Program-made: the position numbers and the translations under genes
From: a plasmid
Direction: 5' to 3' (one strand)
Sequence record: NZ_CP041047.1
DNA length: 64,000 nt
In this document: piece by piece, positions 1 to 64,000 of the stretch
How positions within the stretch are numbered: position 1 is the stretch's first letter
How the letters are laid out: each line of letters begins with the position of its first letter
Notes under the pieces: model-generated
The model's database searches: none
Seen by the model: only the letters and a program-made list of their open reading frames with translations
Told to the model about the DNA's origin: nothing

Positions 1-290
1 GCCGTGACTTTGCGGCGGCAACAGGGCTGGTACCCCGACAGTACAGCACGGGAGGTCGGACGACATTGTTAGGGATTAGCAAGCGGGGCAACAAAAAGAT
101 CCGAACTTTGTTGGTTCAGTGTGCCAGGGTATTCATACAAAAACTGGAACACCAGTCTGGCAAGTTGGCCGACTGGGTCAGGGAGTTGTTGTGTCGGAAA
201 AGCAACTTTGTCGTCACCTGTGCTCTGGCAAACAAGCTGGCCAGAATAGCCTGGGCACTGACGGCGCGACAGCAAACTTACGAAGCATAA
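1..290 (+). pseudogene. IS110-family transposase, C-terminal fragment running off the window start
   Basis: Translation reads ...RDFAAATGLVPRQYSTGGRTTLLGISKRGNKKIRTLLVQCARVFIQK..., typical of IS110-family C-termini. It is homologous to the fragment at 44515-44781. Confidence 0.6.
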
Positions 291-471
291 AGGCAGAAAT
301 ACACCAGTTTAAACAATCATTCATCTGGTTTTGCGAATACTGATATTGATGATACTAACGGCCCACCGGCCTGTTGAGGAACCTGTAAAACGGAAAGGCT
401 CATTGAAGCCGTATATTTTCTGGAGGTTCATCAGGCGCGGAACTCATCGAGGCGCGGGAATAAAATCCCAT

Positions 472-1165
472 TCAGACGCCGGATAGATTCAAGCAAGCCA
501 ACTTGTCGTCAAAATCGGTGTTGCAAAAACGGGAGTGACCATAGATTCCGTTTTCTGAGACGACCCCTGATATGAGCAGGCTGTCGAGTGCTGATTTATG
601 CTGCTTTTCCAGTTGCGCGGTAAGTGTCGAAAATACCGATCTGTTAGCGAGCGTGACGACTTCGGCAAGCGTCCGTTCGATCACTTCAACAGAAGGGAAA
701 ATAACATTATTGTTATGTAGCCAGCTGAGCATTTCTTCCGCCAGCATAAATCCTTTGTCAGTTCGCATGGCATAGGGGTGCAGATGACGGATACAGTCTT
801 TTTTGCATTGACCGGCTGAACGGGGATAGCTCCAGGTAGCGATAAAGTTCGGTCAGATGTTCCCAGCGGGTTTGCTCTCTGGATGCATATTCCGGCCATA
901 AATCAGGCTGAAGTTTCAGTCGGGAAGCAACCCTGGATACAACGCCATTGTGAGGAGCACTGCTTTTGTCCGGAATAAATCCAGGTCCACGCAGATAACA
1001 GAGTAATACAGCAAAGCCCAGGCGATTCGCTGGCCTTCGGTGCTTATTAATGAGCGCAATATCCGGTTCGTTCAGAAAACACATTCGGGTCAGAATAATT
1101 TCATCATCTGGTATAACCAGTAAGCGTTCCTGCTCTTCGCTGCTCAGTATCTGTCGCCGTGGCAT
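472..1165 (-). pseudogene. tnpA: Tn3-family transposase TnpA, N-terminal remnant (frameshifted, truncated at ~472)
   Basis: ORFs 758-1165 (MPRRQILSSEEQERLLVIPDDE...ANRLGFAVLLCYLR) and 472-768 match the conserved Tn3-family TnpA N-terminus. They are in different frames and the rest of the gene is absent. Confidence 0.7.
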
Positions 1166-1324
1166 AAATGCCTCCCTCGCGTATAGTTTTCATCTGTTAT
1201 TTGTTCGCTGTGACCGAAACCGGTCGGTTTCGTACACCACTTACAGCACATGTCCGAAACTTAGTGAAATTAATTTCGGACACACGTTATAATTCGGACA
1301 TCCATTTCGTACGGAAAGTTTCCC
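1166..1324. promoter_or_regulatory. Putative res (resolution) site between divergent tnpA and tnpR
   Basis: Inverted repeats TGTCCGAAAC...TTTCGGACA and a repeated TTCGGACA half-site lie in the divergent tnpA-tnpR intergenic region, the usual place for Tn3-family res subsites. Confidence 0.45.
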
Positions 1325-1909
1325 ATGTCACGTGTTTTTGCCTACTGCAGGGTCTCAACTCTGGAACAGACCACAGAAAACCAGCGTCGTGAAATTGAAG
1401 CGGCGGGTTTTGCCATCAGATCCCAACGACTTATTGAGGAGCATATCAGTGGCTCGGTTGCTGCCAGCGAACGCCCCGGATTTATCCGGTTGCTAGATCG
1501 CATGGAAAATGGGGATGTACTGATTGTCACCAAACTTGACCGTCTGGGTCGTAATGCGATGGATATCCGAAAAACAGTAGAGCAACTGGCGGCTTTAGAT
1601 ATTCGCGTTCATTGTCTCGCACTCGGAGGCGTTGACTTGACCAGTCCGGCCGGAAAAATGACTATGCAGGTAATTTCTGCTGTAGCGGAGTTTGAGCGGG
1701 ATTTGCTGCTTGAGCGAACGTATTCAGGTATTGCGAGGGCAAAAGCGGCTGGAAAACGCTTCGGTCGCCCCCCCATCCTGAGCGAGGAACAAAAGCAAAC
1801 AGTGACAGAGCGCCTAAATGCTGGCATCAGTATCAGTGCTATTGCCCGGGAATTTAATACCACCCGCCAGACTATCCTTCGGGTAAAGGCTGGATTGCTG
1901 CAAGAGTGA
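1325..1909 (+). CDS. tnpR: Serine recombinase / resolvase TnpR
   Basis: 194 aa with the N-terminal catalytic-Ser motif ([10 protein letters not shown]), a resolvase fold and a C-terminal HTH. It is divergent from the tnpA remnant. Confidence 0.9.
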
Positions 1910-2025
1910 GCGGCTGGGAAGATTATAAAAAAATCAAATGGTTATTATGAAATAAAACAGCCTGCTGGGTTCTTTTCCCCCTATTTTTTATAAAAGAGTA
2001 GACAAAAGAGGTTCGCGACACTAAT

Positions 2026-2044
2026 CTACCAACTAGATGATTGG
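2026..2044. promoter_or_regulatory. Putative TetR operator (motif CTACCAACTAGATGATTGG) upstream of osmC
   Basis: It is a near-identical copy of the motif at 4153-4171 and related to the palindrome at 2759-2780. Confidence 0.4.
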
Positions 2045-2093
2045 TGCTGGTTACACCAGCTATACCTTTTATCAAGAAATTACAGGAGCCATT

Positions 2094-2651
2094 ATGTCTA
2101 CTACCGTTAAACCTTCTGCAGACGCAGCTGCGATCCACAATACCCGTGAAGCAGTTCGCAGCCAGCCTGGCCTGGGTAACCTGACTTTCCAGATGAAAGC
2201 CCGTTCCAGCGGCGGATTAACCGTTCGCACAGAGACCGGCGCCACAATCCAGAACGGCGTTATCGATACCAGCCGTGTGGGGAAATTTTCTAATATCGGT
2301 GATGAACCCGCAGGTTTACTCGGCACCGATACCGGCATGAGCCCGACTGAATACATCATGCAGGCGCTGGCTGGCTGTTATACCGCCACCCTTACCATGA
2401 TGGCTGCTGAAAAAGGGATCGACCTGGACGGTATCGAGCTGGATCTTAATTTCGATATCAACCTCAACGGCTTCCTTGGGCTGGACAGCAACGTGCGTAA
2501 AGGTGCGAAATCTATTCGCGTCGATGTTCACCTTACGAGCAAGACCGCCAGTCGCGAGGAGTTAGAAGCGCTGGTCAGCGAAATGCAAAAGAATTCGCCA
2601 ATCCACGATACTCTGGCTAATCCGGTTGAAATGATTACACGCCTGGCGTGA
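2094..2651 (+). CDS. osmC: OsmC/Ohr family peroxiredoxin-like protein
   Basis: The family match is to OsmC-like proteins. A GGAG Shine-Dalgarno sits before the ATG at 2094; the ORF-track start at 2037 is probably too early. Confidence 0.75.
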   Translation: MSTTVKPSADAAAIHNTREAVRSQPGLGNLTFQMKARSSGGLTVRTETGATIQNGVIDTSRVGKFSNIGDEPAGLLGTDTGMSPTEYIMQALAGCYTATLTMMAAEKGIDLDGIELDLNFDINLNGFLGLDSNVRKGAKSIRVDVHLTSKTASREELEALVSEMQKNSPIHDTLANPVEMITRLA

Positions 2652-2758
2652 TGTCAGAGATGTAATGCTGCCATTCAGAATGCAGGATGGCAGTGACGTT
2701 CAGCTCTGCACGATACTGAGTCAGTGATACAACTTGCTACGGAAAAATAGCAACAATA

Positions 2759-2780
2759 TAATCTATCAACTAGTAGATTA
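2759..2780. promoter_or_regulatory. Palindromic operator TAATCTA-N8-TAGATTA upstream of the TetR gene
   Basis: A perfect 7 bp inverted repeat lies 13 bp upstream of the tetR-family start. Confidence 0.45.
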
Positions 2781-2792
2781 TATGGAGTAATT

Positions 2793-3374
2793 ATGACAAC
2801 CATGACACGGGAACGGCTGCTCAGCGAAGCAGAACACCTGATGCGCGAAAAAGGGTATTCAGTATTCAGCTATGCTGATTTATCAAAAATAGTGGGTATC
2901 ACCAAGGCCAGTATTCATCACCATTTCCCGACCAAAGATATTCTGGGTGAGCAGGTGGTAATACAGGCGTTCTCTGATACACAACGCGTATTTGAGCAGA
3001 TAGAGGCGACTGAGAAAAGCGCGGAGAGAAGAATTGCGGCTTACATCGATATCTTCGCGCAAAGCCATAAAGCTTCGCTACTGCCACTGTGTTGTGCGTT
3101 GTCAGCAGAGACCGCCAATCTGCCTCAGGCAATTACTGTACAGACATCACTTTATTTCGATATGCAAATCGAGTGGCTCACAAAAGTCGTCAGGGCGGGC
3201 ATGGAGTCAGGTGAGTTTTCATCCCATGCCGAACCATCAGATATTGCTTTGATGATCATTAATGTCTGTGAAGGCTCAAGCGTAGTGGCGCATGCAACGG
3301 CCAGACCCGAAGTCTTCGCCAACAGCCTTAAGTATATAAAACTGCTTCTTAATACCCCTCATTCAGGAGAATGA
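2793..3374 (+). CDS. TetR/AcrR family transcriptional regulator
   Basis: The N-terminal HTH (YADLSKIVGITKASIHHHFPTKD) is characteristic of the TetR family. Confidence 0.85.
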   Translation: MTTMTRERLLSEAEHLMREKGYSVFSYADLSKIVGITKASIHHHFPTKDILGEQVVIQAFSDTQRVFEQIEATEKSAERRIAAYIDIFAQSHKASLLPLCCALSAETANLPQAITVQTSLYFDMQIEWLTKVVRAGMESGEFSSHAEPSDIALMIINVCEGSSVVAHATARPEVFANSLKYIKLLLNTPHSGE

Positions 3375-3378
3375 CACT

Positions 3379-3717
3379 ATGCTGGACTGGAACAACTATC
3401 GCTCAGAGTTAATGCAACGTTTAGGCGAGTTGGGCAAACTGACCCCCGAGACCATGAAAGGCGTGGTTGCCCTGGGCAACGCAGGTAACAAAACTGACCT
3501 TTTGGGCGCAAAAGTGCGTGAACTCATTGCCCTGGCGTGCGCAGTCACAACCCGCTGCGACGGCTGTATTGCTTTTCACGCCGACGCCGCTGTGAAAGCC
3601 GGTGCAACCGACGCTGAAATTGCTGAAGCGCTGGGCGTGGCGATTAACCTCAACGCTGGCGCGGCGGTCATTCATTCAGCCCGCACTCTGGATGCCGTCG
3701 GTCAGGCACGCGGTTAA
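3379..3717 (+). CDS. Carboxymuconolactone decarboxylase / AhpD-like family protein
   Basis: 112 aa with a CxxC-type motif (TRCDGC) typical of the AhpD core. It is translationally coupled to tetR with a 4 bp gap. Confidence 0.7.
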   Translation: MLDWNNYRSELMQRLGELGKLTPETMKGVVALGNAGNKTDLLGAKVRELIALACAVTTRCDGCIAFHADAAVKAGATDAEIAEALGVAINLNAGAAVIHSARTLDAVGQARG

Positions 3718-3746
3718 GCATTAATAAATTCCACGTTAAAAGGGCA

Positions 3747-4079
3747 TTACTGCCCTTTTTTTATGTCCGCAATAGCCTGAGCATATACCGATGCAGGTTT
3801 CACACCCGGTATGCGTTTAACTAATTGCCCTTCATGAAATATCAGCACAGACGGCAGCCCCCAGATCTCGTATTTGGTTGTCAGCACCGGCGCCTGATCT
3901 ACATTGACTTTCCCCACCTGAATATCTCTATCGAGCCGGTCTGCAAACTGACTGAACATTTCTTCGCTGGCCTGACAGGGCGGACACCAGGGTGCAGAGA
4001 AACGTACCACCGATATTCCTTTGTACTGCTCTATCTGGCGGAAATTATCTTCGTTATAAGCTGTTAATGTACGCATGGT
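3747..4079 (-). CDS. Thioredoxin with an unusual WCPPC active site
   Basis: Thioredoxin fold with WCPPC in place of the canonical WCGPC. Likely start is MRTLTAYNE with a GAGG Shine-Dalgarno. Confidence 0.8.
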   Translation of the reverse strand, partial: TMRTLTAYNEDNFRQIEQYKGISVVRFSAPWCPPCQASEEMFSQFADRLDRDIQVGKVNVDQAPVLTTKYEIWGLPSVLIFHEGQLVKRIPGVKPASVYAQAIADIKKGQ

Positions 4080-4152
4080 GATGACCTCGCAAAATGAGTG
4101 ACAATTCAGGAATGGCTGCGTTATGACAAAAAAATACGACACACCCATTGAC

Positions 4153-4171
4153 CTACCTACTAGATGGTTGG
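4153..4171. promoter_or_regulatory. Putative TetR operator (CTACCTACTAGATGGTTGG) in the divergent thioredoxin/OYE promoter region
   Basis: 17 of 19 positions match the site at 2026-2044. Confidence 0.4.
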
Positions 4172-4289
4172 CATATTGCCACCCATCAGATGTTTATGCA
4201 ACTCCAGTGCGCGACGTCCAGTCGATGATACTGCCGGGCTGTGCAAATCCCTGCCGGGATACTCCTTTTTGTTTTTTGTGAGGTATACG

Positions 4290-5396
4290 ATGAGTAAGCT
4301 TTTCACCCCCTACAATCTGTCTGGCCTGGCGTTAAAAAACCGTGTAGTCATGGCACCGATGACCCGCACCCGCACCATGAATGACGTGCCGGATGAGGTC
4401 GTGGCTTTGTACTATGCACAGCGTGCTTCTGCTGGCCTGCTCATCACCGAAGGGATGCCGGTTTCAGAAGAAGGCCGGGGTTACCTTTATACCCCTGGTA
4501 TCTACAACGACGAACACGTCCAGGGCTGGCGTAAAGTGACACAAGCGGTTCACGCCAAAGGTGGCCGTATTTTCGCGCAGCTCTGGCACGTCGGCCGTAT
4601 GTCTCACGTCTCTCTTCAGCCAGGCCACATAGCGCCGGTTTCAGCGGGCACCGTTCAGGCGGTCAATACCACCGTTTTTGCGCTGACCGAATCCGGAGAA
4701 CCGGGCCCGGTTGTACCAAGCCAGCCACGCGCGCTGGAAACGCATGAAGTTAAACGCATCACTGCAGACTTCGTGCACTCCGCACGCCTGGCGATGGAAG
4801 CCGGCTTTGACGGCGTGGAAATCATGGCGGCAAACGGATTCATCTTTGACCAGTTCCTCAGTAGCGAACTGAACACCCGCACCGACGAATACGGCGGCTC
4901 GGTGGAAAATCGTCAGCGTTTCCTGCTGGAGACCATTGACGCCGTGGCGGAAGCCGTGGGTAACAGCCACGTTGCCGTGCGCCTGTCACCGTTCGGCCGC
5001 ATTTATGACCTCGCGCCGTATGAAGGTGAAGAGCAAACCTGGTCAGCCATCACCGACGCGCTCGGTCAGCGGGAACTGGCCTACGTACACCTTTACTATC
5101 AGCCGGTGTACACCAAAGCGCCACTTCCGGAAGGCTTCCGCCGCCGTTTTCGCAACACGTTTAAAGGCACCATCATCGCTGCCGGCGGTTTTACCCGTGA
5201 TATCGCAGAGCAGGCTCTGGAAGATGATGAGCTGGATCTGGTGGCATTTGGTGTGCCCTACATCGCTAACCCGGATCTGGTTGAAAGAATGCAAAACGGC
5301 TGGCCACTGGCAGAAAGTGACCGCGCCACCTACTACGGCGTCAGTGGTTCCCCGGAAAAAGGCTATACCGATTACCCGGTCTGGCAGGCGCAATAA
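4290..5396 (+). CDS. Old Yellow Enzyme family NADH:flavin oxidoreductase / alkene reductase (NemA-like)
   Basis: N-terminus MSKLFTPYNLSGLALKNRVVMAPMTRTR and the overall profile match OYE/NemA-like reductases. Confidence 0.85.
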   Translation: MSKLFTPYNLSGLALKNRVVMAPMTRTRTMNDVPDEVVALYYAQRASAGLLITEGMPVSEEGRGYLYTPGIYNDEHVQGWRKVTQAVHAKGGRIFAQLWHVGRMSHVSLQPGHIAPVSAGTVQAVNTTVFALTESGEPGPVVPSQPRALETHEVKRITADFVHSARLAMEAGFDGVEIMAANGFIFDQFLSSELNTRTDEYGGSVENRQRFLLETIDAVAEAVGNSHVAVRLSPFGRIYDLAPYEGEEQTWSAITDALGQRELAYVHLYYQPVYTKAPLPEGFRRRFRNTFKGTIIAAGGFTRDIAEQALEDDELDLVAFGVPYIANPDLVERMQNGWPLAESDRATYYGVSGSPEKGYTDYPVWQAQ

Positions 5397-5461
5397 ATCC
5401 CATACGGTCGCGGTTCTCTGATAAGTGAGAACCGACCGCCCAACGTCTTTGAGGAATCATT

Positions 5462-6163
5462 ATGCAAACGCTGAAACCCACCCTTACCATCGATATCTGG
5501 TCAGATTTGGTCTGCCCGTGGTGCTGGATTGCTAAAAAAAGATTTGAACAGGGTCTGAATCGCTTTGAATTTCGCGACCAGGTGGTGATCCGCCATCACA
5601 GCTACCGTCTGGCCGGTGGTACTCCCGCGATGCCTTTTAAGGATGCCATCGTTAAAAAGCTGGGCAGTCAGCATTCAGCGGAGCTGATGATGAATCAGGT
5701 GGGCACCGCCGGTAAATCTGAAGGTCTGATCTACAACTTCGACGGCATGATGTTTGGTGATACAGAAGATGCACACACCCTGCTGGTTGCCGCGCGTAAG
5801 GCCGGAATTGCGGACACGGTGGAAGAACGTTTTTATCATGGCAGTATCACCGAAGGTCGCTCTCTCTTTGACCGTCAGCAGCTCGTTGCCATGGCCGTAG
5901 AAGCCGGTATGCCGAAAGCTGACGCTGAAGCCGCCCTGGAAAATGACGATTTTCGCGCCACCGTTTCCGACGATGAAGCCCACGCACAGTCTATTGGCCT
6001 CAGCGGCGTTCCGGTTTTTGTGATGAACGAAAAATATGCCATCAGCGGGGCTCAGGCAGCAGATAACTTTTTGAATGCCCTGCGTCAGGTCTGGGATGAA
6101 CAGCAAACCGAATTTTCAGCCACTGCGGGTCAGACCTGCGGAACGGATGGCTGCAGTATTTAA
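5462..6163 (+). CDS. DsbA-family (FrnE-like) thiol-disulfide oxidoreductase
   Basis: CPWC active-site motif near the N-terminus (DLVCPWCW). Confidence 0.8.
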   Translation: MQTLKPTLTIDIWSDLVCPWCWIAKKRFEQGLNRFEFRDQVVIRHHSYRLAGGTPAMPFKDAIVKKLGSQHSAELMMNQVGTAGKSEGLIYNFDGMMFGDTEDAHTLLVAARKAGIADTVEERFYHGSITEGRSLFDRQQLVAMAVEAGMPKADAEAALENDDFRATVSDDEAHAQSIGLSGVPVFVMNEKYAISGAQAADNFLNALRQVWDEQQTEFSATAGQTCGTDGCSI

Positions 6164-6228
6164 TCCGTCAACCGCCGGCAGTTTCACGCTGCCGGCAACG
6201 TCTTACCCACCAGTAATGGAGTCAGAAA

Positions 6229-7002
6229 ATGAACACTTTTTTCAAAGGTAAAAAACTGCTCGTCGTCGGCGGTACCAGCGGCATGGGCCTGGCCGTGGCA
6301 CGCATGGTACTGGAAGCGGGCGGCAGTGTCGTGCTGACCGGGAATAAAAAAGACAAAGCCGAAGCGGTGCAAAAAGAACTGAGCCCTCTGGGACCGGTTG
6401 CGGTCATCGCGGCGAACCTGATGACCGAAGAAGGTATGGAAACTATCCGTCAGGAAATTAATGCTCACCATCACGATATCAGCCTGATGGTGAATGCCGC
6501 CGGTATCTTCATGCCCAAAGGATTTACCGAGCACAGCTTTGCCGATTATGACATGTATCTTTCGCTGAACCGAGCCACGTTCTTTATTACACAGGATGTC
6601 GTGAAGAACATGCTCGCCGCGAAGCTCGAAGGGTCTATCGTCAACGTCGGTTCGATTGGTGCTCAGGCTGCACTGGGTGACTCGCCGGCCTCGGCCTATT
6701 CAATGGCAAAAGCGGGTCTGCATGCCCTGACGCGTAATCTGGCGATTGAGCTGGCCAGCGCGGGTATTCGTGTCAACGCGGTGTCTCCCGGGATTGTTCA
6801 TACGCCGATATACGAAGGCTTCATGGACAAAGCGGATATCGCAGATGCTATGAAGTCGCTGAACGATTTCCACCCGCTGGGACGCGTCGGAACTGCCGAA
6901 GATGTGGCAAACACTATTCTCTTCCTGTTGTCTGACAAAACCTCATGGGTGACGGGCGCTATCTGGGATGTCGATGCGGGCATCATGGCGGTCAGACGAT
7001 AA
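6229..7002 (+). CDS. SDR family oxidoreductase
   Basis: Rossmann motif GGTSGMGLA and catalytic YxxxK (YSMAK). Confidence 0.85.
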   Translation: MNTFFKGKKLLVVGGTSGMGLAVARMVLEAGGSVVLTGNKKDKAEAVQKELSPLGPVAVIAANLMTEEGMETIRQEINAHHHDISLMVNAAGIFMPKGFTEHSFADYDMYLSLNRATFFITQDVVKNMLAAKLEGSIVNVGSIGAQAALGDSPASAYSMAKAGLHALTRNLAIELASAGIRVNAVSPGIVHTPIYEGFMDKADIADAMKSLNDFHPLGRVGTAEDVANTILFLLSDKTSWVTGAIWDVDAGIMAVRR

Positions 7003-7036
7003 CCCCGTGACGCTGGCATAAGCCGCCCCTTAAGGG

Positions 7037-7856
7037 GGCACTGTTGCAAATAGTCGGTGGTGATAAACTTATCATCCCCTTTTGCTGATGGAGCTGCACA
7101 TGAACCCATTCAAAGGCCGGCATTTTCAGCGTGACATCATTCTGTGGGCCGTACGCTGGTACTGCAAATACGGCATCAGTTACCGTGAGCTGCAGGAGAT
7201 GCTGGCTGAACGCGGAGTGAATGTCGATCACTCCACGATTTACCGCTGGGTTCAGCGTTATGCGCCTGAAATGGAAAAACGGCTGCGCTGGTACTGGCGT
7301 AACCCTTCCGATCTTTGCCCGTGGCACATGGATGAAACCTACGTGAAGGTCAATGGCCGCTGGGCGTATCTGTACCGGGCCGTCGACAGCCGGGGCCGCA
7401 CTGTCGATTTTTATCTCTCCTCCCGTCGTAACAGCAAAGCTGCATACCGGTTTCTGGGTAAAATCCTCAACAACGTGAAGAAGTGGCAGATCCCGCGATT
7501 CATCAACACGGATAAAGCGCCCGCCTATGGTCGCGCGCTTGCTCTGCTCAAACGCGAAGGCCGGTGCCCGTCTGACGTTGAACACCGACAGATTAAGTAC
7601 CGGAACAACGTGATTGAATGCGATCATGGCAAACTGAAACGGATAATCGGCGCCACGCTGGGATTTAAATCCATGAAGACGGCTTACGCCACCATCAAAG
7701 GTATTGAGGTGATGCGTGCACTACGCAAAGGCCAGGCCTCAGCATTTTATTATGGTGATCCCCTGGGCGAAATGCGCCTGGTAAGCAGAGTTTTTGAAAT
7801 GTAAGGCCTTTGAATAAGACAAAAGGCTGCCTCATCGCTAACTTTGCAACAGTGCC
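7037..7856 (+). mobile_element. IS26 (complete, 820 bp)
   Basis: 14 bp terminal inverted repeats GGCACTGTTGCAAA are present at both ends, and the element encodes the Tnp26 protein. Confidence 0.95.
7100..7804 (+). CDS. tnpA: IS26 transposase Tnp26
   Basis: MNPFKGRHFQRDIILWAVRWYCKYGISYRELQEM... matches the canonical 234 aa Tnp26. Confidence 0.95.
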   Translation: MNPFKGRHFQRDIILWAVRWYCKYGISYRELQEMLAERGVNVDHSTIYRWVQRYAPEMEKRLRWYWRNPSDLCPWHMDETYVKVNGRWAYLYRAVDSRGRTVDFYLSSRRNSKAAYRFLGKILNNVKKWQIPRFINTDKAPAYGRALALLKREGRCPSDVEHRQIKYRNNVIECDHGKLKRIIGATLGFKSMKTAYATIKGIEVMRALRKGQASAFYYGDPLGEMRLVSRVFEM

Positions 7857-7857
7857 C

Positions 7858-8955
7858 ACCGTTGAACGTCACATCCGGGGCAAATGGGCCTGCGACAGCT
7901 GCGAGACGTTGATCCAGGCACCGGTGCCACCGCAGGTGATCGACAAAGGCATCCCCACCGCTGGCCTGCTGGCCCAGGTGCTGGTGGCCAAGTATGCCGA
8001 CCATCTGCCGCTGTACCGTCAGGAACGCATGTTCGGCCGTGCCGGCCTGGAAATCCCGCGCTCCACCCTGGCCGAATGGGTGGGTGCCTGTGGTGTGCAG
8101 TTGCAGCCGCTGGTGGATGCGTTGAGAAATACTCTGCTGGAACACAGTGTTCTGCATGCCGATGAAACCCCGGTCAGCATGCTGGCCCCGGGCAAGAAGA
8201 AAACCCACAAGGCCTACGTCTGGGCCTACTGCACCACACCGTTTGCCGACCTGAAGGCAGCTATTTACGACTTCGCACCCAGCCGTGCAGGCGAACACGC
8301 CCGAACCTTCCTGGGTGACTGGCGGGGCAAGCTGGTCTGTGATGATTACGCTGGCTACAAGGCCGGGTTCGGCAACGGCATTACCGAAATCGGCTGTATG
8401 GCCCACGCCCGGCGCAAGTTCTATGACCTGCACGAGGCCAACAAGAGCGAATTGGCGGCCAAGGCCTTGGAATACATCGGTGGACTCTACGAGATCGAGC
8501 GGGAAACCAAAGATCTGCCACCGGATATGCGGCGGGAAATCCGGCAAACCAAAGCCAAACCCCTTGCCGATGCGCTGCATCAGTGGATGCTGGCCCATCG
8601 CCAGAAAGTGCCGGATGGCTCCGGCACGGCCAAAGCCCTGGATTACAGCCTCAAACGTTGGGAAGCGCTGACGCGCTACCTGGACGATGGCGCTGTGCCC
8701 ATCGACAACAACTGGGTGGAAAACCAGATCCGACCCTGGGCGCTGGGGCGCAGCAATTGGCTGTTTGCGGGTTCACTGCGCAGTGGTCAACGTGCGGCTG
8801 CGGTCATGACCCTAATACAGTCAGCGAAGCTGAATCGGCATGATCCCTATGCCTACCTGAAGGATGTGCTGACTCGCCTGCCGACACAGAAGAACAACGC
8901 CATCGACGAGCTATTGCCCCACAACTGGAAACCGGCCATACCTAACAAGGTGTAG
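7858..8955 (+). pseudogene. IS66-family transposase (TnpC), N-terminally truncated by IS26
   Basis: It has the CxxC zinc-finger (WACDSCE) and the conserved IS66 TnpC core and C-terminus (LNRHDPYAYLKDVLTRLP). The coding sequence begins abruptly at the IS26 right end. Confidence 0.8.
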
Positions 8956-9205
8956 GCCGGACGTGTATGGAGAGCCTTCTTCGAAAGCTGGACAAGGTGC
9001 CAACTCTAGACGGCAGGATATGCCCTGGGAGATCGATGAGAGAAAGAGGAGGCCATAAGTAGAAAATTTCCCAAGCGACTGGTGGCTCGCTAGGCATACG
9101 TGTCGTGTTACTCCTAAGTTATTAGACACACTAGATTTTCCGGGCTTTGCTGGGCTGCGGGTGTCGCAGGTGTATGCCGCACGGAGATCGCAGTTAAACC
9201 TGATA

Positions 9206-9769
9206 CTAGGCCGGCTCATGCACTAGCCGGATGTCGATTTCTCTGTCGACATACTTCCACTCCACCGAGGCCCGGAGTTCGGCCAAAAGCCTGTTAAAGC
9301 CCGGCTCATCAGACGGGGAATATTCGAACCACGTCAAGAAGTCGAAGGGTTCGCTCTCGCCCAGGTCCCGACAATGGTGGAGACGACGGGCCACAGCAGG
9401 GAGATATTGGAGCCCAATGTGAATGTGACGGGACTGCTCCTCAAAAATCTTCCGGCGTTCGTCTTGAGCCAGTCCCCACCATGAGGGGTTTTTCCGGATA
9501 GGGATCAGGGCGGCACAGGTGGCCTCTGCTCGACCCAAACTTGGCTGCTTCGCCACGAGACGATCCTTCTCTTCACGCACGACATAACGCTCGTTACTCG
9601 TTATCCCGCGAAGAAGCCATTTGGTGCCCAAAGGCTGCGGCGAAACAGAGCCAGCGGCTACGTCGAGCCGGGGGATTCCAGGGAGAGGGGCTCCCGCCAC
9701 GGCATCCATCCGAACAACGCGCCAAACACCCGTTTCTCCACCAGCGAACGTAAATAATCGTGTATTCAT
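9206..9769 (-). CDS. Chlorite dismutase / HemQ-family-like protein (tentative)
   Basis: The WWGL...ERR...H...G pattern and a C-terminal WKYV motif resemble the Cld/HemQ family. It lies in a high-GC segment. Confidence 0.35.
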   Translation of the reverse strand: MNTRLFTFAGGETGVWRVVRMDAVAGAPLPGIPRLDVAAGSVSPQPLGTKWLLRGITSNERYVVREEKDRLVAKQPSLGRAEATCAALIPIRKNPSWWGLAQDERRKIFEEQSRHIHIGLQYLPAVARRLHHCRDLGESEPFDFLTWFEYSPSDEPGFNRLLAELRASVEWKYVDREIDIRLVHEPA

Positions 9770-9792
9770 CAGTTTCCTCTCAGGCCTTTCGC

Positions 9793-10167
9793 CTATTTCT
9801 CAGCCAACGCAAAACCGGCATTGCCCGGCGCAACCACTGAAACAAATATAAAAGGTTCGGGGCCAGAGTTCATTGCACCATGTACCTGCCCAGGTTTTGC
9901 GATCGCAATATCTCCAGCTTTAAGATGAGTGACTATGCCGTTACCTTGATGATATTCGGCTTCACCTGAGATAACCGTCCAAGTATCTTGGCCGTGAGGA
10001 TGTACATGGGAAGCTATTTCCTGCCCAGGGTGGGCGTGCCAAACAACGACGACAGAGTCATTGGTTTCCAGAACAACCGAACGAATCGGTTCGCCGTTAG
10101 ACGGACGAACATATTCATCCACCGAAAAAATCCGCGATTCAGTTTCTGCTCTCATGTTCACACCCAT
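9793..10167 (-). CDS. Cupin domain protein
   Basis: Two His-containing cupin motifs (HAHPGQEIASHVHPHGQDTW ... PGQVHGAMN). Confidence 0.7.
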   Translation of the reverse strand: MGVNMRAETESRIFSVDEYVRPSNGEPIRSVVLETNDSVVVVWHAHPGQEIASHVHPHGQDTWTVISGEAEYHQGNGIVTHLKAGDIAIAKPGQVHGAMNSGPEPFIFVSVVAPGNAGFALAEK

Positions 10168-10231
10168 TTAAAACTGATTGGACACGTACTCTAAACGCAA
10201 CTGCGCCTGGACAGCACATGAAGATATGTAC

Positions 10232-10660
10232 CTAAGCGCCCTTCGGGAAAACTATGCTCTGGCGCACAGAGACCGTCAATACTCCGTCGTGGGTAGGCAT
10301 GACATAACGGGAGGAGACGGGCGACGCTTTGGTCATATGTACATGAGAAGGTGGCTCGCCCGCTCGGCAGGGTTGTTGTCGATGGGCAGGTGTCCCCCTT
10401 TCGATGTAGCGGATCAGCTTTAACCAGTTGCTCGCAAGGCAATTGATTGCTTGCCCAAGGCACTTTGACGACGTGACCTGGGGAGGGGTTTTGTCCAGCC
10501 TAGCTTTCAGTTGCTCCAGGAAAGCCTGGCTTTGCGACTGGCGCGTCTGGTATCGCTGGGCATCGCCCGCCTCTTCCATGTCGCGCTCGATGCCGTAGAG
10601 CTTGTTGATAAGAGTCAGTGCCATCTCCGCTCGGCCGATCTTGCCCTTGGATTGAGTTTT
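10232..10660 (-). pseudogene. IS66-family transposase fragment
   Basis: The segment ...KCLGQAINCLASNWLKLIRYIERG... matches the conserved IS66 TnpC region, and the remainder of the ORF is unrelated junk. Confidence 0.5.
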
Positions 10661-10915
10661 CTGATGAACTTGCGCCGCGCATGCCCAGCAACCTATACGC
10701 TCGACGCCTTTCTGCCTCCAGGAGGCGCTGCGGCACCTCCTGGGTACGGCTAGCGGTGTAATTGAACAGGATGACCGGAAGATTTGGTGGGCCACCGCGA
10801 TCTCCTCAGTAGCTATAGCCAAACAGGTTGGGTATGAGAAGTTCAAGGGGGGGCGAGCAAAGCCCCCGTTCCAATTGATTCTCTATTCCACACAAATGGC
10901 GATATAAGCCGGCGG

Positions 10916-11040
10916 GTGATGACGACCCTGGAAGCTCTGGCATCGAGAGTGGATGTCTACTCCATCGACGAGGCGTTTCTGGATCTGACCGGAATCGACC
11001 GGGTGGTAAGCTTCGAGCCTTTTGGTCGGCAGGCGATTTG
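10916..11040 (+). pseudogene. Y-family DNA polymerase (UmuC/MucB-like) N-terminal fragment
   Basis: VYSIDEAFLDLTG is the hallmark UmuC/DinB motif (compare [13 protein letters not shown] in the intact copy at 55054). Only about 40 codons are present. Confidence 0.5.
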
Positions 11041-11373
11041 GCTCAAGGTGGAATCACCGGACGGTTACGATACAACGGTCAACGCTTGCGCCTGCTGTCG
11101 ATTGACACCCCGGAAACCTACAAGCCCAGGTGCGACGCCGAGCTGACGAAGGGCCGCGAGGCAACCGCACGCCTCCGCGAACTGGTTGCCAACGCTCAGC
11201 GCATCGAGGTTGTCGATTCCGGCCAAGCCGACAAGTACGACCGCCGCCTTGTTCACCTGCTGATCGACGGGCGGGACGTGGGGCAAACCCTCATGGCCGA
11301 GGGGTTAGCCGTTGAGTGGAGGCCCGGCCCGAATGCGTGGAGGGAACGCCGTCGCCACTGGTGCGGATACTGA
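11038..11373 (+). CDS. nuc: Thermonuclease (staphylococcal-nuclease-like, nuc-like), probably N-terminally truncated
   Basis: SNase-family motifs LSIDTPE ... KYDRRLVHL..DG.DVGQ.L...GLA. Confidence 0.5.
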   Translation: MAQGGITGRLRYNGQRLRLLSIDTPETYKPRCDAELTKGREATARLRELVANAQRIEVVDSGQADKYDRRLVHLLIDGRDVGQTLMAEGLAVEWRPGPNAWRERRRHWCGY

Positions 11374-11795
11374 TCGCTTTTCAGCTTGAGCCAGGAGCGC
11401 CCCGCCGCAGTGATCGGCACTTGTGTCGATCCGAGGAGGCGCAAGAGCCACAAGCCCCTGATAGGACCACGTAACGCGGCCATGCCACTAGAGCACGGCC
11501 GCTTTTTTCTTTTAAAAACAAAAATATAAAAAAATCCTGTTGCTTGAGCCGGTGGTATTGTGGGCAACTGCCGACCTGTTGGCAGGGTGGGGGCAACCGC
11601 TCGCGGTTGTCCCTGGCCTGTCAATGGGGAACCGCGAAGCGGTTAGGCAGGTATCCGGCTTGCCGGATTGTCCATAATTCCACGGGCTGTTTTCCCCAGG
11701 GCTACACGTTTTATATATGTTTTTTTTGTTTTAAAGAGTTTTAGGGAATCAGAAGGCAAAATTTACCTTCATTATCAGTTGCTTATAGAACCCCT

Positions 11796-11981
11796 CGGTG
11801 GGTAATAGACGGTTTCCGGTGGGTAATAGACGGGGTTGGGTGGGTAAACGACGGAACCGGGTGGGTAATAGACGGACTATCCACAGGCTGGATCGCCGGA
11901 TCGATCCCCTCCCGTCTATTACACACCCGCCTTGCGCAAACCCTGACCAGTAGTCGCCTCGCGCTCCGTCTATTACACACC
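11796..11981. repeat. Iteron array: four direct ~21 bp repeats (CGGTGGGTAATAGACGG) plus two inverted copies (CCGTCTATTACACACC), with a DnaA-box-like CTATCCACA and flanking AT-rich DNA
   Basis: Direct repeats begin at 11796, 11817, 11838 and 11858 with 21 bp periodicity. The inverted copies are at 11912-11927 and 11966-11981, and the DnaA-like box is at 11877-11885. AT-rich tracts lie at 11500-11530 and 11700-11790. Confidence 0.6.
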
Positions 11982-11991
11982 GCCGCGCTTA

Positions 11992-12183
11992 GTATTCGCC
12001 TGGGTCCAGTGGGGGGAGAACCCCGGAGCTGCTGACGACTTCCCCGCGTTGCGGACGCTCGACCGTCTCGCCGGGTTTCAGCGGATAGCGCCGCAGCACT
12101 CGCCCGTATTCTTCGCTCGCCCGCTTTGCTTCCACGCGCACGCGGCCAGACTCCGAGTTGACGCAGTTCAGGTAATTTTCTGT
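11992..12183 (-). pseudogene. 3' end of an unknown gene, possibly the plasmid rep gene, truncated by IS26
   Basis: A 64-codon C-terminal ORF (...TENYLNCVNSESGRVRVEAK...LDPGEY*) ends 8 bp from the iterons, and its 5' part is replaced by the IS26 left end at 12184. Confidence 0.25.
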
Positions 12184-12924
12184 GGCACTGTTGCAAATAG
12201 TCGGTGGTGATAAACTTATCATCCCCTTTTGCTGATGGAGCTGCACATGAACCCATTCAAAGGCCGGCATTTTCAGCGTGACATCATTCTGTGGGCCGTA
12301 CGCTGGTACTGCAAATACGGCATCAGTTACCGTGAGCTGCAGGAGATGCTGGCTGAACGCGGAGTGAATGTCGATCACTCCACGATTTACCGCTGGGTTC
12401 AGCGTTATGCGCCTGAAATGGAAAAACGGCTGCGCTGGTACTGGCGTAACCCTTCCGATCTTTGCCCGTGGCACATGGATGAAACCTACGTGAAGGTCAA
12501 TGGCCGCTGGGCGTATCTGTACCGGGCCGTCGACAGCCGGGGCCGCACTGTCGATTTTTATCTCTCCTCCCGTCGTAACAGCAAAGCTGCATACCGGTTT
12601 CTGGGTAAAATCCTCAACAACGTGAAGAAGTGGCAGATCCCGCGATTCATCAACACGGATAAAGCGCCCGCCTATGGTCGCGCGCTTGCTCTGCTCAAAC
12701 GCGAAGGCCGGTGCCCGTCTGACGTTGAACACCGACAGATTAAGTACCGGAACAACGTGATTGAATGCGATCATGGCAAACTGAAACGGATAATCGGCGC
12801 CACGCTGGGATTTAAATCCATGAAGACGGCTTACGCCACCATCAAAGGTATTGAGGTGATGCGTGCACTACGCAAAGGCCAGGCCTCAGCATTTTATTAT
12901 GGTGATCCCCTGGGCGAAATGCGC
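12184..12924 (+). mobile_element. IS26 copy truncated at its 3' end (missing ~79 bp including the right IR), abutting the next IS26
   Basis: The left IR is at 12184. The sequence matches IS26 through ...GGCGAAATGCGC, then the next IS26 left IR begins at 12925, so the tnp ORF reads through (GEMRGTVANSRW). Confidence 0.9.
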
Positions 12925-13744
12925 GGCACTGTTGCAAATAGTCGGTGGTGATAAACTTATCATCCCCTTTTGCTGATGGAGCTGCACATGAACCCATTCA
13001 AAGGCCGGCATTTTCAGCGTGACATCATTCTGTGGGCCGTACGCTGGTACTGCAAATACGGCATCAGTTACCGTGAGCTGCAGGAGATGCTGGCTGAACG
13101 CGGAGTGAATGTCGATCACTCCACGATTTACCGCTGGGTTCAGCGTTATGCGCCTGAAATGGAAAAACGGCTGCGCTGGTACTGGCGTAACCCTTCCGAT
13201 CTTTGCCCGTGGCACATGGATGAAACCTACGTGAAGGTCAATGGCCGCTGGGCGTATCTGTACCGGGCCGTCGACAGCCGGGGCCGCACTGTCGATTTTT
13301 ATCTCTCCTCCCGTCGTAACAGCAAAGCTGCATACCGGTTTCTGGGTAAAATCCTCAACAACGTGAAGAAGTGGCAGATCCCGCGATTCATCAACACGGA
13401 TAAAGCGCCCGCCTATGGTCGCGCGCTTGCTCTGCTCAAACGCGAAGGCCGGTGCCCGTCTGACGTTGAACACCGACAGATTAAGTACCGGAACAACGTG
13501 ATTGAATGCGATCATGGCAAACTGAAACGGATAATCGGCGCCACGCTGGGATTTAAATCCATGAAGACGGCTTACGCCACCATCAAAGGTATTGAGGTGA
13601 TGCGTGCACTACGCAAAGGCCAGGCCTCAGCATTTTATTATGGTGATCCCCTGGGCGAAATGCGCCTGGTAAGCAGAGTTTTTGAAATGTAAGGCCTTTG
13701 AATAAGACAAAACGCTGCCTCATCGCTAACTTTGCAACAGTGCC
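12925..13744 (+). mobile_element. IS26 (complete, 820 bp), in tandem with the truncated copy
   Basis: Both 14 bp IRs are present, and the tnp gene at 12988-13692 is identical to the other copies. Confidence 0.95.
12988..13692 (+). CDS. tnpA: IS26 transposase Tnp26
   Basis: Identical to the other Tnp26 copies. Confidence 0.95.
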   Translation: MNPFKGRHFQRDIILWAVRWYCKYGISYRELQEMLAERGVNVDHSTIYRWVQRYAPEMEKRLRWYWRNPSDLCPWHMDETYVKVNGRWAYLYRAVDSRGRTVDFYLSSRRNSKAAYRFLGKILNNVKKWQIPRFINTDKAPAYGRALALLKREGRCPSDVEHRQIKYRNNVIECDHGKLKRIIGATLGFKSMKTAYATIKGIEVMRALRKGQASAFYYGDPLGEMRLVSRVFEM

Positions 13745-14018
13745 CCTAATCGTGTTCAGCAGAATAGCCGGAGGAAGTTTCCTACTGTCGATAAGAAAGG
13801 ATTGGCACAGGGAGTGTGAATATCGAAACACCATCACAGAATAATGCCAGATAGAAATGCGATAGTAGGGGTGGATATTTAAATAAGGAGCATCCCGACT
13901 TAAAATGAATATGACTGCGTAACCAGGCGCAATAAAAAAAGCGAAAGAATCGCTTTTATTCTGGTTGTTTTTTCGAAGAGTGACCGTTTTCTGAGATGAC
14001 AAGAAATAAGGAAGTCCT

Positions 14019-14519
14019 ATGATCGCTAGCGGAATAGTTCAAAAACTGAATGCGCAAATGAATCAGGAGTTTTATACCTCAAATTTGTATCTTCAGCTCA
14101 GCCAGAGGTGCAGCGAGAATAGCCTTAATGGCACCGCACTATTTTTGCGTCATCAGGCGCAAAATACGGTGACGCAAATGATGCGCATGTACGAATACAT
14201 CAAACAGAGCGGCGCCACGCCGGTGTTACAGGAGCAACACGCCCGGTGCGGTGAATTTTCCACGCTGGAAGATCTGTTTGAGCAGACGGTAAGCGATTAC
14301 CAGAAGCGCATTAATGCGCTGACCTCTTTGACGGAAGACGCCCAGGCAGCAAACGATAAGTCAGCGATTAACTTCCTGAAGCGATACAGAAAAGAGGAAA
14401 TCGTGGACGGGACGCTGTTGCAAATCATTCTGGATGAAGTCCGCAGCGCTAAAAAAGCGGGCATCAACATGCAGCAAACCGACCACTATCTGGTTGGCGT
14501 GATCGATCGCTATCACTAA
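14019..14519 (+). CDS. ftnB: Ferritin-like protein FtnB
   Basis: Strong similarity to E. coli FtnB (KLNAQMNQEFYTSNLYLQLSQRCSENSLNGTALFLRHQAQNTVTQMMRM...). Confidence 0.85.
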   Translation: MIASGIVQKLNAQMNQEFYTSNLYLQLSQRCSENSLNGTALFLRHQAQNTVTQMMRMYEYIKQSGATPVLQEQHARCGEFSTLEDLFEQTVSDYQKRINALTSLTEDAQAANDKSAINFLKRYRKEEIVDGTLLQIILDEVRSAKKAGINMQQTDHYLVGVIDRYH

Positions 14520-14688
14520 ATCAATTTCGCAGTACGAGGAGGTTTTACGCCTCCTCAGAAAATCTGTTTTACATCAGAAACAGAGGTTTATGCCAGTGAA
14601 CATTTGATACCCAACACGTCATAGTGATTTTTTAACTTAGCGTTTTTATATCGTGCCAAAAATGTCTCTGCTTGTGTCTTTATATTAA

Positions 14689-15884
<1,196 letters not shown>

Positions 15885-16093
15885 CTAAGTCACCGGCGGC
15901 TTGCCTGCCACACATTGAACATTACAGACCAATTAGCACTTTGTCACCGGGGAAAGATGTAAAGATTATGTATAAATAGATTGGCTTAGAAGTGACATTT
16001 CAACTTTGGAGAAACAGGTGACATTTTAAACTTGCTTTAACAAAATTTTGGGACTGACCGAAACAAAAAGGCCAGCCCCGGAGGGCTGGCTAT

Positions 16094-16375
16094 TCAGTAC
16101 AGGGCAATGACAGGTTTCTTGATGCCGCAGGCGTGAGCGTAGCGGGTCAGTGTGTCGATGCTGGCTTTGGTGATGTTGTTTTCCAGGCGAGAAATAACCG
16201 GAGGTGTAACCCCCATGCGTTCAGCAACCTGCGCTTTTGTCAGGTTGTCATGCTTGCGCCATTCAGCAAGCAGCTCCCTGAGCTTTTCCTTACGTTCTTC
16301 TTCCTGCCATGCAGCGCGATATTCATCGTCCTGCATCCACTCGTTATGCAGTTCTTTATGGCTTACCAGTTTCAT
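16094..16375 (-). CDS. higA: HigA-family antitoxin (XRE-type HTH)
   Basis: 93 aa HTH protein (TKAQVAERMGVTPPVISRLEN) immediately downstream of and overlapping higB. A hairpin plus T-tract terminator lies at 16060-16093. Confidence 0.85.
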   Translation of the reverse strand: MKLVSHKELHNEWMQDDEYRAAWQEEERKEKLRELLAEWRKHDNLTKAQVAERMGVTPPVISRLENNITKASIDTLTRYAHACGIKKPVIALY

Positions 16376-16685
16376 TAAGTACCTCCGCTAACCGCTTTTT
16401 GGCGAGATCGATTTCTTTCGCTGGCGTTTTCTGTGACTTCTTGATGAAAACACGGAGCATGATGATGGTATTGCCTTTGTGGTATACCCAGATTCCCCTG
16501 GCTATGTCCGTCCCCATCGTGCGGATCTCAAAAAGTCCATCGCCCAGGGGCTTCGTGTCCGGCTCCCGCAGTAATCGGGCGTCATACTCCAGTTTGCCGA
16601 TGAGACGGTCAAACTTCACCCTGATTTTTACGGGTAATGCTGTGGCTTCTTCCCTGGCTTCCGGGTGATAAACAACGCTAAACAT
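16356..16685 (-). CDS. higB: HigB-family (RelE/ParE superfamily) toxin
   Basis: HigB/Gp49-like sequence. A GGAGG Shine-Dalgarno precedes the ATG at 16685, and the ORF-track start at 16697 is 4 codons earlier. Confidence 0.8.
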   Translation of the reverse strand: MFSVVYHPEAREEATALPVKIRVKFDRLIGKLEYDARLLREPDTKPLGDGLFEIRTMGTDIARGIWVYHKGNTIIMLRVFIKKSQKTPAKEIDLAKKRLAEVLNETGKP

Positions 16686-16707
16686 GTGACCTCCCATTTC
16701 TATTAAT

Positions 16708-16760
16708 ATTAACCTATAGGCTAATTTCAGACAAGGTAGAATTAACCTATAAGCTAATTT
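16708..16760. promoter_or_regulatory. Two direct repeats ATTAACCTATA(G/A)GCTAATTT, the likely HigBA operator/promoter
   Basis: The two 20 bp repeats are 13 bp apart and lie immediately upstream of higB on the minus strand. Confidence 0.45.
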
Positions 16761-17311
16761 TGTTGGCAGTTATCGTGGCTACCCGGTCACTACCCTGTTA
16801 GCGTGAGTTTTCGTTCCACTGAGGAACGGGGATTTATGCGCGTTAGCGCATGTAAGGCGGCAGGATGAAATGACAGGTAGCACCGAGGGTTAGCCGCCGA
16901 TACCAGTGAGGGATCGAAAGGGATCGCCTATCCATCCCTTCACCCTGCAAAGCCATATTCCGCTAAAAGCGGCTCAGAGGCTTTTGTGCGCGGTCGGAGT
17001 GGTCACAACAAGGCGAAGCCGCAGTTGGGGCGTATCTCCGCGTTAGCGGGTCGTAAGAGCCGCTTACGAGCGTGTAGGGGTCAGTTTGGATATAGAGAAT
17101 TATTGTACGGTAAGCCTGTTTTTTGAACAGACTTACCTATAGCAATAGGGTGTACTCCCGCGCTATACGGCATTTTCAGAGGTTTGACCTTAATCGGATA
17201 ACCTAAATGCGATACTGCAAGAGCGACAACTTAAAAGCGATAGCCACTGACGCAAAATCAACCACTTACGAACCAAGATTGGTTAAATAATGCGCTTAAC
17301 GTACAAAAATT

Positions 17312-17656
17312 GGCACTGTTGCAAATAGTCGGTGGTGATAAACTTATCATCCCCTTTTACTGATGGAGCTGCACATGAACCCATTCAAAGGCCGGCATTT
17401 TCAGCGTGACATCATTCTGTGGGCCGTACGCTGGTACTGCAAATACGGCATCAGTTACCGTGAGCTGCAGGAGATGCTGGCTGAACGCGGAGTGAATGTC
17501 GATCACTCCACGATTTACCGCTGGGTTCAGCGTTATGCGCCTGAAATGGAAAAACGGCTGCGCTGGTACTGGCGTAACCCTTCCGATCTTTGCCCGTGGC
17601 ACATGGATGAAACCTACGTGAAGGTCAATGGCCGCTGGGCGTATCTGTACCGGGCC
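17312..17656 (+). mobile_element. IS26 5' fragment (345 bp) truncated inside tnp
   Basis: The left IR is at 17312 and Tnp26 residues 1-94 are present. Homology is lost after ...AYLYRA at 17656. Confidence 0.9.
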
Positions 17657-18097
17657 GAGGTGGTAGATGCATAGATTGCAGCGCGTAAATGACGCTCCAC
17701 CATGACCATCATCCGGTGAATGGTGACATCCCGTGAACTCTGTGCCATTCGTTCGGCTCCGGCATTCATTGCATCTGCAAGGATCGCTGCCATAAGCGCT
17801 GCTTCGTCTTCTGCCTGTTCTCCGGTGCGATAATGGGTGAAACAAATTCCCGGCAGCGACAATGTGGCTTCATATGCCACTGGACTGGGGTATTGCCTGT
17901 CGCCATGACACCATTGAAGGCTGGATTCTTAAATTTTCTAATCGAGGGCTGTGCAAAATTAGCTACGTCCGCTTCACGCTGTGAGTTCAATAATTGTGTT
18001 GCGTCCATCAGTTGAAATCACAGCTCAAAGTAGACGCTCATTCTCACTGGAATGCTTTGCTTTCACCTTGCCAGAGGACAAATCCTTTGTCCCGCAA

Positions 18098-19375
18098 CTA
18101 TGGTTTTTTATTAGGATTTTCGCCACTGAATAAATTATAATAAATTGATTTTATAAGATATTCGTCATGGGCTATATGACCAGTACGAGTTGCATGCTCT
18201 AATGTTTCAGATGCCAGTATATGTGCGGCTTCAGCAAACATCCCAGGCCAACCCTTACTCAGCATAGACAGTCCTTTAAGGACTCTTATCTGAATCTCCC
18301 TCATACTCGCACCATCACGTGCAACAGGTAAGAAAAAGTCTTCCAGTAGGTCTTTGATCTGAAGTGGCGCAACATGTACTGAAGGATATATCACTTCAGT
18401 TTCATCTATTTTATTCTGCGCGTAAGCGGAGAGTATTCGAACACCTCTGCCAATGACATCAATCGCAGTACCGGGATCGTTTACTGCGGGCGAAAGGGCC
18501 CTGCAGGCTATTTCGGCCATGACGCTGAGACAGAATCGGGGATCCTGAGCAAATGAACGCACATCCGAGACAATGATCGTTTCAAGTAAATCGGTACAGA
18601 TTGATGACTCCTGACCAGAACTCAGGTACAAAACTGGCATCGATGGATGTATGAAACTGCCTGGCTGCGCCACAAGATATACATGACGAGGATCATTGCT
18701 CAGCAGACTGCCGAGCTTGACCATGTCAATATATTCAACATAGCCAATTTTCTCCGGATATACGGCAACAGTTCCTTTTGGTTGTTCATTGTTCTCAAGC
18801 CATGGATATCCGCCAAGACATGGACTTTTTGCTCTCGCAATAAATGTCTCGATCGCCGCCTGTTCTACTTTTGCTGTTGTCTCACCTACCCTGCCCAGAG
18901 AGGTCAAATGCTGTATCCAGCGAAGCAATGTGCTGATTATTAAGGCAATGACAACCAGTGTTACAATGAATAAAATGACTCTACCCCTTTCTCCGTAGGC
19001 TCCCATATTGAGGGCAATAATCCCTACCAGGCTGAAGAGAAAAGAACCGATAAAAGTGGCCAGTACATTTTGTGTGGTTACGTCTTCTACAACTAAACGC
19101 GTGGCTCTGGGCGTCACATTAGTAGTGGCTGAACCGTAAGCGGTGACCATGATACTCAGTGAAAATGTGGTCACCGCCAGCATACTCGATGCCAGTATGT
19201 TCAGAATATTATCAACTGCTTCCGCACCAACCTTCACTGATACTGACTCTGGGATCATTGATCTAAAAAGAATAGATAAAAGGGCCGTTATTATTGCTAC
19301 CATTGCAAATAACGTTGCCCTGAACCATAGCTTTTTAAGTGTCTGCCTGAGAATCCATTGCCAGCGTGAAATCAT
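18098..19375 (-). CDS. DUF2254-family membrane protein
   Basis: 425 aa with N-terminal transmembrane helices followed by a large soluble domain. The family assignment is from recalled similarity, not a profile search. Confidence 0.55.
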   Translation of the reverse strand: MISRWQWILRQTLKKLWFRATLFAMVAIITALLSILFRSMIPESVSVKVGAEAVDNILNILASSMLAVTTFSLSIMVTAYGSATTNVTPRATRLVVEDVTTQNVLATFIGSFLFSLVGIIALNMGAYGERGRVILFIVTLVVIALIISTLLRWIQHLTSLGRVGETTAKVEQAAIETFIARAKSPCLGGYPWLENNEQPKGTVAVYPEKIGYVEYIDMVKLGSLLSNDPRHVYLVAQPGSFIHPSMPVLYLSSGQESSICTDLLETIIVSDVRSFAQDPRFCLSVMAEIACRALSPAVNDPGTAIDVIGRGVRILSAYAQNKIDETEVIYPSVHVAPLQIKDLLEDFFLPVARDGASMREIQIRVLKGLSMLSKGWPGMFAEAAHILASETLEHATRTGHIAHDEYLIKSIYYNLFSGENPNKKP

Positions 19376-19438
19376 TCAGCATATCCTTGTATTAAGTTCG
19401 GGAAAATAAATGCCGCCCGGCAGGACGGCATTTTTGTA

Positions 19439-21444
19439 TTAACGAACGAGGTGCAGGAAGTGCAGGTGTTTTTCGTACTGGTCCAGTATGTCATTAATCA
19501 GCTGTTCCTGATTCCAGCCCATCACATCATAGTTTTGACCGCCTTCTTTCAGATAGACCTCAGCGCGATAATATCGATGTTGCTCAGCCTGCTGCTCGTC
19601 ATTGTCCATTGCAGCCATGGCGAAAGCCGGTGAGTTATAGCCACGAAGTCTCACTTCATAAATAAAGTTCAGCTCATTGCCCAAATCGACTTCAAGCCGA
19701 ATTCGTTCGTCATCAGTATCACTTATATGGCTTATCGTTCCCTGTTTATTCAGTTCTTCCTGAACCAGCGTCATGGCGGGCTGGATAACGTCGCCCATAA
19801 AGCGTTTCACAAGAGAGCGCTTTGGCAGATAAGCGATATTGCGCAAGCGTCTCTGCCATGGAATCGGGTTACGCGCTGCAGTCGGAGCAATAGTCGCCAT
19901 GCTCAGGCTTTCACGCTTGGTCAAATCCCGACGCAGGGCTTTTAATAATCCGTATATGGATATCAGTAAAATCACTGAGAAAGGTAATGCGCTCGCTATT
20001 GTCACGGTTTGCAGCGCGCTCAGTCCCCCCCGCAATCAGCAGTGCGATTGCCACAATCCCTATGAGCGAGGCCCAGAAAATTCGCTGCCATACAGGCGTG
20101 TTAGCGACGCCACCCGATGCCAGCGTATCAACAACCATTGCCCCCGGAGTCAGCCGAGGTGACAAAGAAGACAATGACCATCGCCATTGCAATAAATGAC
20201 AGCACGGAAGAAAACGGGAAATGCTCCAGGAAATTAAACAGGGCCAGCGCGACATCCTGCTGAACGGTATTGGCGAGATCAGCCGCCCCCTGGTGCATAA
20301 TGAGATAGATTGCGCTGTTACCAAACACCGTCATCCACATGAGCGTGAAGCCGGCGGGAACAAACAGCACGCCGGTGACAAACTCGCGAATGGTTCGACC
20401 GCGCGAGACTCTTGCGATGAACATCCCCACAAACGGCGACCATGAAAGCCACCATCCCCAGTACAGTAATGTCCAGCCCCCCAGCCAGTTGCTCGACTTA
20501 GGTTCATACGCATAAAGGTTAAAAGTTTTACTCACCAGTTCAGAAAGATAACCGCCCGTATTTTCCACAAATGACTTCAGCAGAAGCACGGTTGGTCCCA
20601 GACACAGGACCAGCGCCAGCAGCAGCACTGCCAGGCCCAGGTTGAGCTCAGACAGTATACGTATTCCCTTGTCCAGGCCGGACACCACCGAAATCGTCGC
20701 TAAACCAGTGATGACAACGATTAGAATCACCTGCACCGTTTCATTAATAGGCACCCCGAAAAGATGATTCAAACCAGCATTCACCTGCAAAACACCGTAC
20801 CCCAGCGATGTCGCAACGCCAAAGACGGTGCCAATAACGGCGAAAATATCAACCGCATGGCCTACAGGTCCGTATATGCGCTCGCCAATAATGGGATAAA
20901 GTGCGGAACGCAGCGTTAAAGGCAGACCGTGACGGTAACTGAAAAAGGCCAGGATCAGTGCCACAATGGCATAGATTGCCCATGCGTGCAGGCCCCAGTG
21001 GAAGAACGTCAGGCGCATTGCTTCCTTCGCTGCCGCAACGGTCTCTGGAGTGCCGACAGGAGGTGAAAGATAATGCATCACAGGTTCAGCAACGCCAAAG
21101 AACATCAGGCCGATCCCCATCCCTGCCGAGAAAAGCATCGCAAACCAGGAGTGATAGCTAAAATCAGGCTGCGCATGGTCCGGACCCAGTTTGATATCAC
21201 CGTAGCGTGAGAGTCCCAGGAACGAGACACTCAGTAGAATCAGGGCCACTGCAAGGATGTAGAACCAGCTGGCATTCGTGAAGATTTGTTGCTGAAGTAG
21301 TTTAAAATTTTTGTCGGCGACATCCGGGAATACAGCGGCAAAGGCGACAAGAAGGAAAATTAACAAAGCAGATGTAAAGAATACCGCTTTGTTAATCTGG
21401 CTTTTAGACTTCTTTTGGATTGTATCATTTTCACTCATAATCAT
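19439..21444 (-). pseudogene. betT: BCCT-family choline/betaine transporter (BetT-like), disrupted by two frameshifts
   Basis: Three consecutive ORFs (20128-21444, 19911-20324, 19439-20035) together align along E. coli BetT, including the C-terminal motif ITDILDQYERHL. Confidence 0.75.
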
Positions 21445-21500
21445 TTATTCCATTAATTAAAATCCGCACTGTATAGAGGGTACTACATCTCAAAGATTAG

Positions 21501-22996
<1,496 letters not shown>

Positions 22997-23245
22997 CCAA
23001 CGCCATTCATGGCCATATCAATGATTTTCTGGTGCGTACCGGGTTGAGAAGCGGTGTAAGTGAACTGCAGTTGCCATGTTTTACGGCAGTGAGAGCAGAG
23101 ATAGCGCTGATGTCCGGCGGTGCTTTTGCCGTTACGCACCACCCCGTCAGTAGCTGAACAGGAGGGACAGCTGATAGAAACAGAAGCCACTGGAGCACCT
23201 CAAAAACACCATCATACACTAAATCAGTAAGTTGGCAGCATCACC

Positions 23246-23772
23246 GGGCACTTATTCTGTTTCTTGTCGCCAAAAAAGGACATGCGATTAATACCGGAAA
23301 GGTGCTTCGCGGAGCCCCCTGGCAGATTGTGATTTTCTCCCTGGGTATGTACCTGGTGGTCTACGGGCTGCGTAATGCCGGACTGACTGACTACCTGTCA
23401 GCCGTACTTAATCAGTTTGCCAGCCAGGGGCTGTGGATGGCCACGCTGGGCACGGGCTTCCTGACCGCCTTCCTCTCCTCGATCATGAATAACATGCCAA
23501 CCGTCCTGGTGGGAGCACTGTCTATTGATGGCAGCACGGCGACCGGGGTGATTAAAGAGGCCATGATTTACGCCAATGTTATTGGCAGCGATCTGGGACC
23601 CAAAATCACCCCTATCGGCAGTCTGGCCACCCTGCTGTGGCTACATGTACTGGCGCAGAAAGATATCCGGATCTCCTGGGGATATTACTTCCGGGTCGGC
23701 ATTGTAATGACCCTGCCCGTGCTGTTTGTGACGCTTGTTGCCCTGGTATTACGTTTATCCGTTTCGTTGTGA
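23246..23772 (+). pseudogene. arsB: arsB 3' fragment (arsenite efflux pump C-terminus), truncated by IS1
   Basis: The translation matches the ArsB C-terminus (...[27 protein letters not shown]...LRLSVSL*) and begins directly at the IS1 boundary. Confidence 0.85.
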
Positions 23773-23829
23773 TTAACCTGGCTCCGGTCGTCACGGACCT
23801 GTGCCCGTCAAACCTGAAGAGAGTGATTT

Positions 23830-24258
23830 ATGAGCGCAATTACGATTTATCATAACCCGGCCTGCGGTACGTCCCGTAATACCCTCGAGCTGATCCGCAA
23901 CAGTGGTGTGGAACCCACGGTCATTTTATACCTTGAGACACCGCCAGCGCGTGCTGAGCTGGTCAGGCTCATCGCTGATATGGGGATCAGCGTGCGTGCC
24001 CTGCTGCGAAAAAATGTGGAGCCTTATGAGCAACTGGGCCTGGCAGAGGATAAATGGAGTGACGATGAGCTGATTGATTTTATGCTGCAGCATCCCATCC
24101 TGATCAATCGTCCTGTTGTGGTCACACCTGTGGGTACCCGGCTGTGCCGTCCGTCTGAAGTGGTGCTGGATATTCTGCCGGATGCACAAAAGGGAGCGTT
24201 CAGCAAAGAGGACGGCGAACAGGTGATTGATGCCCAGGGGCAGCGTGTCGCGAAGTAA
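23830..24258 (+). CDS. arsC: Arsenate reductase ArsC (glutaredoxin-coupled type)
   Basis: 141 aa with the sequence MSAITIYHNPACGTSRNTLE, the classic R773-type ArsC. Confidence 0.9.
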   Translation: MSAITIYHNPACGTSRNTLELIRNSGVEPTVILYLETPPARAELVRLIADMGISVRALLRKNVEPYEQLGLAEDKWSDDELIDFMLQHPILINRPVVVTPVGTRLCRPSEVVLDILPDAQKGAFSKEDGEQVIDAQGQRVAK

Positions 24259-24330
24259 TCCCAGCGGTCGGGCTGTCAGCACCTGAGCGGCCCGATCATA
24301 CCTTTCCGGCCTGACATAAGGTAAGCCGCG

Positions 24331-24825
24331 ATGATGAGTAAAACATACAATGTCCTGTTCCTGTGTTCCGGGAATTCGGCACGAAGCCTGTTTGCTGAAG
24401 TGCTGATGAACCAGCTCGGCGGGGGAAAATTCCGGGCATTCAGCGCCGGTACTCAACCGGCAAGTTCACCTCACCCGCTGACGCTCAGGGTGCTTAACGA
24501 TCAGGGATTCAGTACTGAATTCCTGAAAAGCAAACATCTGCAAAACTTTCAGCATCCGGATGCTCCGCAAATGGATTTCATTTTTACGCTGTGTGACAAG
24601 ATGGCGGGAGAAGGATGTCCGGTGTTCCCGGGCGGCCCCATAACAGCTCACTGGGGGTTCCGGGATCCAGCTTCAGCAGAGGGTACCGATAAGGAGAAGT
24701 ACCACGCCTTTGTGGAGGTTGAAAAACAGATAGCCACGCGCATCCGGCTGTTTCTGAGCCTTCCCCTGGATAAAATCGACCGGATTTCATTACAGCATCA
24801 GCTGCAGGCAATGGGACATACCTGA
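24331..24825 (+). CDS. LMW-PTP-family arsenate reductase (thioredoxin-coupled ArsC type)
   Basis: CX5R P-loop motif LCSGNSARS at the N-terminus, in an ars context. Confidence 0.75.
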   Translation: MMSKTYNVLFLCSGNSARSLFAEVLMNQLGGGKFRAFSAGTQPASSPHPLTLRVLNDQGFSTEFLKSKHLQNFQHPDAPQMDFIFTLCDKMAGEGCPVFPGGPITAHWGFRDPASAEGTDKEKYHAFVEVEKQIATRIRLFLSLPLDKIDRISLQHQLQAMGHT

Positions 24826-24963
24826 TCTGACGAACAATAAACCGTAACCGATCGGTCTCCCTTCCTTACAAACCCTGACTGCGCCCTGAAAACGTTATCC
24901 CGGCTGATACAAACAGCACGGATAAGGTAACGGCATAACGTCGAAGATTAATAAACCATTAGC

Positions 24964-25476
24964 ATGGAGCCTTTATTGATGTTTCACCCGTTTGATATTC
25001 TCACCCTGGACAATGGCGCCAGGCTGATATTTACCCCCTGTCCGGGAACCAGAGGGGTGCCACTTGCTAATTCATTGAAATCATTAAAAGAAGCCGGGGC
25101 ACAGGCTGTTATCACCATGATGACGCTGGCTGAACTCAGTGAAAATAAGGCTGATGCCCTCCCGTCACTGTGCGCTGACTTTTATATGGACTGGTTTCAC
25201 CTCCCCGTAGAAGACAGCTGTGCACCTGAAGCCCCATTTGAACAGGCATTTGCCCGGGAAAAAACGAATCTGCTGGCGATCGTCAGGTCTGGCGGAACGA
25301 TGGTTATCCATTGTCATGGAGGTTCTGGCCGGACAGGGATGATGGCCGCTATCCTGATGCTCGAGTCAGGGTATCTGCCTGCTCAGGTGAAAAAACAGGT
25401 CCAGCTAATCAGGCCAAAATCACTGACTTCTCCGGTGCAGGTCAGTTATCTTAACAGGCGATACGGCTACCAGTAA
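24964..25476 (+). CDS. Dual-specificity / tyrosine phosphatase family protein
   Basis: HCxxGxxR signature (HCHGGSGRTG). Confidence 0.7.
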   Translation: MEPLLMFHPFDILTLDNGARLIFTPCPGTRGVPLANSLKSLKEAGAQAVITMMTLAELSENKADALPSLCADFYMDWFHLPVEDSCAPEAPFEQAFAREKTNLLAIVRSGGTMVIHCHGGSGRTGMMAAILMLESGYLPAQVKKQVQLIRPKSLTSPVQVSYLNRRYGYQ

Positions 25477-25753
25477 CAACGGCATAATGGTCAGACTGCC
25501 CTGCCAGTCGAAACGTATCCATCAGGGGCAAACCTGTCCCCTGATGGTCCGGGGGCGTGATATGTGTCTTTCAAATGCCCGGCAAGCCGGACACTGCACT
25601 TTGTTCCGGCGTCAAGATCACAGGCGATATACCAGTGACCCCTCTCTTTTCCTGCTTTACATTTCTATGTTTCCAGAAATATGATTTACAGTAATGGTTG
25701 TTTGTATTACCCTTGCTTAATATTCGATACATCCGGAAATACAGGAGGGTTAT

Positions 25754-26767
25754 ATGTCCGCAGAACTGCAGGATGTCGCCGGCATGTTTGCCTTACTCGC
25801 CGTCGAACTGTCGGCTTTATTTTTACTCATCAGTTTACTCGTTGGTGTACTGCAAAGGCATGTTCCGCCGGCACGTATCGAGGCATTACTCAGTGCTGGC
25901 CGCTTCAGAAGCTATTTTCTGGCGGCGGGCCTGGGGGCTATCACGCCGTTTTGCAGTTGCTCAACCATTCCTGTGCTGAAGGGACTCATCCGCGCGCGCG
26001 CCGGATTTGGCCCTATGATGGTCTTTCTCTTTGCATCTCCTCTACTGAACCCGGTCATTATTGCCCTGATGGCCGCGACATTTGGGTTAAGCCTGACGCT
26101 GATTTATGCCGGCGCCGCGCTTCTGGTATCACTAATTGCGGGATGGTTACTGCAGATTCTGGGTTTTGATAAATACATACGCAGCGGGGTACATGAGGGG
26201 AGGGCTTCCAGCCAGACAATTAAACGCGGCAGTACTGTGAGCAGTAAAAGTCCCTGCTGTGGCGAACACCTGTCCGGAAACCACTCCCGTCAGGCTGACA
26301 TGACGAGAGCTGTACCGGAAAATTGTTGTAAACCGCAATCTGACGTTAATGCCTTACCCCGCCGTTACAGAGGCTTATGGCGTGATACCTGGGCTGACTT
26401 CAGAGGTGTTTTCCCCTACCTGATCGCCGGGATAGCTATCGGAAGTATAATTTATGGTTACCTGCCCACGACGTTACTTGAACAGTATGCCGGACCGGCA
26501 AATCCTTTTGCCATTCCTGCTGCGGCGATTATTGGTGTGCCCCTTTATATCCGGGCTGAAGCGGTTATTCCTCTGGCGGCTGCATTACTGGCCAAAGGGG
26601 TGGGGGCCGGAACGGTTCTGGCCCTTATCATCGGCAGTGCAGGTGCCAGCCTGACGGAACTGATCCTGTTGCGCGCCCTTTTCAGGTTCAGGCTGCTGGC
26701 AGCATTCGTGCTGGTCATTATTTCGATGGCGATAATGGCTGGCTACACAGCTTATCTCTTTTTCTGA
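25754..26767 (+). CDS. arsP: ArsP-type permease (putative organoarsenical efflux)
   Basis: Polytopic membrane protein carrying a TPFCSCSTIP motif of the kind described for ArsP, located in an ars cluster. Confidence 0.65.
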   Translation: MSAELQDVAGMFALLAVELSALFLLISLLVGVLQRHVPPARIEALLSAGRFRSYFLAAGLGAITPFCSCSTIPVLKGLIRARAGFGPMMVFLFASPLLNPVIIALMAATFGLSLTLIYAGAALLVSLIAGWLLQILGFDKYIRSGVHEGRASSQTIKRGSTVSSKSPCCGEHLSGNHSRQADMTRAVPENCCKPQSDVNALPRRYRGLWRDTWADFRGVFPYLIAGIAIGSIIYGYLPTTLLEQYAGPANPFAIPAAAIIGVPLYIRAEAVIPLAAALLAKGVGAGTVLALIIGSAGASLTELILLRALFRFRLLAAFVLVIISMAIMAGYTAYLFF

Positions 26768-26869
26768 ACAGCCCGTAAATGCGCCCCTGGACATTACTGC
26801 TGTCAGATTTACAGGATTGCTATATTTTAAAATTCCATTATTCTGGAAATACAGATTTAAGGAGGTGTT

Positions 26870-27193
26870 ATGGATATTGTTAAGGCGGCAGATGCACTGA
26901 AGGAGCTGGGTCATCCGACCCGGCTCGGCATCTTCAAGGAACTGGTTAAATTTGGATATACAGGCTTGCCTGTCGGGGAGTTACAAAAGCGTCTCGATAT
27001 CCCGGCGTCGACGCTAAGCCATCACCTGTCTGCCCTGTTGTCTGTGGGGCTTATACGCCAGGAAAGGCAGGGGCGCACTCTGTACTGCCAGCCACAGTAT
27101 GAACAACTGAGCCAGATTGTCGGATTTTTGCTGGATGAGTGTTGCATGGGCAGCGCAGCCAGTGTTTCAACAGTTACATCAACCCGTGAGTAA
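26870..27193 (+). CDS. arsR: ArsR-family metalloregulator (atypical, with a C-terminal Cys cluster)
   Basis: wHTH core ([16 protein letters not shown]) with the Cys pair ECC near the C-terminus rather than in the classical alpha-3 position. Confidence 0.8.
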
Positions 27194-27201
27194 AGTCTGC
27201 A

Positions 27202-27924
27202 ATGAACAAATTGAATGACAGCCTGCCAAATATCATCCCTCACATTTTCAGCGTGCCGGATTTCACTGATAACCCTGTATCTGAAACCCCAGTGCATGCA
27301 CCGCGTATTTTGATGCTGTATGGATCTGTACGTGAACGTTCTTACAGCCGCCTGGCGACGGAGGAAGGCGCACGCCTGCTCACCGCCATGGGGGCTGAAG
27401 TCCGTATTTTTAATCCGTCAGGGCTTCCCCTGCCAGATGATGCTCCGGATACCCACCCGAAAGTTGCCGAGCTCCGTGAACTGGTGCGATGGTCGGAAGG
27501 GATGGTGTGGTGTTCCCCTGAACGTCATGGGGCAATGACCGGGATTATGAAAGCACAGATAGACTGGATCCCACTGAGCGAAGGAGCTGTACGCCCTTCC
27601 CAGGGGAAAACGCTGGCGGTGATGCAGGTCAGCGGTGGCTCCCAGTCTTTTAATGCGGTAAACCAGATGCGTATTCTTGGCCGCTGGATGCGAATGATCA
27701 CCATCCCGAATCAGTCATCAGTCGCCAAAGCCTGGCAGGAATTTGATGAAGAAGGCAGGATGAAGCCCTCAGCCTATTACGACAGGATCGTGGATGTGAT
27801 GGAAGAGCTGATGAAGTTTACGTTGCTTACCCGGGGAAGAACGGCCTGCCTGGTTGACCGCTACAGTGAACGTAAGGAAAGTGCAGAGGCACTTTCTGCG
27901 AGAGTTAATCAGCGCAGTATATAG
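27202..27924 (+). CDS. arsH: ArsH (NADPH-dependent FMN reductase, organoarsenical oxidase)
   Basis: ArsH signature region ([16 protein letters not shown]...). Confidence 0.9.
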
Positions 27925-28161
27925 TATGTCAGGGTACCTGCGGTGTCAGCGTTAGGGGCTCACAGAGGAGGGGTTCCGTAAACCCACCTCTGTTTGAGTA
28001 GCTGAATGTCTGCCCAGGTAAATGTCGCGGACTGTAATTGTCTTTAGCCGGATTACCGGCATTGCCTCCAAAGCCCTTCACCGGCACAGTTGTTCTCAGG
28101 GTACACCATTAATTATGTGCTTGATTATGCCTGGAGGTTAGTTTTGCCTGGTACCTGAGAA

Positions 28162-28551
28162 TCATATAAGACACGCTATCAGATAAAAACCCGCCGCGGT
28201 CATCAGCAGCGATCCCATCACGTGCACCAGTACGGAGGTGAAAGCCCACGTGTAATTTCCTGCCTGCAATAAGGTGAAAACCTCGACAGAAAATGTTGAA
28301 AAGGTAGTCAGCCCCCCACACAGACCGGTGACGATCAGCAGTTTCCAGGCCGGATCTACGTGAGGATGACGAATGAAATATGCCATTGCGCCACCAATGA
28401 TAAATGCTCCCAGCAAATTCACTACCAGGGTTCCGGGTGGAAGAGACGGGAAGAAACTGTTGAATTTCATCCCAAAAAACCAGCGGATAATACATCCCAC
28501 GGCCCCACCAATCATAATTGCTGCCAGCTGACTCAATGCTGCGTTCCCCAC
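28162..28551 (-). CDS. crcB: Fluoride channel CrcB/Fluc
   Basis: Aligns to E. coli CrcB (GGLTTFSTFS motif). The likely start is the TTG at 28536, giving MSQLAAIMIGG against E. coli MLQLLLAVFIGG. Confidence 0.9.
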   Translation of the reverse strand: MGNAALSQLAAIMIGGAVGCIIRWFFGMKFNSFFPSLPPGTLVVNLLGAFIIGGAMAYFIRHPHVDPAWKLLIVTGLCGGLTTFSTFSVEVFTLLQAGNYTWAFTSVLVHVMGSLLMTAAGFYLIACLI

Positions 28552-28619
28552 CTAAGAAGAATTAAGGCGTATACCGGACTCATCCGGTATACGCTGCTCT
28601 GATGTCCGTGATATGCCCG

Positions 28620-29909
28620 TCAGAGATGACGAACAAAGGCGTTTATACCTGCATACCGGGCTTCGTTGCCCAGCTCCTGCTCGATGCGCATAAGCTGATT
28701 GTATTTTTCAATTCGTTCTCCGCGGCAGGGTGCGCCGGTTTTAAGGTGTCCCGCACGCAGCGCCACCGTCATATCGGCGATAAACGTGTCCATGGTTTCA
28801 CCGCTGCGGTGCGAAATAAAAGCCCCCCATCCGTTTTCATGACACAGTGAAACTGCGTCAAATGTCTCGCTGAGCGTGCCTATCTGATTAAGTTTAATGA
28901 GGGCTGCGCTGGCAAGGTTTTCCTCAATGCCACGGCGGATATACTTCACATTGGTCACGAACAGGTCATCACCGACCAGTTCAGCACGCCCGCCCAGTTT
29001 GTCGTGCAGATATTTCCAGCCAGTCCAGTCATCCTCTGCGAGTCCGTCTTCAAGCAGAATTACGGGGAACTGGTTCATCAGTTCCCCGTAATAATCCGTC
29101 ATCTCTTCAGCACTCAGGGCGCTGTTTTCGGTGCGAAGATGATATTTCCCGTCACGATAAAATTCGCTGGAAGCCGGGTCCATACAGATACTGATGTCTT
29201 CCCCCGGACGGTAACCGGCTTTTTCAATGGCCTGAACGATGAATTCCAGAGGCTCTCTGTTTGATGAGACGGCAGGGGCAAATCCGCCTTCATCACCCAC
29301 CGCAGCAGAGAGATCCCTTGACACAAGGATCTGACGCAGGGCCTGATAGACTTCACTGCCCTGACGAACCGCCTCAGTGAGCGTTGATGCACCGTGCGGT
29401 GCTATCATGAACTCCTGAAAGTCAGCGCCCTGACCCCGGGCATGAACGCCACCATTAATAATATTCATGCACGGAACGGGCAGAAGACCGGCATTAAGCC
29501 CCCCAAGATAGCGGTACAGTGGCTGACGGGTGACCTGTGCAGCCAGTCTCGCTACTGCCAGCGATACACCCAGAATGGCATTGGCGCCGAGCCGGCTTTT
29601 GTTCTCCGTGCCGTCAAGCTCCCGCATAATATTATCCAGCCGCCGCTGCTCCCGCACATCGGCTCCCCTGATGGCATCACAGATTTCAGTATTGACGGCC
29701 TTAACAGCATCAAGCACCCCTTTGCCACCAAAACGCCCCGGGTCACCATCGCGGCGCTCAGTTGCCTCCCGCGAACCGGTACTGGCCCCGGAGGGCACTG
29801 ATGCACGAGCCATCAGCCCGTCAGAAGTCCAGGCATCCACCTCTACAGTGGGGTTACCGCGGGAATCAAGTATTTCGCGAGCGGTGACTTTTTCCAGTAT
29901 AAAATTCAT
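28620..29909 (-). CDS. eno: Enolase (second-copy, fluoride-associated eno)
   Basis: Full-length enolase with conserved motifs and an AGGAGA Shine-Dalgarno before the start. Confidence 0.95.
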   Translation of the reverse strand: MNFILEKVTAREILDSRGNPTVEVDAWTSDGLMARASVPSGASTGSREATERRDGDPGRFGGKGVLDAVKAVNTEICDAIRGADVREQRRLDNIMRELDGTENKSRLGANAILGVSLAVARLAAQVTRQPLYRYLGGLNAGLLPVPCMNIINGGVHARGQGADFQEFMIAPHGASTLTEAVRQGSEVYQALRQILVSRDLSAAVGDEGGFAPAVSSNREPLEFIVQAIEKAGYRPGEDISICMDPASSEFYRDGKYHLRTENSALSAEEMTDYYGELMNQFPVILLEDGLAEDDWTGWKYLHDKLGGRAELVGDDLFVTNVKYIRRGIEENLASAALIKLNQIGTLSETFDAVSLCHENGWGAFISHRSGETMDTFIADMTVALRAGHLKTGAPCRGERIEKYNQLMRIEQELGNEARYAGINAFVRHL

Positions 29910-29925
29910 GGCAATCTCCTGTAAC

Positions 29926-30351
29926 TCAGTCGTAAATGTGTTTAATCAGAACATCCACGTTCAGGTGGTTAACGTATTCAGCTGAACGTGAGGTCAGCGT
30001 GCCCATAAACCGGTTACGGTGACCTGCAATCACAAGATCCGCACCGGTATCGGTGATGCATTTCTGTATATCCTCGAAACGCCGCATGGTGACCAGCTCA
30101 CGGGCGTCAACGTGCTCAACCACCGAGGATGTCAGCTCACTGAGCAGCGCCTTCGCCTGGACAACATCCCTGGAGACGGCATCGTCCATCAGGCTGTCCG
30201 AGACATAGTTCATCTCCCGGTAGTCGTTACAGATATGGGCAAGCGTGATTTTCATCTCAAGCAGACGGGACAGAGCCGCCGCCAGTGCGAGAAGGGGAAC
30301 GCCATCCTCTTTCCCCTGAACCAGAACAAGTGCGTGAGTATAGATTTTCAT
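29926..30351 (-). CDS. Universal stress protein (UspA family)
   Basis: Usp domain. The probable start MKIYTHAL at 30351 overlaps the ppaC stop as ATGA, indicating translational coupling; the ORF-track start at 30435 is probably too early. Confidence 0.75.
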   Translation of the reverse strand: MKIYTHALVLVQGKEDGVPLLALAAALSRLLEMKITLAHICNDYREMNYVSDSLMDDAVSRDVVQAKALLSELTSSVVEHVDARELVTMRRFEDIQKCITDTGADLVIAGHRNRFMGTLTSRSAEYVNHLNVDVLIKHIYD

Positions 30352-31256
30352 GGCTGTCTCCGGCCTTGCCTGAGGAAATGTTCGAGCCAGGGCAGAAGTT
30401 GTTTCTTGCGGCTGACCATGCCCGGTAAAGAGCATGATGTGGCATTACCGCTCTCCGGTCCGGCGAAATAGAGTGTTGAAAAACACTTATTGATATCGGT
30501 TACCATCAGCACGATCAGCCCGGCTCCCGTATTTACCACCATCTGCGCCATCGTATTCCGCAGTTCCTCCAGTAAAGGAGCGACCTGATCAGGTGAGCTC
30601 ACCTCCAGTTGGGCAATACGCACATCTGTGCCTGCGAGCGAAAAAGTCTTAAGATCTTTATTCAGAATCTGACCGGCCGTCTGTCCGGTGATATCGGTTT
30701 TAGCGGCCATAAGGCCGTGAACAAAAGCTTTGTGTTTTATTCCCGACAGCACGAAAAGCTCAGCGGCTGTCCGGATATCGTCTTCCGTCGTGGTGGGAGA
30801 ACGCAGGTTTACCGTGTCGCTGAGCAGCGCACCAAGAAGCAGGATGCCGAGAGTCGGGGGCATGGTGCGGCGCATTTCTGCATCCATCAGCAACCAGAGT
30901 ACTGTTGCGCTGCTACCTGCCGGTTTTATCCAGACCTCCGGCGGCAGTAAGGTGGCCAGACCTCCCAGCCGGTGATGATCGATAATTCCGATGATATTAC
31001 TCTCAGGAAGGTCAGCAGGCCCCTGCGCCGGTTCGGTAAAATCGACCAGCCATACCCGTTCCCCTTTCAGGGGGAAATCGAGAAGGGGGGGCAGGGGGAT
31101 ACCGGCTGTTTCAAAAATATAGCGGGTTTCCGGGTTCGCTTCACCGTTCCTCCACGCACGGGAAGGACGGCCCTGTCGGGAAAGCCAGTCAGCTGTGACA
31201 GCGGCGGTACAGATGGCATCACTGTCAGGATTGAGATGACCAAAAACATTAATCAA
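30348..31256 (-). CDS. ppaC: Family II (Mn-dependent, DHH-family) inorganic pyrophosphatase PpaC
   Basis: DHH motif IGIIDHHRLGG and a C-terminus resembling B. subtilis PpaC. The likely start is the TTG at 31256 (MINVFGH, with a GGGGA Shine-Dalgarno). The ORF track extends to 31331, but that stretch is leader. Confidence 0.8.
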   Translation of the reverse strand: MINVFGHLNPDSDAICTAAVTADWLSRQGRPSRAWRNGEANPETRYIFETAGIPLPPLLDFPLKGERVWLVDFTEPAQGPADLPESNIIGIIDHHRLGGLATLLPPEVWIKPAGSSATVLWLLMDAEMRRTMPPTLGILLLGALLSDTVNLRSPTTTEDDIRTAAELFVLSGIKHKAFVHGLMAAKTDITGQTAGQILNKDLKTFSLAGTDVRIAQLEVSSPDQVAPLLEELRNTMAQMVVNTGAGLIVLMVTDINKCFSTLYFAGPESGNATSCSLPGMVSRKKQLLPWLEHFLRQGRRQP

Positions 31257-31339
31257 AGATGTATCCCCGTTAAGGGAAGTATACAGGCCAGAAGGATTTA
31301 TGAACGGCCTGACATACCTCCTGAAATTCAAGAGTCATA

Positions 31340-31395
31340 TCAGGCGTCATCAGCCCCGGACGGGGCGGTTGGGAAAGGTGGAACGCCATCACCTT
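31340..31395 (-). ncRNA. Fluoride riboswitch (crcB motif) aptamer
   Basis: The minus strand reads AAGGUGAUGGCGUUCCACCUUUCCCAACCGCCCCGUCCGGGGCUGAUGACGCCUGA. It has P1 GGUG/CACC with a GAUGGCGUU loop, the conserved AACCGCC, a P3 hairpin CCCGUCCGGGG and CUGAUGACGCC for the pseudoknot, matching the published fluoride riboswitch architecture. Confidence 0.7.
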
Positions 31396-31401
31396 GACAA
31401 T

Positions 31402-31430
31402 AGTATAAGTCAGAAAAAAGAACCTGTCAG
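31402..31430 (-). promoter_or_regulatory. Sigma70-like promoter (CTGACA-17 bp-TATACT) driving the riboswitch operon
   Basis: On the minus strand the -35 is at 31425-31430 and the -10 at 31402-31407. The predicted transcription start coincides with the aptamer 5' end. Confidence 0.45.
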
Positions 31431-31548
31431 CCAGCTTTTTTCCTTACAGCGAGCCGCTAATGAAACGTAAAATGTAAGGCATTAAAATGATTTTATGCAC
31501 TGTGAAGCCCTTGACTCAGGTAACCCTAGGCTCTGAACTAACTGTTAA

Positions 31549-31744
31549 TCATGGGCTCCGTTTGGGAAAGTGAAAATATTGTACGTAAGGCGGTTTTTTA
31601 TATTGCAGTGGCCCGATCAAAGACCGACCGGACCGAGTGCTAACTGTCTCCGAAGATAATTTTTTCGAGATTCTGTAAGTCCTGCTGTGATTGCTCATTG
31701 AGATGGACCTCTGCCTTGTCGTACCGGGCACCAACCAGGCACTT
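31549..31744 (-). pseudogene. 3' fragment of a ModE-like wHTH gene, homologous to the 3' end of 45868-46239
   Basis: About 120 bp of nucleotide homology to 45835-45960, including the stop context. It is fused in a different frame to a CoADR fragment. Confidence 0.5.
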
Positions 31745-32517
31745 CTGGCTAATTGCGTATCTGGTTTTACACCAATAGCCAGCAACACCATCCCCGTCGC
31801 CAACACCTCGCCCGTATTCAAACTGAGCTGTAAAAGCTGGGTATCACCCACCTGCGTAATCGCTCCCATACCCGATTGCAAACGCAAATTGACGCCCTTC
31901 TGCCGGAGCACCTGGTGTAATACGGCAATCATCTCGGCATCAAGTGGGGTCATCACTTTGGCACCCAACACCAACAATGTCACCCTGAGCCCCAGATTGA
32001 CCAGTGCCTCCACCATTTTCAACCCGATACCCCCAGACGACCGTGGCATGTGTTAGCCGATGTTAGTGGATATGCGCCAGAATGTTATTCATATCCGGCA
32101 GCATACGCAGAGTAAAGACACCAGGGAAGTCAACGCCCTCCAGGGGAGGACGAATTGCATTTCGCTGAGCAGGAGTTTTTCATAGCTCTCGTGGCAAACC
32201 TCCCCCGTCTGCTCATTCCTGATGTGGACCACTTTCTTGTTAGCCTCGATCTGCAACACCTGATGCTCAATACGGACATCAATGTTGAAACGTTAAATAA
32301 AATCCTGCGGTGCTTTCAAAAGCAATTGCTGGCGTTCGGGGATCTCGCCTCCGATGTGATAAGGCAGACCACAGATGGCCAAAGATACATAGGCACCACG
32401 CTCTAACAGAATAATCTCGAGCGTTTCCGATAAACGCCGGGCCCTCACTGTAGCCGAAGCTCCCCCAGCCACACCACCGACAATCACTAACATGATTTTA
32501 CTCATGATCAACACCAT
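31745..32517 (-). pseudogene. CoA-disulfide reductase (CoADR-type) remnant, frameshifted and truncated
   Basis: The N-terminus KIMLVIVGGVAGGASATVRARRL...GLPYHIGGEIP (32293-32517) and a middle segment (31745-32049) both match the intact paralogue at 38810, but the C-terminal half and rhodanese domain are absent. Confidence 0.65.
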
Positions 32518-32548
32518 TCCATTTCAGCCAACTATAACCCCTGCTTGG

Positions 32549-33409
32549 TTACAGATGATTTAAAGGGATTTTTAAATAACAGACGCCATTATCTTCCGCT
32601 GACGGGAATTCACCGGCCCGGATATTGATCTGAATCGACGGTAACAGAAGTGCCGGGGTGGCCAGAGTTTTATCCCGCGCCTGCCGAAGCGCCACAAAGG
32701 CGGCCAGATCGTTCCCATCATGGAAATGAATATTGGTCTCCCGCTGTTCGGCTACGCTGCTCTGCCATTGGGGCTCCCTGTCTGCAGGGGGATAGTCATG
32801 GCACACATATAAACGGGTCTGTGCCGGAAAACTGAGGATCTTACGGATGGAATGATAAAGCTGCTGCGCATCCCCACCCGGGAAATCACAACGCGCGGTG
32901 CCCACATCAGGCATAAAAAGGGTATCGCCAAGGAAAATCGCATCAGCAATCTGGAAAGCCATATCTGCTGGCGTATGGCCAGGAACCTGCAACGCCTGCA
33001 CTGTCAAGCCCCCCAGTTAAAAGGTTTCACCGTCAGTCAGCAGATGGTCAAACTGTGATCCATCCAGTGCAAAGGTGTGCTCAAGGTTAAAAATGGGCTT
33101 GAATATCCGCTGAACTTCGACAATTTTTTCGCTGATGGCGATGTTGCCGCCGACCCTCTCGCGCAAATAATGGGCTGCCGAAAGATGATCGGCATGGGCG
33201 TGAGTTTCCAGTAACCAATTGACGGTCAGTTGCTGCTTTTTCACGAAATCTATCAGCCGATCGGCGGAGGTTGTCTGAGTCCGGCCGGATTTCGGATCAT
33301 AGTCCAGAACCGGATCAATAATGGCCGCAATCCCCCCAGTTCTATCGGCCAGCACGTAGCTGACAGTACTGGTAGCCGGATCGTAAAAACCCTCGATAAG
33401 TGGTGTCAT
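32549..33409 (-). pseudogene. MBL-fold metallo-hydrolase (persulfide dioxygenase-like) with an in-frame TAA stop
   Basis: The N-terminal half (33017-33409) has HxHxDH (ETHAHADH), and the C-terminal half (32549-33007) continues in the same frame after a TAA at 33008-33010. Confidence 0.65.
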
Positions 33410-33533
33410 GGTGAACTCCTAATCTGGACGTTGCATGATGTATCTTCACACAGGCTCGCTTTGATTATATAATATTATATTATATAAGAATTAAAAGTGT
33501 TATCGCGAACGTGGATCAGAACAAAGAGAACTC

Positions 33534-33680
33534 ATGAGTAACGTGTTTATTGGCCATAAAAAAATGCGTGATACCGCCAGTGCAGCCACCGCCGTATTGC
33601 GTGCTTTGGCGAATGATGACCGGCTACTGCTGCTGTGCCACCTCAGTCAGAGACAAGCTTCTGTGGGGCACATATAAAGT
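33534..33680 (+). pseudogene. ArsR/BigR-like regulator, N-terminal fragment
   Basis: It translates to MSNVFIGHKKMRDTASAATAVLRALANDDRLLLLCHLSQRQAS... then a premature stop. The paralogue at 38299-38649 is LRGLANSDRLLLMCQLSQGEA.... Confidence 0.5.
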
Positions 33681-33867
33681 GCTATGGGGATTGGGCAACT
33701 GGCATTGTGACAGACGTTGGAAGTCATTCGACGCCTTCAACTCGTGGCAACGCGCCGTGAGGGAAAACAGTTTTTTTACCGAATTGATGAGCCGAATATG
33801 TTGATATTACTCATTACCCTCTATCAACTTTACTGTCAGGAAGATGACACAGAAGGTGTTAACCATG

Positions 33868-34293
33868 ACCATTAATCTGGTGCAATTCACTCCGTTACTG
33901 AGTTTCTTAGGGGGGGTATTGATCGGCTGTGCGGCCTGGATATTGCTCCTGTTCTGCGGACGTATTGCAGGGATCAGTGGCATAATCGGGGATGCGCTCT
34001 CAGCGGGTATCCGAGATCGTGGCTGGCGTCTGGCTTTTCTGATCGGCATTATCGTCTCGCCTCTTTTATATGGCCTCGTTCATCCGCTTCCTGTGATCGA
34101 GGTTTCTGCCTCCTGGCCTGTCCTGATGATCGCCGGGTTGCTGGTTGGGATCGGAACCCGCTACGGTTCGGGGTGTACCAGCGGCCATGGGGTTTGCGGT
34201 CTGTCGCGTTTATCCTCCCGTTCTCTGGTAGCTATGTTGACGTTTATGGGGGTTGCTTTTATCACCGTCTGGCTGATGGGATTGTGGATTTAG
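33868..34293 (+). CDS. YeeE/YedE-family (DUF395) membrane protein, first of a pair
   Basis: GxGxRxxGxSG-type motif (CGRIAGISGIIGD) and the conserved GCTSGHG in transmembrane helices. Confidence 0.7.
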   Translation, partial: TINLVQFTPLLSFLGGVLIGCAAWILLLFCGRIAGISGIIGDALSAGIRDRGWRLAFLIGIIVSPLLYGLVHPLPVIEVSASWPVLMIAGLLVGIGTRYGSGCTSGHGVCGLSRLSSRSLVAMLTFMGVAFITVWLMGLWI

Positions 34294-34333
34294 TCAAGCT
34301 TGCTCGCACAGTAAATCGCTCAAGGGGACATAT

Positions 34334-34765
34334 ATGAATCTGTTTTTTTCTCTGTTGGCAGGTGTGATATTCGGCGTTGGATTAATACTCAGCGGCATGG
34401 CAAACCCTGCAAAAGTGATTGGTTTTCTGGATATTACCCGCATCTGGGATCCTTCTCTGGCTTTTGTAATGGGTGGAGCCATCAGCGTGGGTTTCTTCGC
34501 TTTCCGGTCAGTGAAACGACGCACCCACTCGGTGTGCGGTGGCGCGATAAATCTGCCGACCAGCAAACAGATTGACAAGCGTTTGATTGGAGGGGCTATT
34601 CTGTTTGGCATTGGTTGGGGACTGGCGGGCATTTGCCCTGGTCCTGGACTGGTATTACTTGGTGCAGGGATGATCAAAGGTATGGGTTTTGTTGGTGCAA
34701 TGGTCGCTGGCATGCTGCTTTTTGAACAGCTTGAACGTAAACGAGCGAAGCGTCATGCATCGTAA
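34334..34765 (+). CDS. YeeE/YedE-family (DUF395) membrane protein, second of a pair
   Basis: Paired half-transporter with an ICPGPG motif. Confidence 0.7.
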   Translation: MNLFFSLLAGVIFGVGLILSGMANPAKVIGFLDITRIWDPSLAFVMGGAISVGFFAFRSVKRRTHSVCGGAINLPTSKQIDKRLIGGAILFGIGWGLAGICPGPGLVLLGAGMIKGMGFVGAMVAGMLLFEQLERKRAKRHAS

Positions 34766-34801
34766 TTCTGCCCCGAACGTTGTCAGCCATCAGTAACGCC
34801 T

Positions 34802-35599
34802 ATGGTCATTTCGTTACTGTCAGGTCTGCTCGTGGGAGCAGTGCTCGGTATCACAGGAGCGGGTGGTGGCATTTTTGCCATTCCCACCCTGGTGATGGGC
34901 ATGGGATGGGCACCACAACAGGCTGCTCCGGTGGCCCTGGTCGCCGTCGCCGGGAGTGCGGCTCTTGGAACCTTTGAGGCCTGGCGCAAGGGCCTGGTGC
35001 GCTATCGTGCCGCTATTGTGATAATACTGGCGGGCGTGCCCATGACGAGCGTTGGGTTATGGGTTGCCCACCGAACTTCCCCTGCGTTGCTGAGCCTGCT
35101 GTTTGCGGGGGTAATGCTAATCGTCGCGTGGCGATTGGTTCGGGCCCCCGAGATAGTTGCCAGGCATACTTATCCCGTCGAACTGGATGAACACACCGGA
35201 CGATTTATCTGGGCTGTAAACACATGGTTGCTGTTTCTCATGTTCGGGGCTGTTACCTGTTTTATGACCGGGCTATTAGCCGTGGGTGGAGGATTTATTA
35301 TCGTCCCGTTATTGCGGCAATTTACCCCCCTTCCTATTCACAGTTGCATCGCAACCTCGCTGATGATTGTCGCATTGGTAAGTATAGGCGGGATTGCAGT
35401 GGCAGTGATACAGGGTGCCACTCTGCCCTTGCCTTTCACTCTCTGGTTTGTGCTTAGTGCTGCGACAGGGATGTCGATTGGCCGAAGGCTAAGCCAGCAT
35501 TTACCTGAACATATTGTGCAGAAGGGGTTTTCCGGACTACTGATCGTCGTTGCCCTGGGGATGGTATTTAATGCCGTTATGATGAAGTTTAGTGGCTAA
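34802..35599 (+). CDS. TauE/SafE (DUF81) family sulfite/anion exporter
   Basis: Two-repeat membrane protein with GAGGG / GxGGGxxxxP motifs. Confidence 0.8.
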   Translation: MVISLLSGLLVGAVLGITGAGGGIFAIPTLVMGMGWAPQQAAPVALVAVAGSAALGTFEAWRKGLVRYRAAIVIILAGVPMTSVGLWVAHRTSPALLSLLFAGVMLIVAWRLVRAPEIVARHTYPVELDEHTGRFIWAVNTWLLFLMFGAVTCFMTGLLAVGGGFIIVPLLRQFTPLPIHSCIATSLMIVALVSIGGIAVAVIQGATLPLPFTLWFVLSAATGMSIGRRLSQHLPEHIVQKGFSGLLIVVALGMVFNAVMMKFSG

Positions 35600-36066
35600 G
35601 ATCAATATGATTGCCGACAGAGATATAAAAGCTCAAGGATAATGAATTCCTTGCTTTATTGTTTCGAACTTATCTGTCGCCTGCAATACCACGGGATTGC
35701 TATAACCAGCGACGAACCCGTTGCGTATAGCGTTTCCATTCCAACCCGAAACGTTTTCGAAGCTGTTCCTCTTCAATATCGATATGCAATCTGGCAACTA
35801 CATTGCAAGTTCAAACCTCATCGAGATAGGTTTTATTAATTAATAGCAGAATGAATCGTCACGGACAATCTTGACACTTCCGAGCCAACTATAAAGGTAT
35901 AAGGCAGAATCGCCTACCGGTTCAGAGTCATTCCATAGTTCCCTTTGGTATGCTGCACACTCCCAGACTCAAGAGGCAAAGCAAAAAATTCTCCACCGGT
36001 GAGCAGAGTATATTGCATATGCCAGTTTACGAGTGTATATATAGCATATGCCAATAAGGAGCCTTC

Positions 36067-36387
36067 ATGCCAAGACCCAGAATTCCCCGTAACATCTGTG
36101 GCCGCCCTGCGGATACCTGTTTTAAGCCCAATGCGCGACCGATGAGCCAGCTTGAACATGTTCATTTAAAAGAAGATGAGTTTGAAGCGTTACGACTGGT
36201 CGATTTACTGGGCATGCAACAGCAGGAAGCGGCTGTTGCAATGAGGGTTTCAAGACAGACACTGGCCAATGTCCTGAAAGCAGCCCGTTTTAAGGTTGTG
36301 GACTGTCTCACTCAGGGCAAGGCCTTAATAATGCACTCTGAAAGGGAAGGAGTTACACAAGATGATCACAGCCATTCCAGTGAATGA
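36067..36387 (+). CDS. DUF134-family putative DNA-binding protein
   Basis: Small protein with a sigma-70 region-4-like HTH (LLGMQQQEAAVAMRVSRQTLANVL). It overlaps the next gene. Confidence 0.55.
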   Translation: MPRPRIPRNICGRPADTCFKPNARPMSQLEHVHLKEDEFEALRLVDLLGMQQQEAAVAMRVSRQTLANVLKAARFKVVDCLTQGKALIMHSEREGVTQDDHSHSSE

Positions 36388-36823
36388 CGACCGGGTAGCA
36401 AATCATTTTACCAAAGCGAGTCACCTTGTCCTAGTGGATGAGCGCGGTGTGGAGCTCAGCCGGACAGAAAATCCCGCGCTGGGCGCAGATTGTTCAGGTA
36501 AACGGAAGCTGGTTGACCTTCTGGTTCAACAGCAGGTCAGCCGCGTTGTGGTCCGTAACATCGGGGAACGGATGCTGGGTAAATTATTGGGGCATCAGAT
36601 CGCGGTGTACCAGACTGACTGTGGCCGTCGTTTGTTCACTGAACTGTGTGATCCGGATACCCGTGTTCTGACTGAACTGAATAAGCCGGAGCAGGGGCGC
36701 CAGTCCTTTAATCATGAGGCGAAAGGGAAAAAATGCTGTAACTCTGACGGGAACACAGCAGAAAATGCGTGCCAGGGTGGGCGTCAGCATCATCACGGAA
36801 ACGGGCGCTGTTGCCATTCATGA
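36362..36823 (+). CDS. NifX/NifB-type dinitrogenase FeMo-cofactor-binding family protein with a Cys/His-rich tail
   Basis: N-terminus MITAIPVNDDRVANHFTKASHLVLVDE..., which commonly accompanies DUF134, and a C-terminus rich in C/H/G. Confidence 0.55.
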   Translation: MITAIPVNDDRVANHFTKASHLVLVDERGVELSRTENPALGADCSGKRKLVDLLVQQQVSRVVVRNIGERMLGKLLGHQIAVYQTDCGRRLFTELCDPDTRVLTELNKPEQGRQSFNHEAKGKKCCNSDGNTAENACQGGRQHHHGNGRCCHS

Positions 36824-36968
36824 GTTTATTTCATCACGGGCGGTGATTTTTATCAGACCCGTACTGTGTATAAACCAGGAGCCGGAATGAATGATGCCGG
36901 GAAAGACACTCAGCTGACTGAATTCCTGATGCCTCCCGTCAGTACAACCGGACGCTGAACAGAAACAG

Positions 36969-37406
36969 ATGAATTGTTATCTTGATGCCAGAAATGCCCA
37001 TAACTGTTGTATGGTTTGTGGTTCCCTCGACAACAACCCTGATACGGTGAACTTAATGTTTTCAGAATACCCGGATGGATCTGTATGTGCTGACTACACG
37101 GCCGATCACAGACATCAGGGGTATACGGGTCTTTTACATGGCGGAATGACGAGTACCTTGCTGGATGCCGCAATGACTCACTGCTTGTTTATGCAGGGAG
37201 TGCAGGCCCTGACGGCTGAACTGACAGTCAGATTCATTTCACCCGTTTGTACCGGTGACAAGCTGATGGTCTGTGCCAGACTGCTTGGGCAACGCAGGGG
37301 GGTTTACCAGCTCGAAGCATGGCTGGCAAAGGGACAGCAGAAAGTAGCTCGTGCCACGGCGAAATTCATTGTCCCGTCGCAGGATATTGCTCTGGCGCAT
37401 GGCTAG
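36969..37406 (+). CDS. Hotdog-fold (PaaI-type) thioesterase
   Basis: N-terminal CxxC...CxxC followed by a hotdog core (HGGMTSTLLDAAMT). Confidence 0.55.
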   Translation: MNCYLDARNAHNCCMVCGSLDNNPDTVNLMFSEYPDGSVCADYTADHRHQGYTGLLHGGMTSTLLDAAMTHCLFMQGVQALTAELTVRFISPVCTGDKLMVCARLLGQRRGVYQLEAWLAKGQQKVARATAKFIVPSQDIALAHG

Positions 37407-37520
37407 TGTGGCAGACGCCAGGTGTAACTGGTTATTATAAAAATATGAAGCGTGTTTTGCTCAGACCGGAAAGAATAATGGCATATCGTATATCCCACTT
37501 AAACAGTGTAAGAGGTAGTT

Positions 37521-37997
37521 ATGAGTAAACAAATAATTGATATTGGTATTCCTGAATCATCCCGGGTGGAGATTGCAGACGGTCTGTCCCGGCTTCTTGC
37601 TGACACCTATACCCTGTATATAAAAACACATTACTATCACTGGAATGTAACTGGCCCCATGTTTAACAGCTTACATTTAATGTTTGAAAATCAATACAAT
37701 GAGCTGGCCACTGCTGTTGATGATATCGCTGAACGTATACGCTCGCTCGGATGCTTCGCGCCCGGCACATATCATGAATTTTCACGTTTAACCGCTGTTA
37801 ATGAAGACCAGGATATTCCAGCAGCAAAAAACATGATTGAGAATCTTGTCCAGGGCCAGGAGACTGTGGTTAAAACTGCGCGCTCCCTGTTCCCTGTTGT
37901 TAATAATGCGAATGATGAAGCCACAGCAGATCTGCTTACACAACGTATCCAGTTACATGAGAAAACTGCCTGGATGTTGCGCAGCCTGCTTGAATAA
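37521..37997 (+). CDS. dps: Dps (DNA protection during starvation) ferritin-like protein
   Basis: Dps family signature [20 protein letters not shown] with ferroxidase-centre residues. Confidence 0.9.
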
Positions 37998-38298
37998 TGT
38001 AAACCGGTGGCAGCAGAAAAAACGGTTTGTCAGCCACAGGCCATTGCTGTCAGTGCAGTACCATCCGTGCTGCCGTGGCTGTTTTTTCTGACCGTAATAG
38101 TATAAAAACCGATAAATCAATAAGTTAAACAGTGAACGCGTGAGCGATAAATACAGTCCGGACAGGCATTACCGATGGGTATATCCGGACCACTGTCGCT
38201 TTCCCGTTATAATATCGCAGATACCGGCCAGGCTCTTCACAACCTGACAGGGTTAATGCTGCAATGATAAAACGGTTTGCGTGGAAAGCAGGATCACA

Positions 38299-38649
38299 TT
38301 ATTCGTTGTTATGGCTTCCTTTACCTGTGCCTGCCTGCGGGCAGTAGAGATCATACAAGGTATTTAACAACGTCATGATACGGTTATCCTCAATACGGTA
38401 ATATACCATTTTACCTGCCCGTCGGGTCTCGACAAGCTTCAGGCGGCGCATTACACCCAGTTGCTGAGACAGGGTCGGCTGAGTGATACCGACTGCAGCT
38501 TCCAGCTCGGCCACATTCGCTTCCCCCTGGCTTAACTGGCACATCAACAGCAACCGGTCGCTGTTAGCCAGTCCCCGTAAGACATCTGCTGCCCCCAGGG
38601 CTGCATTTTTCATATCGGTCTGACGTTTTGTGTCTTCATTCATGGGCAT
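38299..38649 (-). CDS. ArsR-family (BigR-like) transcriptional regulator
   Basis: wHTH (NVAELEAAVGITQPTLSQQLGVMRRL) with an N-terminal Cys pair (LLMCQL) and a C-terminal Cys, divergent from the CoADR gene. Confidence 0.8.
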   Translation of the reverse strand: MPMNEDTKRQTDMKNAALGAADVLRGLANSDRLLLMCQLSQGEANVAELEAAVGITQPTLSQQLGVMRRLKLVETRRAGKMVYYRIEDNRIMTLLNTLYDLYCPQAGTGKGSHNNE

Positions 38650-38809
38650 TGCTGGTTTCTCACATTATGTATTTTTATATAATGTTATTTAGTATACTGA
38701 TGGTGCCATAATTTTGCCACCGTGTTCGCCAGGTCTGCAGCGTCCAGCTGGCCCGGGTAACTAATTATATCTGGCAGACATTTTGCCCCGAGTGAACAGA
38801 GAGGATGTA

Positions 38810-40468
38810 ATGAAAATAGTGATTGTTGGTGGTGTTGCCGGCGGTGCGTCCGCTGCAGCCAGAGCTCGCCGGTTGTCAGAAGATGTCAGTATTGTTGTGT
38901 TTGAACGGGGAAGCGATGTCTCTTTCGCCAACTGTGGATTGCCTTATCATATAGGCGGAAAAATTCCGTTACGGCAGTCACTTATTCTTAAGACTCCGGA
39001 GGATTTTAAATCCCGCTTTAACATAGACGTCCGTACCTGCCATGAAGTGACGTCAGTGGATCCGGTTAATAAAACAGTGACAGTTAAAAATTTGACCTCA
39101 GGTGAGATCCATACCGAAGTATGGGATCGTCTACTCCTCAGTACCGGAGCCGCGCCGGTTGTCCCTCCTTTGCCCGGGCTACAGCAAGAGGGCGTCTTTA
39201 CGCTCCGAAATCTTACTGACATGGATGCTATCCTGGCGTGGATTGAGCAACATAACGTCGCTCACACCACGCTTGTCGGGGGGGGATTCATCGGACTTGA
39301 AGTGATGGAGGCTCTGAGCGAACGGGGGATCCGTGTTACCCTGCTGGAGATGGGGGAACAGGTTATGGCTCCGGTTGATCCTGAAATGGCATCAGCCCTG
39401 CATCAGGAAATCCGGAATCATGGCGTGGATCTGCGTCTCAGAACGGCACTCACCGAGGTGCTGCGGACAGAAACGGGATTCCGCGTTGCACTGTCTGACG
39501 GTGGCTTTGTGCAGACCGACATGGTTATTCTCGCCATCGGGGTAAAACCTGAGAACAGCCTTGCCACAGTAGCCGGGCTCGAAGTGGGTAAACGGGGAGG
39601 TATAAGCGTCAATGCCTGTATGCAGACCAGTATTCCTGACATCTACGCCGTGGGGGATGCAGTTGAAACACCTGACCTTGTCTTTCAGGAACCCGCTAAT
39701 ATTCCTCTGGCTGGGCCCGCCAACCGCCAGGGACGCATTGCTGCTGATAACATGCTTGATCACCACAGCCTTTACCATGGCAGTCAGGGGACATCCATTT
39801 GTAAGGTATTTTCGCTTAGTATTGGCAGCGTCGGTGCGAATGAAAAGCAACTGAAAGCCCATGGTACCCGATACGAGAAGGTTTACGTCCATGCTGCTGA
39901 TCATGCCGGTTACTACCCTGGGGCTACGATGATCAGTCTGAAACTGCTGTTCAGCCCCGATACCGGTAAAATTCTGGGGGCCCAGGCGTCAGGGAAAAAA
40001 GGGGTTGATAAACGCATCGATGTTCTGTCTGTCGCGCAGCGCGCGGGACTTACCGTCAACGATCTCGAGCATCTTGAGCTGACTTATGCCCCGCCTTTTA
40101 ACAGTGCAAGGGACGTTGTTAACCAGGCCGGTATGGTGGCGGCAAATGTCATCAGGGGAGATACGGCCATATGTCATGTCAGCGATGTTTTGCAACGGGA
40201 ACCGGACAGGTATTGTTTAGTTGATATTCGTTCTCCTGAAGAACTGAAACAATTTGGCGAATATCCTGATGCGCTATCCATCCCTCTGGATTCTCTGCGG
40301 GAGAATCTTGAAAAATTGCCTGTAGATAAAGAGATTTTTATCGGTTGTCAGAGTGGTCTGCGCGGGCATGTGGCATACCGTATTCTGCAGGCTCACGGCT
40401 TCCGGACATATAATCTGAGTGGTGGCTTTATAACCTGGCAGGCGGTTACGGAGTCAATGAGTAAATAA
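38810..40468 (+). CDS. CoA-disulfide reductase with a C-terminal rhodanese domain (CoADR-RHD)
   Basis: FAD motif KIVIVGGVAGGASAA, redox Cys (SFANCGLPY) and a C-terminal rhodanese active site (FIGCQSGLRG). A GC-rich hairpin terminator follows at 40470-40500. Confidence 0.9.
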   Translation: MKIVIVGGVAGGASAAARARRLSEDVSIVVFERGSDVSFANCGLPYHIGGKIPLRQSLILKTPEDFKSRFNIDVRTCHEVTSVDPVNKTVTVKNLTSGEIHTEVWDRLLLSTGAAPVVPPLPGLQQEGVFTLRNLTDMDAILAWIEQHNVAHTTLVGGGFIGLEVMEALSERGIRVTLLEMGEQVMAPVDPEMASALHQEIRNHGVDLRLRTALTEVLRTETGFRVALSDGGFVQTDMVILAIGVKPENSLATVAGLEVGKRGGISVNACMQTSIPDIYAVGDAVETPDLVFQEPANIPLAGPANRQGRIAADNMLDHHSLYHGSQGTSICKVFSLSIGSVGANEKQLKAHGTRYEKVYVHAADHAGYYPGATMISLKLLFSPDTGKILGAQASGKKGVDKRIDVLSVAQRAGLTVNDLEHLELTYAPPFNSARDVVNQAGMVAANVIRGDTAICHVSDVLQREPDRYCLVDIRSPEELKQFGEYPDALSIPLDSLRENLEKLPVDKEIFIGCQSGLRGHVAYRILQAHGFRTYNLSGGFITWQAVTESMSK

Positions 40469-41037
40469 GAGATGAGGTGCCATACACATGGCACCTCATC
40501 TGGTTCTGACGCATTAAGACGTCGCCGGGTAACATACTGTTTTTTTTATAATGTTACCTGCCCATGCTTCTGATACGAAAAGCTTTTAAGCGCCTGCACT
40601 ATCCCATTGATGTTATTGCTCAATGTGTTCGCTGGTATCTGACTTACGCCCTCAGCCTGCGCAATCTCGAAGATATGATGACGGAGCACGTCGTTATCGT
40701 TGACCATTCACTCTTCATCGCTGGGTTATGCGCCTGGCACCGTCGTTCCGCCAGTATAAGCGTAATGTAGGTCGGCGGTGGCGGATGGACGAAACTTACA
40801 TTAAAATCAAAGGCCAGTGGAAATATCTGTACCGGGAGGTTGATACCGCGGGGCAGACCGTCGACTTCCTGTTGACCGCCAGACGCGACGCTGCGGCTGC
40901 CTTACGCTTCTTTCGCAAGGCCATTCGCCACCACGGTGAGCCTGAGTAGACTGGCTCCATGAATCTCCAGACAGTTGGTATCACTTAAATTAGTGATAGT
41001 CTTAATACTAGTTTTTAGACTAGTCGTTGGAGTCCGG

Positions 41038-41367
41038 ATGATTGATGTTTTAGGTCCGGAGAAGCGCAGACGGCGCAGCCTTCAGGAAAAAATCGCCATT
41101 GTTCAGCAGAGCTTTGAACCCGGTATGACCGTGTTGCTGGTTGCCCGTCAGCATAGTGTTGCTGCCAGTCAGCTGTTCCTGTGGCGTAAGCAGTACCAGG
41201 AAGGTAGTCTCACCGCCGTTGCTGTGGGTGAACAGGTTATACCCGCGTCGGAACAGGCATCTGCGATGAAGCAAATTAAAGAGCTACAGCGCCTGCTGGG
41301 CAAGAAAACCATGGAAAACGAGCTGCTGAAAGAAGCCGTTGAATATGGCCGACAAAAAAGTGGATAG
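41038..41367 (+). CDS. insC: IS2 OrfA (InsC)
   Basis: The sequence [32 protein letters not shown]... matches IS2 InsC. Confidence 0.85.
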
Positions 41368-41915
41368 CGCACGTGCCCTTGCTGCCGGAGGATGGCGAAT
41401 AAGCCTTGTCAGCTGTTGGCTACGGGTCTCACGTGCGCAACTGCATGCTATGGCTCGTCGGTCGAAGAACTGGCAGGAGCGTCGACGCAAGCGCAAGCCT
41501 GATGATATTGAAGCTCTGGATCGTATCCATACCGTTATCGGCGATCTGCCTACGTATGGTTATCGTCGGGTGTGGGCACTGCTGCGCAGACAATCAGAAA
41601 CGGACGACATGGCGGTGATCAATGCCAAACGCGTATACTGAATCATGCGTAAGAATGCGCTGTTTGCTTGAGCGTAAACCGGCAATACCGCCCTTGAAGC
41701 CGGCGCATACAGGGAAGGTAGGACTGGAGCCTAAACATACGGCGGTACGTAGCCCGGAAAGCAACGGGATGGCAGAGAGCTTCGTGAAAACGATGAAGCG
41801 GGATTACATCAGCATCATACCGAAGCCGGACGGGTTAACAGCGGTAAAGAACTTTGCAGAGGCCTTCGAACATTACAACGAATGGCATCCGCATAGTGCA
41901 CTGGGGTATCGTTAG
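41339..41915 (+). pseudogene. insD: IS2 OrfB (InsD) with an internal deletion
   Basis: N-terminal ([16 protein letters not shown]) and C-terminal ([22 protein letters not shown]...HSALGYR) parts are present but the DDE core between them is absent. Confidence 0.8.
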
Positions 41916-42491
41916 CCACGGGAATATCTACGGCGGCGAACCAGTAATGGGTTAAGCGATAAAAAGTGTCTGGAAATATAGGGACTAATCTACTGAGGTT
42001 GTAACCATCGATAAAAGCGGTGCCAACATGGCGGCGCTGGCCACACTCAACGCCAGTAAACCTGAAGAAGAAACCATCACCATCAGGCAGAGTAAATACC
42101 TGAACAACCTGATTGAGCAGGACCATCGGAATATCAAACGCCGAATACGACAGATACTGGGGTTCAAATCATTTCGGCGAGCGCAGACGATAATGGAGGG
42201 CATTGAGTTAGTGCATATGATACGTAAAGGGCAATATCAGCATCCCGCTGAAGAGCCTTTATCACCGGCGGAACAATTTTACCTGTTGGTTGCCTAAAAT
42301 ATAGACAGCGCAATAATTACTGACTTGTCTACGCTAATGCGACAGAACCCAACGAGCTGGATTGCCAATCGGCGAAGACCTCTACGGCAGAAAATCCGAG
42401 CGTAACAACGAGCGGCCAATACAGCTTCGCTCCGGTTGAGTTGCCATGAATATGGCCATCGTGTGCTTACATGATTTTGATTCCGTTTATT

Positions 42492-43232
42492 TTACAAAAG
42501 CCCCCAGATGATCTTGACGGCGGTCCCTAACAGGACGAATCCAATGATGTATTTAAGCTGTTGCCCTTTGAGTTTTTCGCTCATTAACCACGCGCCAAAT
42601 GCAGCCCCTCCCGCCGATGCGATACCGGTGGCACCGACCAGCGAATAATCCATTCCCGAAAGCGTTGCGTGGGCAAAGAAACCGGTCAGAGAAGCAAACA
42701 CGACCACGAAAGAAGCGGTTGCTGACGCCCGTTTGGGTTCCAGCCCGGCCCCCACGAGTGCCGGGACGATGATGCTGCCACCTCCAACCCCTAACAGGCC
42801 ACCGACAAAACCCGCAACACCGCCAAGGGACAAACTACTCAACATCTGGCTTCGCGCACTACGCTGAATTCCAGAAGATTTTGGCGCGTACAACAACATC
42901 ATGAGGCTGGCAAAAATAAGAAAACCGGAGAACAGCCACAGTAGAAAATGGCGGTCTAACCTTTGGCTGACATGAACCCCGATTGGCGACAAAACCACGG
43001 CCACAATCAAAATGGGGAGTGCCAACCGCCATTCGACCAAACGCTTGCGAATGAATGTCGTTGTCGACACGCTCGTCGATATGGCATTCAGAAGCAAGGC
43101 GGTGGCCATCGCTGCATGAATTTCGACCCCTAGTGCCAAGAAGATCGGAACCAGAATAAAAGCGGCTCCGACTCCGGCCATGGCCATGATAGCGGTTAGA
43201 AAAAACGTTGCAACGGCAGCGATGGCAAGCAT
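42492..43232 (-). CDS. TauE/SafE (DUF81) family exporter
   Basis: Membrane protein with two GxGGG repeats (MAMAGVGAAF...LGVGGGSIIVP). Confidence 0.8.
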   Translation of the reverse strand: MLAIAAVATFFLTAIMAMAGVGAAFILVPIFLALGVEIHAAMATALLLNAISTSVSTTTFIRKRLVEWRLALPILIVAVVLSPIGVHVSQRLDRHFLLWLFSGFLIFASLMMLLYAPKSSGIQRSARSQMLSSLSLGGVAGFVGGLLGVGGGSIIVPALVGAGLEPKRASATASFVVVFASLTGFFAHATLSGMDYSLVGATGIASAGGAAFGAWLMSEKLKGQQLKYIIGFVLLGTAVKIIWGLL

Positions 43233-43241
43233 TTCAATTCC

Positions 43242-43865
43242 TTAGCAAAATGAGGATACAGTATGTCCAGCCAGTTTTTCCTGGCAAGGAATGCAAAGCC
43301 GTCCCGCTTCCGTGTCGATCAGTTTATCGACAAAGACACGTTCCCCACATTTGGCGCATAGTTCCGTGTCAAAGCAGCTTTTACCGCGTGGAAGTTCAAA
43401 CGGCTTCTTTAGCCCGATATCGAGAAACATTTCTTCCGGCATCGATATGACCTTGTTAACCAGGGGGTCAGTGACTTCGGCGGGAATATCCTGTGGCGCT
43501 ATGCCTTGTTTGCGTTGGGCAACAAAAGGCGAGTTGAGCATGTTGCCGAAAAACTCGTCCTTTAGCCGTACACGTACTGAGCGCCCGGTCTTCACGTCTA
43601 TCAGAGTGAAAGCCATCTTGTTGTAATAGCGCTTCTCGATGTTCGACTTGCCGTAGGTGCATCCCGTAGCCGACATTACGCCATCCAGAAAGCATCCCGC
43701 AGCATGGCCTTTCCCTGTTTCTGCTATGACATGCAGCTCCTTGTCTTCTGCCCGTTCCACACCGAGCGCTCTCATCGCTGCTTGCGCAGCACGGTAGCCT
43801 AAAGGCATTGCTGGACACTTATGGCCGTGAAAGACCATCGCCGCTTCGAATTCATCGTGTGTCAT
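43242..43865 (-). CDS. FmdE/FwdE-family protein with a C-terminal zinc ribbon
   Basis: The core region [15 protein letters not shown] fits the FmdE domain. The C-terminal CxxC pairs (CAKCGERV...CIPCQEK) indicate a zinc ribbon. The likely start is MTHDEF at 43865. Confidence 0.55.
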
Positions 43866-44514
43866 TACTCTATCTCCTTCGTGAGTCGCGTAGCTTCCTG
43901 ATGAAGCCACTATCTTGAAGACGAATGAACTCGCAAAAGGATGCAGAAATTTTCTTCGAGATTGATTTCAGTAATCCTCACGCCGAGGTGCGTGGTAACA
44001 AGCCCGACCACTGTAGTCAAAGTGCACTTGGCAATTACGTATCAACACCTCGCGCAACCGCTGACGAATTCTCCGTAACCTAGACTTCACGACGGAAAGA
44101 CTTAACTCATGAGTATCGGCAAATTCTTGCTTACAAATGCTGTGCTGGGGGCAGTTTGGATATCGAATCTATGGTCACTCCCGTTTTTGCAACACTGATT
44201 TTCGACGATATCATTGGCTTGCTTAAATCTATCCAGCGTCAGAATCGCGCCACGATGAGTTCTGCGCCTGATGAACCTCAGAAAAATCATACGGCTTCAG
44301 ATGAGCCATTCCGATATACAGGTTCTTCAACAGGCCGGTCGGCCGTTTGTATCATCAATGATCAGCATTCGCAAACCAGATAGGTGATTGTTTAAAAATT
44401 TATTGTTAGAGACTTACGACGCGAACGTCTGTTGTCGCGTCGTAAGCACCCAGGCTATCCTGGCCAGCTTGTTTGCGAGTGCGCAGGTCACAACAAAGTT
44501 GCTTTTTCTGCACA

Positions 44515-44781
44515 TTAATTCCCTGGCCCAGTTTGCCTTTCTGGTGTTCTAGTTTTTGTTTTTTGTATGAACACTCTGGGGCACTGGACCAGTAATATTC
44601 GGATCTTTTTGTTGCCTCGTTTGCTGATCCCCAACAGAGTTGTTCGACCACCGGTGCTGTACTCACGTGGAAGCAGCCCCGTTGCCGCTGCGAAGTCACG
44701 ACTACTGGCGTAGTGTTTCCCATCGCCAAGCTCAGTGGAAATAGTACTGACCGTGAGCGTTCCCACACAGGGAATGGTCAA
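44515..44781 (-). pseudogene. IS110-family transposase C-terminal fragment of the same type as the fragment at the window start
   Basis: The motif ...RDFAAATGLLPREYSTGGRTTLLGISKRGNKKIRILLVQCPRVFIQK matches the 1-290 fragment. It is fused to the truncated end of the next element. Confidence 0.6.
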
Positions 44782-45850
44782 TAGACGTTGGCCACAACAG
44801 CCTGCCAGTACCTTCTGCGCTCAACCAACATACAAACCCAACGGCTGAATGAGTCATTCCTTTTCTCAGCGCCAATAAGCACTGAAAGATCCCCCTGTAC
44901 CAAGAGCGTTCGCAGATACGAATAACCGGCTTTTGTGATCCTGCCGAGCTTCGGCTTTCCGCCGCTGCTGTATTGTGATTGCGTCAGTCCCAGCCAGGCG
45001 GCCAGTTGACGTCCATTTTTAAAATCATGTGCATTACCGATACTGGCGACCAGCGCACAGGCAGTTGTGGGGCCAACGCCCTTTAGCTCCATCAGCCGCT
45101 GACTGCGATGATCTGTTTTGGCCATGCGGGACAAAATTCGGTCATATTCAGTGATGTTAGCTTCAATGTGTTCCAGCAAATCATCAACACATTGCTGAAC
45201 CTGAAGCGGTAAAGAGCTCTTCTGCACAGAAACTATGTGGCGCAGGGCATCAGTATTTTGTGGCGCGATGACACCGAATTCAGATATCAATCCTCGCAGA
45301 CGATTATACGTTGCTGTTTTCTCTTCTATGAAACCCTGACGGGTGCGGTGTAAGCATTGCATTGCATCGCCTGCTGGCTTTCGTCCTTCACGGGTACAAA
45401 TCGCATATGTGGGCGACGAACCGCTTCACAGATAGCCTGAGCATCAGCTGCATCATTCTTCCCTGATTTGCCGGCCATGCGGTAAGTAGACACAAATTTA
45501 GCGGCCATCAGACGTGGCTCATGACCATACTGCCGAAATAACCTTGCCAAGTAGTGAGCCCCAGAGCATGCTTCCATCCCGATAACACAGGGAGGCAAAC
45601 CTGCAATGGACTCAGGAAGAGCAGCACGCGAAACTTTAGGTTTAACCAGAACAGTTCTGCCATTCTGATCAACACCGTGAACAGCAAACACATTTTTAGC
45701 AAGATCGATACCGACAGTCGTGATAGTCATAACGAATTACTCCGGGACGATGTGTACCCCATGATTGCACAAGAGTTAATCAGGCGCATAATCAGGGAAA
45801 GTCCCTTCCATTCGTTAAGATGATTTTTTGTACGGTTATGGCCCGATCAA
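44778..45850 (-). mobile_element. IS110-family element (IS4321/IS5075-like), 3'-truncated, with a frameshifted transposase
   Basis: The transposase is split into 45326-45730 (MTITTVGIDLAKNVFAVHGVD...) and 44778-45362, and it is about 80% identical to the intact copy at 51247-52269. The leader homology runs to about 45850, and the C-terminus is replaced after ...RYWQAVVA. Confidence 0.75.
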
Positions 45851-45867
45851 AGACCGAGCCGAATGGG

Positions 45868-46239
45868 TTAACTCTCACCGAAGATAATTTTCTCGAGATC
45901 CTGCAAGTCCTGCTGTGATTGCTCGTTAAGGTTGGCCTCTGTTTTGTCGTACCAGCTAAGTAACTTCTGGCCAAGTGGTGTCAAAACCGAGCCTCCACCT
46001 TTGCTGCCGCCTGTTGACGTGATGACCACGGGCTTACCTATCCCTTTGTTTAACGTATCAATCAGGAGCCACGCCCTTTTATAGGGTATACCCAAATCTT
46101 TTGCGGCGGCTGACAGGGAATGAAACCCATCTATAGCGCGCAATAGATCGATTTTACCCGGCCCCAGCGAGATGTTGTCATTAATGTAAATTCGGGGTCT
46201 GACCAAAATAAAATCAGATATAAGCGCTTTTTTATTCAT
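45868..46239 (-). CDS. ModE-N-terminal-like winged-HTH regulator
   Basis: 123 aa with LLRAIDGFHSLSAAAKDLGIPYKRAWLLIDTLN, a LysR/ModE-type HTH, located upstream of a TauE gene. Confidence 0.6.
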   Translation of the reverse strand: MNKKALISDFILVRPRIYINDNISLGPGKIDLLRAIDGFHSLSAAAKDLGIPYKRAWLLIDTLNKGIGKPVVITSTGGSKGGGSVLTPLGQKLLSWYDKTEANLNEQSQQDLQDLEKIIFGES

Positions 46240-46258
46240 CCTGATACCTTTCTCGAAA

Positions 46259-47071
46259 TTATTTTTGCCGGGTGTGTTTGAACGTTTTGATGGCGGAGAT
46301 AAGAAGGATCACCCCAAGTAAAGTCATAAGTACTTTAACCGGGAACAGGCCGACCAGAAGTCCGCCAATTGCCGCACCAATCACAGATCCGATGACCATC
46401 CATACAAACAGCGGCCTTTCTTTTTTCAGAATCTGGAAAGCATCTGCATTTGTATAACGGGAAAAACCAACAATCATTGTGGGCAGGCTAATCATCAATG
46501 ACAGGCTTCCGGCCAGTTTGATATCAACCCCGAACAGGATAACGATTGTGGGGATCAGAAGCTCACCGCCTGCCACACCGAGCAATGCTGCGACTATCCC
46601 GATAAAGAACCCTGAAATCACACCTGCAATAATTGTGGCAATACCGGGTTGAAATAACCCGCCGGAAATACTGTGCAGTGGTAGCCATGCTTCTGAGAAC
46701 ATGACGAACGACAGTAAAACAAGGAGGAGCAGAATGATTCTGTCCAGCCAGATTCTGGACATCTTAATGGCGCGGCCTGCGGCCCACCATGCCCCAATAA
46801 GACTTCCTGCCAGTAAATTCATGACAATATCAAGATGCTCTACCAACTGATCGGTGGCTATCGATTTTGTGCGGAAAATTAGAGCGATAGCGACAACAGC
46901 GAGGCTCATTGCTTTGTTAAAGATGACGGCTTCCAGGGTGGGTATTTTGAAACTACCGATCAGGACGGGAAGGCGAAACTCAGCCCCACCGAGCCCAATC
47001 AGCCCTCCTAAAGCCCCAATTACCGCGCCTGAGAAAAAACCTTTTCCATTCCTTTTTGAAACTGATGACAT
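46259..47071 (-). CDS. TauE/SafE (DUF81) family exporter
   Basis: Two repeats, LGGLIGLGGAEFRLPVL and LLGVAGGELLIPT. Confidence 0.8.
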   Translation of the reverse strand: MSSVSKRNGKGFFSGAVIGALGGLIGLGGAEFRLPVLIGSFKIPTLEAVIFNKAMSLAVVAIALIFRTKSIATDQLVEHLDIVMNLLAGSLIGAWWAAGRAIKMSRIWLDRIILLLLVLLSFVMFSEAWLPLHSISGGLFQPGIATIIAGVISGFFIGIVAALLGVAGGELLIPTIVILFGVDIKLAGSLSLMISLPTMIVGFSRYTNADAFQILKKERPLFVWMVIGSVIGAAIGGLLVGLFPVKVLMTLLGVILLISAIKTFKHTRQK

Positions 47072-47185
47072 GCATTCCTCTCTGATTCGTTATGTCATTC
47101 TTGACATAACGATGAGCATAGCATTTCAGATGATAAGTTTGATAGTACGTTGTATAGGCGGGAATTGATCCAGCTTAAAGCTGAT

Positions 47186-47827
47186 TCAATCAGTACCGGT
47201 GATTTTATTAAGCGCCTGTATCCGACAAACCTGAGAAGAACTGTAGCCGGTTGCTTCTGCTGTCTCCCGTATACTGAGTTTCTTAACCTGTCGGTAGTAC
47301 AACACCTTCTGGTGTCGTTCACTGTCTGCCTGCTTGCCCCGGTATTTACCCAGGGAATGAGCACGCTCAATTCCCTGTTGCTGTCGCTGGCGACGACTCA
47401 GCCAGTCCTTATGCGACATTGCGGCCATCAGATCGATCAACATATTGTTGATCGCCGTGATAACTGCGCGGGTTATCGGGTCAGCCTGTGAAGGATCTTT
47501 ATCTGACAGAGCCTGCCATGAAGTTGGGACGTCAAGACTGACGATCCGCAGTTCATGTTGCTCAATCTGCTTTTTCAGCGTCATCCAGTCGCTGTTGCTC
47601 AGACGGGTCAGACGGTCTATCTGCTCGACAAGTAAAATATCATTGTGGTGACTGTCCATTAGCAGGCGTCCCAGCTCCGGGCGGTCGAGTTTTGTTCCGC
47701 TGATATTCTCCCGGTAGTAACTGGCTATTTTATACCCTCGTTCCTGAACGAACTGCTCCAGCATATCTTTTGCTCGATCGGCAAACTGATCTTCCGTCGA
47801 CGCTCTCAAATAAGCTCTGATGAACAT
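47186..47827 (-). CDS. Serine recombinase (resolvase/invertase family)
   Basis: Catalytic-Ser N-terminus (MFIRAYLRASTEDQ) and a C-terminal HTH (LSIRETAEATGYSSSQVCRI). Confidence 0.85.
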   Translation of the reverse strand: MFIRAYLRASTEDQFADRAKDMLEQFVQERGYKIASYYRENISGTKLDRPELGRLLMDSHHNDILLVEQIDRLTRLSNSDWMTLKKQIEQHELRIVSLDVPTSWQALSDKDPSQADPITRAVITAINNMLIDLMAAMSHKDWLSRRQRQQQGIERAHSLGKYRGKQADSERHQKVLYYRQVKKLSIRETAEATGYSSSQVCRIQALNKITGTD

Positions 47828-47929
47828 TTTTTCACCGCATTATCGCTTTTAGGTTATTGCATTTATTCTATCGCATATAGGTTATGTCATTCATCGTGTA
47901 CCGTCACGTTTTTATTATGGCGTCAGGGT

Positions 47930-48006
47930 GTACCCTATTGCTACAGGTAAGCCTGTTCAAAAAACAGGCTTACCGTACAATAATTCTCTATATCCAAACT
48001 GACCCC
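47930..48006 (+). repeat. Repeat element copy B (hairpin GGTAAGCCTGTT-caaaaa-AACAGGCTTACC followed by TACAATAATTCTCTATATCCAAACTGACCCC), 57 bp upstream of ecoRIIR
   Basis: The same element occurs inverted at 17077-17154, and its 3' part occurs again at 53788-53818. Confidence 0.7.
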
Positions 48007-48083
48007 TGTAACAGCCTTTCTGGCTGTTTGTATATAATTATGAAAAAATGGTGAGTAGAGTTTCAGGGTAACAGGGGATGCTT

Positions 48084-49292
48084 ATGTCGGTTTTCCACAA
48101 CTGGCTACTTGAGATCGCATGTGAGAATTACTTCGTCTACATCAAACGCCTTTCCGCCAACGATACCGGCGCAACAGGTGGTCACCAGGTAGGGCTTTAT
48201 ATCCCTTCAGGTATCGTTGAAAAACTCTTTCCGTCTATCAACCATACCCGTGAACTGAACCCTTCGGTTTTTCTCACCGCACATGTGTCATCGCATGATT
48301 GCCCTGACAGCGAAGCCCGGGCAATTTATTATAACAGCCGTCATTTTGGTAAAACCCGGAATGAAAAAAGGATTACCCGCTGGGGTAGAGGCAGCCCACT
48401 TCAGAATCCTGAAAATACAGGGGCTCTGACGCTCCTGGCTTTCAAGCTTGATGAGCAAGGGGGGGACTGTAAGGAAGTAAATATTTGGGTATGCGCCAGC
48501 ACTGATGAAGAGGACGTCATTGAGACCGCTATTGGTGAAGTTATACCCGGAGCGCTTATATCCGGCCCCGCAGGACAGATTCTAGGCGGACTATCTCTAC
48601 AGCAAGCGCCAGTAAATCATAAATATATTCTACCTGAAGACTGGCACCTGCGCTTTCCGTCGGGAAGTGAAATTATTCAGTATGCAGCCAGCCATTATGT
48701 GAAAAATTCCCTTGATCCGGATGAGCAACTTCTTGACCGCCGGCGCGTGGAGTACGACATATTTCTATTGGTTGAGGAACTGCATGTTCTGGATATCATC
48801 CGGAAAGGATTTGGCTCTGTGGATGAATTTATTGCGCTGGCCAATTCTGTCAGCAATCGCCGTAAATCCAGAGCCGGGAAGTCGCTGGAACTGCACCTGG
48901 AGCATCTATTCATTGAGCACGGCCTGCGACACTTTGCGACGCAGGCCATCACAGAAGGTAATAAAAAACCCGATTTCCTTTTCCCTTCCGCAGGGGCTTA
49001 CCACGATACTGAGTTTCCCGTAGAAAATCTGCGCATGCTGGCAGTCAAGACTACCTGTAAGGATCGCTGGCGTCAGATACTGAATGAGGCTGATAAAATT
49101 CATCAGGTGCATCTGTTTACACTCCAGGAGGGAGTTTCTCTGGCTCAATATCGGGAGATGCGGGAGTCGGGTGTCAGATTGGTCGTGCCATCATCTCTGC
49201 ACAAAAAATACCCGGAGGCGGTGAGAGCTGAGCTAATGACGCTAGGTGCGTTTATTGCTGAGCTGACAGGGCTTTACGCAGATATTCCATAG
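48084..49292 (+). CDS. ecoRIIR: EcoRII restriction endonuclease (CCWGG)
   Basis: The translation is essentially identical to R.EcoRII (MSVFHNWLLEIACENYFVYIKRLSANDTGATGGHQVGLY...). Confidence 0.95.
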   Translation: MSVFHNWLLEIACENYFVYIKRLSANDTGATGGHQVGLYIPSGIVEKLFPSINHTRELNPSVFLTAHVSSHDCPDSEARAIYYNSRHFGKTRNEKRITRWGRGSPLQNPENTGALTLLAFKLDEQGGDCKEVNIWVCASTDEEDVIETAIGEVIPGALISGPAGQILGGLSLQQAPVNHKYILPEDWHLRFPSGSEIIQYAASHYVKNSLDPDEQLLDRRRVEYDIFLLVEELHVLDIIRKGFGSVDEFIALANSVSNRRKSRAGKSLELHLEHLFIEHGLRHFATQAITEGNKKPDFLFPSAGAYHDTEFPVENLRMLAVKTTCKDRWRQILNEADKIHQVHLFTLQEGVSLAQYREMRESGVRLVVPSSLHKKYPEAVRAELMTLGAFIAELTGLYADIP

Positions 49293-49325
49293 ATTATCTC
49301 CCGGCATAAATACCGGGAGGAGCGA

Positions 49326-50759
49326 TCAGATTCGTTCAACCTTGCACGAATCGGCATTAACCGCTTTCAGGATATAAGGTTCAAGCAGTTTGGCTACGGC
49401 TTCAAACACGGGCACCACTACGGAGTTACCGAACTGCCTGTACGACTGAGTGTCTGACACAGGAATGCGAAAAGGCCTGCCATCTACTTTTTCAAAACCC
49501 ATAAGGCGCGCGCACTCTCGTGGAGTCAGCCTGCGGGGCCGATGCGCCTGATTTTCTTCGTTCGCGAAGTCTGTTTCACCTGTGGCCATATCCCAGCCAC
49601 GGTCTATCAGAATTTCAGACCCGTCTTTGTGATAGCGAGCAGAAAGCGTACGGGCAATGCTTTCTTTATTTTCAGGATTAACGAGGCCAAAACCGAATCC
49701 GTTACCCTTAGCTGCGTGCTTTTTGGCGTAGTTATAGAGATACTCCCAGAGTTTCGACGTCAGTATATATTTGCTGTCAACCACGGGTTCCAGCAGTTCG
49801 CCAAATGACGGACGCTGTTCCGGATAAAAACGACTAATATCGCGCAGGGTAAAGCCCTGGTGAATGTTCAGATCACGACGGAAACCGACCAAAACGATAC
49901 GTTCTCGGTGCTGAGGTAAAAAGTGCTTTCCGTCGATAACTTTAGGATCGTTTTTGCCCATCTCAGCTGCATCCGCAACTTCATAGCCCAGTTCGTCGAG
50001 GGTATCCATGATGACTTTAAAGGTTTTACCCTTGTCATGGCTCTTCAGGTTTTTAACGTTTTCAAGAACAAAGATGGCAGGTTTTTTTGCGCGGATAATA
50101 CGCGCCACATCGAAGAAAAGCGTTCCCTGAGCCTCACATTCGAAACCATGCGCGCGCCCGAGCGAGTTTTTCTTGCTTACGCCCGCAAGGCTGAACGGTT
50201 GACAGGGGAAACCTGCTAGAAGTACATCATGATCCGGCACATGCTCATTAATGTAAGCATAGGCATCGTTTTCAGGTACTTCAGGTTTATCACTGAGCGT
50301 GACTTCCCGAATATCGAGATTGAAAGTGTGTTCCTGAGCATCGTTAAACCAGTTAGCTTTATATGTGCGCACAGCCTCTTTATTCCATTCACTGGTAAAA
50401 ACGCACTGGCCACCGATGGTTTCGAAGCCCTTCCGTATACCTCCAATCCCAGCAAACAGGTCAATAAACCGGAAGGCATAGTCAGGGTGATGTGCAGGCG
50501 CTTCCGGAAGCATTTTTCGTAGAAGTTCCTCTTCGGCTAACGTCAGCGCCTTAGGTGAGCACTTACCATTAATCCAGCGATTAAGAGTCTCGCGACTCCA
50601 CTCATTTTTACCAACTTTTCTAAGCAGTTCAGCCACGTACTTCTGGTCATAGATTTCCAGCACCTGCCCGAGCAGCTTTTTATCATTTTCCTGTCGCAGT
50701 TGTTCTTCCGCTTCTGCTTTCTCAAGCAGATCCTGCGCCAGTAATTCAAATTCAGACAT
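49326..50759 (-). CDS. ecoRIIM: EcoRII C5-cytosine methyltransferase (Dcm-type)
   Basis: The sequence matches M.EcoRII ([14 protein letters not shown]...) and carries motif I FAGIGG and the catalytic PCQ (GFPCQPFS). The ORF-track start at 50801 is 14 codons upstream. Confidence 0.95.
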
Positions 50760-50862
50760 ATTGCCTCCATTGGGTCTTATGGGTGAAACTGTATCACTCA
50801 TTTGACCCAGATTGAATGTTTTTATCTGGATATTTAAACAGGTTTATTGTTAGGTAACGCAC

Positions 50863-51085
50863 GTTGGCCACGCTGGAGCGTCTTCTGGGCCTGCTGTCGG
50901 CCTTTGAGGTCGTGGTATGGATGACGGATGGCTGGCCGCTGTATGAACCCCGCCTGAAGGGAAAGCTGCACGTTATCAGCAAGCGTTACACTCAGCGCAT
51001 TGAGTGACATAACCTGAATCTGAGACAACATCTGGCAAGGCTGGGACGGAAGTCACTGTCGTTCTCAAAATCGGTGGAGCTGCAT
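50863..51085 (+). mobile_element. IS1-variant 3' fragment (InsB C-terminus)
   Basis: It encodes ...[59 protein letters not shown], a divergent IS1 InsB C-terminus, with no terminal IR. Confidence 0.6.
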
Positions 51086-51159
51086 GACATGACTCTGAGG
51101 TGTCTGTTAAACCCGTGGCGATTCAAAGCGGACCGTCATACCTGCTTTAGTCACTGGCT

Positions 51160-52443
51160 TAGCGAATGGAAGGGACTTCCCCTGGATATGCGCCTGGTTA
51201 ACTTTCATGCAATCATGGGATAAACATTGACCCAGAGGGATTCGTTATGACCATCACCACTGTCGGTATCGATCTTGCTAAAAATGTGTTTGCTGTTCAC
51301 TGCGTTGACCAAAATGGTAAAGCAGTTCTGGTTAAACCCAAGGTGTCGCGTGCAGCACTTTCTGAACTCATCGCTGGTTTACCTCCCTGTGTCATTGGAA
51401 TGGAAGCCTGCTCGGGTGCCCACTATTGGGCAAGATTATTCAGGCAGTATGGCCATGATGTCCGGTTGATGGCACCGAAATTTGTCTCACCCTATCGCAT
51501 GGCGGGTAAGACCGGGAAAAATGATGCAGCTGATGCAATAGCTATTTGTGAGGCTGTGCAGCGGCCGCACATGCGCTTTGTACCCGTCAAAGACGAAAGC
51601 CAGCAGGCAATGCAATGCTTACATAGGACAAGACAGGGATTTATTCAGGAAAGAACAGCGACGTATAACCGTCTTCGGGGGTTGGTATCTGAATTCGGGG
51701 TTATTGCCCCACAAAGCACTGATGCTCTGCGTCATGCTGTTTCTGACCAGAAGGAAACTCTGCCAGTACAGGTCAGGCTGTGCATTGATGATCTATTAGC
51801 ACATGTCACTAATATTGAAGAGAAAATCGCCGAATATGACAGGGTGTTATCTCGTGTTGCCAAAACAGATCATCGCAGCCAGCAGTTAATGGAACTGAAA
51901 GGTATTGGGCCCACAACGGCGAGTGCGCTGGTCGCCAGTATTGGCAATGCCCATGATTTTAAGAACGGGCGCCAACTGGCAGCCTGGTTGGGGCTAACGC
52001 CATCACAATACAGTAGTGGCGGAAAATCAAAGCTTGGCAGGATAACAAAAGCGGGTGATGCCTACCTGCGAACCCTGCTGGTCCAGGGAGCCCGTTCTGT
52101 TATGGTAGGGGCAGAGAATAGAACGGACTCGTTTAGCCGTTGGGTCTGCTCGTTGATTGGTAGGCGGGGATACTGGCGTGCTGTCGTTGCAATCGCCGCC
52201 AAGAATGCGAGGTTGTGCTGGGCATCATTACATTACGGCGATGACTTCAGACTGTATTCAACAACGTGAAAAATTAAACTGAGTAGTAACTGAACTGTAA
52301 CTCGTTGATGGTAAAGGGTTAGACCCCCGTGAGAAGTATCTGCATATCCTACTGGATATCACTATCCGATTAACGAAGGAGGATCTCACGAGCGTCTTTC
52401 ATCAGGGTCCGAATCAATAGCGATTCAGCGTGACCGTTTATAG
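51160..52443 (+). mobile_element. IS110-family element (IS4321/IS5075-like) with an intact transposase, immediately abutted by IS26
   Basis: The transposase is at 51247-52269 (340 aa, MTITTVGIDLAKNVFAVHCVD..., DEDD-type). The leader and 3' UTR are homologous to the other copies. Confidence 0.8.
51247..52269 (+). CDS. IS110-family transposase
   Basis: Full-length 340 aa with conserved N-terminal RuvC-like motifs. Confidence 0.85.
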   Translation: MTITTVGIDLAKNVFAVHCVDQNGKAVLVKPKVSRAALSELIAGLPPCVIGMEACSGAHYWARLFRQYGHDVRLMAPKFVSPYRMAGKTGKNDAADAIAICEAVQRPHMRFVPVKDESQQAMQCLHRTRQGFIQERTATYNRLRGLVSEFGVIAPQSTDALRHAVSDQKETLPVQVRLCIDDLLAHVTNIEEKIAEYDRVLSRVAKTDHRSQQLMELKGIGPTTASALVASIGNAHDFKNGRQLAAWLGLTPSQYSSGGKSKLGRITKAGDAYLRTLLVQGARSVMVGAENRTDSFSRWVCSLIGRRGYWRAVVAIAAKNARLCWASLHYGDDFRLYSTT

Positions 52444-53263
52444 GGCACTGTTGCAAAGTTAGCGATGAGGCAGCCTTTTGTCTTATTCAAAGGCCTTACA
52501 TTTCAAAAACTCTGCTTACCAGGCGCATTTCGCCCAGGGGATCACCATAATAAAATGCTGAGGCCTGGCCTTTGCGTAGTGCACGCATCACCTCAATACC
52601 TTTGATGGTGGCGTAAGCCGTCTTCATGGATTTAAATCCCAGCGTGGCGCCGATTATCCGTTTCAGTTTGCCATGATCGCATTCAATCACGTTGTTCCGG
52701 TACTTAATCTGTCGGTGTTCAACGTCAGACGGGCACCGGCCTTCGCGTTTGAGCAGAGCAAGCGCGCGACCATAGGCGGGCGCTTTATCCGTGTTGATGA
52801 ATCGCGGGATCTGCCACTTCTTCACGTTGTTGAGGATTTTACCCAGAAACCGGTATGCAGCTTTGCTGTTACGACGGGAGGAGAGATAAAAATCGACAGT
52901 GCGGCCCCGGCTGTCGACGGCCCGGTACAGATACGCCCAGCGGCCATTGACCTTCACGTAGGTTTCATCCATGTGCCACGGGCAAAGATCGGAAGGGTTA
53001 CGCCAGTACCAGCGCAGCCGTTTTTCCATTTCAGGCGCATAACGCTGAACCCAGCGGTAAATCGTGGAGTGATCGACATTCACTCCGCGTTCAGCCAGCA
53101 TCTCCTGCAGCTCACGGTAACTGATGCCGTATTTGCAGTACCAGCGTACGGCCCACAGAATGATGTCACGCTGAAAATGCCGGCCTTTGAATGGGTTCAT
53201 GTGCAGCTCCATCAGCAAAAGGGGATGATAAGTTTATCACCACCGACTATTTGCAACAGTGCC
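52444..53263 (-). mobile_element. IS26 (complete, 820 bp)
   Basis: Both IRs are present, and tnp is at 52496-53200. Confidence 0.95.
52496..53200 (-). CDS. tnpA: IS26 transposase Tnp26
   Basis: Identical to the other Tnp26 copies. Confidence 0.95.
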   Translation of the reverse strand: MNPFKGRHFQRDIILWAVRWYCKYGISYRELQEMLAERGVNVDHSTIYRWVQRYAPEMEKRLRWYWRNPSDLCPWHMDETYVKVNGRWAYLYRAVDSRGRTVDFYLSSRRNSKAAYRFLGKILNNVKKWQIPRFINTDKAPAYGRALALLKREGRCPSDVEHRQIKYRNNVIECDHGKLKRIIGATLGFKSMKTAYATIKGIEVMRALRKGQASAFYYGDPLGEMRLVSRVFEM

Positions 53264-53700
53264 CAATACAGCAGCGGGGGAAAGTCGAAACTCGGCAGGA
53301 TCACAAAAGCCGGTGATTCGTATCTGCGAACGCTTCTGGTTCAGGGGGCTCGTTCAGTGCTTATTGGCGCCGGGAAAAGGACTGACTCATTCAGCCGTTG
53401 GGTTTGTATGTTGGTTGAGCGCAGAGGGTACTGGCGGGCTGTTGTGGCCATCGCCGCCAAAAATGCGCGGCTGTGTTGGGCATCACTACATTACGGTGAT
53501 GATTTCCGGCTGTACTCAGTCAACTAAAGCTCGAAGCTGTATAACCATCTGACCTGCAATTCGTTGATGATAAAGGGTTAGACCCCGTGAGGCCTATCTG
53601 GCTATTGTACAGGATATACGTATCCGCTTAACGAACAAGAACCTCACGCGCGTCTTTCATCAGGGCCCGAATCGATGACGATTCATCATGGCCGTTTATA
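53264..53700 (+). mobile_element. 3' fragment of a second, different IS5075-like copy (last ~88 codons plus 3' UTR)
   Basis: The C-terminus ...GDSYLRTLLVQGARSVLIGAGKRTDSF...DDFRLYSVN* differs from the intact copy (…SVMVGAENRTDSF…LYSTT*), and the 3' UTR is homologous to 52270-52443. Confidence 0.75.
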
Positions 53701-53787
53701 GTACCGCAGTCTCTCCCCTTTATTTTTACTGAAGAGCAGACAGAAACCATAAATACCGGCTTTGACATGCCGGGGAAGTCCTTATAG

Positions 53788-53818
53788 TACAATAATTTTC
53801 GATATCCAAACTGACCCC
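53788..53818 (+). repeat. Repeat element copy C (partial: TACAATAATTTTCGATATCCAAACTGACCCC)
   Basis: 28 of 31 positions match copy B. The copy is flanked by GTCCTTA...TAAGGAC. Confidence 0.6.
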
Positions 53819-53883
53819 AAGTAAGGACGGTCGCGCCTGTGGTGGTTTTATCTCCGTGGAGCGCCTGGCCCCGGCCATAATTG

Positions 53884-54387
53884 TTAGTTCGATACCCCAT
53901 GAGTCACGCCTCCGGGTATTGCCAGAAAGTCGGGGGCTTCAGCCATACCTTTGCGCGATAACAGCACTAATCTGTCCTGCGGGGTCGAGACAATTTCATC
54001 CCCGTTATCCAGTACGCTGCCCACCAGCGCGAGCCCTTTCTCGAAGTGTGTAGCTTTCTGGCCAGCGCTTGAAACAATCCGTGCAGATGAACCATCGGTA
54101 TAAGTGACTGCATCACCCTCCACTGCGATTTTGACCATTTGACCGTTGCCTAGATCCATAACCCTGGCGCTATCAACAGCGGTTACGACACCACCTCGCG
54201 CAGTCAGGCTTCCCTCGACCGCAACACGCCAGATTGCTGTTACCGGGTGTTGGCGATCCCTTTCAGCGTTCTGCTCAATAATTTGTCGAGCATCCACATC
54301 CATTGCGGCCAGATCAGCGTCAGAGAAAGGGGATTTGTCAAAGTCGGCCAGCATTTGTTGAGTTGCTTCATTTGTAAACTGCTTCAT
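53884..54387 (-). CDS. Hypothetical protein (helical N-terminus, Gly-rich beta-type C-terminal region)
   Basis: 167 aa ORF with a plausible start. A truncated follow-on ORF (about 53750-53900, MGYRTNNYGRGQALHGDKTTTGATV...) runs into IS-derived sequence. Confidence 0.3.
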   Translation of the reverse strand: MKQFTNEATQQMLADFDKSPFSDADLAAMDVDARQIIEQNAERDRQHPVTAIWRVAVEGSLTARGGVVTAVDSARVMDLGNGQMVKIAVEGDAVTYTDGSSARIVSSAGQKATHFEKGLALVGSVLDNGDEIVSTPQDRLVLLSRKGMAEAPDFLAIPGGVTHGVSN

Positions 54388-54601
54388 CGTTATTACTCCT
54401 TATAAAATGTACGGATAAATTCCGAATTGTATACGAAGTAAGCACGAGTAAATTCTGAAAATGAACTGAGGAATCATATGGTTGCAATTTGTTATGTGCA
54501 GTTACCCACTTCTGGACAAGTGATAAGAAAAACCTGAAGAGTGATAGCGGAAAATAACTTTCGGAAAAGGAGGTGCGAAAATTCCTGGCTCCTGTCTATA
54601 A

Positions 54602-54621
54602 TACTGTATGGATATACAGCA
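54602..54621. promoter_or_regulatory. LexA (SOS) box TACTGTATGGATATACAGCA overlapping a TATAAT -10
   Basis: CTGT-N8-ACAG matches the SOS-box consensus and sits 20 bp upstream of the umuD-like start. Confidence 0.7.
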
Positions 54622-54640
54622 CCACGAAGAGCAGAGCATT

Positions 54641-55057
54641 ATGAAACTTATCCCAGTGACACAACAATCACCAGGCCAATTCCCGTTGTTCGTTGAGCCT
54701 GTCAGCGCAGGTTTCCCTTCAGTCGCTTCCGATTATGTTGATGAATTTATTGATCTAAATACTCACCTCATCAAACATCCATCTGCAACCTACTTCTTAC
54801 GAGTAACAGGTTCATCGATGGTAGAGGCACGTATTCACGAAGGCGATCTGGTCATCGTGGATAGCTCACTTGAGGCGAAAGAGGGGGATATTGTGATTGC
54901 GACCGTTGATGGTGATTTCACCATTAAGCGGTTGCAGCTAAGCCCGGCTCCCGCGCTACTGCCAATGAATAGCCGGATGTCACCGATCTATCTGAAAGAA
55001 GGCGAAGAACTGGCCATTTTTGGCGTGGTGACCTTCATCGTGTACAAGGCCTTGTGA
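54641..55057 (+). CDS. umuD: UmuD/MucA-family protein (LexA-like self-cleaving SOS mutagenesis protein)
   Basis: S24 peptidase region ([26 protein letters not shown]). The stop overlaps the umuC-like start (ATGA). Confidence 0.85.
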
Positions 55058-56322
55058 TGTTCTGCCTGGTGGATTGCAACTCATTTTACGCCTCCTGCGA
55101 GAGAGTCTTTCGGCCCGATCTGGTGAACAAGCCAATTGTATGCCTTTCGAACAATGATGGCATGGTCGTGGCACGTTCAGCGGAAGCTAAAAAATTAGGT
55201 ATCCAGAATGGTGACGTGTACTTCCAGAAGAAAGCATTCTTTGAAGCTAACGGTGTACATGTTTTCAGTTCTAACTATGCCTTGTACGCGGAGATCTCCC
55301 GTAGGGTGTGTGAGACATTATTTAAATTCTCCAGTAATACTGAGGTCTACAGTATTGATGAAGTTTTCCTTTCGTTTGAAGGAATGCAGAAAAATTATAA
55401 TTTTGATGACTATGGAAGAGAAATAAAGAAAACCGTATTAAAGAGCACCCATATACCCGTGGGGGTGGGCATATCGACAACTAAAACTTTGGCAAAACTA
55501 GCAAATAAAGCTGCAAAAACATGGACTAAAACAGGCGGAGTGGTTGATCTCAGCAGTCCAGAAAGACAACGTAAATTATTGCCATATATTGACGTAAGCG
55601 ATGTCTGGGGGGTGGGCCGGAGATATGCCACCAGACTGAACAGCATGGGCATCAGGACTGCTCTCGATCTGGCCAATGCGCCAACATCGCTTATCCGTAA
55701 CACATTTGGAGTCGTACTGGAGCGAACGCAGCGCGAATTGAATGGCGAGTCCTGCATAGCCCTGGAAGAGGTGAGGAAGGTTAAGCAGCAGATCATCAGC
55801 TCGCGTTCATTCGGCCAGAAAATAGAGCACTACGAAGCAATGCACCAGGCGGTGTGTGAGTATGCCGAACGTGCAGGCGAGAAGCTGCGCGAAGAGAAGC
55901 AATACTGTCGCTGCATAACGGTTTTTATTGGCACAAGTTACTATTCGAAAACGGCCCCTTACAGTGGCCAGCAGACAGTCAAGCTGGAAAACCCCACCGC
56001 CGATACCCGGGAAATCATTGCGGCTGCGGTCGCAGGGCTCCGGCATATCTGGCAGGAGGGATACCGATACCATAAAGCCGGAGTGATGCTATCTGACTTT
56101 TATGATAGCGCCACCAGCCAGCTCGATTTGTTTGGTGAGAACCGACTCTTTGCCAATGGTGAAGCGTTGATGGGCGTGATGGATAGAATTAACCGGTCAG
56201 GTCGGGGGAAATTATGGTTTGCGGGCCAGGGCATCGACAAAGACTGGACGATGCGGCGGGAGTTATTGTCACCATCCTATCTCACTAACATTAATGAAAT
56301 CCCTCGCGTCAGGATTGGCTAA
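55054..56322 (+). CDS. umuC: UmuC/MucB-family Y-family DNA polymerase subunit
   Basis: The sequence [23 protein letters not shown]... and the [11 protein letters not shown] motif place it in the Y-family. Confidence 0.9.
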
Positions 56323-56471
56323 TCAGCAGTGAAAACTTCATTCGTCATCGATAAAATTCGTCTGTAAACAAAACGAACTTGATATACTCGGTTTCGCTTG
56401 TTATGAGTATGTATGTACATACAGTCCTCCGTGCAGCGGAGGGAGTTTAGAGCCCTTTTTCGGGGATAGAA

Positions 56472-57362
56472 ATGAATATCTCAACAACTTTCCAGACGCT
56501 GGAGAGCGAGATCACACAACTTCGTGGAGTGCTGGGTTCCCGGCTTCCGCTCAAGGCGAGTGTCTGCGTCCTGCCAGCCGTTGCTGATGGCGAAGAAGAT
56601 ATGGCCATCGAACACATCATGCCTGAGCTGAAACAGGGACACGATGCTGTCCATGCTGCCTGCGCGGCATACGCTGACCTGCATATCAGGGATGGCTATT
56701 CGCAGAAGTCCGCTCGGCGCACTACCGGCGTATTATGGTACGACAATACAGATGCGGAATTCTCTCAGCTGGTTACCCGTTTGGTGACATCCATCAACCA
56801 GCATAAAGAGAGCATTCAACGCCACATCATCGAAAACTACGGTGGTGATCGCCGACCGGAATACATGCGCTTCAACGCGCTGCATAGCGCCTGCCCTGGT
56901 GTCATGACCCTGCATCTCTATCGGCAGCTGCGTATGTTTGATAATGCTAACGTCAATCTGGTCAGTTTCGGCTGGAGGCAAAAGACGCTTTTTAGCAGGG
57001 TTAACAAAATCGAGTTGCTCCAGAAGATGGGCAAGGACATCGAGGAAGATGAAGATAAATCAGTCAGACTCAACTCGTTGATTAAGGCTATTGCGCGTGT
57101 ACCGGAAGAAAAGCTTCGCTTACGCCGTCCGGTTAAAGTGCATCCAGCTGCAAACATCGCGATGGCTGATCCTGAACACCCCGACCAGATACTGCGTCTT
57201 TCTGCCGCTTCATCTATGCCGTTCATTATCATTCAGGATGAGCACGTGAAAATTCGGCCATTGCCAGAGTTCGTGGCCAATGAAGTAAAGCCGAGGAGTA
57301 ACCGCCTCAAGACAGATGTGATCGGTATATTCCACGGCGAAAGTATCGAAATGATTCTCTGA
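56472..57362 (+). CDS. tus: Tus-like replication-terminus-binding protein homologue (divergent)
   Basis: Blocks align with E. coli Tus: NISTTFQTLESEI/RLNTTFRQMEQEL, GVLWYDNTD/GVLCYQVDN, PGVMTLHLYRQL/PGLITLNAYRTL, FGWRQK/FGWANK and RPVKVHPAA/RPVKVQPIA. Confidence 0.65.
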   Translation: MNISTTFQTLESEITQLRGVLGSRLPLKASVCVLPAVADGEEDMAIEHIMPELKQGHDAVHAACAAYADLHIRDGYSQKSARRTTGVLWYDNTDAEFSQLVTRLVTSINQHKESIQRHIIENYGGDRRPEYMRFNALHSACPGVMTLHLYRQLRMFDNANVNLVSFGWRQKTLFSRVNKIELLQKMGKDIEEDEDKSVRLNSLIKAIARVPEEKLRLRRPVKVHPAANIAMADPEHPDQILRLSAASSMPFIIIQDEHVKIRPLPEFVANEVKPRSNRLKTDVIGIFHGESIEMIL

Positions 57363-57455
57363 CCACACCGGCCAAAGGACTGGCCGTATTCCCCCCTCAT
57401 AATTTCGTCACTCGCCGTCCATGCCATACCCTGAAACTAATATTGAAAATTCATT

Positions 57456-58055
57456 ATGTTCAGCAAGGAATGTGGCGTGAAATACTTTGAATGTGCGCTC
57501 AGGTTCAGAATCGCCCCAGGTGACGTGTATGGGATCCACCAGCAACTGGATAAGGTAGTCCAGGAACGTTCTGGGTCGCGACTCCCATACACCTTCTACT
57601 CTCGCAAACAAAGTGCCTCCGACACCCAGGTTGTTCTGAGAACGGCTGTTGCACTCGGGCTCCCTGGCGAAGTCATGAAGGAAATCATGTTTGTGTCTGG
57701 CCAGAAAATTCGAATCTGCGGCTCGCTGGCCACTATTCGACGCGAGGAAGCTGGAGGCCGGAAAAGAGAGATTTGTCCACCTGCCCATGAACTCCCGGAT
57801 TATATCCACTATCACCTGGAACGGGCCGGAGTGATCTGTGGACGGTTACGTATCGTTCGAAGCACCAAGTTCCATATTATTAAGCCCGGGAGCGTTGGCC
57901 GTACATCCCACAAGATCATTGTACCGATGAGCCAGTACGATGCTGAATGCGTGATTGAAGATGTCGGCGCACTTGAACAGGCATACGCTTTCGGGATCGG
58001 CAGAAAGCGGATATTCGGCTTTGGCTATATGAACAGCATCGAAGTGCTTTCCTGA
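57456..58055 (+). CDS. Cas6-family (Cas6e/Cas6f-like) endoribonuclease homologue, orphan
   Basis: The catalytic-His context DVYGIHQQL matches CasE DLYQLHQGL and Csy4 LFGKLHQAL, an R-S-T-K-F-H-I motif parallels Csy4 LRSQSTGQHFRL, and the C-terminus has the Gly-rich loop GIGRKRIFGFG (GhGxxxxxGhG). No repeats or other cas genes lie nearby. Confidence 0.5.
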   Translation: MFSKECGVKYFECALRFRIAPGDVYGIHQQLDKVVQERSGSRLPYTFYSRKQSASDTQVVLRTAVALGLPGEVMKEIMFVSGQKIRICGSLATIRREEAGGRKREICPPAHELPDYIHYHLERAGVICGRLRIVRSTKFHIIKPGSVGRTSHKIIVPMSQYDAECVIEDVGALEQAYAFGIGRKRIFGFGYMNSIEVLS

Positions 58056-58343
58056 ACAGGCCATTAAGCATAGTTATTATCTGAATTTCAAACCGACTCG
58101 CAAACTTACGGCATTAACACTTCTGATACACCCTTTAAATGCTGTAAACTGTTGTAGCCCTTACTAAATCGTAAGAGTGGGGATTTGCAGCCCCGACTAA
58201 TGACACGCCGTTCATGTACTTGAACGGTTCGCACTCGCTCGCCTGTTTTTTGTCAATGGTGGGTCGGGGCGTGGGAGCCTTACGGCTCGCCAGTCGTCAT
58301 TAGCTGGTACTGCAAACCATGTTCCGATTCACCACCAAAGGAA

Positions 58344-58601
58344 ATGGAGATGGAAAAACAGGACTGGCATAAGGCAGACATCATAGCTGCGCTACATAAG
58401 AAAGGTTTGTCACTTGCCTCACTGAGTAGGGCTAACGGTCTTTCAAGCAGCACTCTGGCAAATGCACTGACACGTGACTGGCCTAGAGGCGAGATCATCA
58501 TCGCTAATGCAATTGGTGAAGAACCTCAAGAAATATGGCCAACCCGATATTTTGATAAGGCAGGAATGCCGATCAAGAGAATCATAAGAAAACCGGTTTA
58601 A
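58344..58601 (+). CDS. Ner/Nlp-family DNA-binding protein
   Basis: WHKADIIAALHKKGLSLASLSRANGLSSSTLANALTRDWPRGEIIIANAIG closely parallels E. coli Nlp/SfsB and Mu Ner. Confidence 0.8.
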   Translation: MEMEKQDWHKADIIAALHKKGLSLASLSRANGLSSSTLANALTRDWPRGEIIIANAIGEEPQEIWPTRYFDKAGMPIKRIIRKPV

Positions 58602-58771
58602 ATGAAAAAGGCTGGCATTTTTGCTGGCCTTATATACCTCCTGGCTCTGCTACTGAAACCACTAACACCGATCAAATGGTCATCAGCGAAATACCCCGTT
58701 CATTTCTATTGACCTCTTTACCTCCATGTAATCAAATTGATGGAATAATAACGGTTACGAGAGACAAACTG

Positions 58772-59263
58772 ATGACGGTGTTATCTGCCCCTGAAATGCG
58801 CTTTGGAACCAAACAGGATGTTCCCTTTATCATAGCGGTGATTCGCGACGGTATGCGGGATGGGTATTTTAACTTTGATGATGATGACGGACTGTCTCAG
58901 TTCGAAAGTCAGATCTCAGAAGCCATTGCCAGGCGGGAACGGGGAGAGAATTGCGCCGATTTCTTGTTTGTCTTTGATGCTCAACATAATGGCGCAGCGA
59001 TAGGTTTTGCCCTACTGACGGGCAAAAATGGTGCAAATGGACTTGCTTCACATCTGGAAATCAGGATGTTTGGTGTTACCAGGAGTCAAAGACAAAAAGG
59101 ATTTGGGCGCTCCATGTTGCAAAGTATTCTGGATGCTACTCCCGGCCATAAAGTGGAGGCATCCTGTCTTCCTGCATCAGTTGTCATGGCCAGGATGCTG
59201 ACTAATGCGGGTTTTCACGTCAAAGAGATAAGCCCGTTTGGAAAGCGTACTTTCAGACGCTAA
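58772..59263 (+). CDS. GNAT-family N-acetyltransferase
   Basis: Acetyl-CoA-binding motif (RSQRQKGFGRSMLQSIL). The likely start is MTVLSAPE, and the ORF-track start at 58676 is probably too early. Confidence 0.55.
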   Translation: MTVLSAPEMRFGTKQDVPFIIAVIRDGMRDGYFNFDDDDGLSQFESQISEAIARRERGENCADFLFVFDAQHNGAAIGFALLTGKNGANGLASHLEIRMFGVTRSQRQKGFGRSMLQSILDATPGHKVEASCLPASVVMARMLTNAGFHVKEISPFGKRTFRR

Positions 59264-59348
59264 TGTAAAATTCAGATAAAAAAACCGGCTGACGAATTCA
59301 GTCGGTTTAGTAATCCTGCAAAAGGATGCTGGACAGCGACGGACGACT

Positions 59349-60125
59349 TCAGAGCTGTGGCAATGGCCCCTGGTTATCTTCAGTCGCAGCCTGGTCTTTA
59401 TCCGGGGTGGCCGTTGCAGTCCGCGAGGCATCAAATGAGACCGTTGGGTCGCTGAGAGTCAGGATGCCAGTGTCTTCAACTTCTCGCGTTGTCAGCGTAA
59501 GCTCAGATTTACTGTCATCACACTTATTCGTTTTCTCCGCCAGTGCCTTGCACCAGATATAACGACCTCTCTGGGCATCAGAGACTGAAGGCTCTCCATA
59601 TTTCTCGATCGCCGACTTCAGTAAGAGATCAGGGTTGCTGAATGAAAAGCGGATTTTGTAAGCCACCGGCTCAATGGGGTCAACTGCCGTATCGGGGATA
59701 AAATAGACCACCGTCTCCTGGTGAGCATCTCCCCAGAAAATACTATTCAATGAGTTGTTACTGTAGCGCTTTTGAATTTCTTCACCAGCAGACTGGCCAA
59801 GTTTGTCAGTGATAGCAGTGATCGCTTCAGAAGCTGTCATCCGCAGGCTTACCGGCCCTATAGAAAAAGACATAACATCAAAGCTATTCAGGGGGGTAAT
59901 GGTGCTTTCTGGAGCGGTAGATGAATCGGGTACGTCATCACTGTACAGACTGTCATCCCCCGGAGAAGGCGTTACAGGTGCTGAATTTTGGATGTCAGGT
60001 GTGTAGCTGGGATCGGGAGCGTATAGGCCCATTGTATCATTCTGTACAGCAGAATATACCGAAGCGGTCGGCAGGACGGTAAGGAGCGCAAGGGCGCAGT
60101 ATCCAAGGTATCTGGTCATATTCAC
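59349..60125 (-). CDS. Secreted hypothetical protein with a Pro/Ser/Thr-rich linker
   Basis: An N-terminal signal peptide (MNMTRYLGYCALALLTVLPTASVYSA) is followed by a low-complexity PST-rich region. Confidence 0.5.
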   Translation of the reverse strand: MNMTRYLGYCALALLTVLPTASVYSAVQNDTMGLYAPDPSYTPDIQNSAPVTPSPGDDSLYSDDVPDSSTAPESTITPLNSFDVMSFSIGPVSLRMTASEAITAITDKLGQSAGEEIQKRYSNNSLNSIFWGDAHQETVVYFIPDTAVDPIEPVAYKIRFSFSNPDLLLKSAIEKYGEPSVSDAQRGRYIWCKALAEKTNKCDDSKSELTLTTREVEDTGILTLSDPTVSFDASRTATATPDKDQAATEDNQGPLPQL

Positions 60126-60388
60126 CTCGTCAGTAGCAGTTGTCCTACTGTAACAGCGCGAGGTTTGAGAACATCATGGAAATGGGGTCAAAGCGGGGCG
60201 AAAAACAAGCCTGATTCACATGGCTTACGTAGCAGCATGGAGATCTCCTGAAGTCGGAGAAAATGAGTCAGATAACGCGAATATCGAAAATGGAACGAAG
60301 TACTTAATTACCTAACAGGAGGTACATGTTAACCTGACGAACATTGCTTACTGCCTATTTGTAGATTCAGGCTACAGGGAGAATCCAA

Positions 60389-60790
60389 GTGCCAAACTGC
60401 ATACCCCTTAATCCGGTATTACCTAAAAACTTCGACGATACACCTAATGAAAAGCGCTCAAAGTCTCAGCTTGATGCCTGGTGGGATCATCCATATGGCA
60501 TTACTTGCCCGGACGGGAAAATCACTGTTCGATGCCTGAATGGAGGAGCTTGGGATCGTTCGACAGTGCTGGGAGTAGCGGACAATTACGAAGAAGCCTG
60601 CGAGCTCGCAGAGCGCGAGCAATCAGCATGGGTCAAACGCCGTGCGGAGCCAATATTCTACTATAGCGGTGAAGCTCCATTCAGAGCGATAAGGGATGCA
60701 CAACGTCCTGATCAGGAGCAGACCTTTGTCGCGTCTTTTGACACGCAAGATGAGCTAATCAGCTGGCTTAATAGTCAGAAAACCAGTTAA
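60389..60790 (+). CDS. Hypothetical protein carrying a weak ArdA-N-terminal-like motif
   Basis: GAWDRSTVLGVADNYEEACELA parallels ArdA GAWLDLTTFSDKETFYEACREL with identical spacing of GAW...T...EAC..L. This is weak, motif-level evidence only. Confidence 0.4.
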   Translation: MPNCIPLNPVLPKNFDDTPNEKRSKSQLDAWWDHPYGITCPDGKITVRCLNGGAWDRSTVLGVADNYEEACELAEREQSAWVKRRAEPIFYYSGEAPFRAIRDAQRPDQEQTFVASFDTQDELISWLNSQKTS

Positions 60791-60975
60791 TACCAAGTCT
60801 GGAAGTCTGCTTCTCAACAGACTTCCACATTTGATTATCAAGCTCCCCATAATTTGGGTTCAGTATAAACATTCCATTACGTTCTATTCCCCTCATTACA
60901 TTCATCTATCCGTAAATTTCGTTAGCCAGCACATCGGGGTGATACTGATGTCAGGTAAACAAAACGGATGCAAAA

Positions 60976-61266
60976 ATGCAGACATGTTCGGAAGTCCTGG
61001 CGGTTGAAATATTCAATCAAGTTGGACGTGAGGCAGCTATTGCTCAATATAACTTAATTTGTGAAATAGCCCAGCGACGTTACGAAGACAGCCTGGCCAA
61101 ATATGGTTCCGTGCCAGCTGGTTTCACCGCGCTCAATTTCCTCCATCCGGCAGAACTTCAGGAGCGTTACATCCTGGGGTTGGGAATTCAGCTTTGTATC
61201 GATGAGCAGCATGAAGCCAGGGAACGGGTTTTAGCTCGCTGCCTGGCAAGAAAAAGGGCCGCATAA
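60976..61266 (+). CDS. Hypothetical protein
   Basis: 96 aa ORF in the low-GC block with no recognisable motifs. Confidence 0.35.
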   Translation: MQTCSEVLAVEIFNQVGREAAIAQYNLICEIAQRRYEDSLAKYGSVPAGFTALNFLHPAELQERYILGLGIQLCIDEQHEARERVLARCLARKRAA

Positions 61267-61334
61267 ACAGGTGATAAAACAACTCAGCTATAGCTGAACA
61301 CGCACTAATTGGCTATGTTAACAAAACGAACAAG

Positions 61335-61580
61335 GTGGCGATTATGTACAGTGAATCTATCGATCGTGCTATCAGTATCCTCAAGGACGCGGGCGAAAAA
61401 ATCGGTATGGAACTGGGTAGTAATGTGACATCTCAGGAATCAGAACTGCTTGAGGATGCGCTGGTGGGCCTGACTAAAGTTAAAGGGCAACTCTGCGGTA
61501 ATCACTCCTTAACTGATGTAAAAGCGGACGTCGTGCCTTTTAGTCTCAGTTCGACGAAGAACGTCGATAGCCCGCATTAA
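61335..61580 (+). CDS. Hypothetical protein
   Basis: 81 aa ORF with no recognisable motifs. Confidence 0.3.
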   Translation: MAIMYSESIDRAISILKDAGEKIGMELGSNVTSQESELLEDALVGLTKVKGQLCGNHSLTDVKADVVPFSLSSTKNVDSPH

Positions 61581-61609
61581 TTAACAACCACCAACTGGAC
61601 GGAAGGGAT

Positions 61610-62161
61610 ATGACTGAAGACAACGCCGGTAGTGTTTCTGGAAAAGCACAGAACGCCCCAAAAGCAAATGCCCACCTGGACAGGCTCTTTGATTTCATTG
61701 TGACAGAAATCAAAGAGCAGGGTGCAGCACCGTCTTACGAGCAGATCTGTTCTTCTCTGGGGTATTCAAAAGGGCTCGTTTCCCGGCGTATCCGGCAGTT
61801 GCATGACCAGGGACGAATCATTATCGATGGTGAAAGAAAGTCTATGACGCTGCGCGTAGCGAAAGGACAAGGTCATGATGACATTGCCGAACTCCCGGAC
61901 ATGACCAGTGACAGGAAAGCAATCATCACGTATGTCAAAAAATACATGAACAGAAATGGTGGCCGTGGGCCATCAGTTCACGCAATAGGGAAAGCGCTCG
62001 GCTTCTCGAATAACAAGGCGCGTAGACATGTGGACTATCTCGACGAAGTAGAGAGGGTACGTTACAGCCCTCATCTTAATGAAGTAATCGTTATCAATCA
62101 GGGTGATTACGTTAAAATTACCCAGGACAACGATGAACCACCGAGCCCGGCAGAAGGTTAG
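61610..62161 (+). CDS. Hypothetical DNA-binding protein with two tandem LexA-type winged-helix domains
   Basis: The internal repeat is YEQICSSLGYSKGLVSRRIRQLHDQGRI versus VHAIGKALGFSNNKARRHVDYLDEVERV. Confidence 0.45.
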   Translation: MTEDNAGSVSGKAQNAPKANAHLDRLFDFIVTEIKEQGAAPSYEQICSSLGYSKGLVSRRIRQLHDQGRIIIDGERKSMTLRVAKGQGHDDIAELPDMTSDRKAIITYVKKYMNRNGGRGPSVHAIGKALGFSNNKARRHVDYLDEVERVRYSPHLNEVIVINQGDYVKITQDNDEPPSPAEG

Positions 62162-62163
62162 CC

Positions 62164-62379
62164 ATGATTCGCATATGGAGAGAAGTTGTAAACGTAAAGG
62201 TTCAGGACGGGAGCCGTAACGGACGAATCTGGTTTCTTGAACTTTCGTGTGGCCATCATGCTGTCAGACGTATACCTCGATTACGTCTGCATAATCTGAC
62301 GCAATTCGAACGACTTGAGCCACCAGCTAAATGTCACTGTGTATTGTGTGAAATAGATGCTATTGCAGGACAAAAATAG
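62164..62379 (+). CDS. Hypothetical small Cys/His-rich (zinc-finger-like) protein
   Basis: 71 aa with a C..HH...C.C.C pattern. It starts 2 bp after the preceding gene and is probably co-transcribed. Confidence 0.35.
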   Translation: MIRIWREVVNVKVQDGSRNGRIWFLELSCGHHAVRRIPRLRLHNLTQFERLEPPAKCHCVLCEIDAIAGQK

Positions 62380-62487
62380 CAATAAACACAACATAAAAGC
62401 CCTCAATTTGTCCCCATTGTTTTTAGCCTGACAGCATTGGTACTGATAGCCTAATCATATTTAAACGCATAACCCTATGGTGGACAT

Positions 62488-62892
62488 ATGAAAAAAGCTG
62501 TTTTTGGCCTTTTAGCACTATTGCCCTTCATAACCAGCGCAGAATCGATCGATCCGAACGATTTCTATGCTCAGCAGCCTTCTCAAAACTACCAACAACC
62601 TGCTGCCAGCGAGCAACAGGACGATGCTGACAATTCCAGTGACCAGACAGCTGCGATCGTATTGAACCTGGAAAGTTACAAACCGCTGGGGAATTTTGTA
62701 GTCCCCCAGGGAGTAGAACGCCCATTCATTGGTCTTATTAACAGCAAAATTTTCATACTGTCTGAGCAACCAGATAAACGCTTGGCTGGCCTATGGATAG
62801 GTCGTAGTCAGGATGGTCGTGAAGCACTTTGTGGTTACCTGAACAACAGTATGCAGGTCAGAAAATGTTATTACATCTTATATCGTGAGTAA
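62488..62892 (+). CDS. Secreted hypothetical protein
   Basis: Signal peptide MKKAVFGLLALLPFITSA followed by a Gln/Asp-rich linker. Confidence 0.45.
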   Translation: MKKAVFGLLALLPFITSAESIDPNDFYAQQPSQNYQQPAASEQQDDADNSSDQTAAIVLNLESYKPLGNFVVPQGVERPFIGLINSKIFILSEQPDKRLAGLWIGRSQDGREALCGYLNNSMQVRKCYYILYRE

Positions 62893-62918
62893 AAAATGGG
62901 GCCGTAGCCCCATTTATT

Positions 62919-63908
62919 TTAATGTTTGAATGAGGGTATAAAGGGTATTACTGGATTTGTTCCTAGCGAAGCTAATTCGTTAGGCGCAAGATAACGTCGC
63001 AGTTCAGTAATCAATATATCAACTGATTTATCCCAGCCATCTCTCACAATGTTTAGAATGTGCCGAGCTGGATAATGTGTTAGAAAAGGATGGTTGGGGC
63101 CAAATTTATTAAGGTGTTCAATAGTACCTATTGCATCGAGATAATCTGTAACAAGATGGTGTTCTGACTCAAAAATAGCGACAAATTTATAACCATCAGC
63201 AGCGTTTACCCACTGGCAAGTACAGTCATTAAGCTGAAATTGATTAGAACGTTTTTCCCCCTTGGGTTTAGGATTGACTCCAATACCAAAAGACAAATAC
63301 AAACCTTTCCTTCCCCAGAAGGCCGGTCTCTTCAAGTCCTGACCATTGTTTCCTTCGACCTCTCCAAGAATGCCAAACAAAGTAGCTGATTCTTGGTTAG
63401 GATTCGTTCTCATACGGAAAAGAATGCATAGATCTGCAAACTTTAAGCTATTATAAACTGAATTATAAAAGACATTCTCATGGCCAAGTAGATAAGGATT
63501 ATGCTCTACCGCAAAATTAGTGCCACTTCTAAAGTCACGGCAGCTAATGAATACACCAAACTGGCTCATATTAGCGAGGATATCGACATTGCGATAATCA
63601 GACAAATTAATAAGTATAGTATTTAAGACTTCTCTACCTTCATAACTCATCAGATAGTGGCAGAGCAAATTTTGTAGACCGAAGTTTCTGAACTGATCTT
63701 TAATTAAAGAAAAATATCCTTCACCAGCTAATGAAACTAGGTTTCTCATTGTTGGTGTATGTTTCCCCATGAGAGGGGAATTAAAACGTACCTTCATCCG
63801 GTTATTATCATAAAGGGTTTCAATAATTGAGCAAAAGTGCATCGCCCAATACGCGTTGTTATCACCAATTAAACCGGGTTTCACTACAGTAGTTTTAGAA
63901 AAATCCAT
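62919..63908 (-). CDS. Hypothetical protein (about 329 aa, very low GC, no recognisable family)
   Basis: Long uninterrupted ORF of about 37% GC with likely start MDFSKTTVV. It is convergent with the upstream plus-strand genes. Confidence 0.45.
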   Translation of the reverse strand: MDFSKTTVVKPGLIGDNNAYWAMHFCSIIETLYDNNRMKVRFNSPLMGKHTPTMRNLVSLAGEGYFSLIKDQFRNFGLQNLLCHYLMSYEGREVLNTILINLSDYRNVDILANMSQFGVFISCRDFRSGTNFAVEHNPYLLGHENVFYNSVYNSLKFADLCILFRMRTNPNQESATLFGILGEVEGNNGQDLKRPAFWGRKGLYLSFGIGVNPKPKGEKRSNQFQLNDCTCQWVNAADGYKFVAIFESEHHLVTDYLDAIGTIEHLNKFGPNHPFLTHYPARHILNIVRDGWDKSVDILITELRRYLAPNELASLGTNPVIPFIPSFKH

Positions 63909-64000
63909 TCTGTCTCCAAAGCAGTAATCAGTCACTCATAACACGATATTTGCAGTGAAAGTTATATCTGTAAGCAAATTTCGTCAGCTGTTAGCGTCGT

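Follow-up and report, generated by a model that had tools for sequence, protein, structure and literature searches.

Within the 64,000-nt stretch of plasmid NZ_CP041047.1 that we analyzed (hereafter the window), positions 11068-12183 are very probably a 1.1-kb remnant of a conjugative plasmid, which carries a complete iteron origin of the pSN1216-29/RPA-RepA type, has lost its initiator, and has been spread by hitch-hiking with IS26. The segment is 99.7% identical over 1,116 bp to positions 10097-11212 of a 33.8-kb plasmid-like contig of Pokkaliibacter sp. MBI-7 (JARVTG010000004.1, assembly GCA_029846635.1; here L072), its closest sequenced relative, and only three substitutions separate it from this parent-type plasmid in the 804 bp at 11380-12183. 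The features of the segment are listed below.

11068-12183, no strand assigned: the whole relic (1,116 bp), with the truncated nuclease gene, hairpin module, AT-rich region, iterons and truncated orf118
11068-11373, plus strand: 3' part of a thermonuclease (SNase) gene (Pfam SNase match, 1.7e-10)
11503-11535, no strand assigned: A/T tract 1, which flanks the hairpin module on its outer side (read from the sequence)
11547-11688, plus strand: multi-branched hairpin module of ~142 nt and 60 base pairs (RNAalifold on 10 sequences), with an outer stem, a long hairpin (11575-11628), a GCGAAGC mini-hairpin (11630-11644) and a hairpin at 11651-11669
11559, 11588, 11668 and 11677: DnaA-box-like sequences in or beside the stems (TGTGGGCAA, TGGGGGCAA, TTGTCCATA and ATTCCAC, respectively)
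11709-11744, no strand assigned: A/T tract 2, the AT-rich region and predicted DNA-unwinding element, TTTTATATATGTTTTTTTTGTTTTAAAGAGTTTTA
11797-11875, plus strand: four direct 16-nt iterons starting at 11797, 11818, 11839 and 11860, exactly 21 nt from start to start
11877-11885, plus strand: DnaA box CTATCCACA (cTATCCACA), between the direct and inverted iteron sets
11912-11981, minus strand: two inverted iterons (11912-11927 and 11966-11981), which read CCGTCTATTACACACC in the window and GGTGTGTAATAGACGG on the minus strand
11989-12183, minus strand: the 3' 64 codons and stop of orf118, with no start codon; the stop lies 8 nt from the outer inverted repeat
12184-12197, plus strand: IS26 terminal inverted repeat GGCACTGTTGCAAA, the right edge of the relic (read from the sequence)

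Origin elements and the parent-type plasmid

Every feature of the initial annotation is found where it had been placed, and the repeats are real and far beyond chance. The direct copies read GGTGGGTAATAGACGG at 11797, 11818 and 11860 and GGTGGGTAAACGACGG at 11839, and the degenerate pattern GGTGKGTAANNGACGG has six exact matches in the 64-kb window, all inside 11797-11981, against a chance expectation of about 0.5 in 64 kb even with two mismatches allowed. The strict E. coli pattern for DnaA boxes, TTNTNCACA, is not matched anywhere in the region, and the boxes there are relaxed variants. The two A/T tracts are in part inverted copies of one another, and a tract like the first also precedes the hairpin module in the PromA-like contigs L056 and L069 and in L031.

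This arrangement corresponds, element by element, to the origin of pSN1216-29. In that plasmid the iteron is CCGTC(T/C)(A/T)TTACCCAC, the DnaA boxes are defined as YYCCACA, the repeats are required for replication of a repA mini-replicon, and deletion of a 35-bp AT-rich region abolished replication (Yanagiya et al. 2018, PMC6232296). The window likewise has the iteron CCGTCTATTACCCACC in four tandem copies, all in the 21-bp period (three match the published pattern exactly and one with two changes), YYCCACA boxes, two inverted iterons (one or two in the family), a 35-bp AT-rich region that shares the motif TGTTTTAAA(A)GA(A)GTTTTAGGG and, in its parent, an initiator of the RPA family (PF10134). 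The iteron part is ~80% identical to pSN1216-29 and pMH0621-12, in which it follows closely on repA and likewise comprises four direct iterons, two inverted ones and a DnaA box; pKPN-704, pEC743_4, pJHX613 and the second replicon of pSRC119-A/C also belong to this family.

A scan of 185,579 species genomes for an iteron pair yielded 16 loci in Alpha-, Beta- and Gammaproteobacteria. Eight of these, and two PLSDB plasmids in addition, have a long RepA-like ORF whose end falls within or at the outer inverted iteron, and in Variovorax the end of an RPA-type RepA lies ~60 bp past it. All origin elements are conserved in an alignment of 13 loci (the window and 12 others from the same three classes), with a common layout of AT-rich stretch, four iterons, DnaA box and inverted iteron(s). 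The column of the window box at 11877-11885 reads ATCCACA in 12 of the 13 origins and GTCCACA in Camelimonas; GTTTTAA...TGTTTTAAAGAGTTTTAG is kept in position and sequence in the 13 related origins (the window motif at 11709-11744 is GTTTTAAAGAGTTTTAG); and every relative has one or two inverted iterons in the corresponding place. By homology to a single relative with experimental data (iteron region ~80%, RepA 64% identical), the segment is thus taken for a vegetative origin, in agreement with the initial annotation, which had read four direct and two inverted repeats with a 21-bp period, a DnaA-like box and AT-rich flanks as an origin of the iteron type.

Other origin types fit less well. 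IncQ-type oriVs have RepC-bound iterons of ~20 bp, spaced 2 bp apart, and ssi hairpins specific for the RepB' primase on opposite strands; the type was considered for its layout of iterons, AT-rich sequence and hairpins, and the iteron sequence assigns the window to the RPA family instead. No RepC, RepA-helicase or RepB genes were found at the L072 locus. The 17-bp PromA iteron CGCTGAAacTGTCTTGC has only three chance-level matches in the window, all far from the region, and the 17-bp IncP-1 (TrfA) iteron TGACA(G/C)(A/T)TGAGGGGC (consensus from PMC9499019) has none with up to two mismatches.

The parent-type plasmid differs from pSN1216-29 in its arrangement. The repA gene of pSN1216-29 abuts the origin, its stop codon lying inside the outer inverted iteron, whereas in the parent lineage the origin is detached from repA and inverted relative to it, and a second small iteron cluster directly follows repA. 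The gene order in L072 is kfrA, nuc, origin, orf118, a resolvase gene, an RHH gene and the RPA repA. This cognate repA (L072 12451-13656) lies 1.4 kb beyond orf118; its product is ~64% identical to the RepA of pSN1216-29 and has no NCBIfam match. A Vibrio parahaemolyticus relative (JBLYZY010000033.1) shows the same detached-origin architecture, including the hairpin module, with a gap of 5.5 kb between origin and repA. The upstream GTTATSCACAGG DnaA box of the other relatives is absent from the relic and its parent lineage, where this position is taken by the hairpin module, which in the relic includes TTGTCCATA and ATTCCAC. The cluster in the window may be a copy-control or regulatory array rather than the origin that fires, a second cluster being present directly after repA in the parent.

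In L072 the plasmid backbone is whole: besides kfrA, korA, a Fic toxin-antitoxin pair and a type IV secretion system, it has an intact nuclease gene, an intact orf118 and the cognate repA. The window keeps 1,116 bp of it only. The relic is likely derived from a conjugative plasmid of a marine or environmental gammaproteobacterium. The homology to the parent-type plasmid starts at 11068 and stops at the edge of IS26. Left of 11068 lie cld, cupin, IS66 and umuC pieces, of other origin than the relic; the 9.2-12.2 kb region, taken for one foreign block by the initial annotation, is on these comparisons a mosaic, with homology to the parent-type plasmid at 11068-12183 only. Nor is a cointegrated whole plasmid, which had also been proposed, indicated by 1,116 bp cut in the nuclease gene on one side and by IS26 on the other.

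The nuclease gene lacks its first 32 codons in the window, signal peptide included, and the rest is 99% identical to a full-length homologue of 133 aa (P0016). A tblastn search found no homologue of it in the other RPA-type origin loci, and it is therefore not a conserved neighbor of such origins. Near the Burkholderia origin there is another, different nuclease. At the right edge, an IS26 transposase is annotated directly after the identical junction in NZ_LT883141.1, and likewise in identical RefSeq plasmid copies; L025, L077 and L078 carry the same IS26 junction.

The window has the iterons, the DnaA box flanking them and the ~35-bp AT-rich region of a pSN1216-29-type origin. Unlike pSN1216-29, it has no rep: no cis RPA-family (PF10134) repA ends at the outer inverted iteron, and no RPA rep is encoded anywhere in the 64 kb, which are only part of the host replicon, so that a cognate rep could in principle lie elsewhere on the molecule. 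The window therefore holds an origin of the pSN1216-29 type without its replicon. In PLSDB, no RepA is more than 79% identical to the cognate (Pokkaliibacter-type) RepA, and Klebsiella was outside the ten most frequent host genera in this search. With no cognate RepA in the window and none at least 80% identical in PLSDB, the origin is best regarded as an orphan relic; a relic that had lost its initiator was also what the initial annotation had envisaged.

We propose the following history. In the parent plasmid, the four direct iterons, set on one face of the helix by their 21-bp period, would be bound by RepA monomers; RepA and host DnaA at the flanking boxes would melt the AT-rich element and recruit DnaB, and the displaced plus strand would fold into the hairpin module, most likely a DnaA-dependent single-strand priming site. 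The rest of the plasmid, repA included, would have been lost through a break in the nuclease gene at the left end and through IS26 at the right, leaving an origin that is presumably silent by itself in vivo and persists as a passenger of the IS26-cld-IS26 unit described below.

Structure and distribution of the hairpin module

The origin is of an ordinary kind, and the hairpin module is its modestly interesting part. In the 10-sequence RNAalifold alignment, 98.3% of cells are paired in the consensus structure, with compensatory changes in nine pairs as compared with 1.9 after shuffling and 0-2 in slid controls. With a larger set of sequences fitted to the model, covariation was seen in 43 of the 60 pairs (24.7 in shuffles). 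Folded as DNA, the plus strand reaches -47.2 kcal/mol (z -7.2 vs shuffles) and the minus strand -35.2 (z -4.4). The covariance model scores 149 bits in the window, 143 in L072 and 86 in the Vibrio relative. The strand-biased fold and the covariation show that the GC-rich palindromes to which the initial annotation had drawn attention at 11560-11690 form a real and conserved structure, one that resembles ssi elements. The module holds six DnaA-box-like 9-mers in a symmetrical arrangement, and the boxes in the stems match the E. coli DnaA consensus at 7-8 of 9 positions.

Our best guess, by analogy, is that the module serves as a DnaA-dependent single-strand priming site. At the A-site, according to the account in PMC6127211 (after Masai et al. 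1990; Masai and Arai 1995), DnaA binds a hairpin and loads DnaB-DnaC and primase. The module resembles the A-site in being a strand-specific stable DNA hairpin with DnaA-box-like sequences in its duplex stems, beside a plasmid origin. It differs in its size of ~142 nt, in its three internal hairpins and in having several boxes (7-8/9 matches) instead of one, so that kinship with the A-site serves here as a working analogy.

It is quite possible, though not the reading we favor, that the module is no priming site but either a double-stranded cluster of DnaA boxes that mimics stems or a small structured RNA. The symmetrical placement of the six 9-mers would suit a cluster, and RK2-type origins use inverted DnaA-box pairs; the compensatory changes, however, include helices 2, 4 and 5, which hold no DnaA box. 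The preference for one strand arises through G-U/G-T pairs, as it would in a transcript. Yet a scan for such signals found neither a sigma-70-like promoter nor an intrinsic terminator, no Rfam family was matched (the best sub-threshold hit, to a microRNA-like hairpin, reached 29 bits vs a threshold of 90), and the PromA plasmids have no co-oriented gene upstream of the module.

The candidate priming site is not confined to this lineage. It also occurs in the PromA plasmids pIPO2T (34029-34156), pSFA231 (7853-8030), pTer331 and pSB102, in copies 84-85% identical to that of the window, the shared part being the hairpin module and not the iterons, and it is structurally conserved in plasmids of the pXAC64, pXF51 and pRSC35 types (Xanthomonas, Xylella, Ralstonia class). 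In PromA plasmids the module is found within 1.5 kb of non-coding DNA, and the published PromA iterons are ~3.5 kb away. Where the plasmid is of the RepA_C type, the module follows the rep stop codon at a distance of 100-400 bp. The module thus also adjoins origins served by a different Rep family. We considered it as part of the PromA oriV and dropped the idea, since the published iteron is separated from it by 3.5 kb in pIPO2T and by ~3.9 kb in pSFA231; a PromA position of '5.1 kb downstream of repA' (PMC4290620) matches neither the pIPO2T nor the pSFA231 position.

Spread of the relic and possible activity in trans

Of 457 PLSDB plasmids that match the relic segment, about 446 carry it in identical form, and its carriers are ~450 Enterobacterales plasmids in Klebsiella, Escherichia and Enterobacter. 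It travels, together with cld, a cupin gene and 'genes of unknown function', in the IS26-bounded module published as the IS26-cld-IS26 unit of the Klebsiella IncF plasmids pKPN-c22, p6234-198.371kb and pKPSH11, the last of which is among the matching records (PMC7319535). The published description mentions neither an origin nor iterons, nor a plasmid provenance of the right-hand 1.1 kb (PMC7319535). One copy of the relic lacks exactly two iterons, as expected for unselected repeats; in principle, selection instead of recent spread could account for the near-perfect conservation over ~450 plasmids.

We regard as doubtful, but not negligible, the alternative that the relic is not inert: it would be fired in trans by a RepA of the same family, or its iterons would titrate or handcuff such a RepA and thereby cause incompatibility. 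All origin elements are intact and near-identical to the parent, and the iteron core is near-invariant across the family despite RepA identities of 54-79%, which makes cross-recognition plausible. Cloned iterons are classical incompatibility determinants, and plasmids of the pSN1216-29 family occur in clinical Enterobacterales, the hosts of plasmids of this type including Salmonella, Serratia, Providencia, Proteus, E. coli and P. aeruginosa. However, the identity over ~450 copies is explained equally well by recent IS26-driven spread, the loss of two iterons in one copy had no apparent consequence, and no family member co-resident with the unit was seen in the data searched.

A broader reading, which we likewise consider unlikely, combines such activity with a more general role of the hairpin module as a portable origin accessory of an undescribed sort. 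The module may be a strand-specific cassette for DnaA-dependent priming or helicase loading, recruited separately, beside AT-rich or iteron regions, by unrelated replicons with RPA-type RepA, IncW/PromA-like RepA_C or DnaD/HTH_36-type Rep proteins. The orphan origin, in some 450 clinical Enterobacterales plasmids, may at the same time be fired by the RepA of incoming broad-host-range plasmids of the pSN1216-29 type, or exclude them by iteron titration. The reading we prefer remains that of a silent passenger origin with a candidate priming site.

The neighboring gene and implications for resistance plasmids

That the repeats form a parS-like partition centromere or a transcriptional operator array instead of an origin is highly improbable. 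Short direct and inverted repeats are typical of centromeres and operators too, and the parent's immediate left neighbors of the origin are kfrA and the nuclease gene, not rep; but the repA mini-replicon of pSN1216-29 needs these repeats (PMC6232296), in every case an RPA-family rep, a DnaA box and an AT-rich stretch accompany them, and no parA/parB pair adjoins them in L072.

The gene next to the iterons has, as recognized from the outset, lost its 5' end to IS26 at 12184, leaving the 64-codon ORF that stops 8 nt from the repeat. Its intact form in L072 (11018-11374) encodes a 118-aa protein with an N-terminal signal peptide (MTTKALYLITFLVTVSSAQAQC...) and no family assignment, of which IS26 removed the 5' 54 codons. 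Over the tail, P0034 (118 aa) is 100% identical and P0035 (137 aa), a second family member, 55%. The tail has no Pfam match, and neither orf118 nor P0035 has an NCBIfam match. BLASTP against the RepA proteins of pMH0621-12 and of a Burkholderia plasmid found no similarity to the tail, a word-indexed protein search returned only IS26-truncated copies of it, and neither the species-genome scan for the tail nor a metagenome scan for an orf118 junction free of IS26 gave a match; the parent-type contig was reached through the neighboring nuclease gene.

The proposal of the initial annotation that this ORF is the C-terminus of the origin's own rep, decapitated by IS26, scarcely survives: it runs toward the iterons and ends 8 nt off, much as the long RepA-like ORFs of the ten related loci end in or at the outer inverted iteron, and a G7 run one base shorter would end it as '...GGV*' inside the iteron, a frame seen in the metagenomic P0006 and P0011, but the intact gene encodes a signal-peptide protein with a second member in P0035, the tail resembles no RepA, and the real RPA repA of the parent lies further on, on the opposite strand. 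On this comparison the reading is already refuted by L072. The frameshift idea was given up, P0006 and P0011 coming from error-laden long-read assemblies of the same IS26 unit, and an alignment by eye of 'ENYLNCVNSESGRVRVEAKR' to the RepA motif 'LPEY.L....G......R' was dropped once the intact 118-aa gene was known. The tail, in short, is the 3' half of a 118-aa non-replication protein in a 99.7% identical plasmid, which removes the rep part of the original proposal and leaves the origin part standing.

Hundreds of sequenced resistance plasmids of Klebsiella, E. coli and Enterobacter carry this 1.1-kb segment without annotation or as a 'hypothetical protein'. Its parts can now be labeled: the remains of a nuclease gene, an orphan oriV of the pSN1216-29/RPA type and the remains of a gene for an exported protein. 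The segment shows a further route for the entry of environmental plasmid DNA into IS26 units. Replicon-typing and origin-prediction tools keyed to iterons could miscall the relic as a second replicon, which it is not. If it is true that the iterons still bind a related RepA, the unit would influence which plasmids are able to coexist with the resistance plasmids that carry it. The hairpin module, finally, is a well-defined and covariation-supported candidate for a DnaA-dependent priming element, common to several plasmid families, including those of the plant pathogens Xanthomonas, Xylella and Ralstonia.

An iteron origin of the RPA-RepA type

The repeat array is built of 16-nt units, the direct ones with a start-to-start period of exactly 21 nt. 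A degenerate pattern of the unit matches exactly at 6 sites of the 64-kb window, and all six fall within one 185-bp stretch; the chance expectation for the window is ~0.5 even if two mismatches are allowed. All the elements listed in the initial annotation (repeat array, DnaA box, A/T tracts, palindromes, headless ORF and IS26 boundary) were found in the sequence.

Origin elements and adjoining features
11503-11535 and 11709-11744: A/T tracts
Between these two tracts: GC-rich palindromic stretch
11797, 11818 and 11860 (starts): direct 16-nt units GGTGGGTAATAGACGG, three copies
11839 (start): variant direct 16-nt unit GGTGGGTAAACGACGG, one copy
11877-11885: DnaA box CTATCCACA
11912 and 11966: inverted units CCGTCTATTACACACC, two copies
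11989-12183, minus strand: headless 64-codon ORF without a start codon
12184: start of the IS26 terminal repeat

A sensitive DNA search found the iteron part to be ~80% identical to pMH0621-12 and pSN1216-29, plasmids of uncultured bacteria, and to resemble small Burkholderia and Xanthomonas plasmids; in all of these the homologous stretch lies directly 3' of a gene annotated as replication initiator protein A. Like the window, these relatives combine four direct units and one or two inverted ones with a DnaA box, and have an AT-rich stretch past the direct units. In pSN1216-29, iterons of the form CCGTC(T/C)(A/T)TTACCCAC are accompanied by three YYCCACA DnaA boxes and a 35-bp AT-rich region, deletions defined the minimal replicon as repA plus the iterons, DnaA boxes and AT-rich region, and the plasmid was shown to replicate in hosts from several proteobacterial classes (Yanagiya et al., PMC6232296).

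An iteron-pair scan of 185,579 species, one genome each, returned 16 loci in Alpha-, Beta- and Gammaproteobacteria. In half of these (8/16), and in both PLSDB plasmids examined, a long RepA-like ORF points to the repeats and terminates within or at the outer inverted unit; at the Variovorax locus, the end of an RPA-type RepA (family PF10134) lies ~60 bp past that unit. When 13 loci were aligned, the AT-rich motif (GTTTTAA...TGTTTTAAAGAGTTTTAG), the iterons (four per locus, five in Camelimonas), the inverted iterons and, in 12/13, an ATCCACA box were conserved and collinear with the window. Neither PromA nor IncP-1 iterons were found in the window. The reading of the array as an iteron origin is borne out by its pSN1216-29-like anatomy and by this 13-locus collinearity: judged on these sequence features, it is an iteron-type vegetative origin of the pSN1216-29/RPA-RepA kind, a further member of a type already characterized experimentally in pSN1216-29.

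The parent plasmid and the gene truncated by IS26

The nuclease fragment to the left of the origin has a full-length homologue (133 aa, 99% identical) in Pokkaliibacter sp. MBI-7, through which we identified the parent contig (JARVTG010000004.1, 33.8 kb), 99.7% identical to window 11068-12183 over 1,116 bp. To the right of orf118, the intact form of the headless ORF, this contig carries genes for first a serine recombinase and then a small ribbon-helix-helix protein, followed by repA on the opposite strand; repA encodes a 401-aa RPA-family protein (PF10134, 2e-64), and its stop codon falls within a further iteron. The left side has kfrA and the nuclease gene and, beyond them, genes for type IV secretion, korA and the pair of Fic toxin and VbhA antitoxin; the contig is a conjugative plasmid backbone. 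The alignment and gene order therefore resolve the window's relic into a truncated nuc, the origin and a truncated orf118, with its left break at 11068, inside the nuclease gene, and its right break at 12183, made by IS26. At the left break, a short umuC/impB-type polymerase fragment (10916-11067; a weak Pfam IMS match) runs straight into the truncated nuclease gene, and some databases annotate the fusion as a single "DNA repair nucleotidyltransferase" protein (P0022).

The initial annotation raised the possibility that the ORF cut by IS26 is rep. Compared with Rep proteins, the 64-codon tail had no similarity to the RepA proteins of the pSN1216-29-type family, and it had no Pfam match. A word-indexed search of 5.8 billion proteins matched it to IS26-truncated copies only, several of them from error-rich long-read assemblies, and in RefSeq copies of the junction the gene after it is annotated as IS26 transposase. 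The intact parental gene encodes a 118-aa protein whose N-terminus (MTTKALYLITFLVTVSSAQAQC...) is a signal peptide, of which the window keeps the last 64 codons, and the RPA repA is a separate gene on the same contig. This refutes the idea: the truncated ORF is orf118, not rep. Its product has no Pfam or NCBIfam assignment, and an exhaustive HMMER search of 1.84 billion representative proteins returned only the 118-aa protein and one distant relative (P0035, 137 aa, with a signal-peptide-like N-terminus by inspection). The family (11018-11374 in the parent contig; P0035) is very rare, with these two cluster representatives.

The full origin is detached from repA by 1.4 kb in Pokkaliibacter and by 5.5 kb in a Vibrio parahaemolyticus plasmid contig (JBLYZY010000033.1), and in both its orientation is opposite to the canonical one. 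Next to repA itself lies a second and minimal cluster, made up of the stop-codon iteron and one or two opposite iterons (13648-13800 in the Pokkaliibacter contig, 10806-10930 in the Vibrio contig); in Vibrio, its iterons lie around a 90-bp AT-rich spacer. We infer that the first cluster is the firing origin of the parent lineage because it alone has four iterons, a DnaA box and an AT-rich element, the elements required in pSN1216-29. The second cluster could act in copy control, in handcuffing or as a second origin, and our choice of the first cluster is the main caveat to naming the window array "the" origin. Iterons in inverted orientation bound the segment that runs from the outer inverted iteron of the main origin to the repA-stop iteron (10995-13663 in Pokkaliibacter, 4255-10821 in Vibrio). 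This segment carries a serine recombinase gene; flipping it would give back the canonical layout in which repA ends in the origin, and it may be an ancient or switchable inversion.

An orphan origin in a widespread IS26 unit

The search for a cognate rep elsewhere (tblastn, three family RepA queries) detected no RPA RepA in the 64-kb window. The parent RepA has 135 relatives in PLSDB, none above 79% identity, so that no PLSDB plasmid yielded a cognate initiator at 80% identity or above. The relic is carried mainly by Klebsiella, which is not one of the ten commonest host genera of these relatives. Since iteron plasmids need their cognate Rep for origin opening, the window origin would be unable to fire by itself, which supports its earlier description as an inactive relic. 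One PLSDB copy, in pKPSH11 (NZ_KT896504.1, 1918-2060), has only two direct iterons left after a clean 42-bp deletion equivalent to 11818-11859, a repeat slippage of the kind expected without selection.

Window 11380-12183 matches 457 PLSDB plasmids, ~446 of them at 99% identity or more, from Klebsiella (371), Escherichia (45), Enterobacter (31) and a few other hosts, and every copy examined has the same IS26 junction at its right end. The surrounding module (cld, a cupin gene, and IS66, umuC and nuclease fragments) has been published as an "IS26-cld-IS26 unit" with "some genes of unknown function", in a description that makes no mention of an origin (PMC7319535). As far as the searchable literature goes, the presence of the origin in this widespread unit, and its source, are new.

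Features to the left of the relic
7810-8955 and 10232-10846: IS66-family transposase fragments, flanking the cld and cupin genes
9206-9769: cld
9793-10167: cupin gene

Because IS66 fragments surround cld and the cupin gene, the 9.2-12.2 kb region, initially described as distinctly GC-rich, is a mosaic in which three or more unrelated pieces are joined. To the right, 12184-13700 holds a tandem pair of IS26 copies: the one starting at 12184 is missing its right end, and the other, whose terminal repeat (GGCACTGTTGCAAA) abuts it at 12926, is apparently complete, with its transposase ORF at 12970-13692. The remainder of the window (1-7000 and 18000-31500) is rich in metabolic cargo, not in resistance genes, and includes an N-ethylmaleimide/alkene reductase, enolase, a manganese-dependent pyrophosphatase and a Cu/Zn efflux-type transporter, with IS5, IS110 and IS26 elements scattered among it.

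A hairpin module at origin regions

Within the GC-rich palindromes (11547-11688), the stretch 11558-11683 shares 84-85% identity with a non-coding element found in PromA plasmids, e.g., pIPO2T, pSFA231, pTer331 and pSB102. Ten aligned sequences (the window, two PromA plasmids and seven metagenome contigs) share a single multi-branched fold of 60 pairs, with 98.3% of cells paired and 9 compensatory pairs, as compared with 1.9 in column shuffles and 0-2 with slid partners. A covariance model built from this alignment scored 149 bits in the window, 143 in the parent, 86 in the Vibrio relative, where the copy lies just left of the four iterons and had been missed by an exact-pattern search, and 39-64 at a second class of metagenomic loci, each match scoring far higher on one strand than on the other. 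In the wider set, which was fitted to the model, 43/60 pairs were compensatory (24.7 shuffled, 17-24 slid). Folded as DNA, the + strand reaches -47.2 kcal/mol (z -7.2) and the - strand -35.2 (z -4.4), the + strand folding better because several G-T pairs are conserved. One arm is a GCGAAGC mini-hairpin, of a sequence class that forms unusually stable DNA hairpins.

Three second-class loci have the module 100-400 bp past the stop codon of a PF04796 (RepA_C) rep gene, on the strand opposite to rep and with an AT-rich stretch between; at one locus it is 3' of a DnaD/HTH_36-type rep gene, and it often adjoins kfrA. The second class is found in PLSDB in Xanthomonas pXAC64-type, Xylella and Ralstonia plasmids. 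In PromA plasmids, whose published iterons are 3.5 kb away, the module lies within a non-coding gap of 1.5 kb; this gap (pSFA231, 7700-8250; pIPO2T, 3800-4260) also holds many short TTGGCGAC, GTCGCCAA and TTGTCACC motifs in both orientations, which resemble sites that a regulator or partition protein would bind. Canonical RPA-type origins are without the module and have a GTTATSCACAGG DnaA box in its place. Upstream of their AT-rich element (loci L004, 3700-3880, and L010, 430-580) is a GC-rich stretch with many small hairpins closed by GAA, GCA or GTA triloops, e.g., CCGCGAAGCGG and CCCGTAGGG, which may be the functional counterpart of the window module.

Among known mechanisms, the A site comes closest: a single-stranded hairpin that contains a dnaA box and serves DnaA as the platform for assembling DnaB, DnaC and primase into an "ABC primosome" (Masai 1990 and 1995, as cited in PMC6127211). 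The stems of the module carry DnaA-box-like 9-mers (TGTGGGCAA and TTGTCCA(C/T)A, then AATCCACA). In a model of DnaA-dependent priming, drawn from the geometry, Rep and DnaA would open the AT-rich element and the leftward helicase would displace the + strand, which would fold into the module; DnaA on the duplexed boxes would then load a second DnaB and primase onto this strand, supplying primer and helicase for the other fork. We put this model forward tentatively, as a serious possibility. The 9-mers might also make up a purely double-stranded DnaA-box cluster, which we consider unlikely; compensatory change also occurs in helices without a box (AACCGC/GCGGTT to GGCCGC/GCGGCC, and ATCCGGC/GCCGGAT to AGCCGGC/GCCGGCT). 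A small RNA, which could have such a one-stranded fold, is a more doubtful reading still, and no sigma-70-like promoter, intrinsic terminator or Rfam family was found for the module; other explanations take up what likelihood is left.

The initial comparison of the palindromes with an ssi-like structure remains plausible and gains comparative support from the conserved fold and its covariation. We found no published description of the module. By this comparative evidence, it is a conserved strand-specific structure common to the origin regions of several Rep families, and the most interesting by-product of the origin analysis.

Follow-up and report, generated by a model that had tools for sequence, protein, structure and literature searches.

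A solo cas6 gene lies directly behind tus in a 64,000-nucleotide stretch of plasmid DNA (sequence record NZ_CP041047.1; the whole stretch is here called the window). Its product, a solo variant of a known Cas6 family that is undescribed in the literature searched, is, as judged from profile matches and a modelled fold, a true Cas6. Every other CRISPR-Cas component has been lost around it, and it is held as a single gene by purifying selection. The protein has probably been turned to an RNA task outside CRISPR, and the role proposed here, with a probability of roughly 35%, is cleavage of a hairpin in the tus leader on the plasmid transcript, by which Tus would be tuned. The features of the cas6 gene were as follows.

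57477-58055, + strand: solo Cas6 gene of the type IV-A3/Cas6e-derived lineage, 192 aa from GTG 57477
57456-58055, + strand: cas6-like open reading frame, 199 aa from ATG 57456, beginning 93 nt past the tus stop
57465-57469, + strand: cas6 Shine-Dalgarno sequence AAGGA, upstream of GTG 57477
57537-57539, + strand: codon of the predicted catalytic His21 of Cas6
57993-58025, + strand: G-rich loop GIGRKRIFGFG of Cas6

ATG 57456 is an in-frame alternative start that adds seven residues relative to GTG 57477; the GTG is the likely start, with AAGGA ahead of it, the same in all orthologues. The gene already carries a PGAP label as a type I-E Cas6 (Cas6/Cse3/CasE), a name that is only approximate because the product falls below the Pfam and TIGRFAM cut-offs and lies outside any Cascade operon. 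The PGAP/RefSeq coding sequence is 126 aa long and starts at Met74, with the catalytic His and the catalytic half missing, and it needs to be extended upstream to regain that half.

The product matched the PADLOC profile Cas6_0_IVA3 over nearly its entire length (E = 4.1e-39, 132.5 bits; residues 1-188/192 on profile positions 2-187/189), compared with 275 bits for a bona fide IV-A3 Cas6. The generic Cas6e families Pfam PF08798 (23.2 bits, cut-off 25) and TIGR01907 (14.2 bits, cut-off 45.2) gave only sub-threshold scores. The AF2 model (pLDDT 91, pTM 0.84) had beta-alpha-beta-beta halves, and in a Foldseek comparison with the PDB, Cas6e/Cse3 structures filled all of the top 24 places, the best being 3qrp_A (E = 6.6e-11, TM 0.75); two ferredoxin-like (RRM) domains and the C-terminal glycine-rich loop were both present. 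Y18 and H21 were paired with Y17 and H20 of E. coli CasE, the Tyr and catalytic His in helix 1 of the first RRM, by hhalign over 175 columns. This Tyr and His were present in nearly all 52 aligned family members, and the G-rich loop was kept family-wide. On the model and the alignments, the product is a structurally complete Cas6 RNase with its predicted catalytic residues, Tyr18 and His21, intact. The first-pass annotation had called the gene a Cas6-family RNase from three signatures, and the full-length PADLOC match, the Cas6e/Cse3 fold and the retained catalytic residues bear out that call. The YGIHQQL His motif and the GIGRKRIFGFG loop stood as signatures, but the Ser/Thr-rich "RNA-binding segment" proved to be a variable loop and is no established signature. 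Of the suggested structural references, CasE was the fitting one and Csy4 was not: the lineage is type IV-A3 (Cas6e-derived), not Csy4/Cas6f.

No CRISPR array was found within the 64-kb window, and neither the type IV-A3 repeat (29 nt, GTATTCCCCCCGCATGCGGGGGTTATCGG-type; sequence GUAUUCCCCCCGCAUGCGGGGGUUAUCGG) at up to 3 mismatches nor its CCCCGC...GCGGGG stem occurred there. Neither an array nor the repeat, with up to 7 substitutions allowed, was detected in the window or in the complete 178.8-kb relative NZ_CP056246.1, and over the same two sequences csf1, dinG, cas5 and cas7 gave no tblastn match at E ≤ 1. Annotation lists no cas gene in NZ_CP056246.1 or in plasmids with matches to the remainder of the window. 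Solitary repeats of IV-A3 or I-E type were absent from the window and the plasmid, and a covariance model built from genuine IV-A repeats had no significant match in the orphan loci. The claimed orphan status was therefore confirmed for the window and for its complete relative; as an annotation the orphan Cas6 was not new, since PGAP already names it, and it is the orphanhood on the replicon that stands.

In a survey of effector genes with a tblastn threshold of E ≤ 1e-4, tus lay directly upstream of cas6, without effector genes, in 12/12 orphan-type loci, whereas all five IV-A-type loci had csf1(cas8)-cas6-dinG-cas5-cas7 and were without tus. The Tus-linked Cas6 proteins formed a monophyletic clade (NJ bootstrap 75/100) whose sister clade resides in complete type IV-A loci, and they were marked by RRE at residues 88-90 and by an insertion of 4-5 residues, placed at the tip of the long beta-hairpin and always containing His145. 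The dN/dS of cas6 was 0.094 between the window and locus L005 (dS 1.23) and 0.07-0.13 inside the other subclade, comparable to the 0.096 of umuD and the 0.04 of tus; with dN/dS at ∼0.09-0.13, cas6 is not regarded as a relic. The gene is carried by ∼106 plasmids. Its place right after tus is fixed in two lineages of large MOBH plasmids that have diverged from each other, one of the Citrobacter/Klebsiella type and the other of the Providencia/Morganella/Moellerella type. Citrobacter, Klebsiella, Enterobacter and Morganellaceae are the hosts of these large resistance plasmids. The family is small, with 49 representative clusters among 1.84 billion proteins, and scans of species genomes and metagenomes added only 6 loci.

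The features of tus, its leader and the tus-cas6 spacer were as follows.

56379-56471, + strand: tus promoter-like region and conserved leader
56379-56407, + strand: promoter-like TTGATA-17 nt-TATGAG
56426-56442, + strand: hairpin 1 of the tus leader, CCUCCGU-GCA-GCGGAGG, candidate Cas6 site
56453-65, + strand: hairpin 2 of the tus leader, CCCUUUUUCGGGG, overlapping the tus Shine-Dalgarno sequence
56472-57362, + strand: plasmid Tus homologue (replication terminus site-binding protein), 296 aa, Pfam Ter
57363-57476, + strand: tus-cas6 spacer
57369-57386: stem-loop CGGCCAAAGGACUGGCCG in the spacer, without a U-tract
57386-57396: GTATTCCCCCC in the spacer, equal to the first 11 nt of the IV-A3 repeat
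57402-57410: shared backbone motif ATTTCGTCA in the spacer

The Tus homologue matched Pfam Ter (PF05472) over its full length (E = 5.5e-45; residues 3-278 on profile 2-281/296), and its NCBIfam NF002810 score of 297.8 bits was slightly below the cut-off of 323. The physical tie to a Tus homologue, with the cas6-like frame opening 93 nt after the tus stop, was thus corroborated with the Ter family confirmed. Between the window and the Morganellaceae-type orphan loci, Tus was 46-47% identical and the Cas6-like partners were 40-44% identical, and this match in divergence indicates, at the level of sequence comparison, that tus and cas6 co-diverged. The E. coli Ter core GTTGTAAC was present in a single copy in the window, no more than expected by chance, and the tus promoter contains GTATGT(A)TGTACATA, which we take to be TerB-like. 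Like the Tus-Ter fork traps of E. coli Tus and the IncC/IncA plasmid Tus, the locus has a full-length Ter-family partner; unlike most plasmid Tus genes, it has a Cas6-like neighbor and a leader hairpin, features lacking in ∼1,200 of 1,325 tus plasmids, IncC for example.

The conserved unit comprised tus and cas6 only. With umuDC immediately ahead of it, the pair heads a run of ∼35 kb of co-oriented genes that includes ssb and an orphan dam methylase; DnaB, DnaN and SSB are likewise encoded by the plasmid itself. Across the loci the flanks were reshuffled, with umuDC or unrelated genes upstream, Ner/GNAT or TetR/cupin/MFS genes downstream and small ORFs inserted between, and the tus-cas6 pair nonetheless persisted at 40-47% protein identity. 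The order tus-cas6-ner, proposed for checking in other plasmids, was consequently kept for its first two members, and the Ner-like and GNAT genes were not conserved neighbors. The wider suggestion of a four-gene co-transcribed module was not sustained, as the Ner-like gene is served by a separate leader, of the C4 antisense RNA type, and the downstream neighbors differ in the other subclade.

Whether cas6 shares a transcript with tus may be argued both ways from the spacer. Co-transcription is possible, as the search for + strand terminator-like sites gave none between the two genes; cas6 may, on the other hand, be transcribed separately, because its own upstream motif is common to backbone genes. 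This motif, ATTTCGTCA, was enriched (8 observed versus 1.4 expected) and precedes several co-oriented backbone genes, cas6 included, by 55-90 nt. Pairing of the motif with the cas6 start codon was considered and rejected, the motif being common to unrelated genes and showing no covariation. As the 80% orthologue is without GTATTCCCCCC, this 11-mer was rejected as a repeat trace and is treated as unexplained or chance.

The tus leader was kept in 8/8 distinct orphan-linked tus loci, with hairpin 1 at -47 to -55. A covariance model of the leader trained on the Morganellaceae-type loci only recovered the window hairpin (27.1 bits, E = 7e-4) and that of L005 (28.9 bits), with no other extra matches in the 495 kb searched. 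In helix 1, compensatory changes were seen in 2 pairs and wobble-preserving changes in 3, with 95% of cells paired, and the covariation score was reached by 4/500 shuffles. The compensatory and G.U-preserving changes point to an RNA structure on the sense strand. The stability of the leader fold was unremarkable (z-score -0.97), and 7-bp CC...GG hairpins are expected by chance at ∼6 per 64 kb. Hairpin 1 was missing at its position in three tus lineages without Cas6, namely IncC, IncA and a Providencia plasmid; its co-occurrence with Cas6 is phylogenetically confounded, with effectively one origin and with Cas6-less tus lineages that are far more distant. It could also be an ordinary 5' stabilizer or part of Tus autoregulation.

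Hairpin 1 resembles the stem of the I-E/IV-A3 repeat in its 3' arm, GCGG(G/A)GG, a likeness that is confined to a low-complexity G/C stem and is not claimed as repeat homology. The covariance model built from genuine IV-A repeats gave at best 10.5 bits (E ∼2.4) on the leader hairpins, for locus L003, and did not match that of the window; the leader hairpin was accordingly rejected as a CRISPR-repeat homologue. Because that model fails to recognize the hairpin, the mechanism set out below is worded conditionally.

The first-pass annotation had named the hairpin-rich element at 16790-17076 as the obvious substrate. This did not hold: the element occurs in 545 plasmids, compared with the ∼106 carrying cas6, is IS-flanked cargo, is copied in many E. 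coli/Salmonella plasmids and is absent from other orphan lineages. Rfam gave no meaningful match to it, the best being a chance-level 23-bit miRNA hit against a gathering score of 78. The C4 antisense RNA was set aside as it accompanies the Ner-like gene only, in the window and L005, and the other orphan subclade is without it, and the hairpins just upstream of cas6 were set aside as they are conserved in Morganellaceae-type loci only. From its sequence conservation, the leader hairpin at 56426-56442 is the better candidate Cas6 substrate than the 16790-17076 element.

In the proposed mechanism, the solo Cas6 would be a stand-alone, hairpin-specific endoribonuclease acting on a plasmid transcript, and its most likely substrate would be the G/C-rich stem-loop of hairpin 1, ∼10 nt into the tus mRNA leader. 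Binding or cleavage at the 3' base of hairpin 1 would take off the 5' leader, giving a tus mRNA with a 5'-OH, which would retain hairpin 2 over the Shine-Dalgarno sequence, so that the level of Tus would be tuned; co-transcription of tus with cas6 would extend this tuning to the level of Cas6. The net effect would be a natural counterpart of the Csy4/Cas6 "RNA-processing insulator." In the insulators of synthetic biology, one Cas6 and a cognate 5' UTR hairpin suffice to cleave a leader and alter mRNA expression; those are engineered, whereas the tus-cas6 arrangement would have arisen naturally and its pairing of hairpin and protein is putative. More tentatively still, the tus-leader hairpin and the solo Cas6 might form a natural two-part post-transcriptional switch, in which a CRISPR RNase would have been exapted to act on the mRNA for the plasmid's replication-terminator protein and RNA processing coupled to fork-trap dosage. 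In a variant of this switch, the same protein may also act on I-E/IV-A3 repeat hairpins as a protein anti-CRISPR.

That the gene is a decaying, functionless remnant of a lost type IV-A locus is hardly credible. Degenerate IV-A loci do lie near umuDC on related plasmids (L010), and the spacer does hold the repeat-like 11-mer, but this 11-mer is not kept in the 80% orthologue, the dN/dS values given above were obtained at dS > 1, and the full-length ORF is undamaged, with catalytic and G-loop residues invariant in lineages down to 40% identity; the selection analysis effectively refutes a relic. An ordinary component acting in trans on pre-crRNA from an I-E system of the chromosome or from a IV-A3 plasmid in the same cell is very improbable. 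Hosts of such plasmids often have I-E systems, which counts toward it, but both I-E and IV-A3 systems have their own Cas6, the orphan clade stands apart, its identity down to 31-37% and its long beta-hairpin altered in clade-specific ways, and the orphan Cas6 moves with tus, not with an array or effector. The precedent for such borrowing is that of type III systems, which are well known to use Cas6 in trans (PMC12669027).

A role in counter-defense or inter-plasmid conflict, in which the solo Cas6 binds or mis-processes I-E or rival IV-A3 pre-crRNA repeats and disturbs effector assembly as a protein counterpart of the RNA anti-CRISPRs, is unlikely, though less so than action in trans. Its nearest relatives are the IV-A3 Cas6 proteins of competing Klebsiella plasmids, themselves derived from the Cas6e of co-occurring I-E systems (PMC7038947). 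The umuDC boundary and the ssb/dam block around cas6 are suggestive only, leading-region anti-defense islands being commonly bounded by umuDC operons (PMC11541004), and the tus linkage might reflect spacer acquisition fed by DNA ends at Tus-Ter barriers, where double-strand ends arise (PMC9699676). However, a decoy has no need of the catalytic Tyr/His, yet both are invariant, and an active Cas6 with the correct cut site would yield usable crRNAs. This reading explains the strict tus linkage only loosely; no aca-type operon structure is common to both subclades, the HTH genes downstream of cas6 differing between them and lying apart from it; and 29 IV-A3 spacers from two arrays, a tiny sample, gave only chance-level 12-17-nt matches to the plasmid family. 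The literature searched held no precedent for a Cas6-homologue Acr, and nothing relevant on solo or orphan Cas6 or on a Tus and Cas6 pairing. A solo hairpin RNase or RNA-binding protein for some other plasmid or host RNA, with the tus adjacency as inherited backbone synteny, is a possible but doubtful alternative. It would fit the intact fold and catalytic residues, the purifying selection, the lack of significant repeat likeness in the tus-leader hairpin and the ATTTCGTCA-type signal of cas6, which suggests a plasmid regulon rather than a tus operon. It fits less well with the retention of the tus-cas6 pair amid reshuffled surroundings, and the tus-leader hairpin was the only conserved candidate found, those upstream of cas6 being confined to one subclade. 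Among these readings the intact, selected and tus-linked state of the gene without CRISPR partners makes the earlier idea of a domesticated RNase plausible, and cleavage of the tus leader is the form of it preferred here.

The closest relatives of the solo Cas6 are the type IV-A3 Cas6 proteins of Klebsiella IncHI1B/IncFIB plasmids, with 31-37% identity over the full length (tblastn E ∼1e-26). The two share a size of ∼190 aa, the catalytic motif IHQxLD, the loop GxG(R/P)KRxFGxG and a location on MOBH plasmids near umuDC, but the solo Cas6 is without csf1, dinG, cas5, cas7 and array, follows tus, and forms a separate clade with RRE and the His145-bearing insertion. With Cas6e/CasE/Cse3 (PDB 2y8w, 3qrp and 4dzd) it shares the two-RRM fold (TM 0.68-0.75), the position of the catalytic His and the G-rich loop, although identity is ∼15%, its profile scores fall below the curated cut-offs, and it sits outside a Cascade operon. 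Like the Racr RNA anti-CRISPRs and solitary repeat units (PMC10651486), for which CRISPR inhibition via Cas6-repeat mimicry has been demonstrated, it is a single piece of the Cas6-repeat interaction kept by a mobile element; unlike Racrs, which are the RNA half and mimic the repeat, the solo Cas6 represents the protein half, and the repeat model accepted no repeat-like unit.

Cas6 is viewed as a dedicated crRNA-processing subunit, and solo copies are usually dismissed as remnants or trans-acting helpers. Here an entire Cas6 clade is solo, under selection and locked to a non-CRISPR gene. If the protein acts on foreign repeats, it would represent a new class of protein anti-CRISPR, with a bearing on plasmid-plasmid conflict and the spread of AMR. 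Should the tus leader prove to be its substrate, this would be a natural exaptation of Cas6 for gene regulation and would add a new control layer to the termination of plasmid replication.

The product of the gene at 57477-58055 is a Cas6 protein. The profiles PF08798 (Pfam; 23.2 bits, where 25 is required) and TIGR01907 (14.2 bits against 45.2) matched only its C-terminal part, below threshold, and a phmmer search of the PDB returned T. fusca Cse3 (E=7e-4). The PADLOC profile Cas6_0_IVA3 gave a full-length match (E=4.1e-39, 132.5 bits). An AlphaFold2 model built from 16 homologues was confident (pLDDT 91, pTM 0.84) and consisted of two beta-alpha-beta-beta halves; the best 24 Foldseek matches in the PDB were all Cas6e/Cse3 (lowest E=6.6e-11, highest TM 0.75). 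In a 175-column profile-profile alignment to E. coli CasE, Tyr18/His21 fell on Tyr17/His20, and the G-rich loops also aligned; His20 is the catalytic histidine of CasE. The first-pass annotation had named three Cas6 signatures. The His motif and the G-rich loop stand. Nearly all family members retain both the GxGxKRxFGxG loop and the Tyr/His pair. The Ser/Thr-rich segment was rejected, being a variable loop with no established motif. The genes considered are as follows.

54608-56322: umuD and umuC, upstream of tus
56472-57362, +: tus, 296 aa, full-length Ter/Tus family
57456-58055, +: cas6-like open reading frame, 199 aa, co-oriented with tus
58344-58601: Ner/SfsB-like HTH_35 gene, downstream of the cas6-like gene
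58676-59263: GNAT gene, downstream of the Ner-like gene

The Tus protein matched Pfam PF05472 over its full length (E=5.5e-45) and scored 297.8 bits with NCBIfam NF002810, slightly below its cut-off. Alignment with orthologues places the probable start of the cas6-like gene at GTG 57477, giving 192 aa: the upstream ATG is missing from the 80%-identical orthologue, and residues 1 to 73 are conserved across the family; an AAGGA Shine-Dalgarno sequence lies ahead of it at 57465-57469. The PGAP label is "type I-E CRISPR-associated protein Cas6/Cse3/CasE", but just 126 aa from Met74 are annotated (57675-58055; RefSeq WP_127649377.1, e.g., NZ_CP022152.1), so the first RRM is lost and the catalytic His with it. 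Judged from the alignment, the RefSeq CDS should begin at GTG 57477.

The gene is genuinely orphaned. The window contained no CRISPR-like array, no type IV-A3 repeat with up to 3 mismatches, and no I-E-type stem. In the complete relative NZ_CP056246.1 (178,786 bp), the cas6-like gene was the sole cas annotation. When that plasmid and the window were scanned, no array turned up, the single tandem repeat being a 56-bp set ahead of parA. Allowing up to 7 substitutions revealed no repeat either, and tblastn (E<=1) gave no homologue of csf1, dinG, cas5, or cas7, upholding the earlier claim that CRISPR-Cas partners are absent. Plasmids matching the remaining window carried only metal/stress cargo, IS elements, and one R-M system. 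At 8567-8599 (-) of the Morganellaceae-type locus L006, right after the cas6-like stop, there was a weak match to the IV-A repeat model (15.6 bits, E ~0.09-0.35) with good flanks (GUACUC...UUAUUGG) and a poor stem; no equivalent was found in the other loci, and the match is probably due to chance. In the tus-cas6 spacer, GTATTCCCCCC (57386-57396) is the same 11-nt sequence with which the type IV-A3 repeat begins. The 80% orthologue reads GTAAACCTCCCC instead, and the element may be a repeat vestige or a coincidence.

An identical region was present on ~104 plasmids of 180 to 450 kb from Citrobacter, Klebsiella, Enterobacter, E. coli, and others, with a MOBH relaxase wherever typed. Proteins of 31 to 37% identity, on a further ~850 plasmids, mainly Klebsiella IncHI1B/IncFIB, belonged as Cas6 to complete type IV-A3 loci (csf1-cas6-dinG-cas5-cas7-array) adjoining umuDC; type IV-A3 is reported to have taken its Cas6 from type I-E (PMC7038947). 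The family is small, with 49 representative clusters in an exhaustive HMMER search of 1.84 billion proteins. The same search returned P0058, a 1602-aa protein of odd repeat architecture with 8 separate matches to residues 10 to 58 of the orphan Cas6 profile, the His-motif region.

All genes of the 39 to 80% identity group (L005, L006-8, L011-13, L019-23, L003, and L026) lay directly downstream of tus with no Cas effector genes nearby, and all of the sister group (L002, L004, L009, L014, and the degenerate L010) lay in a full IV-A operon without tus, a tally of 12/12 against 5/5. The cas6-like gene is a solo Cas6 of the IV-A3 lineage, intact, selected, and obligately adjacent to tus. The Tus-linked proteins were monophyletic (NJ bootstrap, 75/100) and had in common RRE at residues 88 to 90 and, where the long beta-hairpin turns at its tip, 4 to 5 inserted residues that include an invariant His145. 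Upstream, the pair was flanked by umuDC or unrelated genes and downstream by Ner/GNAT or TetR/cupin/MFS, and conservation of gene order did not extend beyond tus-cas6. In Morganellaceae-type plasmids, the slot between the two is filled variably, by a small ORF (75 to 107 aa, or 113 aa) or by a DUF6710 gene (L006/L008/L013/L019/L026; L011, 6487-6828; L003, 6173-6865). The two ORFs tested (107 and 113 aa) had no Pfam match, and the third gene had just this uncharacterised domain. Tus and the Cas6-like protein diverged in parallel, with identities between lineages of 46 to 47% and 40 to 44%, respectively. The cas6-like gene is under purifying selection, with a dN/dS of 0.094 at dS 1.23 and 0.07 to 0.13 within the other subclade (umuD, 0.096; tus, 0.04). 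The dependence is one-way: of the 1,325 plasmids with a tus homologue, most, such as IncC and IncA, lack a Cas6-like gene beside it.

Among the backbone genes that the plasmid brings itself are dnaB, dnaN, ssb, dam, rdgC, umuDC, and tus (NZ_CP056246.1, L015-L017; window 54608-64000), and from umuD onwards a co-oriented block of ~35 kb, mostly small unknown genes, resembles a leading-region/anti-defence island bounded by umuDC. Other elements of the plasmid were as follows.

11797-11875: three direct repeats GGTGGGTAATAGACGG, 21-bp-spaced, iteron- or operator-like
31334-31402, -: fluoride riboswitch (RF01734), 51.6 bits, at the front of a DHHA2/universal-stress/enolase/crcB operon in the cargo
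57402-57410 and 63978-63986: ATTTCGTCA(C/G) motif, with several more sites in NZ_CP056246.1 (L015-L018)
58252-58339, +: C4 antisense RNA (RF01695), 62.9 bits against a gathering score of 45

The C4 RNA, a phage P1/P7-type immunity RNA here on a plasmid backbone, abuts the start of the Ner/SfsB-like gene and belongs to it; it occurred only in the window and, again with that gene, in the 80% orthologous locus L005 (10780-10867), and was absent from the other orphan subclade. ATTTCGTCA, common to all orphan loci just upstream of cas6 and complementary to its (A/G)UGAAAU start, looks like a plasmid-specific promoter/operator signal defining a regulon rather than a Cas6 site, because it was enriched plasmid-wide (8 observed against 1.4 expected) and preceded several backbone genes, the cas6-like gene among them, by 55 to 90 nt and in their orientation. 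The hairpin-rich segment at 16790-17076, previously put forward as a candidate Cas6 substrate, was rejected: this unannotated, G/C-rich, structured segment lies in IS-flanked cargo adjoining a RelE/ParE-HTH toxin-antitoxin pair, recurs across many Inc types on 545 plasmids, among them many small E. coli/Salmonella plasmids, and has no link to the cas6-like gene. Rfam gave no meaningful match for it, the best being a chance-level miRNA (23 bits against a gathering score of 78).

The tus leader contained a better candidate.

56379-56407: tus promoter-like TTGATA-17-TATGAG, ahead of the G/C hairpin
56426-56442: hairpin 1, CCUCCGU-GCA-GCGGAGG, 7-8-bp G/C
56453-56465: hairpin 2, small, over the Shine-Dalgarno sequence

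The leader is conserved and structured. Hairpin 1 reads CCCCUGC-UUCG-GCGGGGG in the other subclade, and a covariance model trained on Morganellaceae-type leaders only found, in 495 kb, the window and L005 leaders as its sole additional matches (27 to 29 bits, E=2-7e-4). In the model-based alignment, two pairs of helix 1 had compensatory double changes and three had wobble-preserving single changes; 95% of cells were paired, the covariation score was reached in 4/500 shuffles, and slid controls collapsed. The G.U pairs point to structure in the sense-strand RNA. No hairpin was found at that leader position in three Cas6-less tus lineages. The 3' arm of the hairpin is that of the IV-A3 and I-E repeats; a model built from genuine IV-A repeats failed to detect the hairpin, with 10.5 bits (E ~2.4) as its best score. 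The stability of the leader was ordinary (z=-0.97), hairpins of such a generic kind are frequent, and the hairpin/Cas6 co-occurrence has essentially one evolutionary origin. The predicted -10/TSS of tus is overlapped by GAGTATGTATGTACATAC (56405-56422), the equivalent position in Clade-B loci reading AAGTATGTAT.... This sequence resembles the E. coli TerB core GTATGTTGTAACTA. TerB lies in the E. coli tus promoter and mediates autoregulation, and GAGTATGTATGTACATAC may be the plasmid's own Ter/operator.

Several explanations of the gene were weighed. That it is a relic is scarcely credible, a decaying remnant being excluded by dN/dS, and that it is an ordinary CRISPR component working in trans is improbable. 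A role in counter-defence against I-E or IV-A3 crRNA biogenesis is unlikely: the relatives sit on competitor plasmids, the position after umuDC and heading the ssb/dam block resembles leading-region anti-defence islands (PMC11541004), and DNA ends arise at Tus-ter barriers (PMC9699676), but the catalytic residues are kept and no precedent was found in the literature searched. That another RNA is the real substrate and the tus linkage mere synteny is possible, and almost as likely as the reading preferred below.

The family and fold were already known, and RefSeq already labels the gene Cas6. In the literature searched (solo Cas6, Tus+Cas6, Cas6-like Acr), no description was found of a Tus-linked, effector-less, selected Cas6 clade, of the conserved tus leader, or of the mis-annotated start. 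The reading that we prefer, tentatively and with a probability of about 0.35, is that the leader hairpin is bound and cleaved by the Cas6-like protein, so that the tus mRNA would have its 5' end, its stability, or its translation set in this way. No terminator-like site was found between tus and cas6; if the two are co-transcribed, the level of the Cas6-like protein itself would be set as well.
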